Shown here piece after piece: positions 1 through 48,967 of a DNA stretch of 48,967 bases. Positions within the stretch are counted from its first letter, which is position 1, and every line of letters begins with the position of its first letter. Source of the stretch: Desulfobacterales bacterium (lineage in GTDB: Bacteria; Desulfobacterota; Desulfobacteria; Desulfobacterales; SG8-13); contig JBAPWQ010000132.1 of the NCBI GenBank assembly GCA_049283795.1, positions 1 through 48,967 on the forward strand, read 5' to 3'. The notes beneath the pieces are model-generated. The model was not told the origin of the DNA. It made no database searches and saw only the letters and a list, made by a program, of their open reading frames with translations. The position numbers and the translations under genes were made by a program.

Positions 1-20
1 AGCCCAGCCTGGGCATCGGC

Positions 21-911
21 ATGCTCATCAACCCGACCGACTGGTTCCAGAACGAGGAGATCCAGCTCCTGCAGGTGGCCGCGCTCGGGCAGGCTGAATT
101 CGTCGATCAGCTGCGACGGCAGGTGCAGGCCTCCCCGCTGCGCGCGCTGCTCGTCAACGTCAACGGGTTCCGGGAGCGGTTTCCCTCGGCCCTGCGCAAG
201 ACGGCGTTTCTGGCCCATGTCCTGGACATCGATGCGCCCGTCCTGGTTTTCGACTGGCCGGGCGACCAGGGATCGACCCCGCGCGGATACCGGCGGGCGA
301 AAGCGATCGCCTCGGAGTCCGGGGATGACCTGGCCCGGACCCTGGAGCTGATCATCCGCCAGGTTCGACCGGACCGGTTGTGGCTGGTGGCCAACAGCAT
401 GGGGGGGCAGGTGGTCGTGAAGGCCTTCGGCGCCCTGTACCGCGAGGCGGACCTGGCCGACGCCCAGACCGAGATCGAAAATGTGGTGCTGACGGCGCCG
501 GATGTCGACAAGGAAGAGTTCAACGACCGGTTCAAGCGCGAGATCCTCGCCCTGGCCGGCAATCTCACGGTGTATGTCTCCTCCAACGACCGGGCTCTAT
601 TGATGAGCCGCATCATTAACCGCAGCCGGCGCCTGGGCGAGAGCGTGCTGGACCCGGCAAATCCGGACCAGTCCGAGGCCGCCGTCGGTATTTTCGGGCT
701 GGTCGAGCCCCACAACGGCACCATCACGGTGGTGGATGTGACCCCGGTGAACCGGACCCGCAACTTTCATAATTTCAGCCTGGAAACGCCCGAGTTTTTC
801 GATGACCTGTTTCTGCGGCTGGTCAACACCGACCTGCCCATGAGCCGGCGGGTCTACCCGATCGAGACCCCCGACGGCAGGGTCTACCGGGTGTTGACCC
901 GCGGGCGGTAG
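21..911 (+). CDS. alpha/beta-hydrolase fold protein, DUF900-like (putative esterase/lipase); possibly 5'-truncated by the window edge
   Basis: 296-aa ORF with nucleophile-elbow motif NSMGG preceded by VLVFDWPG, a DUF900-type layout. The frame stays open from nt 3 to the ATG, so the true start may lie upstream of the window. Confidence 0.6.
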   Translation: MLINPTDWFQNEEIQLLQVAALGQAEFVDQLRRQVQASPLRALLVNVNGFRERFPSALRKTAFLAHVLDIDAPVLVFDWPGDQGSTPRGYRRAKAIASESGDDLARTLELIIRQVRPDRLWLVANSMGGQVVVKAFGALYREADLADAQTEIENVVLTAPDVDKEEFNDRFKREILALAGNLTVYVSSNDRALLMSRIINRSRRLGESVLDPANPDQSEAAVGIFGLVEPHNGTITVVDVTPVNRTRNFHNFSLETPEFFDDLFLRLVNTDLPMSRRVYPIETPDGRVYRVLTRGR

Positions 912-998
912 GCGCCCGCACCCGGCCGGGAGGTCGGGCACCTCAGCGGCTCTGTTGAAGATTGCGCCGGGATCGCCGTTTTTGGCATCCTGGCTTTT

Positions 999-3900
999 TT
1001 ACGGCCGATTTTCAGCCCCGGCGGTTGATCCGCGGCGGTGGTCGCGGGCGACGAGCATGTAGATCGAGGGGATGACGAAGAGGGTGAAGAAGGTGCCGAT
1101 GGCCATGCCGCCGACGAGCACCAGGCCGATGGAGTTGCGGGCCTCGGCGCCGGCCCCGGTCACAAGGGTCAGGGGGAAATGGCCGGCGATGGTGGCCGCG
1201 GTGGTCATGATGATCGGGCGCAGCCGGGTCAGGGTGGCCTCGCGCACGGCCTCCAGCTTGGTAAGCCCCTTTTCCTGCAGGGTGTTGGCGAATTCGACGA
1301 TCAGGATGCCGTTTTTGGAGACCAGGCCGACCAGGGTCACCAGGCCGACCTGCGAATAGATGTTCAGGGTCGTGGTCCAGCCGCGGGTCCAGAAGGCCAC
1401 GTTCGGGTCGGGAATCTTCAGGAAGGTGAAGACCAGGGCGCCGAAAAGGGCCAGGGGCACCGAACCGGCCAGGATGACGAAAGGATCGCGGAAGCTGTTG
1501 AACTGGGCCGCCAGGACCAGGAAGATCAGAATGACGGCCAGTGCGAAGGTCGGCAGAAACTGGTTGCCCTCGGTGCGCAGCTGCCGTGACTCGCCGGTGT
1601 AGTCGAGCACGTAGCCCTTGGGCAGGATCTTGGCGGCTTCCTGCTCCAGGAACTTCAGGGCTTCGTCGAGCGGCCGGACCGACACGCCGCTGATCGTCAC
1701 GGCGTTGAGCTGCTGGAAGCGGTTCAGGGAGCGTGCGACGGTCGTGTTGCTAATCGTTGCGATCGTGCTCAGCGGCACGAGCTGGTTATTCGGGCCGGTG
1801 ACGTAGATGTTCTTGAGCTGATCCGGGTTGAGGCGGTCGATGCGCTGAATCTGCGGGATGACCTTGTAGCTGCGGCCGGCGATGTCGAAGCGGTTGACGA
1901 AATTGCCGCCGACCATCGATCCGATGTCGGCGCCGACCTGCTCCAGAGTCAGACCGAGGTCGGCCACCTTGTTGCGGTCGATGACGATCTCGGACTGCGG
2001 CTGGTCGATCTTGACGTCGATCAGGGGCGGAAAGGCGAACAGTCCGCTTTGCACCGCCTTGAGCTGGATCTGTTTCGCAAACTCTAAAATCCGGTCTTCT
2101 TCGGCCGTGGAGGCCAGGATGAATTCGACCGGGAACTGCCCGCCGCCCGGCAGGGCCGGCGGCAGCACGGGAAAGATGCGGATGCCCGGAATGGCCTGAA
2201 ACTTACGCTGCACTTCGGGCTGGATCTGGAAGATGGTGCGCTTGCGCGCCTCCCAGGGCTTGACGACCATGCCGGCGAACCCCGAGGTCGGGCGGGTAAT
2301 CTGAAAGGTGAAGTCGTTTTCCGGAATGCTCTGATAGGCCCGCTCGACCTGCGCCGCGAAAATGCTGGTCTGGTCGAGGGTGGCGTTGGCCGCGGTGTCG
2401 ACGATACCGAAGATGACGCCCTGGTCTTCGGTCGGCGCCAGCTCCTTGGGCGACATGATGAACATCGGTATCGCCAGCAGGCTTACGACGGCCCACACCA
2501 GGTAGACGGCCGGACGGGACGCCAGGGTGACGTCGAGCAGGCGGCCGTAGAAGTTGCGGAACCGCTTGAAGTCGCGGGCGATTTTTGCGGCGAAGCCGTG
2601 ATCCTCGATTCCCGGTTTCAGCAGCCGCGAGGCCATCATGGGCGAGAGGGTCAGCGCCACGATGCCGGAGATGGTAACGGCCCCGGCCAGGGTGAAGGCG
2701 AACTCCCGGAAAAGCGATCCGGTGAGACCGCCCTGCAGGCCGATGGGGGCGTAGACCGCGGCCAGCGTGATGGTCATGGCGATGATGGGTCCGACCAGTT
2801 CGCGCGCGGCCTGAATGGCGGCCTCCATGGACGATTCACCCAGGCTCAGGTGGCGCTGGACATTTTCCACCACCACGATCGCATCGTCGACCACCAGGCC
2901 GACCGACAGCACCACCGCCAGCAGGGTCAGCAGGTTGATGGTAAACCCGAACACCTGCATCAGGAAGGCCGCCCCGATCAGTGACATCGGGATCGCCACC
3001 ACCGGGATAAGCGCCGAGCGGATCGAGCCCAGGAACAGGAAAATGATGACGATCACGATCAAGAGGGTCTCGCTGAGGGTTTTGACCACCTCGTGAATGG
3101 CGTTGGTGATGTAGTCGGTGGCATCGTAGTTGATGCGGGCCTGCATGCCGCTGGGCAGCCCCCTTGCGATCGATGCCAACTCGGTGCGCACCCGGCCGAT
3201 GACATCGACCGAGTTGGCGTTGGGCAGGGCCCAGATGCCCATGAAGACGGCCGTCTGGCCCGAAGAGCGCACCTCCGTGTCGTAGTCCTCGGCGCCCAGC
3301 GCGACGTCGGCGATATCTTCGAGCCGCACGATGGCGCCGTCCTGCTCGCGGACAGCCAGCCGCTTGAATTCGGTCGCCGAGCGCAGGTTGGTGTTGGCGG
3401 TCAGATTGACCTGGACCAGGTTGCCTTTGGTCTGGCCGACGGCGGCCAGAAAGTTGTTGGCGGCCAGCACCTGGCGGACTTGCATCGGACTGATGTGGTA
3501 AGCGGCCATTTTTTCCGGGCTCAGCCAGATGCGCATGGCAAAGGTGCGGGCGCCCAGGATATCGGCGCGCTGCACGCCCTGGAGGGCCGAGAGGCGCGGC
3601 TGCACGACGCGCACGAGGTAGTCGGTGATCTCGTTCTGCTCGAGCCCCTCGGCCGTGAAGCTCAGATAGGCCGAGGCGAACTGGCTGTCGGCCGACTCGA
3701 CGTTGATCGTGGGCACTTCGGCCTCGGGCGGAAGATCGCCCCGGACCTGGTCCACCTTGGAACTGATTTCCGAGAGGGCCTTGATGGGATCGTAGTTGAG
3801 CTTGAGGCGCACGTTGATGGTCGAGAGCCCCTGGGCGCTCTGGGACTGGATGTAGTCGATGCCGTCGGCGGCGGCGATGGCGCGCTCGAGGGGCGTGGTG

Positions 3901-4088
3901 ATGAATCCGCGCACGAGTTCGGCGTTCGCGCCGACGTAAACGGTCGTGACCGTGACCACGGCGTTCTCGCTGCGCGGGTACTGGCGCACGTTCAGCGAGC
4001 GGATCGCCTGCAGCCCGGCGATGACGATGACGAGGCTGACCACCGTCGCGAGGACCGGTCGGCGGATGAAGATGTCGGTGAATTTCAT
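999..4088 (-). CDS. RND family multidrug/efflux transporter permease (AcrB/MdtB-like)
   Basis: 1029 aa. N-terminus MKFTDIFIRRPVLATVVSLVIVIAGL is typical of the AcrB family. Two large periplasmic loops and a 12-TM-type hydrophobic pattern. Lies immediately downstream of an adaptor gene. Confidence 0.9.
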   Translation of the reverse strand: MKFTDIFIRRPVLATVVSLVIVIAGLQAIRSLNVRQYPRSENAVVTVTTVYVGANAELVRGFITTPLERAIAAADGIDYIQSQSAQGLSTINVRLKLNYDPIKALSEISSKVDQVRGDLPPEAEVPTINVESADSQFASAYLSFTAEGLEQNEITDYLVRVVQPRLSALQGVQRADILGARTFAMRIWLSPEKMAAYHISPMQVRQVLAANNFLAAVGQTKGNLVQVNLTANTNLRSATEFKRLAVREQDGAIVRLEDIADVALGAEDYDTEVRSSGQTAVFMGIWALPNANSVDVIGRVRTELASIARGLPSGMQARINYDATDYITNAIHEVVKTLSETLLIVIVIIFLFLGSIRSALIPVVAIPMSLIGAAFLMQVFGFTINLLTLLAVVLSVGLVVDDAIVVVENVQRHLSLGESSMEAAIQAARELVGPIIAMTITLAAVYAPIGLQGGLTGSLFREFAFTLAGAVTISGIVALTLSPMMASRLLKPGIEDHGFAAKIARDFKRFRNFYGRLLDVTLASRPAVYLVWAVVSLLAIPMFIMSPKELAPTEDQGVIFGIVDTAANATLDQTSIFAAQVERAYQSIPENDFTFQITRPTSGFAGMVVKPWEARKRTIFQIQPEVQRKFQAIPGIRIFPVLPPALPGGGQFPVEFILASTAEEDRILEFAKQIQLKAVQSGLFAFPPLIDVKIDQPQSEIVIDRNKVADLGLTLEQVGADIGSMVGGNFVNRFDIAGRSYKVIPQIQRIDRLNPDQLKNIYVTGPNNQLVPLSTIATISNTTVARSLNRFQQLNAVTISGVSVRPLDEALKFLEQEAAKILPKGYVLDYTGESRQLRTEGNQFLPTFALAVILIFLVLAAQFNSFRDPFVILAGSVPLALFGALVFTFLKIPDPNVAFWTRGWTTTLNIYSQVGLVTLVGLVSKNGILIVEFANTLQEKGLTKLEAVREATLTRLRPIIMTTAATIAGHFPLTLVTGAGAEARNSIGLVLVGGMAIGTFFTLFVIPSIYMLVARDHRRGSTAGAENRP

Positions 4089-4108
4089 TCAGGAGACTTT
4101 ATTTCGGG

Positions 4109-5248
4109 TCAACTTTCCTGGGGTTGGGGCATGAGCTTGAACTCCGGGGCCACGGTGTTGTCCGCGACGACCGACTGGCCGTTTCGCAGCTTGAATGCGC
4201 CGGTGGCCACGACCGTCTGGCCCGGTTCGAGTCCGGACAGGACGGCGACGAAATCGCCGCGTTTTTCACCGAGCCGCACGAACTGCTGGCGCACGATCTT
4301 GCCGTCCTGGCCGCTCTTCTGCGCTTCTTTATCCTCTTTATCCTCGACGATAAAAACCGAATCACCGTACGGGGCGTAGAGCACCGCGGTGGCCGGAATG
4401 GCGAGCACTTCCTTCGATACCGGCAGCACGACGGCCACCTTGACGAACATGCCCGGCCGCAGGCGCTCGTCGCGGTTGGCGACGGTGGCCTGCATCTGGA
4501 TGTTGCGCGTTGCCGCATCGACCTGGGGGTTGATGGCTGTGATGGTGCCCTCGATCGGCGGCCCGGGCAGGGCATTGCTGGTCACCCGCACGACCCAGCC
4601 GGGTTTGACCAGTGCGAGCTGCTGTTGCGGCAAGGCGAAATTAGCGTAAATCGGGTCGATCGTCTGAAGTGAAACGATCGCATCACCTTCTTTGAGTATC
4701 TGGCCCACATTGACTTGGCGGATGCCGAGGCGACCGTCGAAAGGCGCGCGGATGATTTTCTTCTTGATGGCGGCCCGCAGGGCGTCGGCCTGGGCCGCGG
4801 CCTGTTTGTACTGGGCCTCGGAGTTGTCGTATTCCGAGCGTGAAATGGTTCTCTGGTCGAGCAGCTTGCGCTTGCGGTCGAGATCGATTTTCGCGAGCGT
4901 CAGGGTCGCCTCGGCCGCCCGCAGTTGGGCCGTTTCGGCCGAGATGTCCTGCTGCAGCAGCAGGTCGCCGGCCTTGACCTTCGAGCCCGATTCAAATTCG
5001 ATGGACTCCACCTTGCCGGGCAGCTCCGCGGACACGGTGACGCCTTGAACCGCGTCGAGCGATCCAACGGCGCTCAAAATGGATTCCCAGGTCTCGCGGC
5101 GCACGACGGCCGTATTGACCGGCTCGGCCGGCGGCGAAAACTGCTTACCCTGTGCGATCATCCGTTTGATCTGCAGGGTTTTGATGCCGCCCAGAATGCC
5201 GACTACCGCCACCAGGGCGAGAAGGGCGAGAAGGATTCGTTTCGTCAT
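4109..5248 (-). CDS. RND efflux periplasmic adaptor subunit (HlyD/MFP family)
   Basis: 379 aa. N-terminal signal/anchor helix, lipoyl-like motif VSAELPGKVESIEFESGSKVKAGDLLLQQD, coiled-coil hairpin segment. 20-nt gap to the RND permease. Confidence 0.85.
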   Translation of the reverse strand: MTKRILLALLALVAVVGILGGIKTLQIKRMIAQGKQFSPPAEPVNTAVVRRETWESILSAVGSLDAVQGVTVSAELPGKVESIEFESGSKVKAGDLLLQQDISAETAQLRAAEATLTLAKIDLDRKRKLLDQRTISRSEYDNSEAQYKQAAAQADALRAAIKKKIIRAPFDGRLGIRQVNVGQILKEGDAIVSLQTIDPIYANFALPQQQLALVKPGWVVRVTSNALPGPPIEGTITAINPQVDAATRNIQMQATVANRDERLRPGMFVKVAVVLPVSKEVLAIPATAVLYAPYGDSVFIVEDKEDKEAQKSGQDGKIVRQQFVRLGEKRGDFVAVLSGLEPGQTVVATGAFKLRNGQSVVADNTVAPEFKLMPQPQES

Positions 5249-5355
5249 ATGCGGTGTGTTCCGGTTGTTGGGCGGTTAATTTGCCAAACGAGGCGGCCTT
5301 CGAAAAGGGGGCCGGCGCGGTGGTTCGATCGCGGGGCCTTGGCACTCGGAACCGT

Positions 5356-5384
5356 ATGGTAAGAACCGTGTCATCGTTGTCAAA
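5356..5384 (-). promoter_or_regulatory. possible sigma-70 promoter of the RND operon (TTGACA-N16-TACCAT), overlapping a direct repeat GAACCGT-N7-GAACCGT
   Basis: The minus strand reads TTGACAacgatgacacggttctTACCAT about 100 nt upstream of the adaptor ATG. Direct repeat gaaccgt at 5349-5355 and 5363-5369. Consensus matching only. Confidence 0.25.
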
Positions 5385-5810
5385 TCACCGGCCGGACCCA
5401 GCCCAACCGATGGCGCTTTTGCCGTTGGCCTTGACGCCGAACAAGGCGTGGTCGGCGGCGGCGAGCAGCCCGGTCAGATCACCGGCGTGCTCGGGGAAGG
5501 TGGCGATGCCGAAGCTGGCCCGCAGGTTGACCGCCAGCCCCTGGCCGCACAGGTACACCGTCTCGTCGATGCGGCGCTGGATAACCCGCGCCGTTTCCTC
5601 CGCCTGTTCTTTGTCACATCCCGGCAGGACCACCACGAACTCGTCGCCCGCATAGGCCACGGCATAGGCCGGGCCTTTCAGCGACTCCCTGATGGTGGCG
5701 GCCACCTCGCGGATGGCCTGGCTGCCGTTAAGGTGCCCGTGGGTGTCCACGACCCGCTTGAAGTAATCGAGATCCATTTGGTGTTGATCTGAATTTTTAA
5801 GCCCAATCAT
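5385..5810 (-). CDS. stand-alone, N-terminally short GGDEF-like domain with degenerate AGDEF active-site motif (start uncertain; ORF is open up to 6044)
   Basis: DLDYFKRVVDTHGH, YAGDEFVVVL and SFGIATFP match GGDEF-domain blocks. There is no sensor domain and no RxxD I-site. The upstream 78 codons of the ORF translate to R/P/G-rich low-complexity sequence that looks non-coding. Confidence 0.55.
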   Translation of the reverse strand: MIGLKNSDQHQMDLDYFKRVVDTHGHLNGSQAIREVAATIRESLKGPAYAVAYAGDEFVVVLPGCDKEQAEETARVIQRRIDETVYLCGQGLAVNLRASFGIATFPEHAGDLTGLLAAADHALFGVKANGKSAIGWAGSGR

Positions 5811-6044
5811 ATACCAGGCCGGGGCGGTTTTCAATCCGGCGGCCTCAAATGGACGCCGGAACACCGGCGACGAAAAAAAGCGGCGGCCCGGACCGGCGCG
5901 AAATACCGTGAAACAGGTGCCGGTGGGTCCTCTGCCCCCCGGATTTTTACCAGAAGGCCGGCCGGCTCGGCGGCAAAGGATCACGCCGACGCTTGTCTTG
6001 TGCGCCGGCCGGTCGCGCGCCAGCGACGGCGGCGGGCTTTTCAT

Positions 6045-6073
6045 TTGACAGCCTCACCGTTGGCTTTTATAGT
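6045..6073 (+). promoter_or_regulatory. sigma-70-type promoter TTGACA-N17-TATAGT upstream of the binding-protein gene
   Basis: Perfect -35 at 6045-6050, 17-nt spacer, -10 TATAGT at 6068-6073, about 120 nt upstream of the ATG at 6193. Confidence 0.5.
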
Positions 6074-6192
6074 AATTGCCGGTTTGCGGGTGATGCTGTT
6101 CGGGGTCGGGGCGCCCTTTTCGCGATAGTATTCAGACCGTTTCAAATCTGTCCAGTCATTTCCGGGCGTTTCAGCACGAGGAGAATCAAGAG

Positions 6193-7023
6193 ATGAAAAA
6201 ACTCAGGTGTGCGATCTTTCTGACGCTGGCGGTGATCGTCTTTGCGGCTTGTTCTCCCCATAACCTGGGAACCTATGTCCTCACCTCGCCGTCACCCGTC
6301 CTCGACCGCATTCAGCAGCGCGGCGAACTCGTGGTGGGGACCGCCGCCGGCATGCCGCCGTTGAACATGACGGCCAGGAACGGAACCATCATCGGCCTGG
6401 ATGCAGACCTGGCGCAGATTCTCGCCGATGCCATGGATGTCGTGCTCAGGCTGGAACCGATGGCCTTCGAAGACCTGCTGCCGTCGCTCGAAGCGGGCAA
6501 AGTGGACCTGGTCATATCCGGGATGACGATGACGGTCTACCGCAACCGCCGGGTGGCCTTCGCCGGGCCCTACCTCATCTCCGGCAAAGGCCTGCTGACG
6601 CGCGAAGCGACCCTGGCTGCCATCGAGGACCCGGGGGCCATCGATCTGGCCAGGATCCGGCTTACCGCCCTTGCGGGCTCCACCAGCGCGGATTTCATCC
6701 GGTCGGCGGCCCCCAAAGCGCAGTTCATGCCGGCCAGGGACTATGACGAGGCGGTTAAAATGGTCATCGACGGCCGCGTGGACGCCATGGTGGCCGATCA
6801 TCCGATATGCCTCGTCAGCCTGGCCCGCTATCCGGGCCAGGGCCTGTTGGCGGTTGTGGCGCCGTTGACCCATGAGCCGATCGGTATTGCCCTGCCGGCC
6901 AATGACGCCCTTTTTATCAATCTGGTGGAAAATTTTCTGACCGCGCTGCACGACAGCGGCACCCTGGAGCGCCTGAAAGAGCAGTGGTTTCAAAAAGGCG
7001 ACTGGTGGGACCAGCTGAAGTAA
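6193..7023 (+). CDS. periplasmic substrate-binding protein, family 3 (polar amino-acid ABC-type), lipoprotein
   Basis: 276 aa. Lipobox-like LAVIVFAAC, then GELVVGT...PPLNM...GLDADLA...VDLVISGMTMT typical of SBP_bac_3. RBS gaggag lies upstream. Confidence 0.8.
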   Translation: MKKLRCAIFLTLAVIVFAACSPHNLGTYVLTSPSPVLDRIQQRGELVVGTAAGMPPLNMTARNGTIIGLDADLAQILADAMDVVLRLEPMAFEDLLPSLEAGKVDLVISGMTMTVYRNRRVAFAGPYLISGKGLLTREATLAAIEDPGAIDLARIRLTALAGSTSADFIRSAAPKAQFMPARDYDEAVKMVIDGRVDAMVADHPICLVSLARYPGQGLLAVVAPLTHEPIGIALPANDALFINLVENFLTALHDSGTLERLKEQWFQKGDWWDQLK

Positions 7024-7045
7024 TCTGCCGGCAGGAGGATGGAAA

Positions 7046-7753
7046 ATGGCACGATCCCGTTTCGGTTTTCTGATGGCTGTGGCGGCCCTGACGACCGTCG
7101 CTTTTTCAACGATAGGCGGCGCACGGGTGATGGCGCAGGCTGATAATCAGCAGGTCCTGGTGGACCAGGCGGTCCTGACCATCGATAACTTTCTGAACGA
7201 TCAGGCCATGACCTACTTGCATAAAAATCTTCGCTATGCCAAGGGCGTGCTGATCATTCCCTCGCTTTTCAAGGCGGCGTTCTGGGTCGGCGGCTCGGGC
7301 GGCCGCGGACTGCTGATGGTGCGCGATCCGCGGACCAACGCCTGGAGCGGGCCGGCTTTTTACTCGATCGGCGGCGGCAGCCTGGGCCTGCAATTCGGGG
7401 GGTCCGTATCCGAGGTGGTGATGATCGTGATGACCCAGAACGGGATCGAATCGTTATTCGCCACGACGTTTAAATTTGGCGGCGGGGCATCGGTTGCGGC
7501 CGGACCGGTGGGTATCGGCGCCGAAGGGGCCACCGCGCCGGATTTGAGTGCGGATTTTCTCTCGTTTGCCCGTTCCAAGGGGGCCTTTATCGGGGCATCG
7601 CTGGATGGGGCCCTGATGGCGGTCGCCGATGATTATAATCACGCCTTTTACGGGCAGCCGGTGGCGCCGGTCGATATTTTTGAAAAAAAGGAATTTCACA
7701 ATCCCGGAGCGGACAAGTTGCGGGCGCGGCTGGCCGATGCGTCGAGAAGATAG
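7046..7753 (+). CDS. secreted SYLF (Ysc84/DUF500) domain protein
   Basis: 235 aa. Signal peptide, then AKGVLIIPSLFKAAFWVGGSGGRGLLMVRD...WSGPAFYSIGGGSLGLQFGG, characteristic of the SYLF lipid-binding domain. Paralog at 34901-35599. Confidence 0.8.
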   Translation: MARSRFGFLMAVAALTTVAFSTIGGARVMAQADNQQVLVDQAVLTIDNFLNDQAMTYLHKNLRYAKGVLIIPSLFKAAFWVGGSGGRGLLMVRDPRTNAWSGPAFYSIGGGSLGLQFGGSVSEVVMIVMTQNGIESLFATTFKFGGGASVAAGPVGIGAEGATAPDLSADFLSFARSKGAFIGASLDGALMAVADDYNHAFYGQPVAPVDIFEKKEFHNPGADKLRARLADASRR

Positions 7754-7825
7754 TTATAGCCTTTTTCCGATTTCGCACGGAAAGGAAACGCTATTGGCGA
7801 CAGGCGGAAGGGAGGCGCTTTTCCG

Positions 7826-8326
7826 ATGCACGTCACACGCGCGAAAGTTGGTGGGATCTTGAGGGTCTGGCTGCTGGCCGCTGCCGCGGCGGTGACGATG
7901 ATTCAGGCCGCGGCGGCCGACGAGTTGTCCCGGGGCCAGAAGGTCTACGTGCCGATCTACTCGCATGTCTACGGCGGCGACCGGGAGAGCCCGTTTCTGC
8001 TGACGGCGATCCTGAGCGTGCGCAACACCGATCCCGCCTCCGCCATCACCTTGACGGCCGTCGACTATTTCGATTCCGACGGCAAGCTCCTGCGCCGGTA
8101 CCTGGAAAAACCGGCCGAGATCGGCGCGCTGGCCTCGGAGCGGTACGTCGTCCAGGAGTCCGACAAAAGCGGCGGTTCGGGCGCCAAGTTCATCGTCGAA
8201 TGGCGGTCAGCGGTCCCGGTCAACCCGCCCATCCTGGAAGGGGTGATGATCGGCACCCGGATGCAGCAGGGGATTTCCTTTGTGTCGCGCGGACAGGTGA
8301 TACACGAAACCGGCGCCCGGCCTTGA
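7826..8326 (+). CDS. DUF3124 domain protein (secreted)
   Basis: 166 aa. Signal peptide, then KVYVPIYSHVY...LTAILSVRNTD...FIVEW, typical of DUF3124. Confidence 0.65.
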   Translation: MHVTRAKVGGILRVWLLAAAAAVTMIQAAAADELSRGQKVYVPIYSHVYGGDRESPFLLTAILSVRNTDPASAITLTAVDYFDSDGKLLRRYLEKPAEIGALASERYVVQESDKSGGSGAKFIVEWRSAVPVNPPILEGVMIGTRMQQGISFVSRGQVIHETGARP

Positions 8327-8363
8327 CCGGGCGGGGCGCTCGAACATCGACCCGGTTTGCCGG

Positions 8364-9857
8364 TCAGCCGCGCCGCATGTCGCCGGTTTCCCCGAACCGC
8401 TGGTGCATGAAAAAGGCTTCTCCCAAAAGGTGCGGTTCGTGCCCGCCGGTTTCCCGCACGGCCCGCTGGTAGTATTCCCAGAGCGCATCGCGGTAATCGG
8501 GGTGGGCGCATTTCTTGATGATCTGCTCGGCCACCTGACGCGGCGTCAGCGGGCGGGTGTCGACCAGCCCGTGTTCGGTGACGACCACGTCCACCGAATG
8601 CTCCGAATGGTCGACATGGGTCACCATCGGAACGATAGCGGAGATGCGGCCGTTCTTGGCGGTGCTGGGGGTGACGATGAAGGAAATCGCGCCGTTGCGG
8701 ATGAAGTCCCCGGAGCCGCCGATGCCGTTCATCAGCTGCGAGCCGGACACGTGGGTCGAGTTGACCTGGCCGTAGATGTCGACCTCGATGGCCGTGTTGA
8801 TCGCTATCACGCCCAGCCGGCGGATGACCTCCGGTGAGTTCGAGATCTCGACCGGCCGCAGGACGATTTTGTCCCGGTAGCGGAATAGTTCGTTGAAAAA
8901 CCGCTTGCGTGCTTTGGTCGAAAGCGTCAGGGCCGATCCCGATGCCGCCCGCACCTTGCCGATATCGATCAGATCGAGCACGCTGTCCTGCAGCACCTCC
9001 GAGTAGAGTTCCAGGTCCTTGAAGAAGCCGTTCTCCATGAAACCGGTCAGGACCGCGTTGGCCACATCGCCGACGCCCGATTGCCAGGGCAGGCCCGGCG
9101 GCAGGCGGTCCATCCTGATTTCGTGGCGCACGAAATCGAGCAGGAGTTCGGCGATGCGGCCCGAAATCCCGTCGGGGTCGTTGAACACGGCGGCGCTGTC
9201 CTGCTCGGAACTCATGACAATCGCCACCACGCGCGCCGGGTCCATCTCGATATACGGCTTGCCGATGCGGTCGGCGGCGCGGTAGATGGGGATCGGCATG
9301 CGGTAGGGCGGGTCTTCGGGAATGAAGATATCGTGCAGGCCCTCCAATTCCGGCGGCTCGGACGCGATTTCGATGATGATCTTTTTGGCTTTCTTCACAT
9401 AGGTCGGGGTGTTGCCGACCGACATGGTCGGGATGAGGTTGCCCTTGGCGGTGATGGCCAGGGCTTCGACCACGGTGACATCGACGGTGCCCCAGTCCCC
9501 GGCCCGCACCAAGGCCGAGAGCCGTGACAGGTGGTCGTCCTTGAAATTGATCAGGCCGTCGTTGATTTTCGCGCGCATGGCCCGGTTGCTCATGTACGGC
9601 CGCCGCCAGGCCACCACCCCGGCCTGCGCCAGGACGCCGTCCACCGCATCGCCGGTCGAGGCTCCGGCAAAAAGGTTGACCTTGAACTTTTCGCCGCCGG
9701 CCGCGCGTTTGACCAGTTCCTGCGGAATCAGCTTGGGATAGCCGGCGGTGAAGCCGGAAATAAACAGGTTGGTGCCGTCCTGAATGTGCTTGGCCGCCGT
9801 CGCGGCATCGGTGATTTTGTCATGCAGCGCGCGGTAGCGGACACGGTCATCGACCAT
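8364..9857 (-). CDS. acetyl-CoA hydrolase/transferase family protein (succinyl-CoA:acetate CoA-transferase-like)
   Basis: 498 aa from the ATG at 9857, with RBS GGAGAC upstream. Motifs ISGFTAGYPK and NGIGGSGDF are typical of this family. The ORF-track N-terminal extension to 10106 looks non-coding. Confidence 0.8.
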   Translation of the reverse strand: MVDDRVRYRALHDKITDAATAAKHIQDGTNLFISGFTAGYPKLIPQELVKRAAGGEKFKVNLFAGASTGDAVDGVLAQAGVVAWRRPYMSNRAMRAKINDGLINFKDDHLSRLSALVRAGDWGTVDVTVVEALAITAKGNLIPTMSVGNTPTYVKKAKKIIIEIASEPPELEGLHDIFIPEDPPYRMPIPIYRAADRIGKPYIEMDPARVVAIVMSSEQDSAAVFNDPDGISGRIAELLLDFVRHEIRMDRLPPGLPWQSGVGDVANAVLTGFMENGFFKDLELYSEVLQDSVLDLIDIGKVRAASGSALTLSTKARKRFFNELFRYRDKIVLRPVEISNSPEVIRRLGVIAINTAIEVDIYGQVNSTHVSGSQLMNGIGGSGDFIRNGAISFIVTPSTAKNGRISAIVPMVTHVDHSEHSVDVVVTEHGLVDTRPLTPRQVAEQIIKKCAHPDYRDALWEYYQRAVRETGGHEPHLLGEAFFMHQRFGETGDMRRG

Positions 9858-10047
9858 GGCGGTCTCCTTTTTTTGACGGGAATCCATGCGGAATCGACGG
9901 TTCGGCGGTATTTTAATGCTTCGGCGGCATCTGTCAACTCGCTTGGCCGGCCGGGCGCGCGGCCGCCGATTCTTTTCCGAAGCGCAGCTGCGGCGCAGTG
10001 CGCCGGATGGCAGCGTGTTGAAGCACCGATCCGAGTGGTTATGTTGA

Positions 10048-11736
<1,689 letters not shown>

Positions 11737-11825
11737 CCGGCATGTTCAGTCCGGTCTCTGTTGTGGTCCGGGATGACGGAGAAAACGGATCAAGCGAGGG
11801 CGGAAAGCAGAAAAGGAGACACCGC

Positions 11826-12569
11826 ATGAAAAAGCTCGTGCTGTTGCGCCACGGTGAAAGCCTCTGGAACATGGAAAACCGCTTCACCGGTTGGACCGAC
11901 GTGGCTCTTACCGCCAAGGGGACGCAGGAGGCCGTCGCTGCCGGCCGGACGCTGAAGACAGAAGGCTACGGTTTCGACGTCGCCTTCACCTCGGTGCTGA
12001 AGCGCGCCATCAAGACGCTCTGGCTGGTCATGGAAGAAATGGATTTGATGTGGATCCCGGTTTACCGCAGCTGGCGGCTCAACGAGCGCCATTACGGCGC
12101 GCTGCAGGGCCTCGACAAGGCCGAGACCGCCGCCAAGCACGGCATGGATCAGGTGCACATCTGGAGGCGCAGCTACGACATCCGGCCGCCGGCCCTGGCC
12201 CCCGCGGACGACCGCAACCCCGCCCGCGACCAGCGCTACGCCGCCCTGGACCCCAAAGAACTCCCGCTGACAGAATGCCTCGCGGATACGGTGGCGCGGT
12301 TTCTGCCCTACTGGCACGAGACGATCGCGCCGGTGGTCGACTCCGGCCGGCGGGTGGTGATCGCCGCGCACGGCAACAGCCTGCGGGCGCTGGTCAAGTA
12401 CCTGGACAAGGTGGCCGATGATGACATTGTCGGCCTCAATATCCCCACCGGGATACCGCTGGTCTACGAACTGCGGGATGATTTGACGCCGGTCGACCAC
12501 TATTACCTGGGCGATCCCGATGCAATTCGCAAGGCCACCCAGGCCGTGGCCGATCAGTTGAAACCGTAG
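11826..12569 (+). CDS. gpmA: 2,3-bisphosphoglycerate-dependent phosphoglycerate mutase
   Basis: 247 aa. [20 protein letters not shown] (RHGE catalytic motif), [22 protein letters not shown] aaaggagac upstream. Confidence 0.92.
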
Positions 12570-12588
12570 GGGCGAAAAATTTTTCGCC
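12566..12588 (+). repeat. REP-like element copy 1 (GTAG head + perfect palindrome GGCGAAAAATTTTTCGCC); followed by TTTT, so it may also act as the gpmA terminator
   Basis: GTAGGGGCGAAAAATTTTTCGCC overlaps the gpmA stop codon. The 18-nt palindrome at 12571-12588 is followed by tttt. Confidence 0.6.
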
Positions 12589-12618
12589 TTTTAACAGCAG
12601 GGTCAGCGGCGCATATTA

Positions 12619-12642
12619 GGGCGAAAGATTTTTCGCCCCTAC
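12619..12642 (-). repeat. REP-like element copy 2, inverted relative to copy 1 (BIME/REPIN-like pair)
   Basis: The reverse complement reads GTAGGGGCGAAAAATCTTTCGCCC. It differs from copy 1 at one position over the shared 23 nt. Confidence 0.6.
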
Positions 12643-12698
12643 CCGTGGCGGCATCAAGGGTCCATGACCGTCTGATTGACAACTCGAAAGGATGACAC

Positions 12699-14129
12699 GT
12701 GGCGTTTCCCGGCAACAAGACCAAGATCGTTTGCACCATCGGACCGGCCTCCGACTCGGAGGAAACCCTGGAACGGTTGATGCGGGCGGGGATGACCGTG
12801 GCCCGGCTCAATTTCTCGCATGGCGATTTAGGAGGGCACGAAACCCTGATCGGGCGCATTCGGGCGGTGTCGCGCGTCGCGGGCCGGCGTGTGGCCATCA
12901 TGGCCGATCTGCCGGGTCCGAAGATGCGCATCGGTCAGTTCGCCGAAGAACCGGTCTACCTGAGGGCCGGTGGCACGTTTACCCTGACCACGGCCGATGT
13001 CGAGGGAACCGTCGAGCGGGTGTCGGTCACCTTCGCGGAACTGCCGCAGGCGGTGCGGCCCGGCGACCGGCTTTTTTTGAATGACGGCCTGATCCAGCTC
13101 GAAGTCCTGGAAGCGGCCGGACGGGAGGTTCGCTGCAAGGTCCTGATGGGCGGTCGGCTGACATCCCGCAAGGGCCTCAACCTGCCCGGCATCGACCTGG
13201 GCATCAGTGCTTTCACCGATCACGACCGGCGCTGCCTGGCATTCGCCCTTGAAAACGGCGTCGATGCGATCAGCCAATCCTTCGTGGAAAATGCCGCCGA
13301 TGTGGCCACCGTCCGGCGCGCCGCAGCCGAAATGGGCCACAATCCGTTTTTGATCGCCAAAATCGAGCGCTCCAACGCCCTGGATCACATCGAGGATATC
13401 CTGCAGGCGGCCGACGGCATCATGGTGGCGCGCGGCGACCTGGGCGTGGAAATTCCGATCGCCCAGATCGCGATCGTCCAGAAACAGCTCATATGGAAGG
13501 CCAACCGGCTCGGCAAGCCGGTCATCACCGCCACCCAGATGCTCGAATCGATGATCGGCAACCGTCGGCCCACCCGCGCCGAGGCCACCGATGTGGCCAA
13601 TGCCGTGCTGGACGGGACCGATGCCGTGATGTTGTCCGGCGAATCGGCCGTGGGGCAGTTTCCGGTGGAAGCCGCGGAAATGTTGGCCGAAATCGCCTCG
13701 AAAATCGAACCCCTGCGGACCGTTTTTCCCGCGCGCGAAGAGCTGGCGGCATCCGACGGTGATACCGACGCCAGCCCGCCCGACCTGATCGCGCGCAGCG
13801 TCGTGACCACCGCCCGGCGGATCTCGCCCACCGCCGTCATCGTGCCGACCCACAGCGGGGCCACCGCCCGCCGCATCACGCGCTTCAGACTGCCGGTCTG
13901 GATCGTGGCGGTGAGCAGTTACGAGAAAACCTGTCAGGCCCTGCTCTTCTCTTACGGCGTCACCCCGGTCTGCGAGCAGGAACACCCGACGGACTGGCGT
14001 CGGTGGATCCGGAACTGGCTTACCGCGCAGGGTCTGGACGGACATCTAGTGGTAATGACCGAAGGACCGTCGCGCAAACACCCGGAACGAAACAACCGCA
14101 TGGAAATTGTCGATCTGCGGAAACCGTGA
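12699..14129 (+). CDS. pyk: pyruvate kinase
   Basis: 476 aa, GTG start. TKIVCTIGPAS, ARLNFSHGD, MVARGDLGVEIP and MLSGESA motifs. Confidence 0.92.
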   Translation: MAFPGNKTKIVCTIGPASDSEETLERLMRAGMTVARLNFSHGDLGGHETLIGRIRAVSRVAGRRVAIMADLPGPKMRIGQFAEEPVYLRAGGTFTLTTADVEGTVERVSVTFAELPQAVRPGDRLFLNDGLIQLEVLEAAGREVRCKVLMGGRLTSRKGLNLPGIDLGISAFTDHDRRCLAFALENGVDAISQSFVENAADVATVRRAAAEMGHNPFLIAKIERSNALDHIEDILQAADGIMVARGDLGVEIPIAQIAIVQKQLIWKANRLGKPVITATQMLESMIGNRRPTRAEATDVANAVLDGTDAVMLSGESAVGQFPVEAAEMLAEIASKIEPLRTVFPAREELAASDGDTDASPPDLIARSVVTTARRISPTAVIVPTHSGATARRITRFRLPVWIVAVSSYEKTCQALLFSYGVTPVCEQEHPTDWRRWIRNWLTAQGLDGHLVVMTEGPSRKHPERNNRMEIVDLRKP

Positions 14130-14147
14130 CCCTTGCCGGCTGGAGAT

Positions 14148-14786
14148 ATGCGCCCCATGTCGCACCGCAACTTTTTCACGACGGCCGCATGGATCGGCCT
14201 GATGGCGGCCCTTGTGGCCGGCTGCGCCGGTTCGTCGCCCCGCTCGAAGTACTACCTGCTCAGCGCCCTGCCGGACGCAGCCTCCGCGCCGGCAATCGAT
14301 CCGGCCCCTGCGGGCATCACGCTCGGAATCGGGCCGGTACTTCTGCCCGACTATCTTGACCGGCCGCAGATCGTCATGCGCACCGGCCCGAACGAGATCT
14401 CCTTTTCCGAATTCGACCGCTGGGCCGAACCGCTGCAGGCCAATTTCCTGCGCGTCTTCAGGCAAGACCTGGCTGTCCTGTTGAAAACCGACAGCATTGT
14501 CGTTTATCCCTGGCCGCCCGGCGCCGTTTTCGAGTTTCAGGTTTCCGCGGAAGTGATCCGGTTCGATGCCCGGCCGGGCGAGGGCACGCTGCTGGAGGTG
14601 CAGTGGCAGGTTCTGCGGCACCAGGACGGCAAGGTCGTTCTGAGGCGGGCCGCATCCTACCGTGCCGATATAGGCGGGTCGGATTACAGAGCCGTCGTGG
14701 CTGCCCAGAGCCGCACCTTGGGCGATTTCAGCCGTGACGTGGCGAAGGTTCTCACCGCGATTTACCGCAGCGAGCACGGCCGGTAA
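14148..14786 (+). CDS. PqiC/YmbA-like (DUF330) ABC-type transport auxiliary lipoprotein
   Basis: About 212 aa from the ATG at 14148 (RBS ggag 4 nt upstream). Lipobox LVAGC, then SKYYLL and WAEPL, typical of PqiC-family lipoproteins. Confidence 0.6.
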   Translation: MRPMSHRNFFTTAAWIGLMAALVAGCAGSSPRSKYYLLSALPDAASAPAIDPAPAGITLGIGPVLLPDYLDRPQIVMRTGPNEISFSEFDRWAEPLQANFLRVFRQDLAVLLKTDSIVVYPWPPGAVFEFQVSAEVIRFDARPGEGTLLEVQWQVLRHQDGKVVLRRAASYRADIGGSDYRAVVAAQSRTLGDFSRDVAKVLTAIYRSEHGR

Positions 14787-14803
14787 TCCGCCATAAAATT
14801 CAC

Positions 14804-14831
14804 TTGATTAAATTAGAAAACAGGTTATATA
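14804..14831 (+). promoter_or_regulatory. sigma-70-type promoter TTGATT-N16-TATATA of the cold-shock gene, giving a roughly 125-nt leader
   Basis: -35 at 14804-14809 and -10 at 14826-14831. Long 5' leaders are usual for csp genes. Confidence 0.45.
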
Positions 14832-14959
14832 GTTTATTCAATCATCAAGGGCCCGTCGATTGTCGCCGGGCCGGTTTCGTACTGAAGGGCAGCTCCATTT
14901 GACCAAGTGGCACCTGCAGTTTGGGACCATGAGAATTTTTATGAAAGGAGGGTGTCATC

Positions 14960-15160
14960 GTGGCCAATGGAACGGTAAAGTGGTTCAACGAGAAAAAAGG
15001 GTATGGCTTCATCGAGCAGGAAGATGGAACGGATGTCTTCGTTCATCACACCGGCATCAACGGAACCGGCTTCAAAACGCTGGCGGAAGGCGACCGGGTG
15101 ACCTTTGACGTCGAGAAGGGCCAAAAGGGTCTCGCCGCAGTCAACGTGACCGTCGTTTAG
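14960..15160 (+). CDS. cold-shock protein, CspA family
   Basis: 66 aa, GTG start after aaaggaggg. RNP1 KGYGFI and RNP2 VFVHH motifs. Confidence 0.95.
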
Positions 15161-15175
15161 ATTTTTCCATTTTTT

Positions 15176-15227
15176 TAAAAAGAGAGGGTAATTCACCGCT
15201 TGCGGGTGAAATGCCCTCTCTTTTTTT
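15176..15227. terminator. bidirectional intrinsic terminator between csp (+) and the MscS-type channel gene (-)
   Basis: AGAGAGGG(15181-15188)...TTCACC-gcttgcg-GGTGAA...CCCTCTCT(15214-15221) forms a long hairpin. It is flanked by an A-run upstream and T7 downstream. Confidence 0.75.
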
Positions 15228-15334
15228 GTAAGCCTTTAATTATCATGGTTAATCCTTGCCGACAAGATGCCGAAGTTCTTTTTTCGATCGAAGACAACGG
15301 CAAAGGATTCGATGCGCGGGAGGTCAAAGGCTGA

Positions 15335-17770
15335 TTATTTTTTTTCTTTTTGCTCTTCTTCGGCCTGGATCGCGGCGCCGGCGGCGGCCGCGCCGGCCTC
15401 TAAAATCTTCTTGCGGGTATCAGGGTCCGCATGGGCCAGGGATTTTTCGATGTCCGGCGGCAGGGAGACGGTGACATTGCGATGGGCGAAATGGAGGCCG
15501 GCTTCCTGAAATGCTTCCTGCATCAACCGGTAGACATGCTTGCGGATGGCGAACTGTTCACCGGGCGGGGTCTTGTACTTGACACGCACGATCAGGGCCG
15601 AATCGTCCAGTTCCCTGACGCCCTGGCTCTTGATCGGGCTGAGCAGTTTTTTCCCGAGTTCGGGGTCCTTCATGATTTCCTGGTAGACTTTTTTCTTGAC
15701 GATCTTGCGGACCTTGTCGACGTCGGTGTCGAAGGGCACCCGGAAGTCGAGCTTGGTGATGATGTAGTCGCGACTGAAATTCGTGACCGAATTGATGTCG
15801 CCGAACGGGATCGTGTAGACCATCCCGCGCGGATGGCGCAGCCGCAGCGAGCGCAAAGACACCTGCTCCACCGTCCCTTTTTGCTTGCCGGTATCCACGT
15901 AGTCTCCCACCCGGAAGGCGTCGTCGATCAGGAAGAACATCCCGGAGATGATGTCCTTGACAAGCGTCTGGGCGCCGAACCCGATGGCCAGGCCGATGAC
16001 ACCGGCACCGGCGATCAAGGGTCCGATGTTGACCCCGATGGAAGACAGGATGATCAAGGCGGCCAGCACGATGATGACCGCCAGCATGAATTTGCGCAGC
16101 AGCACCAGCAAGGTGGCGATGCGCGAGCCGCCGCTGCCGCCTTCCTCCCTTTCGTCGTCCTCATCCTCCCCGTTGGACATCTCCTTGGCAAGGCGGCGCT
16201 TTATGGCGGCATTGACCAGTTCCCAGGCCACGAAACAGACCAGCACGACGACCAGGATGTCGAAGGCAGCCAGGGCCACCTCCTGGCCGATACGCAGATT
16301 GACGCCCCAGATGCGCAGGATCCAGAAAAACATCAAGAATCCCAGCGCCACTCGCAGACCGGTTCGAACAAAGCTTCTGAGGCGATCGATGTCCAGATGG
16401 CCGGCGGCCGGCTGCGGGTCTGGTTCCGGTAGCGCGGGCCCGGCCCCGCTTGCGACCATAGCGTCCGGATCGCTGCCGATGGCCGTATGGACGCCGGGGT
16501 CCGGTTCGCCGGATTTATGAACCAGGCCGAAAGCCACTTCCAGAATTTGCCTTAAAATCCAATCCAGCAGAAAGTAGAGCGGAATAATGAGCAGGGTCTT
16601 CAACGCGAAATGACCGGATTGGTCTCCGGCCAGCAGCCGACTGAAAACTGCAAAGATCCAGAGCAGAATGATGCCGGCGATGGCGAAATGATGCCAGTAT
16701 TGCGCCAGGCGGGCACGCAGGTGCGTCTCCGGCAGGTTTCCGGTAAGCGCCTGCCGGACGGTTTTGCGCTTCCGCAAAATCATGGCGATGAACATGAAGG
16801 CCAGCGTCAGGCTGACCAGGGATACCATGATAAAGTAGGAGGCTTCGGACGTGCCGGCCAGCCGGAAAATTCCGCAGGTCAACAGTCCAAAACTGCCCAC
16901 GGTGACGATGGCCATAATCCAGCGGTGCAGGTACAGCGCCGTTTCGTTGCCAAGCGGTAAAATGCGCAGGGGCGGCACTCCGGGCACCAGCAGTAGCCGG
17001 GAAAGCAGATGGGCCGCCCGTACGATCAGGATGGCCGCCAGGTAGGTGGCCACGAGCACGCGCTGGGGGGTCGACCGGTCCGGGAATAGATGAAAGATGA
17101 CCAGGACGGCGGCTGCAAACACGCAGATCGAGGCCAGATCGAGCAACCCGCGCAGTGCCAGGGCGCCGATTTTTGCCCTCCAGTCGGCCGGCCGTGTGGA
17201 CTCGATGCGCCGGCGGACGGCGGCCGTGTAGCGGTTGAACAGGAAGTCGGTGAAGAAGGCCAGCAGGAAAACAGCGCCGGCGACGAGGATGGCCCGGGTG
17301 GTGTTCGCGTCCCGCTCCCCCTTGCCCAGGTAGGTATAGAGGGCGGGAATTTTCGCGACTTTCGTATCCGTGCCTGATTTGAGCGCTTCGAAGCGCACCA
17401 AAATCAGTTCGAACTTGGTTTTGAAATCGTAAATAAAGCCCGCAATGCCGGTCATCTTTTGTTTGGCGGGTGTCGCGGCGGCTTCCTCGGCGGCTTGTCG
17501 TCTCAGGGCCTCGATCAACAGGCGCCGCACCTGTTCGTCGCTCAGGGCGGCCATGAAATCGTCGACCTCGTCGGCGTCGATGTGGTCGGGCAGGCGAGCG
17601 GCCTCGGGCGGCGCCTCTTTGGTTTTTTCCTTGTGGGTTTTGAACACCATTGTCTGAGCGGCGTTCGCCCGTGAGGTCGCGAGGCCTGATGAAAGAACTC
17701 CGGTCGAGACCGTCAGGGCAACCGAGAAAAACAACACGTGACGCAGCCAGTGATATCCGACAGAGGCCAT
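15335..17770 (-). CDS. large mechanosensitive ion channel, MscS/MscK (KefA-like) family
   Basis: 811 aa. Signal peptide, multi-TM region, and C-terminal MscS core GAGVIGLAIGFGAQTLVKDIISGMFFLIDDAFRVGDYV...GTVEQVSLRSLRLR. Confidence 0.85.
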   Translation of the reverse strand: MASVGYHWLRHVLFFSVALTVSTGVLSSGLATSRANAAQTMVFKTHKEKTKEAPPEAARLPDHIDADEVDDFMAALSDEQVRRLLIEALRRQAAEEAAATPAKQKMTGIAGFIYDFKTKFELILVRFEALKSGTDTKVAKIPALYTYLGKGERDANTTRAILVAGAVFLLAFFTDFLFNRYTAAVRRRIESTRPADWRAKIGALALRGLLDLASICVFAAAVLVIFHLFPDRSTPQRVLVATYLAAILIVRAAHLLSRLLLVPGVPPLRILPLGNETALYLHRWIMAIVTVGSFGLLTCGIFRLAGTSEASYFIMVSLVSLTLAFMFIAMILRKRKTVRQALTGNLPETHLRARLAQYWHHFAIAGIILLWIFAVFSRLLAGDQSGHFALKTLLIIPLYFLLDWILRQILEVAFGLVHKSGEPDPGVHTAIGSDPDAMVASGAGPALPEPDPQPAAGHLDIDRLRSFVRTGLRVALGFLMFFWILRIWGVNLRIGQEVALAAFDILVVVLVCFVAWELVNAAIKRRLAKEMSNGEDEDDEREEGGSGGSRIATLLVLLRKFMLAVIIVLAALIILSSIGVNIGPLIAGAGVIGLAIGFGAQTLVKDIISGMFFLIDDAFRVGDYVDTGKQKGTVEQVSLRSLRLRHPRGMVYTIPFGDINSVTNFSRDYIITKLDFRVPFDTDVDKVRKIVKKKVYQEIMKDPELGKKLLSPIKSQGVRELDDSALIVRVKYKTPPGEQFAIRKHVYRLMQEAFQEAGLHFAHRNVTVSLPPDIEKSLAHADPDTRKKILEAGAAAAGAAIQAEEEQKEKK

Positions 17771-17796
17771 GACGAGTTATAGTCCCCCTATCTGTT

Positions 17797-17992
17797 GGAA
17801 ACTCGAAACTTGAAACTGGCAAAAAGGAACGCTAAGCGTTTCAAATCTCACTGTTCAAAGGAATAGATCATTATCGACCGGGCACCCACAAGGGGCGCCC
17901 CTACGATTGCATTACCAAACACCACCCACAAAACACCAAACACAAAACACCAAACACAAAACACCCAATCCAAACCACACCTTGTAAACCCG
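17797..17992 (+). repeat. composite intergenic repeat, copy A: three RAAACTN heptads + GCAAAAAGG, then a CA-rich tandem block (AAACACCAAACACA units)
   Basis: GGAAACTCGAAACTTGAAACTGGCAAAAAGG at 17797-17827. CCAAACACC...ACACAAAACACCAAACACAAAACACCCAAT..AACCACACC..GTAAACCCG at 17915-17992. Homologous to the reverse complement of 20289-20397. Confidence 0.7.
17892..17904 (-). repeat. REP-like element, centrally deleted copy (reverse complement GTAGGGGCGCCCC)
   Basis: Shares the GTAG head and the GGGGCG/CGCCCC arms with the 12566 and 12619 copies. It lacks the AAAAATTTTT core. Confidence 0.4.
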
Positions 17993-18073
17993 CACCCCGC
18001 ACCTTCTACCCCGCACCCTTCTGGCGCAGGGGCAAAGCGGGAGGGACATCGGGTATGGTCTGTGCTTTTAAAA

Positions 18074-18097
18074 GGGCGAAAAATTTTTCGTCCCTAC
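18074..18097 (-). repeat. REP-like element copy 3 (reverse complement GTAGGGACGAAAAATTTTTCGCCC)
   Basis: One mismatch in the stem relative to the copies at 12566 and 12619. Confidence 0.6.
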
Positions 18098-18201
18098 GAG
18101 ACGGCCAGGCCCCCCGGTTCCGGTGGTTTGTGTTGGCCATGGGCGGCGTTTCGTTGACGATTCAGAAATTGGAAACCGGCACCCCGCAACCCGCGGCGGT
18201 G

Positions 18202-19032
18202 CTACCGCTCGGAGTAGGGGATCCAGCGCCGCACGATGCTTTCAAGCTGGCCATTCCTGGAAATAAGCTCGAGAAACCGGTCGGCGGATTCCTTCAGGCC
18301 GGGGTCGGTTTTGCGGATCCCCCAGGCCAGGTATTCGTCGGTCAGCGGTGACGGCAACACCGTCAAATCCGCCGATTGATTTTCCGCCAGCAGCATGAGC
18401 AGAATCGGGCCGTCGTGAACGAACACATCGATCCGATTCACCAAAAATGGCGTCGTCAGGGCATCGAGAGCCTCACGGGTCGAGTCGTAAGTCCTGATCT
18501 TCTGGGCCGATGCGAAGCTGTTCCTGACGTAGATTTCGCCGGTCGTGCCCTTGACGACCCCGAAGCGCATTGCGGGCGCTTGCCCCAGCAGGCCGAAGTA
18601 GGATACGGGGAAACGATCGGCCTCGGATTTCCGGACCATGGCCATCAGGCCCGACCGGTAATACGGCTGGCTGAAGTCGATCGTCATGCGGCGCAGGTCC
18701 GTGATCGACATGCCCGACATGATGATGTCGATGCGGTCGCCCAGCAGGGCGGAAATCTGGTCGTCCCACTCGAGGTCGACGAAGCGCAGCTCCTTGCCGA
18801 GATAGTGCGCGAACTCACGCGCCATCTCGGCTTCCAGTCCCCGGATTTCCCCGGCCTGTTTGAAGGCGAAGGGCGGCGAGGTGGTGGTCACCCCGACCCG
18901 CAGTGTCGCGGCGTCGGCGGCGGTTTTTTCGGCGGGCACCGTTGGGCCATGGGCACAACCGGCCATCAGGAGCGCGAAAATAAGGCCTGCGAGAACGAGA
19001 ATCCGGCGATCGGTGAAAGGTGCGGTGGACAT
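18202..19032 (-). CDS. periplasmic substrate-binding protein, family 3 (amino-acid ABC-type), lipoprotein
   Basis: 276 aa from the ATG at 19032 (RBS GGGAGG upstream). Lipobox LMAGC, then LRVGVTTTSPPFAF...IDIIMSGMSIT. Paralog of 6193-7023. Confidence 0.8.
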   Translation of the reverse strand: MSTAPFTDRRILVLAGLIFALLMAGCAHGPTVPAEKTAADAATLRVGVTTTSPPFAFKQAGEIRGLEAEMAREFAHYLGKELRFVDLEWDDQISALLGDRIDIIMSGMSITDLRRMTIDFSQPYYRSGLMAMVRKSEADRFPVSYFGLLGQAPAMRFGVVKGTTGEIYVRNSFASAQKIRTYDSTREALDALTTPFLVNRIDVFVHDGPILLMLLAENQSADLTVLPSPLTDEYLAWGIRKTDPGLKESADRFLELISRNGQLESIVRRWIPYSER

Positions 19033-19204
19033 CACGTAACCTCCCTGTGATTTTCTGCGGCTGGCGACGAATGCCGAGCAAGGCGTGGCCAAGATTCTTC
19101 ATAATACGAAATGACGATAAAGGTCAACTGGTTATCGGATGTATCGGGTGTGTATCGGCCTCCAGAATGGCACTTGCTTTTTTTTGCGAGGCTTTGGGGC
19201 CTCG

Positions 19205-20197
19205 TCAACCGCCGATGGAGGACATCTGGCAGCGAACGCCGGATGGGTCGGTGACGGAGAGAGCATGATCGGAAGGTTTGTTTTCAACCGCCCGGCGAAA
19301 GATCTGCGCCAGGCTTTCATCGGGCTCCCCGGCGCGCAGAGGACCCTTCAGGTCGAGCTGGCGGTCCGACAGGAGGCAGGGGCGCAGCTGACCGCTGGCC
19401 GTCAGCCGCAGCCGGTTGCAGCTGCTGCAGAAATGGTGGCTCAAGGCACTGATGAAACCGATTTCGCCGGCGGCGCCTGCGAGCCGGAAGCGCTCGGCCG
19501 GGCCGTCGGCCCAATTTTTTTCGACCGGAATCAGGGTGCCGATCGCAGCCATACGCTCCTTTATTTCGGGCACCAGCAGCGGCGCTCCGCAGGCCACGCG
19601 CGATCTTCCGATCGGCATGTATTCGATAAAACGGATATGCATGGGCTGCGTGAGGGTCAGGCGGGCAAAGTCGAGAAATTCATCCTCGTTGATGCCGCGC
19701 AGGGCGACGACATTCAGCTTGATCGGGTCGATGCCGGCCTGCCGGGCGGCGGCGATGCCGTTCCAGACCCGGTCGAAATCGTCGCGGCCGGTTATTTCGA
19801 AAAACTTCTTGCGCTTAAGTGTGTCCAGGCTGATGTTGATTCGCCGGATCCCGGCCTTGCGGATGCAGCCGATGTTTTCCGCGAGCAGCACCCCGTTGGT
19901 CGTCAGCGTGACTTCCTCCAAACCGCCGATGCGGGATACGGCGGTCAGAAATTCGCCCACCCCTTTGCGGACCAGCGGCTCACCGCCGGTGATCCGGATC
20001 TTGGTGATGCCCAGGTCGACGCCGATGGCAAGGATGCGCAAAATCTCTTCGTAGCGCAGGATATCGGTGTGGTCCAGGCGCGGGATGCGCTCCGGCGGGA
20101 CGCAGTAGATGCACCTCAGGTTGCAGCGATCGGTGATTGAAATTCGCAGGTAGTTCAGGTGGCGGTTAAAGCGATCGATGAGCCGCTGAGATGGCAT
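19205..20197 (-). CDS. moaA: GTP 3',8-cyclase (molybdenum cofactor biosynthesis, radical SAM)
   Basis: 330 aa. LRISITDRCNLRCIYC (CxxxCxxC) and C-terminal cluster CSSCNRLRLTASGQLRPCL. Confidence 0.92.
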   Translation of the reverse strand: MPSQRLIDRFNRHLNYLRISITDRCNLRCIYCVPPERIPRLDHTDILRYEEILRILAIGVDLGITKIRITGGEPLVRKGVGEFLTAVSRIGGLEEVTLTTNGVLLAENIGCIRKAGIRRINISLDTLKRKKFFEITGRDDFDRVWNGIAAARQAGIDPIKLNVVALRGINEDEFLDFARLTLTQPMHIRFIEYMPIGRSRVACGAPLLVPEIKERMAAIGTLIPVEKNWADGPAERFRLAGAAGEIGFISALSHHFCSSCNRLRLTASGQLRPCLLSDRQLDLKGPLRAGEPDESLAQIFRRAVENKPSDHALSVTDPSGVRCQMSSIGG

Positions 20198-20288
20198 TCG
20201 GCATAGTTTCCTTAGACAATACGATTCAGGTCGAAGTTAGCGCCGATAAGCGGTGGTGTCAAACGGTGAAAATGCGGTACGGGTTACG

Positions 20289-20397
20289 CGGTGTGGTTAG
20301 TAATTGGTGTTTCGTGTTTCGTGTTCAGGTGTTTGGTTCGAAATGATTGAAAACCTTGCATCTATCGGCCCTTTTGCAAGTTTCCAGTTTCCAGTTT
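20289..20397 (-). repeat. composite intergenic repeat, copy B (inverted relative to copy A)
   Basis: The reverse complement reads TAAACTGGAAACTGGAAACTTGCAAAAGGG...CCAAACACCTGAACACGAAACACGAAACACCAATTACTAACCACACCGCGTAACCC. Same block order and motifs as 17797-17992. Confidence 0.7.
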
Positions 20398-20403
20398 AAA
20401 ATT

Positions 20404-21939
20404 TCAACCTTTTCCGTAGTGCCGCACGATCGCGGCGACCAGCCCGGGGATCGTGAAGCTTTCGGCGGTCAGGTGCACCTCGAAGCCCTGTTTCAGGGCC
20501 GTTTCCGAAGTGATGGGGCCGATGCTGGCGATGGTGACCGGCCGGATCAAGTCCTCGAAGCGGTCGCCGGGCAGCAGCGACTTGAAATTGGTTACCGTCG
20601 ATGAACTGGTGAAGGTGATCATGTCGATCGAGCGGGCCTCGAGCCGTGCGACCAGGTCTCGTGCCCCGTCGGTCGCCGGCCGCGTGCGGTAGGCCGGGAC
20701 CTCATCGACCGCGGCCCCCATCTGGGCGAGCTGTTGCGGCAGAATCGGCCGGGCCTCGGCGGCCCGCGGCAGCAGGATCTTTTTGCCGGAGATGTTTTTC
20801 TTTTCGAAGGCGGCAATCACCGCTTCCGCCTGGTAGGTCTCCGGGACGATATCGCTGGTCAGTCCGAACTCGAGCAGCCTGGCGGCGGTGGCCGGACCGA
20901 TGGCGGCGGTGCCGATCCGGCCCAGCGCCCGGACATCGCGGCCGCGGCCGAACAGCCGGTCGAAAAAGAAGGTGACACCGTTGACGCTGGTGAAGATCAG
21001 CCAGTCATATTGGTCGAGGCGATCGATGGCCCGATCCAGGGGCGCCCAGTCCTCCGGCGGTTCGACGGATATGGTGGGATATTCCAGGCACTCGGCGCCC
21101 AGTTCCGCGAGCTGCCGGACCAGGTCGCTGGCCTGGGCCCGCGCGCGGGTCACCACGATGCGCTTTCCGAGCAGCGGCCGGTTGTCGAACCACGTCATCT
21201 TTTCGCGCAGCCGCACCACCTCGCCGACCACGATGATGGCCGGGGCTTTGAGCCCGGCCTGCCGAACGCGCTCGACGATGGTCGCCAGCGTGCCCGCCAC
21301 CGTCTGCTGGCGGGCGGTCGTGCCCCAGCGGATCAAGGCCGCCGGCGTCTCGGGCGGCTTGCCGTGCCCGACCAGGCTCGCAACGATCCGCGGCAGGTTT
21401 TTGACGCCCATCAGGAAGACCAGGGTCCCGATGCCTTTGGCCAGCGCGGCCCAGTCGATGCTCGAGGCTTCCTTCTCGGGATCTTCATGACCGGTGATAA
21501 ACGCCACGGTGGTGGTATACTTGCGGTGTGTCAGGGGGATGCCGGCATACGCCGGGGCGGCGATGGCGGAGGTGACGCCCGGAACGATTTCAAAGGCGAT
21601 GCCGGCCTCGATCAGGACCTCGGCCTCTTCGCCCCCGCGGCCGAAAATGAACGGGTCGCCGCCCTTCAAGCGGGCGACCTTGGCCCCTTGCCGGGCCTTG
21701 GCGACGATCAGCGCGTTGATCTTGTCCTGGGAAAGGGTGTGGTCGCCGCCTTTCTTGCCGACATAGATCAGTTCGGCATCCTTGCGGGCGTGCCGCAGCA
21801 GGGCCGGAGCGGCCAGGTAATCGTAAATGATCACATCTGCGCAACCGATGGCATCGAGGCCCCTGACGGTGATCAGGCCCGGGTCCCCGGGACCGGCGCC
21901 AACGAGAGTCACCATGCCTGTCGAGGTATTATGTATCAT
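20404..21939 (-). CDS. cobA/hemD: fused uroporphyrinogen-III C-methyltransferase / uroporphyrinogen-III synthase
   Basis: 511 aa. N-terminal SUMT motifs LVGAGPGDPGLIT and VARLKGGDPFIFGRGGEE. The C-terminal ~250 aa are HemD-like (IVVTRA..., ITFTSSSTV). Confidence 0.88.
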   Translation of the reverse strand: MIHNTSTGMVTLVGAGPGDPGLITVRGLDAIGCADVIIYDYLAAPALLRHARKDAELIYVGKKGGDHTLSQDKINALIVAKARQGAKVARLKGGDPFIFGRGGEEAEVLIEAGIAFEIVPGVTSAIAAPAYAGIPLTHRKYTTTVAFITGHEDPEKEASSIDWAALAKGIGTLVFLMGVKNLPRIVASLVGHGKPPETPAALIRWGTTARQQTVAGTLATIVERVRQAGLKAPAIIVVGEVVRLREKMTWFDNRPLLGKRIVVTRARAQASDLVRQLAELGAECLEYPTISVEPPEDWAPLDRAIDRLDQYDWLIFTSVNGVTFFFDRLFGRGRDVRALGRIGTAAIGPATAARLLEFGLTSDIVPETYQAEAVIAAFEKKNISGKKILLPRAAEARPILPQQLAQMGAAVDEVPAYRTRPATDGARDLVARLEARSIDMITFTSSSTVTNFKSLLPGDRFEDLIRPVTIASIGPITSETALKQGFEVHLTAESFTIPGLVAAIVRHYGKG

Positions 21940-22867
21940 AATCGGCCAGTTTCTCCAGAACCTTGTCGGCGCCCCGGGAAAGGAGCCGTTCCGCGAGTTC
22001 GCGCCCGATGGCGCCGGCGGCCTGCGCCGGCCCGTCGAGACGATCCCGGAATATCGTTTGGCCGTCGATATCGGCCACCAGCCCTTCCAGGGTCAAGCGC
22101 TCGCCGCTCAGGGTGCCGTGGGCCGCGATCGGAACCTGGCAACTGCCTTCCAGGCGATGCAGGAAGGACCGCTCGCCTAAAACGGCCTGGCGCGTCGGCG
22201 CGTGGTCCAGCACCGCCAGCGTGGCGGCGAGGGCGCGGTCAGCCTGCCGGATTTCAATGCACAGGGCCCCCTGGCCGGCCGCCGGCAGCATGAGCGGCGG
22301 CTCGAGCAGGGCGGTGATGCGCTGCGCCAGCCCGAGCCGCCGAAGCCCGGCGGCGGCCAGCACGATGGCGTCGAGCCTTTCGGCCGGATCGTCCAGCTTT
22401 TTCAGTCGGGTATCCACGTTGCCCCGCAGGGGGACGATTTCGATGTCGGGGCGTGCACAGCGCAGCTGGGCCGCCCGCCTCAGACTGCTGGTGCCGATGC
22501 GGGCCGCGCGCGGCAAACGGTCAAAGGGCGTGTCATGAGCGGCGACCAGGGCATCGGCCGGATCTTCACGGGCGGGAATCGGACCGATGCAAAGCCCTGG
22601 CGGCAGCTCGGCCGGCATGTCCTTCATGCTGTGAACGGCCAGATCGATGCGGCCCGCCGCAAGCGCTTCTTCGATTTCCTTGACGAAAAGACCCTTGCCG
22701 CCGACCGCGGCCAGGGGAACATCCAGGATTTTATCGCCCTTGGTGGTGATGGTGACGAGCTGGATCGAGAGCAGCGGATCGTGTTTCAGCAGTTCCGCCT
22801 GAACCCAGTTGGCCTGCCACAGCGCCAGGGCGCTTTTTCTGGTTCCGATCCTCAATACAGTGTTCAT
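21929..22867 (-). CDS. hemC: hydroxymethylbilane synthase (porphobilinogen deaminase)
   Basis: 312 aa from the ATG at 22867. LRIGTRKSALALWQA, GGKGLFVKEIE, HSMKDMP and RGNVDTRL motifs. 11-nt overlap with the cobA/hemD start. Confidence 0.92.
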   Translation of the reverse strand: MNTVLRIGTRKSALALWQANWVQAELLKHDPLLSIQLVTITTKGDKILDVPLAAVGGKGLFVKEIEEALAAGRIDLAVHSMKDMPAELPPGLCIGPIPAREDPADALVAAHDTPFDRLPRAARIGTSSLRRAAQLRCARPDIEIVPLRGNVDTRLKKLDDPAERLDAIVLAAAGLRRLGLAQRITALLEPPLMLPAAGQGALCIEIRQADRALAATLAVLDHAPTRQAVLGERSFLHRLEGSCQVPIAAHGTLSGERLTLEGLVADIDGQTIFRDRLDGPAQAAGAIGRELAERLLSRGADKVLEKLADYDT

Positions 22868-22869
22868 TA

Positions 22870-23097
22870 TCAGTGGCCGCAGCTCGAGCAGCTGGTGGCC
22901 GAGCAACCACTGCATGACGAGCCGGCCGACTTGGACACCGTCTGCCCGCCGCCGCCCTTGCTGACGAAGCCGCAGGTCGACATCAGGCGGCAGACATCGG
23001 CGCTGTGGCAGGCCGGACAGTCCGGTTTTTCGTCACCCAGCACCAAGCGTTCGAAATCTTCGTTGCATTTCAGGCAGTGATATTCGTAAATCGGCAT
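22870..23097 (-). CDS. FmdB-family zinc-ribbon protein (CxxC_CxxC_SSSS type)
   Basis: 75 aa. MPIYEYHCLKCNEDFE...CPACHS plus a Ser/Cys-rich tail. RBS aaggaga upstream. Its stop is 2 nt from the hemC ATG (TGATAATG). Confidence 0.8.
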   Translation of the reverse strand: MPIYEYHCLKCNEDFERLVLGDEKPDCPACHSADVCRLMSTCGFVSKGGGGQTVSKSAGSSCSGCSATSCSSCGH

Positions 23098-23152
23098 GGT
23101 GGTTTCTCCTTGCGCGCGATGCTGCCGTGCGGTCATAAAAAGCAAAATCGTT

Positions 23153-23180
23153 ATCTTAATCCAGCCGCAAAAAAAATCAA
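23153..23180 (-). promoter_or_regulatory. possible sigma-70 promoter TTGATT-N16-TAAGAT for the fmdB-hemC-cobA/hemD operon
   Basis: Minus-strand TTGATT (23175-23180) and TAAGAT (23153-23158) in an AT-rich spacer about 55 nt upstream of the ATG. Consensus matching only. Confidence 0.3.
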
Positions 23181-23198
23181 GGTTCTATTTTTTTTAAA

Positions 23199-26015
23199 TC
23201 ACAAGACCTTTTTCAACCAGCGTCCGGTATGGGACGCCGGGCAGCGGGCGATGTCCTCGGGCCGGCCGCAGGCCACCACGAAGCCCCCCCCGTCGCCGCC
23301 TTCCGGGCCCAGGTCGATGAGGTAATCGGCCGTTTTAATCACGTCCAGGTTGTGCTCGATGACCACCACCGTGTTGCCGGCCTCCACCAGGCGGTTGAGG
23401 ACCTCGAGCAGTTTGCGGATATCGTCGACATGCAGGCCGGTGGTGGGCTCGTCCATGATGTAAACGGTTCTGCCGGTGCCTTTCCTGCTCAATTCGCGCG
23501 CGAGCTTCACCCGCTGGGCCTCCCCGCCCGAAAGGGTGGTGGCCTGCTGGCCGATCTGCACATACCCCAACCCGACATCGGCCAGTGTCTGCAGTTTGGC
23601 GCGGATGTTGCCGATCCGGTCGAAAAAGGCCAGGGCCTGGTTGACGGTCATTTTCAGGACCTCGGCGATATTTTTGCCCTTGTAGCGGATTTCGAGGGTC
23701 TCGCGGTTGTAGCGCCGGCCGCGGCAGACGTCGCAGGTTACGTAGACATCCGGCAAAAAATGCATTTCGATCCTGACGATGCCGTCTCCGCCGCAGGCTT
23801 CGCAGCGGCCGCCCTTGACGTTGAAGCTGAACCGGCCCGGTTTGTAGCCCCTGACCCGCGCCTCCGGCGTGCGGGCGAAAAGGTCGCGGATATGGTTGAA
23901 AACACCGGTGTAGGTGCCCGGGTTGGAGCGCGGTGTCTTGCCGATCGGCGACTGGTCGATGTTGACGACCTTGTCGACCTGCTCCAGTCCTTCGACCGCC
24001 CGGTGAGCCCCGGCCGGGATGCGGGCGCGGTAAATCCTCTGGGCCAGGACGTGATGGAGCGTCTCCAGGACCAGGGTCGATTTTCCCGAGCCGGAAACGC
24101 CGGTCACACAGATGAGCGTGCCGAGCGGGAAAGACGCATCGATGTTCTTGAGGTTGTGGGCCGAAGCGCCCCTGATGAGGATTTCACGGCCGTTGCCGGT
24201 GCGGCGTTGCAACGGCACCGCGATCCGCTTGCGGCCGGAGAGATACTGGCCGGTCAGAGAAATGCCGTCGGCCAGCAGCCGGTCGGGGGGGCCGGCAAAT
24301 ACCACCCGGCCGCCGTTGACGCCGGCGGCCGGCCCCATGTCGACCACGTAGTCCGCCGTGCGGATGGTCTCCTCGTCGTGCTCGACCACCAAGACGGTGT
24401 TGCCCAGATCGCGCATCTGCATCAGGGTCTGGAGCAGGCGGCGGTTGTCGCGCTGGTGAAGGCCGATGCTCGGCTCGTCGAGCACGTAAAGGACCCCGGT
24501 CAATTTCGAGCCGATCTGGGTGGCGAGCCGGATGCGCTGGCTTTCACCGCCGGAAAGAGTGGCCGCGGGCCTATCCAGGGTCAGATAGGAAAGCCCCACG
24601 TTGTCCAGAAAACCGAGGCGCTCGTCGATTTCCTTCAGGATGCGTTCGGCAATCACCGCGCGCTGGCCTTCCAGCACGAGTCCGGCCCTGAAAGATTGCA
24701 CCTGGGCGATCGGCAGGGCGGTGATCTCGTGAATGGCAAGCCCGCCGACCTTGACCGAGCGGCTTTCGCGGTTGAGTTTCGTCCCGCCGCATTCCGGGCA
24801 GGGCTTGAAATTCATGAAAAGCTTGATTTCTTCTCGGACCGCGAAAGAATCGGTCTCCGCGTAGCGGCGCTGCAATTTCGGGATGATGCCCTCGAACGGC
24901 TTCTTATAAGTGTAGCGGCGCTCGCCGCGTTCGAAATAAAACGGGATCAGCTCCTGATTTGTTCCCTGCATCAGCACCTTTTTAAAGTGTTCCGGCAGGT
25001 CTTTATAGGGCGTGTAGATGTCGACCCCGTAATGGCGGGTCAGGGCATCCAGGAATTCAATGAACTGCATGGTGTTGCGGTTGGCCCAGATCGCGACCGC
25101 CCCCTCCCGCAGCGACAGCTCCGGGTTCGGCACGATGAGTTCCGGATCGAATTCGGTGGTGGTCCCCAGGCCGTCGCAGCGGGGGCAGGCGCCCTGGGGA
25201 GAATTGAACGAAAAGCTGGCGGGGGTGAATTCGCCGTAATCGATGTCGCAGCGCAGGCAGGTGGCCTTTTCACTGAAGCGGATCGGGCCCTGGCCCGGCA
25301 TGTCCACGGTCACCTTGCCTTCCGAGAGCGCCAGGGCGAGTTCCAGCGAATCGGCCAGGCGGTTGTGGATTTTGTCCGTGACCACCAGGCGATCGACCAC
25401 GACCGCGATGCTGTGGGGTTTGCGCTTGTCGAGCGCGGCGACCGTCTCGATTTCGAGGATTTCACCGTCGATGCGCACCCGCGCGAAACCGTCTTTGCGC
25501 AGTCGTTTGAGAAGTTTTTCGTGCGCGCCTTTCTGGTTCTCGACCAGCGGCGCCAGGATAATGAGGCGCGTTCCGGCGGGTTGGGTCAGAATCCGATCCA
25601 CAATCTGGTCGATGGATTGGGCCGTGACCGGTTCGCCGCAGCGATAGCAATGGGCCGTGCCGACGCGGGCGAAAAGCAGCCGCAGGTAATCATAGATTTC
25701 GGTGACGGTGCCGACCGTGGAACGCGGGTTGTGGCTGGCGGTCTTTTGTTCGATGGCGATGGCCGGTGACAGTCCCTCGATCAGGTCGACCGCGGGCTTT
25801 TCCATGCGTTCGAGGAACTGACGGGCGTAGGTCGAAAGAGATTCCACGTACCGCCGCTGGCCCTCGGCATACAGGGTGTCGAAGGCCAGGCTCGATTTGC
25901 CCGAGCCCGACAGCCCGGTGATGACGATCAGCCGGTTGCGCGGCAAATCGAGATCGACATTTTTTAAATTGTGCACCCGTGCGCCACGAATGACAATCTG
26001 GTTGTGCGCGTCCAT
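23199..26015 (-). CDS. uvrA: excinuclease ABC subunit A
   Basis: 938 aa. Two ABC ATPase modules ([14 protein letters not shown] and [11 protein letters not shown]; LSGGESQR and LSGGEAQR) and zinc-finger Cys clusters. Confidence 0.95.
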
Positions 26016-26660
26016 CGCTGCGGTCCGTGTTGTTGACGGTAAACTTCAAACATACTACAGGTCTTTGCGGCTTTTTCAAACTGCAGACGTCAAGATAATG
26101 ATTTTGGCGGTGGTGTCGGTCATTGGCGTATGACGCGAGAGCCTGCGCCCGCCCATGGTTAAGCCAAAGACCTTATCTGAAAAGGCCATAAAAACCAGGC
26201 TTGCGGCCGGATCGATCCCGCCGGGGCGAGGGAGGGTGTTTCGAAGCGCCGATTTTATGAAAATTAGAGAAAAATGGTAAAAAAAGGAGAAATTCAAAGA
26301 TTGCTTTTTTGTATGCGCCGGCCGGCCAACGGGCGATATGCTTAGAATGCTTGAATAAAATCCTAACATAAAAAATATCCGTGTTTCAGGGCTGTTGGCG
26401 GGTTAATCTTATAAAATAGCAGGGATACCATTAAGTTATAAATTGTTTATAAACGTTTTGGGTTCAGAACCCAAACACCGACCATTCGGATTGACACCCT
26501 GCCCGCAAAGACGTTAAGACTCGCATATCAAATTTACCGGCACCTCAAAATTGAAGATAAATCGCCCCCATCGTTTGAAACCGACTTTTTTTAACATAAT
26601 TAACTTTGACATAACAGTATCTTAGTCACCATTTCTTTAACAATTATCTAACATATCAGA
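26016..26660. other. AT-rich 645-bp spacer upstream of dnaA: dnaA promoter region and weak oriC candidate
   Basis: Markedly AT-rich versus its flanks. It has only degenerate DnaA-box-like 9-mers: ttatctgaa 26173-26181, tgaagataa 26552-26560, ttatctaac 26644-26652. There is no perfect TTATCCACA. Confidence 0.3.
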
Positions 26661-28013
26661 GTGCCGTACTTTATGGAAACCGTCTGGAGCCAGGTTAAAA
26701 CTGCGATCAAGGACAAAATTCCCGGTCACAGTTTTCGGATGTGGATCGAGCCGATCAGGTGTTTCCTGGACGAGGCCGGCTGCCTCGTGCTGGCCTGCCC
26801 CAATTTTTTCTCCAAGAAGCGGGTTCAGGAAAACTACGGACCCTTTATCATGGAAGAGTTCCAGAAGGCCCTGGGCCGGAATTGCACCATCACCTTCCTG
26901 GTCGCCAACGGTAACGGCAACCGCACGGCCGCAGCGGAATTCAGCCGGCAGTTGAGCCTGCCGGACCTCACGGTCCGGCCCCACGGCGGGCGCCTGCTGC
27001 GCAAGGACTTTACCTTTGAATGCTTCGTGGTGGGCGGCAATAACGACTTCGCCTATTCGGCGGCCCTGTCTTTGGCCTCCCGCAAGGCGGCGCTGCAGAA
27101 CTCCCTTTTTCTGCTGTCCAACACCGGGATGGGCAAAAGCCATTTGACCCAGGCGATCGGTCATCACATCCTGACCCAGTTTCCCGGCGAACGCGTTTTT
27201 TACATGACGGCCGAGGATTTCAGCAACGAGATGGTCCAGGCCTACCGCAACGATTCGATCGACAAGTTCAAGGGCAAGTACCGCAACGACTGTGACGTGC
27301 TGCTGCTCGAGGACGTCCACCATCTGAGCGGCAAGGAACGCACCCAGGTGGAATTGTCCCTGACGCTCGACTCGCTGTTCGAAGCCGAAAAAAAGATCAT
27401 TTTTTCAAGCTGCTATCGTCCCGGTGAAATTCCCAAACTCAACGACAAGCTGCGCTCGTGCCTGTCGGGCAGCCTGATTTCGGACATCGAGGCCCCGAAC
27501 TTTCGGACCCGGGTGCGCATCCTGCAGCGCAAGGCCATGCTCAAGGGCACGCCCATACCGGAAAAAATCATTCACTATCTGGCCTCCGAGCTGACCGACG
27601 ACGTGCGCCAGCTGGAAAGCGGCCTGATCGGCGTCACGGCCAAGGCCTCGCTGCTCGGCTGTCCCATCGATCTGCCGCTGGCGGAAAGCGTCGTCAAGAA
27701 TATCGTCCGCCAGAAAAACACCATCACCATCGACGTTATCAAGAAACTGGTCTGCAAGCACTACAACATCTCGGCCGCCGAGATCGATTCGCGCTCCCGC
27801 AAGCAGAATCTCGTCCGGCCGCGCCAGATTGCGATGTACCTGGCGCGAAACTTCACCGATTCGCCGCTCCAGACGATCGGCCGCAGTTTCAACCGCTATC
27901 ACGCCACCGTTCTGCACGCCGTCAACTGTATCGAAAAAGGCCTGAAAGAAAACGGCGCCGTCCAGAAACAGGTCGAGTTCTTCCGCCAGAAGCTCCATTC
28001 GGGAAAGTTCTAA
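26661..28013 (+). CDS. dnaA: chromosomal replication initiator protein DnaA
   Basis: 450 aa (GTG at 26661; alternative ATG at 26673). Walker A SNTGMGKSHL, and domain IV signature RQIAMYLARNFT...IGRSFNRYHATVLHA. Confidence 0.93.
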   Translation: MPYFMETVWSQVKTAIKDKIPGHSFRMWIEPIRCFLDEAGCLVLACPNFFSKKRVQENYGPFIMEEFQKALGRNCTITFLVANGNGNRTAAAEFSRQLSLPDLTVRPHGGRLLRKDFTFECFVVGGNNDFAYSAALSLASRKAALQNSLFLLSNTGMGKSHLTQAIGHHILTQFPGERVFYMTAEDFSNEMVQAYRNDSIDKFKGKYRNDCDVLLLEDVHHLSGKERTQVELSLTLDSLFEAEKKIIFSSCYRPGEIPKLNDKLRSCLSGSLISDIEAPNFRTRVRILQRKAMLKGTPIPEKIIHYLASELTDDVRQLESGLIGVTAKASLLGCPIDLPLAESVVKNIVRQKNTITIDVIKKLVCKHYNISAAEIDSRSRKQNLVRPRQIAMYLARNFTDSPLQTIGRSFNRYHATVLHAVNCIEKGLKENGAVQKQVEFFRQKLHSGKF

Positions 28014-28801
28014 CCCAGCAGCGCCAGCATCCGGTCGTGAATGCGGCCGTTGGTGGCCAGAATTTCGCGGCTTTCGGGGACGTAGGGGCGGTTGGAGAAA
28101 TCGGTTATCCGGGCGCCGGCCTCGCGTGCGATCAGCATGCCGGCCGCGGTGTCCCAGGGCTTCAGGTTCTCCTCCCAGAATCCTTCGAAACGGCCGCAGG
28201 CCACGTGGCACAGGTCGAGGGCCGCGGAACCGAGCCGGCGAACGCCCTGCGCCGCCGCCAGGCAGCGGGCAAAGCGGGACACGAACGGGGCCGGGTCCTC
28301 GCGCACGTCATACGGAAAACCGGTCACCAGCAGGCTGTCCGTGAGCGTAGGGACCTCCGAGACGCGGATGGGATGCCGGTTGCACTTGGCGCCGCGGCCG
28401 GCGGTGGCCGTGAAGAGTTCACCCGTCACGGGGTTGAGCACGATGCCCACCACGACGGCATTGTCCACCGCGAAGGCGATCGAGACCGCGTACAGGCCGA
28501 TCCTGTGAGCGTAGTTGGTCGTTCCGTCCAGCGGGTCGATGATCCAGGTGCAGGTCTTCTCACCGTCCTCGCGGCCGCTCTCCTCGGCCAGGATGCCATG
28601 GTCGGGAAACCGGGCGCGGATCACTTCTAAAATACGCTTCTCGGCGGCGAGGTCGGCCTCGGTGACCAGGTCGATGATGCCTTTCTTGCGGACCCGGGAA
28701 ATATGGCCGAACTTTTGCTGCAGAATGTCGGCGGCCTGGTAGGCGGCCTTGATGCCGACCCGCTTGATGTCCTCCATGTCCATGTCGTGCTCACGATCCA
28801 T
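28010..28801 (-). CDS. suhB: inositol monophosphatase family protein (SuhB-like)
   Basis: 263 aa. EADLAAE, WIIDPLDGTTNY and WDTAAG motifs. Its ATG overlaps the hflX stop (TAATG). The long ORF-track extension to 30202 is an alternative-frame shadow of hflX. Confidence 0.85.
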   Translation of the reverse strand: MDREHDMDMEDIKRVGIKAAYQAADILQQKFGHISRVRKKGIIDLVTEADLAAEKRILEVIRARFPDHGILAEESGREDGEKTCTWIIDPLDGTTNYAHRIGLYAVSIAFAVDNAVVVGIVLNPVTGELFTATAGRGAKCNRHPIRVSEVPTLTDSLLVTGFPYDVREDPAPFVSRFARCLAAAQGVRRLGSAALDLCHVACGRFEGFWEENLKPWDTAAGMLIAREAGARITDFSNRPYVPESREILATNGRIHDRMLALLG

Positions 28802-30477
28802 TAATTCATCTCTTTCTGCGGCGAGCCGTCTGCGGCGCCGGCGCGGTTTTCCCGGGCCGGTAAAAAATGTTTCTGCATCCGTTCGATCAGCGGCATGAGG
28901 GTTGCGGACGTCGTGGCCGAAACCGGAATTCCGTCCAGCCGGACGGCCAACCCGCGCACCCGTTCCCGATCGACCAGGTCCTGCTTGTTCAACACCCTTA
29001 TGACCGCCAGCTTCTCGAGCTTCAGGTCGTTGAGGATGTTTTCCACCGCCTGGATCTGCTCCGGATGCCGCGGGTTGCTGATGTCGATGACGTGCAGCAG
29101 CAGGTCGGCGTTTTCGAGTTCCTCCAGGGTCGCCCGGAAGGCGGCCACCAGGTCCTGCGGCAAATCCCTTATGAAGCCCACCGTGTCGGTGATGATCACC
29201 TCGATGTCGCGCGGGAATCTCAGCCGCCGGCTGGAGGGGTCCAGGGTGGCGAAGAGCCTGTTTTCGACCAGTTCGCTGCTCTTGGTCAGGGTGTTCAACA
29301 GCGTCGACTTGCCGGCATTGGTGTAGCCCACGATCGAAATGATCGGCAGCCGCTTCTTGCTGCGCCGGGCACGCTGCTGCTTGCGCTGGCGGCGGACCAG
29401 AACCAGGGCCTTTTCCAGCTGGGCGATCCGGTCGCGCACCCGCCGGCGATTGATCTCCAGCTTGGTCTCGCCGGGTCCGCGCCCGCCGATGCCGCCGGTC
29501 AGGCGCGACATGGCCGTATTCTTGACGATCAGCCGCGGCAGCATGTACTTCAACTGCGCCAGCTCCACCTGGAGCTTGCCTTCGCGCGAGAGGGCGCGCT
29601 GGGCGAAAATATCCAGGATCAGCATCGTGCGGTCGATGACCTTGATATCGACCCGATCGGTAATCGAGCGGATTTGAGAAGGGTTCAAATCCTGGTCGAA
29701 GACGATCAGGGTGGCCCCGCGGTTGAGCGCCGTCAGGGTCAGCTCCTCCACCTTCCCGCGGCCCAGCAGGAAACGGGCATCGGCCTGTTGACGATGCTGG
29801 AGGAGGGCATCGACCACCTCGATGCCGCTGGAGGCCGCCAGCTCCTCGAGTTCGGCCAGCGAGTCGCGGGCCATGCGGCCGGGGGCGCCGGTGACGCTGA
29901 CCAGCAGGGCGCGCTCCCTGCCCCGCGCGGCGCGGTGCAGCGCGCGCAGCTGGCCCAGTTCTTCCTCCAGGGCCTTTATCAGGCCGAGGCAGTCGATATC
30001 GATCGCATTGGCCGCCAGGGGGGCCAGCAGCCGCCAGGGGGTCTCGGCCGGGGCGCCGGGAAGGATATGGGCCAGGTGGACGCGCGGCAGTTCGGTTTCC
30101 GCGACGGCCGTGACGATCCCCATCAAATCGAGCCTGAGCAGGGCCAGGTCGGTCAGGTCGTCCTTGGACGGCGGTTCGCCGTTCAGGTGGGTGTGCAAAC
30201 ACCGCAGGCCGCGCAGGCGGCCGGGCGCGGCGCGGTATTCGCCAAGGTCGGGGATGACGATTTTGCGATGATCGCCGACGATGACGGTGACGATCCGGCC
30301 GCCGCGGTCGATGAGAAGGCCGATCTGACGCCGGCTTTCGTTGGACAGGCTGCTCAGTTCGCGCGCCAGTTCGAAGGAGATGACCTGATCGGGAGAGACC
30401 CGGCGCCGGTAGAGCTTTTCGAGCCGCCGCGTCTGGTTCGCCTTGAGGCCGCCGGTGTTGCCGTGGAGCCGTTTCAT
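28801..30477 (-). CDS. hflX: GTPase HflX (with an extended N-terminal region)
   Basis: 558 aa. G1 GYTNAGKSTLLN, G3 DTVGF, G4 NKQD. HflX N-domain and linker helices (ELAQLKYMLPRL). Confidence 0.9.
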   Translation of the reverse strand: MKRLHGNTGGLKANQTRRLEKLYRRRVSPDQVISFELARELSSLSNESRRQIGLLIDRGGRIVTVIVGDHRKIVIPDLGEYRAAPGRLRGLRCLHTHLNGEPPSKDDLTDLALLRLDLMGIVTAVAETELPRVHLAHILPGAPAETPWRLLAPLAANAIDIDCLGLIKALEEELGQLRALHRAARGRERALLVSVTGAPGRMARDSLAELEELAASSGIEVVDALLQHRQQADARFLLGRGKVEELTLTALNRGATLIVFDQDLNPSQIRSITDRVDIKVIDRTMLILDIFAQRALSREGKLQVELAQLKYMLPRLIVKNTAMSRLTGGIGGRGPGETKLEINRRRVRDRIAQLEKALVLVRRQRKQQRARRSKKRLPIISIVGYTNAGKSTLLNTLTKSSELVENRLFATLDPSSRRLRFPRDIEVIITDTVGFIRDLPQDLVAAFRATLEELENADLLLHVIDISNPRHPEQIQAVENILNDLKLEKLAVIRVLNKQDLVDRERVRGLAVRLDGIPVSATTSATLMPLIERMQKHFLPARENRAGAADGSPQKEMN

Positions 30478-30492
30478 GGCCGTGCCGCCGCC

Positions 30493-31878
30493 TTATCCGG
30501 GAAACGGGACGATGTTGTCCTGGCTGGCCGGGTTTTCGAAGCGGGTGTAGGCATTCAGAAATACCAACGGCACCGTGCCGATCGGCCCGTTGCGCTGTTT
30601 GGAAATAATGATCTCGGCCTTGCCCTTGTTCGGGTTGTTTTCGTCCTTGTTGTAGACTTCGTCACGGTAGATGAAGGCCACGACATCGGCGTCCTGTTCC
30701 AGGGCGCCGGATTCCCGCAGGTCCGAGAGCTGCGGCCGCTTGTCGCTGCGCTGTTCGAGCATCCGGTTGAGCTGGGACAGGGCCACGACCGGCAGGCTGA
30801 GTTCCTTGGCCAGGGCCTTCAAGGCCCTGGATATCTCGGAGATTTCCAGTTCCCGCCGTTCCGCCGACCGCCGGCCCTGCATCAGCTGCAGGTAGTCGAT
30901 GATCACCAGCCCGATGTTTTTGTCGAGTTTCAACCGGCGCGCCTTGGCCCGTATTTCCATGGCGGTCAGCACGGGCGAATCGTCGATGAAAATAGGGGCG
31001 TTGGTCAGGGTGCCGGCCGCTTCGGTAATCTGCTGCCAGTGCTCCTGGCTGATGAACCCGGTGCGCAGCCGGGTCGAGTCGAGCCGGGCTTCGCTGCTGA
31101 GCATGCGCATCGACAGCTGTTCCTTGGACATTTCCAGGGAGAAGATCGCGACCGGCACGCCGGCATCGATTGCGGCGTTGCGGGCGACGTTCAGCGCGAA
31201 GGCCGTTTTTCCCATCCCGGGCCGGGCGGCCAGGATGATCAAATCGGATTTCTGAAACCCCGAGGTTTTGTGGTCCAAAAGGGTGAAGCCGGTGGTGACC
31301 CCGGTGATCAGGGATTTGTTCCCCTGCCGCTCCTCGAGCATGTCGATGTTGTTCACGATCAACTTGCTTAAGGGGTGAAAGGACTGGTGGGCCTTGTTTT
31401 CGGTTATTTCGAAGACCGATGCCTCGGCGAAGTCGATCACCTCATCGACCTCGTCACGGTCCTCGTAGCAGCGGCGGGTGATGTCGGCCGCTTTGCGGAT
31501 CAGGCTCCGCAGGCTGGCCTTGTCGTGCACGATTTTGGCGTAGTGCGGGGCGTTGACGGCCAGGGGCACCGTATCGACCAGGCGCGCCAGATAGGCGGGA
31601 CCGCCGACCAGGTCGAGCTGGCCGAGTTGTTTCAGATGGTTGGAGAGCGTCACCAGGTCGATCGGTTCGTTGCGGCCGAAAAGTTCGGTCATGGCGGCGA
31701 AAATTTTCTGGTGGGCGGTCTTGTAAAAATCATCGGCGGCCAGGATTTCGAGAACATCCAGCAGGGTGTGGTTGTCCACCAGGATCGCGCTGATAAGCGA
31801 TTCCTCGGCCGCGATGTTTTGCGGCGGCAGATGGACCAGGGAAGGGTCTGTTTCTTTGACAAGGGATCTCTCGGGCAT
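30493..31878 (-). CDS. dnaB: replicative DNA helicase DnaB
   Basis: 461 aa from the ATG at 31878. PPQNIAAEESLISAIL N-domain, Walker A ARPGMGKTAFALN, IIDYLQLM, QLSDLRESGALEQDAD. Confidence 0.93.
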   Translation of the reverse strand: MPERSLVKETDPSLVHLPPQNIAAEESLISAILVDNHTLLDVLEILAADDFYKTAHQKIFAAMTELFGRNEPIDLVTLSNHLKQLGQLDLVGGPAYLARLVDTVPLAVNAPHYAKIVHDKASLRSLIRKAADITRRCYEDRDEVDEVIDFAEASVFEITENKAHQSFHPLSKLIVNNIDMLEERQGNKSLITGVTTGFTLLDHKTSGFQKSDLIILAARPGMGKTAFALNVARNAAIDAGVPVAIFSLEMSKEQLSMRMLSSEARLDSTRLRTGFISQEHWQQITEAAGTLTNAPIFIDDSPVLTAMEIRAKARRLKLDKNIGLVIIDYLQLMQGRRSAERRELEISEISRALKALAKELSLPVVALSQLNRMLEQRSDKRPQLSDLRESGALEQDADVVAFIYRDEVYNKDENNPNKGKAEIIISKQRNGPIGTVPLVFLNAYTRFENPASQDNIVPFPG

Positions 31879-32256
31879 GGAGGCGGACCTGCTGTCGGGC
31901 GGTGATCTCGAATTGATGTGAAAGAAGGACGGCCCGTGTGCATGTGCACAATGTCGGGTGCCGCCCCGGATGCCACCACCCATCCCGTACCGGCGGCGCT
32001 GCCGGGGTACAGCTGACGATGACAAAGAGTTTTCTTGAAAAATTCCGGCGCCGGCCGGGCCCCAGGCTCCCCGGGCCCCTCGACGGGCCGGCCGCACACC
32101 GGCCCGGTCGGACAATCAGGCCGTGATCAGCGTCCTTGAGCGGGGGTTGCGGCGACACGCCGGTCCCGCCGCCCCTCGTTGCGGTCATTGCGGGCCGGAT
32201 ACTCGAAAAAGTCACCGGAGCCCTTTTTCGGACGCTTCCCGCTTCGGGGACCGGTT

Positions 32257-32703
32257 TCAGGATTCCGGAACGATTTCGACCGTGATTTCCGGCTCGACAT
32301 CCTTGTAAACCCGGATCGGAACCATGTGGGTGCCGATCTGCTTGATCGGGTCGGTCAGCAGAACCATCCTTTTCTCGACCGTGATGCCCTGCTTTTCGAG
32401 GGCGTCCATGATGTCCCGCAGGGTGATCGACCCATAGAGCCGGTCTTCTTCACTGACCTTGGCCGGGATGGTCACCGTGACGCCGTGGAGTTTTTCGGCC
32501 ATTTCCTCGGCAGTTTTCTTTTCGCGGGCGATCTGTACCTCGAATTTCGCTTTGACCTGTTCGAGTTGCTTGCGGTTCTGCGATGTCGCCATCAACGCCT
32601 TTTTTTGCGGGAGCAGGTAATTGCGGGCATAGCCCTTGGCCACATTGACTTCAGAGCCGATGATGCCAAGCGAATCGATTGTTTCCGTCAACAAGACCTT
32701 CAT
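32257..32703 (-). CDS. rplI: 50S ribosomal protein L9
   Basis: 148 aa from the ATG at 32703 (RBS ggagg upstream). MKVLLTETIDSLG...VAKGYARNYLLPQKKA. Confidence 0.93.
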   Translation of the reverse strand: MKVLLTETIDSLGIIGSEVNVAKGYARNYLLPQKKALMATSQNRKQLEQVKAKFEVQIAREKKTAEEMAEKLHGVTVTIPAKVSEEDRLYGSITLRDIMDALEKQGITVEKRMVLLTDPIKQIGTHMVPIRVYKDVEPEITVEIVPES

Positions 32704-32778
32704 GTCATAAACCTCCAATAATCGGAAAGGTGCGGCCGGCGGCGTCGTCCGGGCACGGCGAATTTGATGCCGGCGGGG

Positions 32779-33732
32779 TCAGTTCTTTTTCTCGATCCCC
32801 AGTTTTCTGAAATTCAACCACATGTCGAAAAAACCAAGGCCCACGACGACCAGCAGAACGAGTTGCTGCAAAGCGATGAGACTGTACAAAACGATGCGCA
32901 GCAGGCGCGGAAAGCGCTTTTTTTCAAAGTAGAATGAAATGATGGCGATACCCTGAAAAAAATACACCGTCATCAGGACCAGCAGACCGTTGATGCCGAA
33001 AATTTTGACGGTGTGCCCGGGAACCATCAGCAAGAGGCCGCACCCGATCACGCTCCAAACCAGCGGTTCGGGCGCTTTCCACAGATCGAGGCGGCCAAAG
33101 TCCGGCGACGGCAGGTCGAAGCGTCTGAGCAGCGGCCGCGACAGCAGCAGGCTGGTCCACGACAAGAAGAGCGCCGCCGATGCCGCCAGGGCCGGAACGA
33201 TGCGCACCAGAACGTACTGGATGCCGTCCAGGGCGTCCTTTATGGCGCCGATGGTGTCGGTCGGGACCCCCATGCTCTCGTAAAGTCGGAGCGAGGCTTC
33301 CAGGTTGGCGCGCACATAGCCGGCGGCCAGTTGACCGATGCCGAGCCCGGTCATGGTACTGTAGACCAAAACGATAAACAGGCCGGCCGCCAGGAGGGCG
33401 GCGCTGTTCAGCACGACCGTTTTTTCGACCGGCAGCCGCAGGGCAAACAGTTCGTAAAGGACGTAACCGCAGAGAACCAGCTCGAAAAAATAGAGCAGGT
33501 CGATCGAAAAACCGCCGAGCATCGGCACCAGCGTCAGGAGCGCGACAGCCGGCACCAGGCCGCCGCCGTACCGGCCGTGTTTGGCGCGGCTGAGCATCGT
33601 AGGCAGCGGAATGAGGACGGTGCAGAAGAACCCGAGGACCGGCGATCGAAGCGTCAAGACGAACAGGATGCTGGTGACGCCGATGCCGATCGCCATGTTC
33701 TTGAGTGTGTCGACGGAGCCGATCAGGGCCAC
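32779..33732 (-). CDS. DUF2232 (YybS-like) polytopic membrane protein
   Basis: 317 aa, GTG start. Highly hydrophobic multi-TM protein in the conserved position between rpsR and rplI. Confidence 0.65.
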   Translation of the reverse strand: MALIGSVDTLKNMAIGIGVTSILFVLTLRSPVLGFFCTVLIPLPTMLSRAKHGRYGGGLVPAVALLTLVPMLGGFSIDLLYFFELVLCGYVLYELFALRLPVEKTVVLNSAALLAAGLFIVLVYSTMTGLGIGQLAAGYVRANLEASLRLYESMGVPTDTIGAIKDALDGIQYVLVRIVPALAASAALFLSWTSLLLSRPLLRRFDLPSPDFGRLDLWKAPEPLVWSVIGCGLLLMVPGHTVKIFGINGLLVLMTVYFFQGIAIISFYFEKKRFPRLLRIVLYSLIALQQLVLLVVVGLGFFDMWLNFRKLGIEKKN

Positions 33733-33780
33733 GATCCTCTTCTCCGTGAGGCAGCCTGCGAAACGGATCGGCAGCCGCTG

Positions 33781-34047
33781 CTAATCCAGGCTGCCGACGA
33801 ACGGCAGCAAGGCGATGGCACGGGCGCGCTTGATCGCCAAGGTCAGGGGCCGCTGGTGTTTGGAACAGGTCCCGGAGATGCGCCGCGGAATGATCTTTCC
33901 CCGTTCGGTGATGAAATATTTCAGGTTTTTCGAATCCTTGTAGTCGATCTGGAGGCTGCTGTCGGCGCAGAACCGGCAGACCTTGCGCCGGTGGTAGATT
34001 CTTTTTTTGCGCGCGCCGCCGCTGCGGGGTCTGTAGGGGGGTGCCAT
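33781..34047 (-). CDS. rpsR: 30S ribosomal protein S18
   Basis: 88 aa. CRFC...IDYKD...[25 protein letters not shown]. Confidence 0.93.
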
Positions 34048-34050
34048 ATC

Positions 34051-34536
34051 TTACTCCTCCTTGCCGGTTTCGGGTTCAGGCGATTCAGGTGTGACGGCCT
34101 CTGCCGGCTCCGTCTGCGCTTCGGCCTTGGCTTCCACGGCATCCGCGGGGGGGGATTTCTCGGCCGCCTGTGCCGCTGTCGCGGCTTCGGCCTTCTTCTT
34201 TTCACTCTCGGCGTGTTCGGCCTCGGCCTTGATCTTGTCGACGTCGGCCGCTTCATCGATCAACACGGTCAGATACTTCATGACCCGGTCGTCGATCCGG
34301 CAGAAACGTTCGATTTCATCGACGATGGTGCCGGTGCCGCAGAAATCGAAGCGGGTGTAAAACCCGCGGGGCTTTTTCTTGATTTCATAGGCCAGCTTGC
34401 GGCTGCCCCAATCGTCGCGCAGCACCAGAAAGCCATTTCCCTGGGAAATGGTGTCACTGATGCGCTCGTAAACCGGCGTCCGTCCGTCCTCGGAAATATC
34501 CGGATCCAGGATGATGATCGTTTCGTACCTGCGCAT
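34051..34536 (-). CDS. rpsF: 30S ribosomal protein S6 with a roughly 60-aa Ala/Glu/Lys/Pro-rich C-terminal extension
   Basis: 161 aa. MRRYETIIILDP...WGSRKLAYEIKK core, followed by a low-complexity tail. Confidence 0.9.
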   Translation of the reverse strand: MRRYETIIILDPDISEDGRTPVYERISDTISQGNGFLVLRDDWGSRKLAYEIKKKPRGFYTRFDFCGTGTIVDEIERFCRIDDRVMKYLTVLIDEAADVDKIKAEAEHAESEKKKAEAATAAQAAEKSPPADAVEAKAEAQTEPAEAVTPESPEPETGKEE

Positions 34537-34900
34537 GCGTCAAACTCCTCCTCGTGGCTGTAAAGCCCCGGGTCGCGCCCGGAGCAAGGATGAACCGGCG
34601 GTGGCCCGCCGGATGGAAAATTTTTTTGATACCACCGTTAACCGGACAATGTCAAGACGATTCTGGAAATCGGGTTTGCCGTCAAGGCCGGCCGCTCCGG
34701 CGACCGGCGGCTGGCCGCGTGTGCGGGGCCGACCGGCGCGCCGGGCTTTCTTTTTGTGTTGCTTTTCAGAGAAAATAATTTAAGCTTAGATCGAATTGTT
34801 TTTCGCATCGCGTCCGGATGGAACCTAAAGGGGCCTCGATGCCGAGGGCCCGGAAAAAAATATCGTCGCGGTCACACCTTTTACCGGCTGGAGGGATACA

Positions 34901-35599
34901 ATGAAAAACGTGCGCCACGGGTTTGCCATATTTTTCGCCGTTGTTACCATGACTGCACTGATCGCTGGTGCCGCGCCGCCGGCCGCCGCCGAAGTGAGCG
35001 CACAGCAGGGCCTCGTGGATGCGGCCCTGGTGACGTTCAACAATTTCATGCGGGCGGAGAGCATGACCTGGCTGCGCGACCACCTGCACGAAGCCAGGGG
35101 CCTGCTGATCATTCCCAACCTGCTCAGAGGCGGATTCATTCTCGGGGGCTCCGGCGGCCGCGGGGTGCTGCTCGTCAGGGATGCCAAGGGGCAATGGAGC
35201 CCGCCGGCTTACTACAGCCTCGGGTCGGTGAATTTCGGGCTGCTGATCGGCGGAGAGGCCGCCGAAGTGCTGATGGTGATCCGCACCCAGGCCGCCGTGG
35301 ACAAACTGCTGGCCTCTTCCTCCTTCAAGCTCGGAGGGGACCTGGCCATTACGGTCGGACCGTTCGGCGGCGGGGCGAAGACCAACATCATGGCCGATAT
35401 TTATTCGTTTGCCCTCTCCAGGGGCCTGTATGTCGGCGTCTCCCTGGAAGGCGCAATCGTCGCGACCCGCGACGAATGGAACGCCGCCTACTACGGCGGG
35501 GCCGTGTCACCGGCCGAAATACTCATCCTGAATTCCGTCAGCAACCCGGGCGCGGAAAACCTGCGGCAGGCCATCGCTCAGGCGGCCGTGGTCAGATAA
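34901..35599 (+). CDS. secreted SYLF (Ysc84/DUF500) domain protein, paralog 2
   Basis: 232 aa. Signal peptide, then ARGLLIIPNLLRGGFILGGSGGRGVLLVRD...WSPPAYYSLGSVNFGLLIGG. Confidence 0.8.
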   Translation: MKNVRHGFAIFFAVVTMTALIAGAAPPAAAEVSAQQGLVDAALVTFNNFMRAESMTWLRDHLHEARGLLIIPNLLRGGFILGGSGGRGVLLVRDAKGQWSPPAYYSLGSVNFGLLIGGEAAEVLMVIRTQAAVDKLLASSSFKLGGDLAITVGPFGGGAKTNIMADIYSFALSRGLYVGVSLEGAIVATRDEWNAAYYGGAVSPAEILILNSVSNPGAENLRQAIAQAAVVR

Positions 35600-35635
35600 C
35601 GCCTGCTGCCGCTGTGCGCTTTTTTTCCCCACCGA

Positions 35636-35665
35636 TTACCATTTACTTCCCATGTCTGCTATAAT
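35636..35665 (+). promoter_or_regulatory. possible sigma-70 promoter TTACCA-N18-TATAAT upstream of sucrose synthase
   Basis: Perfect -10 TATAAT at 35660-35665 and a weak -35 at 35636-35641, about 80 nt upstream of the ATG at 35744. Confidence 0.3.
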
Positions 35666-35743
35666 CATAGTCCTGACGGCGGCGGCCAAGGGGGCCTGGG
35701 CCGTCGATCGAGTTGAATCGCCGTCCACAAACCGCGAGGTGGC

Positions 35744-38146
35744 ATGCTGAATGAACTGGACGAGATCCTGGAAAAGGACGAGCGCAAGGACTTCAGGGAG
35801 TATATCGCCCTGCTGATCAACCAGGAGCAGCAGTTTTTCCTGCGCAACGAGATTCTCTGCCACTGGCGCGGGTATTGCGACGCGAAGAATAAACCGCCGC
35901 ATTTCGAGGACACCTCTTCCATTTCCGCATTTCTTAAAAAAGTTCAGGAACTTTTCATTCTCGAAGATCGCATCGTCATCCTGCACCGCTTCGAGATCGC
36001 CCGCTACCGGTATTATCTTCTGGGGTGCGACGGGGATTTCATGGAAGAAATCGACCGGCGGTCTTTCCTGGACTTGAAGGACCGCTACGTTCTGGCGGGC
36101 CGAGGCGCGGGCACCCACCTGCACCTCGATTTCGTTCCGTTCTACGATTATTCACCCTCGATCCGCGACACCCGGACCATCGGCAACGGCATCCGGTTCC
36201 TCAACCGCTACCTGTGCAGCAGCATCTTCAGCCGGCCGGACGAATGGAACACCAAGCTGTTCGATTTCATCAAGCTTCACAATCACAACGGGCGCCAGCT
36301 GCTGGTCAACGGCGCCGTGATCAAGGATTTCGAGACCTTTTTCAGCACGCTCGAGCGCACCGTCAAGCGCCTCAAGGGCCGCCCGGCCGAAACCCCCTTC
36401 GCCGCGGTTGAATCCGAGCTGCAGCAGCGCGGTCTCGAGGTCGGCTGGGGCGACACGGTCGGGCGCATCCTCGAGACCATGCAGCTGCTGATCGATCTGC
36501 TCGGCGAGCCGAGCGTGTCGCTGATGGAACAGTTCATTTCGCGGGTGCCGATGCCGCTGATCTCCAAGATCGCCATCGTGTCGCCGCACGGCTGGTTCGG
36601 CCAGACCAACGTGCTCGGCAAGCCCGACACCGGCGGCCAGGTGATTTACATTCTCGACCAGGTGCGGGCGCTCGAAAAGCACCTGCGCGAGGAAATCCGT
36701 TTGACGGGACTGGCGGTGGAGCCCCAGATCATCGTTGTGACGCGCCTGATTCCCGATGCGGGCGACACCACCTGCGGGCAGCGCCGGGAGAAGATTTTTC
36801 AAACCCGCAACGGGTGGATCCTGCGCGTTCCTTTCCGCGACAAGGATTACACCGTCGTGCCGCACTGGATTTCCCGTTTCAAGATCTGGCCCTATCTCGA
36901 GGATTTCGCGGCCGACGCGGCCACGGAACTCAGCGGCGAGTTCGAGGGCCGGCCCGATCTGATCATCGGCAATTATTCGGACGGCAACCTGGTGGCCACG
37001 CTGCTCTCCGACAAGTTCGACGTGATCCAGTGCACGATCGCCCACGCGCTTGAAAAAACCAAGTATCTCTTCTCGGACATGTACTGGTTCGACAAGGAGG
37101 ACGACTATCACTTCTCGCTGCAGTTTTCGGCCGACATGCTCTCGATGAACAAGTCGGATTTCATCATCACCAGCACCCACCAGGAGATTATCGGCACCGA
37201 AGACACCATGGGCCAATACGAATCCTACCAGTCGTTCAGCCTGCCCGGCCTCTACCAGGTGCAAAGCGGCATCAACCTCTTTGCGCCCAAGTTCAACGTG
37301 ATTCCGCCGGGGGTCGACGAAAACCTCTATTTCCCGTACACCGAGACGGAAAAACGGCTCGATGCCCAGCGGCGTTTCTGGCACGACCGGCTGCTGGGCG
37401 AGCGCGGCGCGGATGTTTTCGGCACTCTGAAAGACCCGGACAAACCGGCGCTGTTCACCATGGCGCGTTTCGACAAAATCAAGAACATCACCGGTCTGAT
37501 CGAGGCTTTCGGGATGAGCCGCCGGCTCAGGGAGCACTACAACCTGATTTTTGCCGCCGGCACCATCGATGCCGAAGCCTCGCAGGATGCCGAGGAGCGC
37601 GAGGAAATCGCGAAGGCCTACCGCCTGATCGAGCGCTACGCGCTGACGGATTGCCTGCGCTGGCTGCCGAGCATCAGCAAGCCCGAGACCGGCGAGGTGT
37701 ATCGCATCATCGCCGACAACGGCGGGATTTTCGTGCAGCCGGCGTTTTTCGAGGCCTTCGGGCTGACCATCCTGGAAGCGATGGCCTCGGGCCTGCCGAC
37801 TTTCGGGCCCCAGTTCGGCGGTCCGCTGGAAATCATCGAGCCCGGGGTGAGCGGGCTGCTGCTCAACACCAGCAAGCCAGAGTTCATCGCCGCCGCCCTG
37901 GAGGAATTCCTCGACGGCTGCCAGGCCGATCCCGGCAACTGGGAGAGGCTGTCGGTCAACGGCATCCGCCGGGTCCGGGATCATTTCAACTGGCACCTGT
38001 ACAGCCGGCGGCTGATCAACCTGTCCAAACTCTACGGCTTCTGGCGCTATTCGGTGTCGGGCAAGGGCAAGGTCGGGCTGGACCGCTACTGCGACGCCCT
38101 GTACCACTTCCTGATCCGGGAGCGCGCCCGGCAGATGGCCGGATAG
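35744..38146 (+). CDS. sucrose synthase (UDP/ADP-glucose:fructose glucosyltransferase, GT4)
   Basis: 800 aa, the usual size for sucrose synthase. N-terminal regulatory region, GKPDTGGQVIYILDQVRALE block (plant/cyanobacterial SuS read PDTGGQVVYILDQVRALE), and GT-B C-terminal EAFGLTILEAMASGLPTF. Confidence 0.85.
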   Translation: MLNELDEILEKDERKDFREYIALLINQEQQFFLRNEILCHWRGYCDAKNKPPHFEDTSSISAFLKKVQELFILEDRIVILHRFEIARYRYYLLGCDGDFMEEIDRRSFLDLKDRYVLAGRGAGTHLHLDFVPFYDYSPSIRDTRTIGNGIRFLNRYLCSSIFSRPDEWNTKLFDFIKLHNHNGRQLLVNGAVIKDFETFFSTLERTVKRLKGRPAETPFAAVESELQQRGLEVGWGDTVGRILETMQLLIDLLGEPSVSLMEQFISRVPMPLISKIAIVSPHGWFGQTNVLGKPDTGGQVIYILDQVRALEKHLREEIRLTGLAVEPQIIVVTRLIPDAGDTTCGQRREKIFQTRNGWILRVPFRDKDYTVVPHWISRFKIWPYLEDFAADAATELSGEFEGRPDLIIGNYSDGNLVATLLSDKFDVIQCTIAHALEKTKYLFSDMYWFDKEDDYHFSLQFSADMLSMNKSDFIITSTHQEIIGTEDTMGQYESYQSFSLPGLYQVQSGINLFAPKFNVIPPGVDENLYFPYTETEKRLDAQRRFWHDRLLGERGADVFGTLKDPDKPALFTMARFDKIKNITGLIEAFGMSRRLREHYNLIFAAGTIDAEASQDAEEREEIAKAYRLIERYALTDCLRWLPSISKPETGEVYRIIADNGGIFVQPAFFEAFGLTILEAMASGLPTFGPQFGGPLEIIEPGVSGLLLNTSKPEFIAAALEEFLDGCQADPGNWERLSVNGIRRVRDHFNWHLYSRRLINLSKLYGFWRYSVSGKGKVGLDRYCDALYHFLIRERARQMAG

Positions 38147-38213
38147 CGGTTGGTTCTGAAACCGGTGCCGGCGGCAGAAAACAGATCGCCGAGCCGCCCC
38201 CCGGCGCCGCATC

Positions 38214-39191
38214 TTATCGATCGGGCGCGTCGGGGCGCGGGACGTCTTTTTCAGAGTAGTAATAATCGTAGCGGGAGAGAATGTCGCGGGTGAAGTTCCA
38301 GGCCTCGTTGTAGGACAATCCGCTGGCTTCCGGGATGATGATCTTGACGTAGAGCTTTTCCTGCAGGCGGTCTCTGAGCCTATCGAGCCGGGTTTCCAGT
38401 TCCGCGCGCGTGACGGGCTCGTACCCCTGGTCCCCGGGCCCGCTGAAGAGGATGCGGACCCGGCCGTCCTGACGGGAGTACTGCACGGTGACGACTTCCT
38501 TGCCCAGTGCGCTGCGCGCCGGGCGGATGAGGCGCTGGTATTTGTCTTCGAGCACCAGGTAGTCCTTGCGCTGCCTGGCCAGGGAGAGTTCCAGGTCTGT
38601 CTTCTCCGCCCCCAGGGCGACGATCAGGTCTTCCTTTTCCCCCAGACGCTCCATCAGGGCCGCGAACTTGCGGTTGAATTCCTCGATCTGACGCTCGGTC
38701 TCGGCGCTGATCGCCTTCAGCCGTTCCTCATAACCGGTGGCGAGGGCCTGTTTTTCAGATTCGGTGGCCGCCAGCCGGCGCTTCAACTCCTCGGCCTCGG
38801 CTTCGATCGCGGCCGTATTTTTCTGCAGCGCGGTAATCAGGGCCACCTTGGCCTCGAGCGTGCTCTGCACCACCTTGTTCTCGTCGCCGAGCAGGATGAT
38901 TTCCATCTGCCGCGCGCGCAACTTCTCCTCCAAATTGGTGATCACGACCTTCAGGGCGTCACGCTCGCCGCGGGTCTCCGCCAGCATCGACTCGAGCTGC
39001 CGCTCCTCGCCCTGACTCAGGACCAACTCGCGGGCCAGGTCGGCGTTTTTTATGATGACCACGACCATGGTGAGCATGAAAATCATCAGGATCACGGTCA
39101 TGATGTCCGTGAAGCTGGGCCAGATGGAGATATCGGACATCTGGCGGCGATGATTCTGCCGCAGATCGATGAAATTTTCGAAGTTGTGCAT
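38214..39191 (-). CDS. MotB/ExbD-like membrane protein: N-terminal MotB-type TM with conserved Asp, about 190 aa of coiled coil, small C-terminal alpha/beta domain; no OmpA-like domain recognised
   Basis: 325 aa. WPSFTDIMTVILMIFML resembles MotB YADFMTAMMAFFL. Residues ~45-240 are heptad-like and E/K/R/L/A/Q-rich. The C-terminus is EVVTVQYSRQDGRVRILF...LYVKIIIPEASGLSYNEAW. 12-nt gap to the upstream MotA-like gene. Confidence 0.6.
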   Translation of the reverse strand: MHNFENFIDLRQNHRRQMSDISIWPSFTDIMTVILMIFMLTMVVVIIKNADLARELVLSQGEERQLESMLAETRGERDALKVVITNLEEKLRARQMEIILLGDENKVVQSTLEAKVALITALQKNTAAIEAEAEELKRRLAATESEKQALATGYEERLKAISAETERQIEEFNRKFAALMERLGEKEDLIVALGAEKTDLELSLARQRKDYLVLEDKYQRLIRPARSALGKEVVTVQYSRQDGRVRILFSGPGDQGYEPVTRAELETRLDRLRDRLQEKLYVKIIIPEASGLSYNEAWNFTRDILSRYDYYYSEKDVPRPDAPDR

Positions 39192-39203
39192 CTTTTCAGC
39201 CGT

Positions 39204-40172
39204 CTATGGTGGCGGCGGGTCTTTCAACCGGAAGCCGTCTTTGAGCACCGTCTCGATTTTCAGCAGTTGGTCGAGGAGCTGCCGGCCCTGTTCGGCCTGG
39301 CTGTCCTGGCGGTTGGCAAGGGCCGCGAACTGCGACAGGAAGGCGCGGTTGTATTTGTTGAGGCCGGTCAGGGAGGTGCGGATGACATCGGTGCCGGCCT
39401 TCATGTCCTCGACCAGCAGCTGCAGCTCCGAGACCAGCCGCTCGGTTTTGTAGTTGACCGCCTCGGAATCGAAGGCGAATTCCGGGATGATGTGCAGCAG
39501 CACGGCTTCTTCGACCCGGCTGAGGACATAGGTTTCGAGGTCCGCCAGGCGCTGGTAGAAGAAGGTGAACACGAAGAAACAGACGATGGCGGTGGCCGTG
39601 GTGTTCAGGGCCGTGTTCATGCCCAGCAGCATCACCCCCATGCCCTCGCCGGCGGCGTTGCTGCGCAGGACCGCCGTGGCCCCGATCAGGGCGTAGATCA
39701 GCGAGACGATCGTGCCGAAGACGCCGGTCAGGATGAGCACGTTGTTGACGAACTTGGGGTAGGACAGGTTCAGGGATTCTTCGGCGACCGTGATGGCGGC
39801 GATCGCGCCGTGATTGATCGGTACCTGGCGCTCGTGCAGGCTTTTGATGGTGGCGTAGCGCCGGCCGATGAGCGAGGTTGCGGCCAGCTCTTCGGGTGCA
39901 AAGCGGCGGGTCTCCTTATCGTGTACAAACGACGCGACCTGCTGCTCCTCGCGGCCCAGATGGGCGACGGCCCTGACCAATTGAATCAGGCCGGTGAAGA
40001 AGAGCAGCAGGATGAACCCGTTGAGAACGACCGTTTTCGTGTCGACCAGGTAAACTCTGCTAAACAGGTCCTGGTGCCGCACGGCCAGGGCGGCCAGCGC
40101 GCCGACGACCACCAGCAGGGTGAGCAGCATGTGAATCAATGCGCGTCCGCTTCGGGTGCGGGTGAATGTCAT
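39204..40172 (-). CDS. MotA/TolQ/ExbB-family proton-channel-like protein (4 predicted TM helices, ~110-aa C-terminal tail)
   Basis: 322 aa from the ATG at 40172 (RBS GGGAGG at 40179-40184; ORF open to 40199). LTGVFGTIVSLIYAL and ALNTTATAIVCFFVFTFFY resemble the conserved TM3/TM4 channel blocks (LLGLLGTV.GM / AL.TT..GL..AIP). Confidence 0.6.
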   Translation of the reverse strand: MTFTRTRSGRALIHMLLTLLVVVGALAALAVRHQDLFSRVYLVDTKTVVLNGFILLLFFTGLIQLVRAVAHLGREEQQVASFVHDKETRRFAPEELAATSLIGRRYATIKSLHERQVPINHGAIAAITVAEESLNLSYPKFVNNVLILTGVFGTIVSLIYALIGATAVLRSNAAGEGMGVMLLGMNTALNTTATAIVCFFVFTFFYQRLADLETYVLSRVEEAVLLHIIPEFAFDSEAVNYKTERLVSELQLLVEDMKAGTDVIRTSLTGLNKYNRAFLSQFAALANRQDSQAEQGRQLLDQLLKIETVLKDGFRLKDPPPP

Positions 40173-40270
40173 CGGCAGCCTCCCGTGGCCGTCGGGCACA
40201 CGAACCGCGGCAGCGAGTTTGTTTTCAGCGTGCCCTGGCCGCTTTTTGGTTTATGGCTCTCAGTGAAAAA

Positions 40271-40299
40271 ACTATCCGACTTTTTCCAGTATTAGTCAA
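40271..40299 (-). promoter_or_regulatory. possible sigma-70 promoter TTGACT-N17-GATAGT upstream of the MotA/MotB-like pair
   Basis: Minus-strand -35 at 40294-40299 and -10 at 40271-40276, about 100 nt upstream of the ATG at 40172. Preceded by hairpin GCCACCGAT-tcccaa-ATCGGTGGC. Confidence 0.3.
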
Positions 40300-40382
40300 G
40301 GCCGTTAGCGCCACCGATTTGGGAATCGGTGGCGTCGATCCGGTGAGTCAATCTCGATGTCAAACGACCGATCCGGTCTTGG

Positions 40383-41231
40383 TTACCTCCCCACAGGACA
40401 GGAAAGTTCGCATTTACGGCAGTATTTGATAATTTTGACCGGTTCATCGAAACCTTCAACGATTTGCTTCCTGGCCATATCGTTGTCCAGCTCCATCTGA
40501 ACATTGCACGTTGGACGGGAATAGACGCCGCTCCGTCCCGGGAGTCGTTTTTGACCGTAGTCTTCCGTTTTATAGATCTGGTTGCTGAAGGCGCCTTGGG
40601 GGCAGGCTCGCCGGCAGGGCGCATCGCACCCTTCGCATGGGTCGAAGCCAAGGGGCCCGGTCGAGGGAACAGCGACATCCAATGTGAGGGCGCGCAGCCT
40701 TACCCGGGGACCATACTCCGGGGTTACCAGGATATTGTTCTTACCGATACAACCCAAGCCGGCCAGAACCGAGGCATCCTTTAGGAATGTGCCGCCTTTT
40801 TCAATGTGGTATGGAAGATGAAAGGTTTTTATACCATAGGTATCCGGGATCCAGGTGCACAGCTGCTGCACTACGTTGGCTAAAATGCGGTTCCCGGGCG
40901 GATCCACACGACCGAACCACCAATCCAATTCCGGTTTGGCAGCCGGATGTTCGACCGCGATCACCAGGACGCTTTCGGCACCCTCTGGCCAGGCTACTTC
41001 CCCCGGTTTGAGGCCCGAGGCGCTCTTCCGGGCCCCGATACCGTCACCGGCACCAGGCATTTTCGGGGCAAAGGTGAAAGACGGAGCGGTTTTTAAATTA
41101 TCCACAAGAGCAAAACCTGCCAGCGTTGCACCCAATTCTTTGGCCATTTTTATGATGGCGGACGAAGTGTTCAATATCGTGCTGGTTTTCATTTTCAGTC
41201 CTTTTCGTCCATGAGATCCTTTTTCTTTCAA
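40383..41231 (-). CDS. QueG/RdhA-superfamily 4Fe-4S protein (epoxyqueuosine-reductase-like, short form)
   Basis: 282 aa (alternative ATG at 41192 with RBS aagga). GLGCIGKNNILVTPEYGPRVRL resembles QueG GLGWIGKN. Two ferredoxin-type motifs: CEGCDAPCRRACP and CRKCELSCP. Lacks the C-terminal extension of canonical QueG. Confidence 0.6.
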   Translation of the reverse strand: MKEKGSHGRKGLKMKTSTILNTSSAIIKMAKELGATLAGFALVDNLKTAPSFTFAPKMPGAGDGIGARKSASGLKPGEVAWPEGAESVLVIAVEHPAAKPELDWWFGRVDPPGNRILANVVQQLCTWIPDTYGIKTFHLPYHIEKGGTFLKDASVLAGLGCIGKNNILVTPEYGPRVRLRALTLDVAVPSTGPLGFDPCEGCDAPCRRACPQGAFSNQIYKTEDYGQKRLPGRSGVYSRPTCNVQMELDNDMARKQIVEGFDEPVKIIKYCRKCELSCPVGR

Positions 41232-41246
41232 AAAGAAGTCATTGCC

Positions 41247-42827
41247 TCAGGCCGATTTCTTGATTTTATCCGAAGGCAAGGCAATGGTTCTGTTCTGAAG
41301 CAGTTCGGAATAGTCTTCCCGGAGCCATTTCATTAAAGACACCACCATCAGTATGAGAACCGGCATCAGCGGCAGGGCCACAATGATGGACGAGAGCTGC
41401 ACCGCCTTCAACGCGCCGGTGGAAAGAAGGCCCACGGCAAACAAGCCCAGGATGATACCCCACAGGGTGCGGTTCCAACGTGGCGGCTCCTCCGTTCCAG
41501 AGATCACACGCGTGACCTGTGAGGACAGCGTGTAGGCCGCGGAGTTGAGGGTCGTGGCCAGGAAGATGAAACAAAGCAGGGTAAACACGGGAATAAAAAG
41601 GTATTTTGACCCGGGAATAGAGTCTAATATGGCGACGATGGTTACATCGTTGGACCATCCGGACTGCTTCAGTATGCCATACACATCCAGAGTCCCGGAT
41701 GTCTGCACATGGATCGCATAGCCGCCCCAGATGGCGAAAAAGACCCAACACCCCAGACTGCCGTAAACCAGTTCACCGAAAATTACCTGCCGAATGGTTC
41801 TTCCCCGCGAGATACGGGCCACAAACAGACCCATCATGGGGGCATAGGCGACCCACCAGGCCCAGTAGAATACCGTCCAGCCCTCCGGGAACCCGCCGTT
41901 GCTGATGGGGTCCGTCCAGAGGCTCAGTTTTATAAAGTCATTGAACATGAGGCCCAGGCTGTTGCACCAGGTATTCAGGATAAAGGTCGTCGGACCGATG
42001 ATGAAGACATAAGCCAATAGAAAATAAGCGATGTAGGTGTTCAGGTCCGCCAGCTTGGCGATACCGGATTTCAAACCCGCCCAGACAGTGAAGGTGAATA
42101 GGGCGGTCCAGATGGAAAGAATAACCAGCTGCAGGCCAAAAGACATCGGCAAACCGGTCATCTTGCTCACCAGGCTGCTCACCAGCGGAACTGCCAGTCC
42201 CAGAGAAGTCCCGACGCCACCGATCATGGCGAAAATTACAACTGTGTCGATCAATTTACCGAAGAAGCCATCGGCATGGGCGCCAATCACGCCCCGGCAG
42301 GCGGCACTGAGCCGCAGTGCTGGAATTTTCTTGACATGAATGGCGTAGGAGATAGGAAAGGTGGGCAGGGCGTAAATGGCCCATGGCGTAATCCCCCAAT
42401 GAAATTGGCCGTACATTCCGGCCAGTTCGCCGATTATTCCTTTCTGACTATTGGGATCGAAATGCAGGATACTGGTGTTCATGTAATAAACCGGCTCGAT
42501 GAAGGCCCAGTAAACGATGGCGATCCCGATGCCGGCGCAAAAGATCATGGCCGCCCATGTGTAGGTGGAAAATTCCGGCTCGTCTTCGGGAGTCCCGAGC
42601 TTGATTGCCCCCCACCGACTGAAACCCAGCCAGATCAGGAAGACGACGCAAAAAAGGCCGAACAGTAAATAGAGCCATTTGAAGTTGTGTGTGATAAACG
42701 CGAAAATAGCGTCTACAGCCGCTTTCCCTTCCACGGGAAAGAGGGCGAGCAACAGGCCGGTCAAAGCCGTTACGATCACCCCGGGCCACATTAATGCGTA
42801 GTTGATTGATGATGTTTTCCCCGCCAT
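41247..42827 (-). CDS. BCCT family transporter (betaine/carnitine/choline-type)
   Basis: 526 aa from the ATG at 42827 (RBS aaggagg upstream). BCCT signature WTVFYWAWWVAYAPMMGLFVARISRGRTIRQ, plus WGAIKLG and FHWGITPWAIY. Confidence 0.9.
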   Translation of the reverse strand: MAGKTSSINYALMWPGVIVTALTGLLLALFPVEGKAAVDAIFAFITHNFKWLYLLFGLFCVVFLIWLGFSRWGAIKLGTPEDEPEFSTYTWAAMIFCAGIGIAIVYWAFIEPVYYMNTSILHFDPNSQKGIIGELAGMYGQFHWGITPWAIYALPTFPISYAIHVKKIPALRLSAACRGVIGAHADGFFGKLIDTVVIFAMIGGVGTSLGLAVPLVSSLVSKMTGLPMSFGLQLVILSIWTALFTFTVWAGLKSGIAKLADLNTYIAYFLLAYVFIIGPTTFILNTWCNSLGLMFNDFIKLSLWTDPISNGGFPEGWTVFYWAWWVAYAPMMGLFVARISRGRTIRQVIFGELVYGSLGCWVFFAIWGGYAIHVQTSGTLDVYGILKQSGWSNDVTIVAILDSIPGSKYLFIPVFTLLCFIFLATTLNSAAYTLSSQVTRVISGTEEPPRWNRTLWGIILGLFAVGLLSTGALKAVQLSSIIVALPLMPVLILMVVSLMKWLREDYSELLQNRTIALPSDKIKKSA

Positions 42828-42953
42828 GGTTTCCTCCTTTTCTCTGTTCAGGATGAGGTTCGGACATTGTGATTTGGGTCTCATGCCAATCAAAAAGATC
42901 CCCCGAACCCGGTGGTTGTAAGGTGATGCCGCGCAGGCATCGTTCGGGGTCTT

Positions 42954-42970
42954 CAGCAAATGGCGTGCCG
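42954..42970 (-). promoter_or_regulatory. sigma-54 (-24/-12) promoter upstream of the BCCT gene
   Basis: The minus strand reads cGGCAC-GCCAT-TTGCt. It matches TGGCAC-N5-TTGC with correct spacing, about 130 nt upstream of the BCCT ATG. A sigma-54 activator gene lies immediately upstream. Confidence 0.65.
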
Positions 42971-43109
42971 GTGGTCGGAAACGTTACCGGTTCTGGATGG
43001 CGGATTTACGATTTGAGAGGTAACTTGTTTAAATCATGTTGGATATATATTGAGTAAAAGACGGCAGGTGTGGATCAAACTTAATGGCAAAAAATAATCA
43101 CGTCAAAAT

Positions 43110-43136
43110 TGTAAAAAACGTAAAAATAACTTTACA
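43110..43136. promoter_or_regulatory. candidate enhancer (UAS) inverted repeat TGTAAA-N15-TTTACA
   Basis: Lies in an AT-rich spacer about 150-175 bp upstream of the -24/-12 element, a typical distance for bEBP binding sites. Confidence 0.3.
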
Positions 43137-43229
43137 CAAAAAAACAAATAAATTTTACTTAAAGGTCCCGTGAGCCTGTTCAGTGGCGAATATTCGAGAA
43201 AGGCTTGATTGATCCGGAAGCCCAAGCGG

Positions 43230-44726
43230 CTATTTAAACCGGAGGCCGTGTTTTTTCACCTTGTAATTCAGCAATTGACGGGAGATACCAAGCTTTCTGG
43301 CGGCTTCGGCCAAGTTTTCACCTGATTCGGCCAGGGCCTTATTAATATTGTCGATCTCCAGGCGTTTTTTCATTTCCTGGATGCTGATCTTGGGGGGGCA
43401 GGAAGCGGCAGACCGGGATGGTTTCGGTCCGATTTGCGGAAAATCTTCACTCGGGCTGGGAGACAAGAAAGGCAGGGCTGGTCGGTTTTCGGAGGCGTGT
43501 TGAAAACGGGCCAACTGGTCGAGATGGAAATTTAGGTGCTTAAGATTAATTAGTTTTTCATTGGGGCTGACCAGATTCACAGCGCCCTCGATCACGTTTT
43601 CCAGCTCCCGGACGTTGCCGGGCCAATTATAATTCCAAAAAAGATCCATCACCCGACTGGAAACACCAATCAGGTTTTTAGCCAGTGCGAGATTGTATTT
43701 GAGAAGGAAGTGTCGCACCAGCTCTTCGAGGTCCAGTTTGCGTTCCCGAAGAGGCGGTATCTTGATGGAAATAACCGCCAGGCGATAGAACAGGTCCATG
43801 CGGATGATCCCGCGGCGCACCGCCTCTTGAGGATCGATGTTCATGGAACTCATAATCTTGAGTTCGACCTTTATATTCTCCAGCGAACCGACCCGACGGA
43901 CCTCGTTTTCCTGGAGCACCCGCAAGAGCTTGCCTTGAAGACCTATAGGCAGAGAGTTGATTTCGTCCAGAAAGATGGTGCCGTTGTTGGCCTTTTCGAA
44001 CAGCCCGGCCCGGTCAACGGCCCCGGTGTAGGCTCCTTTGGAGGTGCCGAAGAGAATCCCTTCGATGAGGGTTTCGGGAATGGCGGCGCAGTTAATGGCG
44101 ATATAATGCCGTTTCTTGCGGTAATAAAAATTATGGATGGACTGGGCGAAGAGTTCTTTGCCGACCCCAGTTTCCCCGCAGAGAAGAACATGCGACGGTG
44201 AATTAGCTGCCATTTTGGCCGTTTTTAAGGCATGGATAAACTCCGGGGCCGAACCGATGATGTTGGCAAAGGTGAATTGGGTTCCTTCGGCAAAGATCTC
44301 GTTATTTTTAGGCATCAAAAACGACGGGATGCTTCGCTCGAGGATATTGTAGTCCTTTACGAAGCAAATTGTTCCGATCATCTCCTTGGTGCGATTGTAA
44401 AGAGGAAACACGCTGTGGATGGTATTGCCCACGTTGGCCTTCTTGGATCGATAGGACAGGGCGTAGTTGATGATTGGCCGGCCGTGCTTGATGCAACGCA
44501 TGCAGGTACTCGAGTCGTTATCGTATTCGTAGACGTCGGTGATCTTCTTGCCGAGGGCTTCACCGGGGTCTAGATTGTCGATCTTGGCCTGAGTCTCATT
44601 GTAGTACACCATCGTGCCATCCATATCGGTCATCAGAACACCCTGATCGAAATCGTCGAATAGCTCCAGGAAATCGATTTCCTCGAACTTGAGTCTCCCT
44701 TGCCAACGGTATTTATTCAACCCCAT
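43230..44726 (-). CDS. sigma-54-dependent transcriptional activator (PAS - AAA+ - Fis-type HTH)
   Basis: 498 aa. N-terminal PAS-like domain, Walker A GETGVGKE, GAYTGA (GAFTGA variant), Walker B GTIFLDEI, and C-terminal HTH NLAEAARKLGISRQLLNYKVKKHGL. Confidence 0.9.
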   Translation of the reverse strand: MGLNKYRWQGRLKFEEIDFLELFDDFDQGVLMTDMDGTMVYYNETQAKIDNLDPGEALGKKITDVYEYDNDSSTCMRCIKHGRPIINYALSYRSKKANVGNTIHSVFPLYNRTKEMIGTICFVKDYNILERSIPSFLMPKNNEIFAEGTQFTFANIIGSAPEFIHALKTAKMAANSPSHVLLCGETGVGKELFAQSIHNFYYRKKRHYIAINCAAIPETLIEGILFGTSKGAYTGAVDRAGLFEKANNGTIFLDEINSLPIGLQGKLLRVLQENEVRRVGSLENIKVELKIMSSMNIDPQEAVRRGIIRMDLFYRLAVISIKIPPLRERKLDLEELVRHFLLKYNLALAKNLIGVSSRVMDLFWNYNWPGNVRELENVIEGAVNLVSPNEKLINLKHLNFHLDQLARFQHASENRPALPFLSPSPSEDFPQIGPKPSRSAASCPPKISIQEMKKRLEIDNINKALAESGENLAEAARKLGISRQLLNYKVKKHGLRFK

Positions 44727-45057
44727 GACTAACCCCTGTTGATTTTGAATCCGGATAGATATGATAAGAAACGATATACTGAAAAGATGAGTAGTTTATG
44801 TGAACACAGGCAAAAAATTATCCGCATGACAATGAAAGAAAAGTGGCAAATCAGGTATACTCTATTGAGGAAACATAGCGATGTCAAAGTAAGTTTGCAC
44901 CAGGGCAGAGAAGAAAACAACATCGCTGTGTGCGGATGCAAGATATTGTATAATCATTATTTTATTTGCGTGTTTCCGGGCGCGATGGTATGCGGTGAGG
45001 ATCGCAATGTTAGATTATTCTATACCCTATTATCAAGGCACACGAGAGGAGAAGCGT

Positions 45058-45594
45058 ATGAACCTGTTACTCGAGCGCATGCTGCGGGCCGCCAAACTTG
45101 ACGTTGCGCTTTACGAGGAAGTCGAAGCCGACCGCACCACGATGGGCCAGGCGATGACGGTGGTCGTCATTTCGAGCGTGGCGGCGGGCATCGGCAATAT
45201 CGGCCACATGGGTCTCGGGGGCATTGTGACCGGAACGCTGGGCGCCCTGTTGGGGTGGTACGTCTGGGCCCTGCTGGCCTACTATATCGGGACGAAGTGG
45301 CTGCCCGAGCCGCAAACCCGCGCCGATGTCGGCGAGCTGCTGCGCACGACCGGCTTTTCCAGTTCGCCGGGAGTGATCCGCATCCTGGGCTTTTTGCCGG
45401 GGATCGGCGGGCTTGTTTTCTTCATTGCCGGTGTCTGGCAGCTGGTCGCGATGGTCATCGCGGTCCGGCAGGCCCTCGACTATACGTCCAACGGGCGCGC
45501 GATCGGCGTTTGCCTCATCGGCTGGGTCATCCAGGGGGCCGTGCTGTTTCTGGTGATGTGGCTTTCGGGGGCCGCGCACACGCCGGCCGGGTAG
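45058..45594 (+). CDS. Yip1-domain integral membrane protein
   Basis: 178 aa from the ATG at 45058 (RBS gaggag upstream). LDVALYEEVEADRTTMGQAMTVVV followed by 4-5 hydrophobic helices, typical of Yip1-family proteins. Confidence 0.6.
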   Translation: MNLLLERMLRAAKLDVALYEEVEADRTTMGQAMTVVVISSVAAGIGNIGHMGLGGIVTGTLGALLGWYVWALLAYYIGTKWLPEPQTRADVGELLRTTGFSSSPGVIRILGFLPGIGGLVFFIAGVWQLVAMVIAVRQALDYTSNGRAIGVCLIGWVIQGAVLFLVMWLSGAAHTPAG

Positions 45595-45675
45595 CGGCGA
45601 TTAAGGGCTGCGGGAAAAAAGAAATCGCACCTCGTTTGCCGATCACGTCCATCGCCGGCGCTGACCGGTATCGGG

Positions 45676-47772
45676 TCAGGGGGATACCCGCCAGCGGCCC
45701 GAGAAAATCTTCGCGGGGCTTTCCCAGACCAGTTCATGTAACTTCGCCAGGCTGGCCGGGTCGATAAGAAGTTCCTTTTTTTCCCGGTCGCTCAGCTTGC
45801 GCGGCCCGGAGGTGACGGCTTTCTGGACGAGCCGCCGCCGGCGTTCGGCGATTGCGGGCGAGACGCGCCGCGGGCGACGCTGAATCGCCCTGTGCAGGCG
45901 GTTTATTTTCGGATCGACCACCGCCCGGACAAACCCCTCGTTTTTTTCGATTCCAAGGCCGCCGGCGGACACGTCGTCCGCGGACAAATGAGCCTTGAGC
46001 GCTAACAGCTCCGGCGGGGGCTCGGTTTCTTCGGGGACCAGAAACAAGCCGTATTTTCGAAATGCCCGTCCGACGCCGGCCCTTCCCGACCACACCGAGA
46101 GCGGCGCCGACAGGGCCAGGGGGATCAGGATCGGTGTGAGCCACCAGAAGAAGGCGCGGTTGATGGTGAAAACGACAAACCCCCAAACGAACGCCAAGAG
46201 CATGGCACCGTAGTGGAACCGCAACGCCTCGCGCCACGAGGTGCCGCGGTCATCCCGCGGCTGGGCGTTCCAACCGACTTTCTGGCCCATCAGGATCAGG
46301 AAGACGAACTTGCTGTGAAACCACATGCGGATCGGCGCGAAAAAAGTGGAGAAGATCACTTCGGCGCCGATGCTGCAGGAAAGCCTGAAGAAGCCCCCGT
46401 AGAGCCGGGCCCGCTTCTGCTTGAGCACGATGAAAAAAAAGCTCAGCAGCTTGGGCAGGAATAGGATGAACCCGGTCGAGGCCAGCAGCGTCAATGCCCA
46501 GCCCGGGTTCCAGACCGGCCAGTGGGGAAAGAGGGTGGGATGGGCCGGAAAGTATTGGGGCTCGAAGATCGCCTGGGCCAGCGCCTCGAAGGTGCTCAGG
46601 TTCAGAAACAAAAACCAGAGGATGGCCGATATGTAGGACATGGCGCCGTTCAGGAAAAGGGCGCGGTGGGCCGGGAATATGCCGCGGGACAACAGCAGTC
46701 GCAGGTGCTGCATGTTGCCCTGGCACCAGCGTCGGTCGCGGGTCAACCCGTCCAGCAGGGTCGGCGGGGCCTCCTCGTAGCTGCCGCCCAGGTCGTAGGC
46801 CAGCCACACTTCCCAGCCGGCCCGGCGCATCAGGGCGGCCTCGACGAAGTCATGGCTGAGGATGTGACCGCCCAGCGGCGGCGCGCCGGGCAGCTGCGGC
46901 AGGGCGCAGTGCTGCATGAAGGGTTCGATCCGGATAATGGCATTGTGGCCCCAGTACTGGGCATCGCCCAGCTGCCAGTAGTGCAGTCCGGCGGCGAACA
47001 TCGGCCCGTAGACGTGATTGGCGAACTGCTGCACACGGGCGATCAGGGTCTCGCGGCCGACCGCCACCGGGGCCGTCTGCAGGATGCCGATATCGGGATT
47101 TTGCTCCATGAGCCGGACGAGGCGCTCCAGGGTGCCGCCGCTCATGATGCTGTCGGCGTCGAAAACGACCATGTAGCGGTAACCGCGGCCCCAACGGCGG
47201 CAAAAATCGGCGATGTTGCCGCTCTTGCGCTTGATGTTCGGCCGCCGGTGACGGTAATAAATGCGGCCGAAGCCATCGACGTCCCGGCACAGGTCGGCCC
47301 AGGCGGCCTCCTCCTCCACCCAGCGGTCGGGATTCGTGGAGTCGCTGAGCACGAAAAAATCGAAGGACGCCAACTGACCGGTCGCGGCGAGCGAGTCATA
47401 GGTTGCCCTGAGACCGGCAAAGACCCGCTTGACGGATTCATTGTAGATCGGCATCAGGATGGCGGTGCGGGCGCCTTTGTCGATTCCGGCGCGGTCCGCG
47501 GCCGAAGGCCGGTTGATGATAAACCGGTTGTAGCGCCGCATGAGGATTAAAAAACCGATGAACGAGGTCCAGAAGCCGATCGATATCCAGGCAAAAAGCA
47601 GGGCGAAGAAAATGACGAGAGTCACCTCCAGCCCGGTGCGGCCCATGTGCGGCAGTACGTTGGCCATGTAGCCGCTGGCGACCGCCGTGGTGCTCAAAAT
47701 GAGGACCATCAGCAGGATGCGCCGCCGCTTGGCCTCTTTTTCCCAGAACTTTTTTACCGGCTTACGGTTCAT
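45676..47772 (-). CDS. opgH: glucans biosynthesis glucosyltransferase H (GT2)
   Basis: 698 aa. TAILMPIYNE, VVFDADSIM and RDRRWCQGNMQH motifs, flanked by multi-TM regions. Confidence 0.9.
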   Translation of the reverse strand: MNRKPVKKFWEKEAKRRRILLMVLILSTTAVASGYMANVLPHMGRTGLEVTLVIFFALLFAWISIGFWTSFIGFLILMRRYNRFIINRPSAADRAGIDKGARTAILMPIYNESVKRVFAGLRATYDSLAATGQLASFDFFVLSDSTNPDRWVEEEAAWADLCRDVDGFGRIYYRHRRPNIKRKSGNIADFCRRWGRGYRYMVVFDADSIMSGGTLERLVRLMEQNPDIGILQTAPVAVGRETLIARVQQFANHVYGPMFAAGLHYWQLGDAQYWGHNAIIRIEPFMQHCALPQLPGAPPLGGHILSHDFVEAALMRRAGWEVWLAYDLGGSYEEAPPTLLDGLTRDRRWCQGNMQHLRLLLSRGIFPAHRALFLNGAMSYISAILWFLFLNLSTFEALAQAIFEPQYFPAHPTLFPHWPVWNPGWALTLLASTGFILFLPKLLSFFFIVLKQKRARLYGGFFRLSCSIGAEVIFSTFFAPIRMWFHSKFVFLILMGQKVGWNAQPRDDRGTSWREALRFHYGAMLLAFVWGFVVFTINRAFFWWLTPILIPLALSAPLSVWSGRAGVGRAFRKYGLFLVPEETEPPPELLALKAHLSADDVSAGGLGIEKNEGFVRAVVDPKINRLHRAIQRRPRRVSPAIAERRRRLVQKAVTSGPRKLSDREKKELLIDPASLAKLHELVWESPAKIFSGRWRVSP

Positions 47773-48376
47773 CCCTGTTCTCCGGCCGCCGGCCGCCGGC
47801 GAGTTTATTGGGCGACATCCGCGGTGGTTTCTTCAACACCGGTCGCCCGGATGCCGGCGTGCGCCTGAAAAGCCTTCCGAAAAAGGACCGCACCGGCTTT
47901 CGATCGATAAATTCGGTCAGCATGGGTCCGCGGACAAGAGGGGGCGTCACCGGCAGGTCCGCGGCGGGCACCGCCGGCACCGGGGCCAGTTCTGCGGCTT
48001 CATCCGTCAGGTCAGCCGGACCGGTCGGGCAGACACGCCTGTTGCGGTCCCACAGGGCCCGGGCCTGAGGATCGAGACGGTGCTCGGTCAACACGTCGCG
48101 CAGGGCCAGCATGGCCGCTTGCGTGGGATGATATTCAGGCGTCTGCCCGTGCTTTTCCACCGCGCGCCGCAGCACCTCGAGCGCGACCGAGAGTCCCAAA
48201 ATAGGCGGCAGGTCGAGCGATCGCAGATACAGCAGCACCCTGTCGCGGGCGTCTTGCCAGTTGCTGCATCCCTCGCTCGCGGCGGGATAGATGTCGGGTG
48301 CCGCCGCGTCGACCGGTGCGGCCCCCGCAGGCGCTGTGATTTCCGGCAGGGCCGGTCGGTATTTCAACACCGTCAC
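47762..48376 (-). CDS. hypothetical protein encoded between opgG and opgH
   Basis: 204-aa ORF, GTG start. Codon third positions are strongly G/C, like neighbouring real genes. It starts 2 nt after the opgG stop and overlaps the opgH start by 11 nt (ATGAACCGTAA). No recognisable motif. Confidence 0.45.
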   Translation of the reverse strand: MTVLKYRPALPEITAPAGAAPVDAAAPDIYPAASEGCSNWQDARDRVLLYLRSLDLPPILGLSVALEVLRRAVEKHGQTPEYHPTQAAMLALRDVLTEHRLDPQARALWDRNRRVCPTGPADLTDEAAELAPVPAVPAADLPVTPPLVRGPMLTEFIDRKPVRSFFGRLFRRTPASGRPVLKKPPRMSPNKLAGGRRPENRDEP

Positions 48377-48377
48377 C

Positions 48378-48967
48378 TCAAGGCGAAAGAATGTAGCTCC
48401 AGGTTTCGGTCAACACATCCTGGCCCTTCTTCAGAAAAGCCCGCATTTCCGGCGACGGTTGGCTTTTCGGTATGGGCAGGACCTTGTCGAGGGGACCCTC
48501 GCTGGCGGATTTGACTTGAAAAACGAGCCGCCAGCCGCCGTTCGGTTCATTTTTGACGATGTGTTTTTCGCCCAGCGTTATTCCTTCCCCGACAGTCACC
48601 ATCGCCTCGAGCGGGGTTTCGACCGGCAGTTCGGCGGGCAACTTGTCCAGCGTTCCGCCCTTGAAATCGATGACAAACAGCCGCGTGTCCTTGTCCCGCC
48701 CCGTGCCGGTGCGTGTCGATGACACATATCCCCCGGCATTGGGGTCATGGACGGGAAAATACCAGCTCATGTCGTAGGCGAACGATATCGGTTCCTTCAG
48801 CTCGGGCAGCGACGCCGGCACCCAGAAGGAGACGATGTTGTCGTCGATTTCGCTGCCGGAGGGAATCTGGATCAGCTCGACCCGGCCCTTGCCCCACTCG
48901 CCGACCGGTGCGATCCAGACGCTGGGCCGCTTGTCGAAACGGGCCTCCAGGTCCTGGTAGTGATCGA
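48378..48967 (-). CDS. opgG: glucan biosynthesis protein OpgG/OpgD, C-terminal part (5' end beyond the window)
   Basis: The frame is open to the window edge. It translates to ...WGKGRVELIQIP...FAYDMSWY...RLFVIDFKGG...ETWSYILSP, typical of the OpgG/MdoG C-terminus. Confidence 0.8.
   Translation of the reverse strand, partial: DHYQDLEARFDKRPSVWIAPVGEWGKGRVELIQIPSGSEIDDNIVSFWVPASLPELKEPISFAYDMSWYFPVHDPNAGGYVSSTRTGTGRDKDTRLFVIDFKGGTLDKLPAELPVETPLEAMVTVGEGITLGEKHIVKNEPNGGWRLVFQVKSASEGPLDKVLPIPKSQPSPEMRAFLKKGQDVLTETWSYILSP

Follow-up and report, generated by a model that had tools for sequence, protein, structure and literature searches.

A stand-alone, divergent relative of ion-driven membrane motors whose B subunit carries its own predicted periplasmic rod

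Ion-driven motors of the 5:2 type power flagella, Ton uptake, Tol-Pal envelope constriction, gliding/T9SS and Zorya defence, and the output of each of these known motors is defined by the components that its A or B subunit carries. The roles of axle and force transducer are split between ExbD and TonB, or between TolR and TolA, and GldM performs both in gliding/T9SS. In MotAB and ZorAB it is the B subunit that stays fixed, and the tail deletion described for Zorya I takes out residues 237–696 (PMC11890865). In another system already described (PMC12204202), a TolQ-like pentamer has as its direct partner an Asp-bearing trans-pore helix with a vWA periplasmic payload fused to it. A review has posed, on theoretical grounds, the question of whether coiled coils could bear the torque or tension that a 5:2 motor generates (PMC9389320). 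Here, we describe a pair of genes, A and B, from a Desulfobacterales bacterium (assembly GCA_049283795.1, contig JBAPWQ010000132.1; the whole 48,967-nt stretch analysed is termed the window) that compares with all of these systems.

The locus and its two proteins

Both open reading frames lie on the minus strand, with B following A after 12 nt, as an initial sequence-only reading had reported (Table 1). The longest frame for A starts at a GTG (39204–40199, minus strand, giving the 331-residue numbering used below for A); the ATG at 40172, yielding 322 residues, is more likely the true start, given a GGGAGG located 8 nt upstream and the same Met start in homologues. A promoter-like site (1 such pattern found against 0.4 expected) and a terminator-like hairpin (4 such patterns in the region, 3.0 being expected) appear to bracket the pair. 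We read A and B as a putative self-contained two-gene operon. Two further statements of the initial reading stand: the pair does not belong to the adjacent low-GC block at 40383–44726 (GC3 of 0.84–0.87 vs 0.58–0.69), and no flagellar, Tol-Pal, TonB, T9SS or Zorya-effector domains were found among the 32 window ORFs scanned, including every one of the 18 with 300 residues or more.

Table 1 Features of the A-B locus (A residues in the 331-residue numbering)
Feature	Position	Strand	Description and basis
Candidate sigma-70-like promoter, TTGACT-17-GATAGT	40271..40299	-	~100 nt upstream of the A start; consensus match only
Gene A	39204..40172	-	322-aa four-TM channel subunit of MotA/ExbB/TolQ/ZorA type, N-in/C-in, with ~115-aa helical cytoplasmic tail; ORF, GGGAGG ribosome-binding site
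A TM3-loop-TM4 core, residues 148-214, PKFVNNVLILTGVFGT...GMNTALNTTATAI	39558..39758	-	Most conserved block of the family
GFRL motif at tip of A cytoplasmic tail, residues 322-325	39225..39236	-	Present in 83/83 homologues
Gene B	38214..39191	-	325-aa single-TM subunit of MotB/ExbD/TolR/ZorB type; long helix and family-specific C-terminal domain
B transmembrane (trans-pore) helix, residues 24-47, WPSFTDIMTVILMIFMLTMVVVII	39051..39122	-	Asp29 codon at 39105-39107
Pro-free continuous helix, B residues 48-221	38529..39050	-	Predicted periplasmic rod of ~26 nm; AF2, periodicity
C-terminal alpha/beta domain, B residues 222-312 (PARS...LYVKIIIPE.SGLSYNEAW.FT..IL..YDYYY)	38256..38528	-	AF2; family-specific
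Terminator-like GC-rich hairpin and T-run	38187..38206	-	8 nt past the B stop codon; pattern match only

The MotA-like arrangement first read from A was recovered as hydrophobic helices at residues 22–40, 57–75, 154–172 and 196–214, with a ~78-residue loop between TM2 and TM3 and a ~115-residue tail after TM4; these helices also appear in the AF2 model, and topology prediction gave four TM helices with the positively charged N-terminus inside. Pfam MotA_ExbB (PF01618) was matched at E ≤ 0.1 by 30 of 33 A relatives (best E = 4e-5), but the window protein itself matched over residues 144–221 (profile positions 45–117, E = 0.0019) at 18.4 bits, below the Pfam gathering score of 22.9. An A-family HMM found no ExbB or MotA among PDB sequences, and PADLOC profiles gave no match for the window A protein; weak ZorA2 matches were obtained for 21 of the 33 relatives. 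When the AF2 monomer model of A (pLDDT 77) was compared with the PDB by Foldseek, ExbB or TolQ chains took the first 41 places, with ZorA, PomA and MotA ranking next (probability 0.94–1.0, TM-score on the target 0.41–0.56, >207 aligned columns, with E-values of only ~4e-3). The model shows the ExbB/TolQ/MotA fold, in which long TM helices run into a cytoplasmic helical domain. By hhalign, residues 151–219 fall on TolQ 133–196, equating A TM3-TM4 with TolQ TM2-TM3 and placing GVFGT163 on GLFGT and NTALNTTATAI on AEALIATAIGL. At least 97% conservation across 79 A homologues was observed for P148, F150-N153, G159, G162, T163, S166, G193, T200, T201 and T203, and the polar/Gly face of the last two TM helices (G-x-x-G-T and A-L-x-x-T-A motifs), which in this superfamily borders the ion path, is thus kept. 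The cytoplasmic insert (R114, A139 and others) and GFR reach the same level in these 79 homologues, as strongly conserved as the channel, with GFRL retained down to 32% identity.

The start of B contains WPSFTDIMTVILMIFML (residues 24–40, including Asp29), previously taken for a MotB-type TM segment with the Asp used for ion coupling, and profile and alignment data support that assignment. Asp29 aligns with TolR Asp23 (hhalign) and is kept in 66 of 67 B homologues, the exception (L004/L016) carrying Asn; W24, P25, F27, T28, D29, I30, M31, V33, M36 and F38 are each at least 97% conserved in the same set, and a conserved cytoplasmic motif, MH.F...DLR, forms the N-terminus. ZorB1 PADLOC profiles matched B at E = 1.2e-7, as did the PDB chains 8vvn_B (E = 6e-5) and 8vvi_A (E = 0.004), which belong to Zorya ZorAB (PMC11890865). 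By sequence, this N-terminal region is closest to ZorB proteins, ahead of MotB and ExbD. MotB_plug was matched neither in window B nor among the families listed for 34 relatives, 9 of which matched Pfam ExbD. OmpA was missing from the same scans, and likewise from the families listed for 28 isolated end domains and from Foldseek results, in agreement with the earlier statement that B lacks an OmpA-type block.

The AF2 monomer model of B has a single helix over residues 27–221 (pLDDT >90), with no Pro in 173 residues of the helical stretch. Conserved hydrophobic positions recur with a period of 3.45–3.65 residues over approximately residues 98–200; the heptad periodicity of the single B sequence is modest over the whole helix (p ~0.03), breaking down at ~77–104 and near both helix ends. 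Among B homologues, the linker measures 140–308 residues (median 176), mostly differing by multiples of 7, and extends to 552–587 residues in three Arenicellales proteins, variation that argues against a strict periplasm-width ruler. These features corroborate the ~190-residue coiled-coil-like stretch initially noticed; two such rods would pair as a dimeric coiled coil.

The ~90-residue end domain of B was modelled as beta-beta-beta-alpha-beta-alpha at pLDDT ~80–88 (strands 232–241, 244–250 and 258–260, helix 262–279, strand 280–285, helix 294–308) and is rich in aromatic residues (Y294, N295, E296, W298, Y308, D309, Y310, Y311). Of the earlier description of this region, the alpha/beta character was confirmed by the model, and the proposed likeness to ExbD/TolR was not confirmed. 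Foldseek, PDB profile and Pfam searches found no significant relative, and hhalign gave no match to E. coli TolR. Sub-threshold ExbD (PF02472) matches occurred in 2 of the 28 isolated end domains, one of which, when re-examined, was co-linear with the periplasmic part of the profile (positions 51–109 of 128, E = 0.027, still sub-threshold). A profile of the domain recovered only 371 clusters among 1.84 billion representatives, all within its own family, and in all of the 150 matches listed the domain was C-terminal. Judged by these searches, the domain is specific to the A-B family and found in no other protein family.

Distribution and gene neighbourhoods

The pair recurs in 80 loci, every carrier being a MAG, from Desulfobacterota, Nitrospirota, Nitrospinota, Krumholzibacteriota, Fibrobacteraceae and Zeta- and Gammaproteobacteria, which amount to about six phylum-level lineages. 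B directly follows A in 68 loci, a count that leaves out other A-bearing contigs that stop before the position of B can be read. Comparison of the ±7 kb around 79 loci revealed conservation of A and B and of no third gene, and the orphan status first assigned to the pair is therefore upheld. The neighbourhoods are unrelated to each other and of housekeeping character, the pair sitting, for example, between mnmE and mnmG in 8–9 gammaproteobacterial loci. ZorC/D/E, flagellar and T9SS genes were absent from the 79 neighbourhoods, phmmer searches with E. coli TolQ, TolR and TolA returned nothing in 84 loci and the window, and no matches to the pair were found in phage, plasmid or IMG/VR collections.

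Proposed mechanism and alternative readings

The core of the sequence-only reading, an orphan MotA/ExbB-type channel with an Asp-bearing MotB/ExbD-type subunit that has a coiled coil where an OmpA anchor would be, is supported jointly by the A fold, the Pfam matches of 30 of 33 relatives, the ZorB profiles, hhalign and synteny. We consider that A and B very probably form an A/B pair of the MotAB/ExbBD/TolQR/ZorAB superfamily and that they likely conduct ions as an A5B2 complex. The best reading is that of a stand-alone A5B2-type ion-driven motor in which the B dimer would be its own periplasm-spanning rod; stoichiometry, ion use and target are what we infer, with the 5:2 ratio, ion drive and periplasm-spanning geometry taken from homology. 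To the broader statement that the pair is a self-contained, divergent branch of this superfamily with the mechanism proposed below, we assign a probability of roughly 0.6.

Briefly, five A subunits would surround two B helices, and H+ (or Na+) would reach Asp29 from the periplasm by way of the conserved Thr/Ser/Gly face of A TM3/TM4 (T163, S166, T200, T201, T203), driving stepwise rotation of A5 relative to B2. Arg11, Arg15 and Arg16 at the B N-terminus, together with the cytoplasmic N-terminus of homologous B subunits, would place the helix after the TM segment in the periplasm, where the two helices may form, as a parallel dimer, a rod of ~26 nm, approximately the inner-to-outer-membrane distance in well-studied diderms. 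This rod would end in two copies of the small aromatic-rich domain, which may dock on a layer of the envelope that is ubiquitous, namely peptidoglycan or the outer membrane from its inner side. In this way B would be axle and force transducer in one, a separate partner gene would not be needed, and the conserved A cytoplasmic insert and invariant C-terminal GFRL may form another interface, on the cytoplasmic side. We propose only tentatively that the rod does more than anchor, either relaying force to the outer envelope or sensing it. Somewhat less probable is the fully specified version, in which A-B would be a hitherto unrecognised type of autonomous trans-envelope machine and the B dimer, tipped by a new envelope-binding domain, would act as a rotating or pulling coiled-coil drive shaft that delivers PMF to the peptidoglycan or outer-membrane layer with no TonB/TolA-like adaptor or dedicated outer-membrane partner, serving a housekeeping envelope function in uncultured diderms of about six phylum-level groups.

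Anchoring is at the centre of one alternative, in which B2 would only hold on to peptidoglycan or the outer membrane, as a long static anchor comparable to MotB/TolR with a spacer, and rotation of A5 would act, via the insert and GFRL tail, on an unlinked cytoplasmic or inner-membrane partner. The channel-like conservation of the insert and GFR, the fixed B of MotAB and ZorAB (PMC11890865) and the conserved cytoplasmic B N-terminus are consistent with such an arrangement, yet we regard it as unlikely given that no partner gene is conserved, that a rod of 21–46 nm far exceeds the reach needed for peptidoglycan, and that the B end domain is not OmpA-like. Still less probable is a Zorya-like envelope sentinel, whose rod would sense envelope damage or phage attack and whose A rotation would signal through the GFRL-tipped tail to effectors encoded elsewhere. 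The 79 loci hold neither ZorC/D/E nor any other conserved neighbour and are housekeeping in character, mnmE and mnmG flanking the pair in some; window A has no PADLOC match, its ~115-residue tail is short compared with the segment removed in the Zorya I tail deletion (PMC11890865), B has no OmpA-type peptidoglycan-binding domain, and plasmids, phages and viral contigs do not carry the pair. These points outweigh the ZorB profiles and chains as best sequence matches of B, the weak ZorA2 and Foldseek ZorA matches of A, and the invariant tip of the helical A tail; the absence of ZorC/D/E, the tail length and the PADLOC result also led us to reject Zorya membership.

Two further readings fit poorly with conservation and context. 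B could serve a structural role in the periplasm, as a coiled-coil spacer or tether, with A as its membrane scaffold and the channel-like features vestigial, as the Asn of one homologue, the below-threshold Pfam match of A and the JGI label of B as a “chromosome segregation ATPase” (a label prompted by the coiled coil alone) might suggest. Asp29 and the TM3/TM4 polar and Gly residues of A, the latter conserved across about six phylum-level lineages, are nonetheless the strongest constraints in both proteins, which is unexpected for a vestigial pore and makes inactivity highly improbable. Hardly credible is an unusual flagellar stator, a MotAB/PomAB variant, despite the MotA-like four-TM, N-in topology and the PomA and MotA chains among the lower Foldseek matches of A: B has neither an OmpA nor a MotB_plug domain, flagellar genes are absent from the window and the 79 neighbourhoods, the pair occurs in Fibrobacteraceae and Krumholzibacteriota MAGs, and ExbB/TolQ rank over MotA in the fold search.

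On the preferred reading of a stand-alone motor, the ~26-nm rod, with its family-specific tip, is an extension of the B axle, and no other gene is linked to the pair; if it works as inferred, A-B would be the most compact trans-envelope energy transducer described and a natural experiment on a coiled coil under motor torque or tension. A stand-alone pair with its own rod and end domain in about six phylum-level lineages may represent an unrecognised coupling of membrane energy to the envelope. In addition, ~370 protein clusters now labelled “hypothetical” or, wrongly, “chromosome segregation ATPase” gain a name, and the YNEAW...YDYYY end domain of B and the GFRL tail tip of A are added as new conserved elements.

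Comparison with known systems

Zorya ZorA/ZorB (PDB 8vvn, 8vvi, 8qyd; PMC11890865) provides the best sequence relatives of the first ~100 residues of B and shares with the A-B pair an Asp-bearing trans-pore helix and a MotA/ExbB-type A core with a helical cytoplasmic tail; its 5:2 architecture would extend to A-B by inference. In contrast to Zorya, A-B lies in a housekeeping, non-mobile context with neither ZorC/D (type I) nor ZorE (type II) nearby, B has a ~174-residue rod and a new domain in place of the OmpA-type peptidoglycan-binding domain, and the A tail does not extend over several hundred residues. The long element of A-B belongs to B and lies towards the periplasm, whereas that of Zorya belongs to A and lies towards the cytoplasm.

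ExbB/TolQ are the best structural relatives of A, the TM Asp and Thr align with TolQ/TolR, and B, combining a trans-pore helix, a long periplasmic extension and a small end domain, would functionally correspond to TolR plus TolA or ExbD plus TonB in one chain. Unlike ExbB/TolQ, which have three TM helices (N-out), A has four (N-in); the B extension is a heptad coiled coil, unlike that of TonB/TolA systems, and the end domain lacks a significant ExbD/TolR match, the best hint being the E = 0.027 alignment. With this topology, and with no TonB, TolA, Pal or TolB in the A-B neighbourhoods, Tol-Pal/Ton membership was rejected. GldL-GldM/PorL-PorM offer a conceptual parallel, a B-type dimer crossing the periplasm by itself to serve as the motor's output shaft, although GldM is built of globular domains rather than a coiled coil; GldLM/PorLM membership was likewise rejected, these folds being absent from the top 50 Foldseek matches of A and B, the carriers not being Bacteroidota, and T9SS genes not occurring nearby.

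The system of PMC12204202 likewise joins a TolQ-like gene to a payload-bearing trans-pore-helix protein without a separate TolR/ExbD, but in different taxa and with heterologous pairs rather than one B gene, and its payload is vWA instead of a coiled coil and a novel 90-residue domain. The NCBIfam PRK09039 “peptidoglycan-binding protein” models, for which we found no characterisation, combine a MotB-like TM segment with a helical region as B does; residues 15–187 of B match positions 8–165 of NF006543, covering the TM segment and helical stretch, at E = 1.9e-7 and 31 bits, far below that family's 305-bit cut-off, and the match ends at position 165 of 350, leaving the C-terminal half of the model unmatched. 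MotA-MotB/PomA-PomB share the four-TM A topology, the Asp in the B TM helix and superfamily membership, whereas A-B has no plug or OmpA match and no flagellar context, and ExbB/TolQ and ZorB are closer. A-B is a very divergent, unstudied relative of the flagellar, Tol/Ton and Zorya ion-powered membrane motors.

Gene layout and membrane subunits

To characterize the gene pair 38214–40172, we compared its two products, the four-helix subunit A and the single-helix subunit B, with known ion-driven membrane complexes. As the sequence-only reading had proposed, both genes lie on the minus strand, with 12 nt between the A stop and the B start. The ORF listing opens A at a GTG (40199, 331 aa), and an alternative ATG at 40172 has GGGAGG at the right distance upstream; because of this motif, and because homologues begin at the same Met, the proposed length of 322 aa is most likely (residue numbers follow the 331-aa version). 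A promoter-like site and a hairpin flanking the genes together fit an autonomous bicistronic unit, and an Rfam scan of the window returned no RNA family. Third-position GC (GC3) of A and B (0.87 and 0.84) matches the window bulk (0.72–0.89), unlike the adjoining low-GC3 block (0.58–0.69), in keeping with what had been noted earlier.

Positions of the A-B pair, its candidate signals, and neighbouring or homologous features
Feature	Position	Strand	Remark
A	39204-40172	minus	from ATG
B	38214-39191	minus	325 aa
Sigma-70-like promoter candidate	40299-40271	minus	TTGACT-17-GATAGT, pattern match only; ~100 nt upstream of A
Terminator-like GC-rich hairpin and T-run	38206-38187	minus	pattern match only; after B stop
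GFR(L) motif, tip of A cytoplasmic tail	39225-39236	minus	A residues 322-325; 83/83 homologues
Conserved block of B	38886-38918		B residues 92-102
Low-GC3 block	40383-44726
uvrA, dnaA, hflX-like GTPase, dnaB, rpsF	23199-34536		dnaA at 26661-28013
Ysc84/SYLF-domain paralogues	7046-7753; 34901-35599
Sucrose synthase	35744-38146		convergent with B; full length
B with Asn for TM Asp, L004 (= L016)	9061-10098 (L016: 9055-10092)		CP070697.1, Desulfobacterales bin589
Long Arenicellales B, L068	8915-11098
Long Arenicellales B, L079	8936-11014
Long Arenicellales B, L083	8954-11107
mnmE-[A-B]-mnmG loci	about 1-16000		L052, L056, L058, L060, L068, L073, L079, L083

Hydropathy places four transmembrane (TM) helices in A (22–40, 57–75, 154–172 and 196–214), with a positively charged N-terminus, a 78-aa insert between TM2 and TM3 and a tail of ~115 aa beyond TM4, close to the four helices, ~75-aa loop and ~110-aa tail first described. 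Sequence profiles alone were too weak for this subunit, so that a fold search and per-member Pfam scans were needed: MotA_ExbB matched the window protein at aa 144–221 under the curated cut-off (E=0.0019), and the relationship to ExbB/MotA is remote, since an A-family HMM found neither among PDB sequences, returning only spurious helical-bundle matches to the tail. The per-member scans recovered MotA_ExbB in 30/33 family members (best E=4e-5), and PADLOC ZorA2 models were weakly matched by 21 of the 33. When an AF2 monomer model built from 33 homologues (pLDDT 77) was compared to the PDB with Foldseek, hits 1–41 were all ExbB/TolQ chains, followed by ZorA, PomA and MotA (alignments >200 columns, probability 0.94–1.0). 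Furthermore, hhalign placed A 151–219 on E. coli TolQ 133–196, aligning GVFGT with GLFGT and NTALNTTATAI with AEALIATAIGL. As modelled, A has the ExbB/TolQ/MotA/ZorA fold, which upholds its proposed assignment as a MotA/TolQ/ExbB-family channel subunit. Residues at least 97% conserved across 79 homologues (down to ~32% identity) cluster in the TM3/TM4 region (P148, F150–N153, G159, G162, T163, S166, G193, T200, T201, T203); others lie in TM2 (N60, F67, G70) and the cytoplasmic insert (R114, A139). The rest of the A tail is poorly conserved, unlike its GFR(L) tip, which corresponded to no known motif and for which no partner emerged.

The N-terminal 23 residues of B carry R11, R15 and R16, then WPSFTDIMTVILMIFML. 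PADLOC ZorB1 profiles match aa 12–116 (E=1.2e-7), and the best PDB sequence matches of the B family profile include 8vvn_B (E=6e-5) and 8vvi_A (E=0.004), both ZorB chains of Zorya ZorAB complexes (PMC11890865), and 8qyd_F, whose entry belongs, with its sisters 8qyh and 8qyk, to the ZorAB cryo-EM series listed among the Foldseek hits of A. On TolR, hhalign aligned B 15–44 with residues 10–38 and Asp29 with Asp23; this Asp is retained in 66/67 B homologues. Pfam ExbD was matched by 9/34 relatives, via the TM region, and neither OmpA nor MotB_plug was found in window B (Pfam) or among the families listed for these 34 relatives. By sequence, B carries a ZorB/TolR-type Asp helix, as expected from the earlier description of a MotB/ExbD/TolR-type TM segment with its coupling Asp and no OmpA-like block. 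The single exception (L004, identical with L016) reads WPGFTNVVV, with Asn for the TM Asp; no loss of the TM3 (GxFGT), TM4 (NTAL) or GFRL motif was flagged in the A partner. This B could be a naturally occurring 'D-to-N' variant or a degenerate copy, or the Asn could reflect an error in sequencing.

The predicted rod and the end domain of B

The ~190-aa heptad-like stretch reported for B was borne out by several properties of the linker between its TM segment and its C-terminal end domain (~90 aa). The AF2 monomer model predicts one unbroken helix (residues 27–221, pLDDT >90), with 0 Pro in 173 residues, and conserved hydrophobic positions recur with a period of 3.45–3.65 residues over ~aa 98–200. 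Linkers in homologues span 140–308 aa (median 176), reaching 552–587 aa in three Arenicellales, and 13 of the 29 distinct lengths share one residue class modulo 7; lengths mostly change by whole heptads, which a genuine coiled coil would lead one to expect. Taking ~0.148 nm for each residue, the 174 residues of window B would form a rod of ~26 nm, and the wide spread of lengths speaks against a ruler that strictly measures the periplasm. The three Arenicellales proteins (692–727 aa) would extend ~80 nm if straight, far beyond any periplasm; in these proteins the rod must be folded back on itself, run along the membrane or have some other role. Within the rod, the block RAKEMEIILLGDE (B 92–102) is strongly conserved in Desulfobacterales-type B, though not family-wide, with M96, L100 and D103 in or near it invariant in 34 sequences; it sits where the heptad signal is lost (~aa 70–118) and may be a hinge or docking site ~7–8 nm above the membrane.

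The end region had been described as alpha/beta and reminiscent of ExbD/TolR. Its alpha/beta character held in the AF2 model (beta 232–241, 244–250 and 258–260, alpha 262–279, beta 280–285, alpha 294–308); the resemblance was not demonstrated. No significant relative emerged in Pfam or PDB sequences, hhalign against E. coli TolR gave no match, and among PDB structures Foldseek with full-length B returned nothing under E=0.1, its small-domain matches (RNase-H-like cores, ribosomal proteins) having probabilities <0.8. The only backing for the resemblance came from Pfam ExbD, with sub-threshold matches in 2/28 isolated end domains; the one re-examined runs co-linearly along the model's periplasmic portion (positions 51–109 of 128, sub-threshold at E=0.027), and on its account an ExbD/TolR-like end domain was kept as a possibility rather than rejected. 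An end-domain profile, run with the word filter off over 1.84 billion cluster representatives, found only 371 proteins (339 of them <1e-10), on which grounds we consider the domain specific to the A-B family at the sequence level. In all 150 matches listed it lies at the C-terminus, mostly in proteins of 280–540 aa, the shorter ones probably being fragments. Its most conserved residues are P224, R226, L269, L280, Y281, P287, A297 and the terminal D309-Y310-Y311, with Y294, N295, E296 and W298 invariant among closer relatives. Aromatic/acidic surfaces are typical of carbohydrate-binding sites, and we infer only a similarity to these from the corresponding surface here.

Distribution and gene neighbourhood

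Homology searches returned 851 matches for B and 340 for A, nearly all of them either nameless or wrongly labelled 'chromosome segregation ATPase'. When one genome per GTDB species was scanned, 80 loci emerged, all MAGs, in Desulfobacterota (Desulfobacterales, Desulfuromonadales, Geobacteraceae), Gammaproteobacteria (Arenicellales, Sedimenticola, Chromatiaceae), Thermodesulfovibrionia/Nitrospirae, Nitrospinota, Krumholzibacteriota, Fibrobacteraceae and Zetaproteobacteria. In 68 loci B lies directly downstream of A, and the two frequently overlap by 4 nt; the remaining A-bearing contigs stop before the B position is readable; the pairing is strict. Comparison of orthologous neighbourhoods by ORF clustering revealed no third conserved gene within ±7 kb, only A and B being common to the loci. 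Other apparently conserved clusters were rejected as antisense shadow ORFs of A/B, generic paralogues (ABC-F ATPases, membrane sensors) or lineage-restricted synteny, and the three neighbourhoods with called genes were housekeeping and unrelated. Consistent with the earlier reading of the window, none of the 26 other ORFs scanned there encoded a flagellar, Tol, Ton, T9SS or Zorya component, and E. coli TolQ, TolR and TolA as queries had no match in any fetched locus. A defence-island or mobile-element origin was rejected: neither A nor B was matched in collections of phages, plasmids or IMG/VR sequences, and window A had no PADLOC match.

Within the window, the pair is neighboured by a convergent gene for sucrose synthase and by three others: a Cys-rich ORF, a BCCT transporter and a sigma-54 activator. 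These three (a 282-aa ORF with no Pfam match at 1e-5, a betaine/choline transporter and a PAS-sigma-54 protein) lie in the low-GC3 block directly upstream, which contrasts with about 0.8 elsewhere and was possibly acquired horizontally. The sucrose synthase, whose GT-B sucrose-synthase domain was matched at E=3e-133, is hosted by what is apparently a Desulfobacterales genome, and the second of two Ysc84/SYLF paralogues shares synteny with the pair only among close relatives. The window is origin-proximal, with the pair ~10 kb from dnaA, and in 8–9 Arenicellales/gammaproteobacterial MAGs the pair lies between mnmE and mnmG (dnaN-dnaA and rnpA-yidD-yidC-mnmE-[A-B]-mnmG); that two distant lineages share this siting could be chance or a reflection of housekeeping expression.

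Proposed mechanism and relation to known systems

Extreme conservation in the pair falls, by alignment, exactly on the positions that form the lining of the ion path in characterized relatives. The pair belongs to the 5:2 motor superfamily and, by analogy with it, would work like a 5:2 motor, assembling as A5B2 with ions driving A to rotate around B. To our knowledge, all known B subunits have N-in topology; because of this and the basic N-terminus, the B helix is predicted to exit on the periplasmic side, where a parallel dimeric rod would present two end-domain copies ~26 nm away. The absence of a partner gene in the vicinity, across roughly six phylum-level lineages, makes a universal component of the envelope (peptidoglycan or outer membrane) the most likely target. 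For this reason we favour a model in which B would serve as both axle and transducer, acting as if TolR were fused to TolA or ExbD to TonB, or as an analogue of GldM. Direct pairing of a TolQ-like pentamer with an Asp-bearing trans-pore helix that carries a payload, there a vWA domain, has published precedent (PMC12204202).

The cytoplasmic side of A is important as well, as its invariant GFRL tip and conserved insert show; a reading in which B is purely an anchor, with A as the output, is therefore a serious rival, although of lower probability. The ZorA- and ZorB-type matches bring to mind a Zorya-like sentinel role, which genomic context and the missing defining features make less probable, and a vestigial, non-conducting complex, made unlikely by the conservation pattern, is the least credible of the three.

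Compared with the axle-and-transducer model for A-B, flagellar stators have a plug/OmpA domain and flagellar context, neither of which the pair possesses. Tol/Ton systems are accompanied by TolA, TonB or Pal, all lacking here, and the A of this pair has four TM helices; Zorya has effectors, a long ZorA tail and a peptidoglycan-binding domain, all missing from A-B, and GldLM gave no fold match. Our literature search found no paper describing the family, and coiled coils have 0 occurrences in the main text of an mBio survey of MotAB relatives (PMC12505986). Since surveys already describe the non-flagellar relatives as structurally heterogeneous (PMC12505986), another variant is not shocking; what is new is that a coiled-coil rod carried by B, an end domain private to the family and full genetic autonomy occur together.
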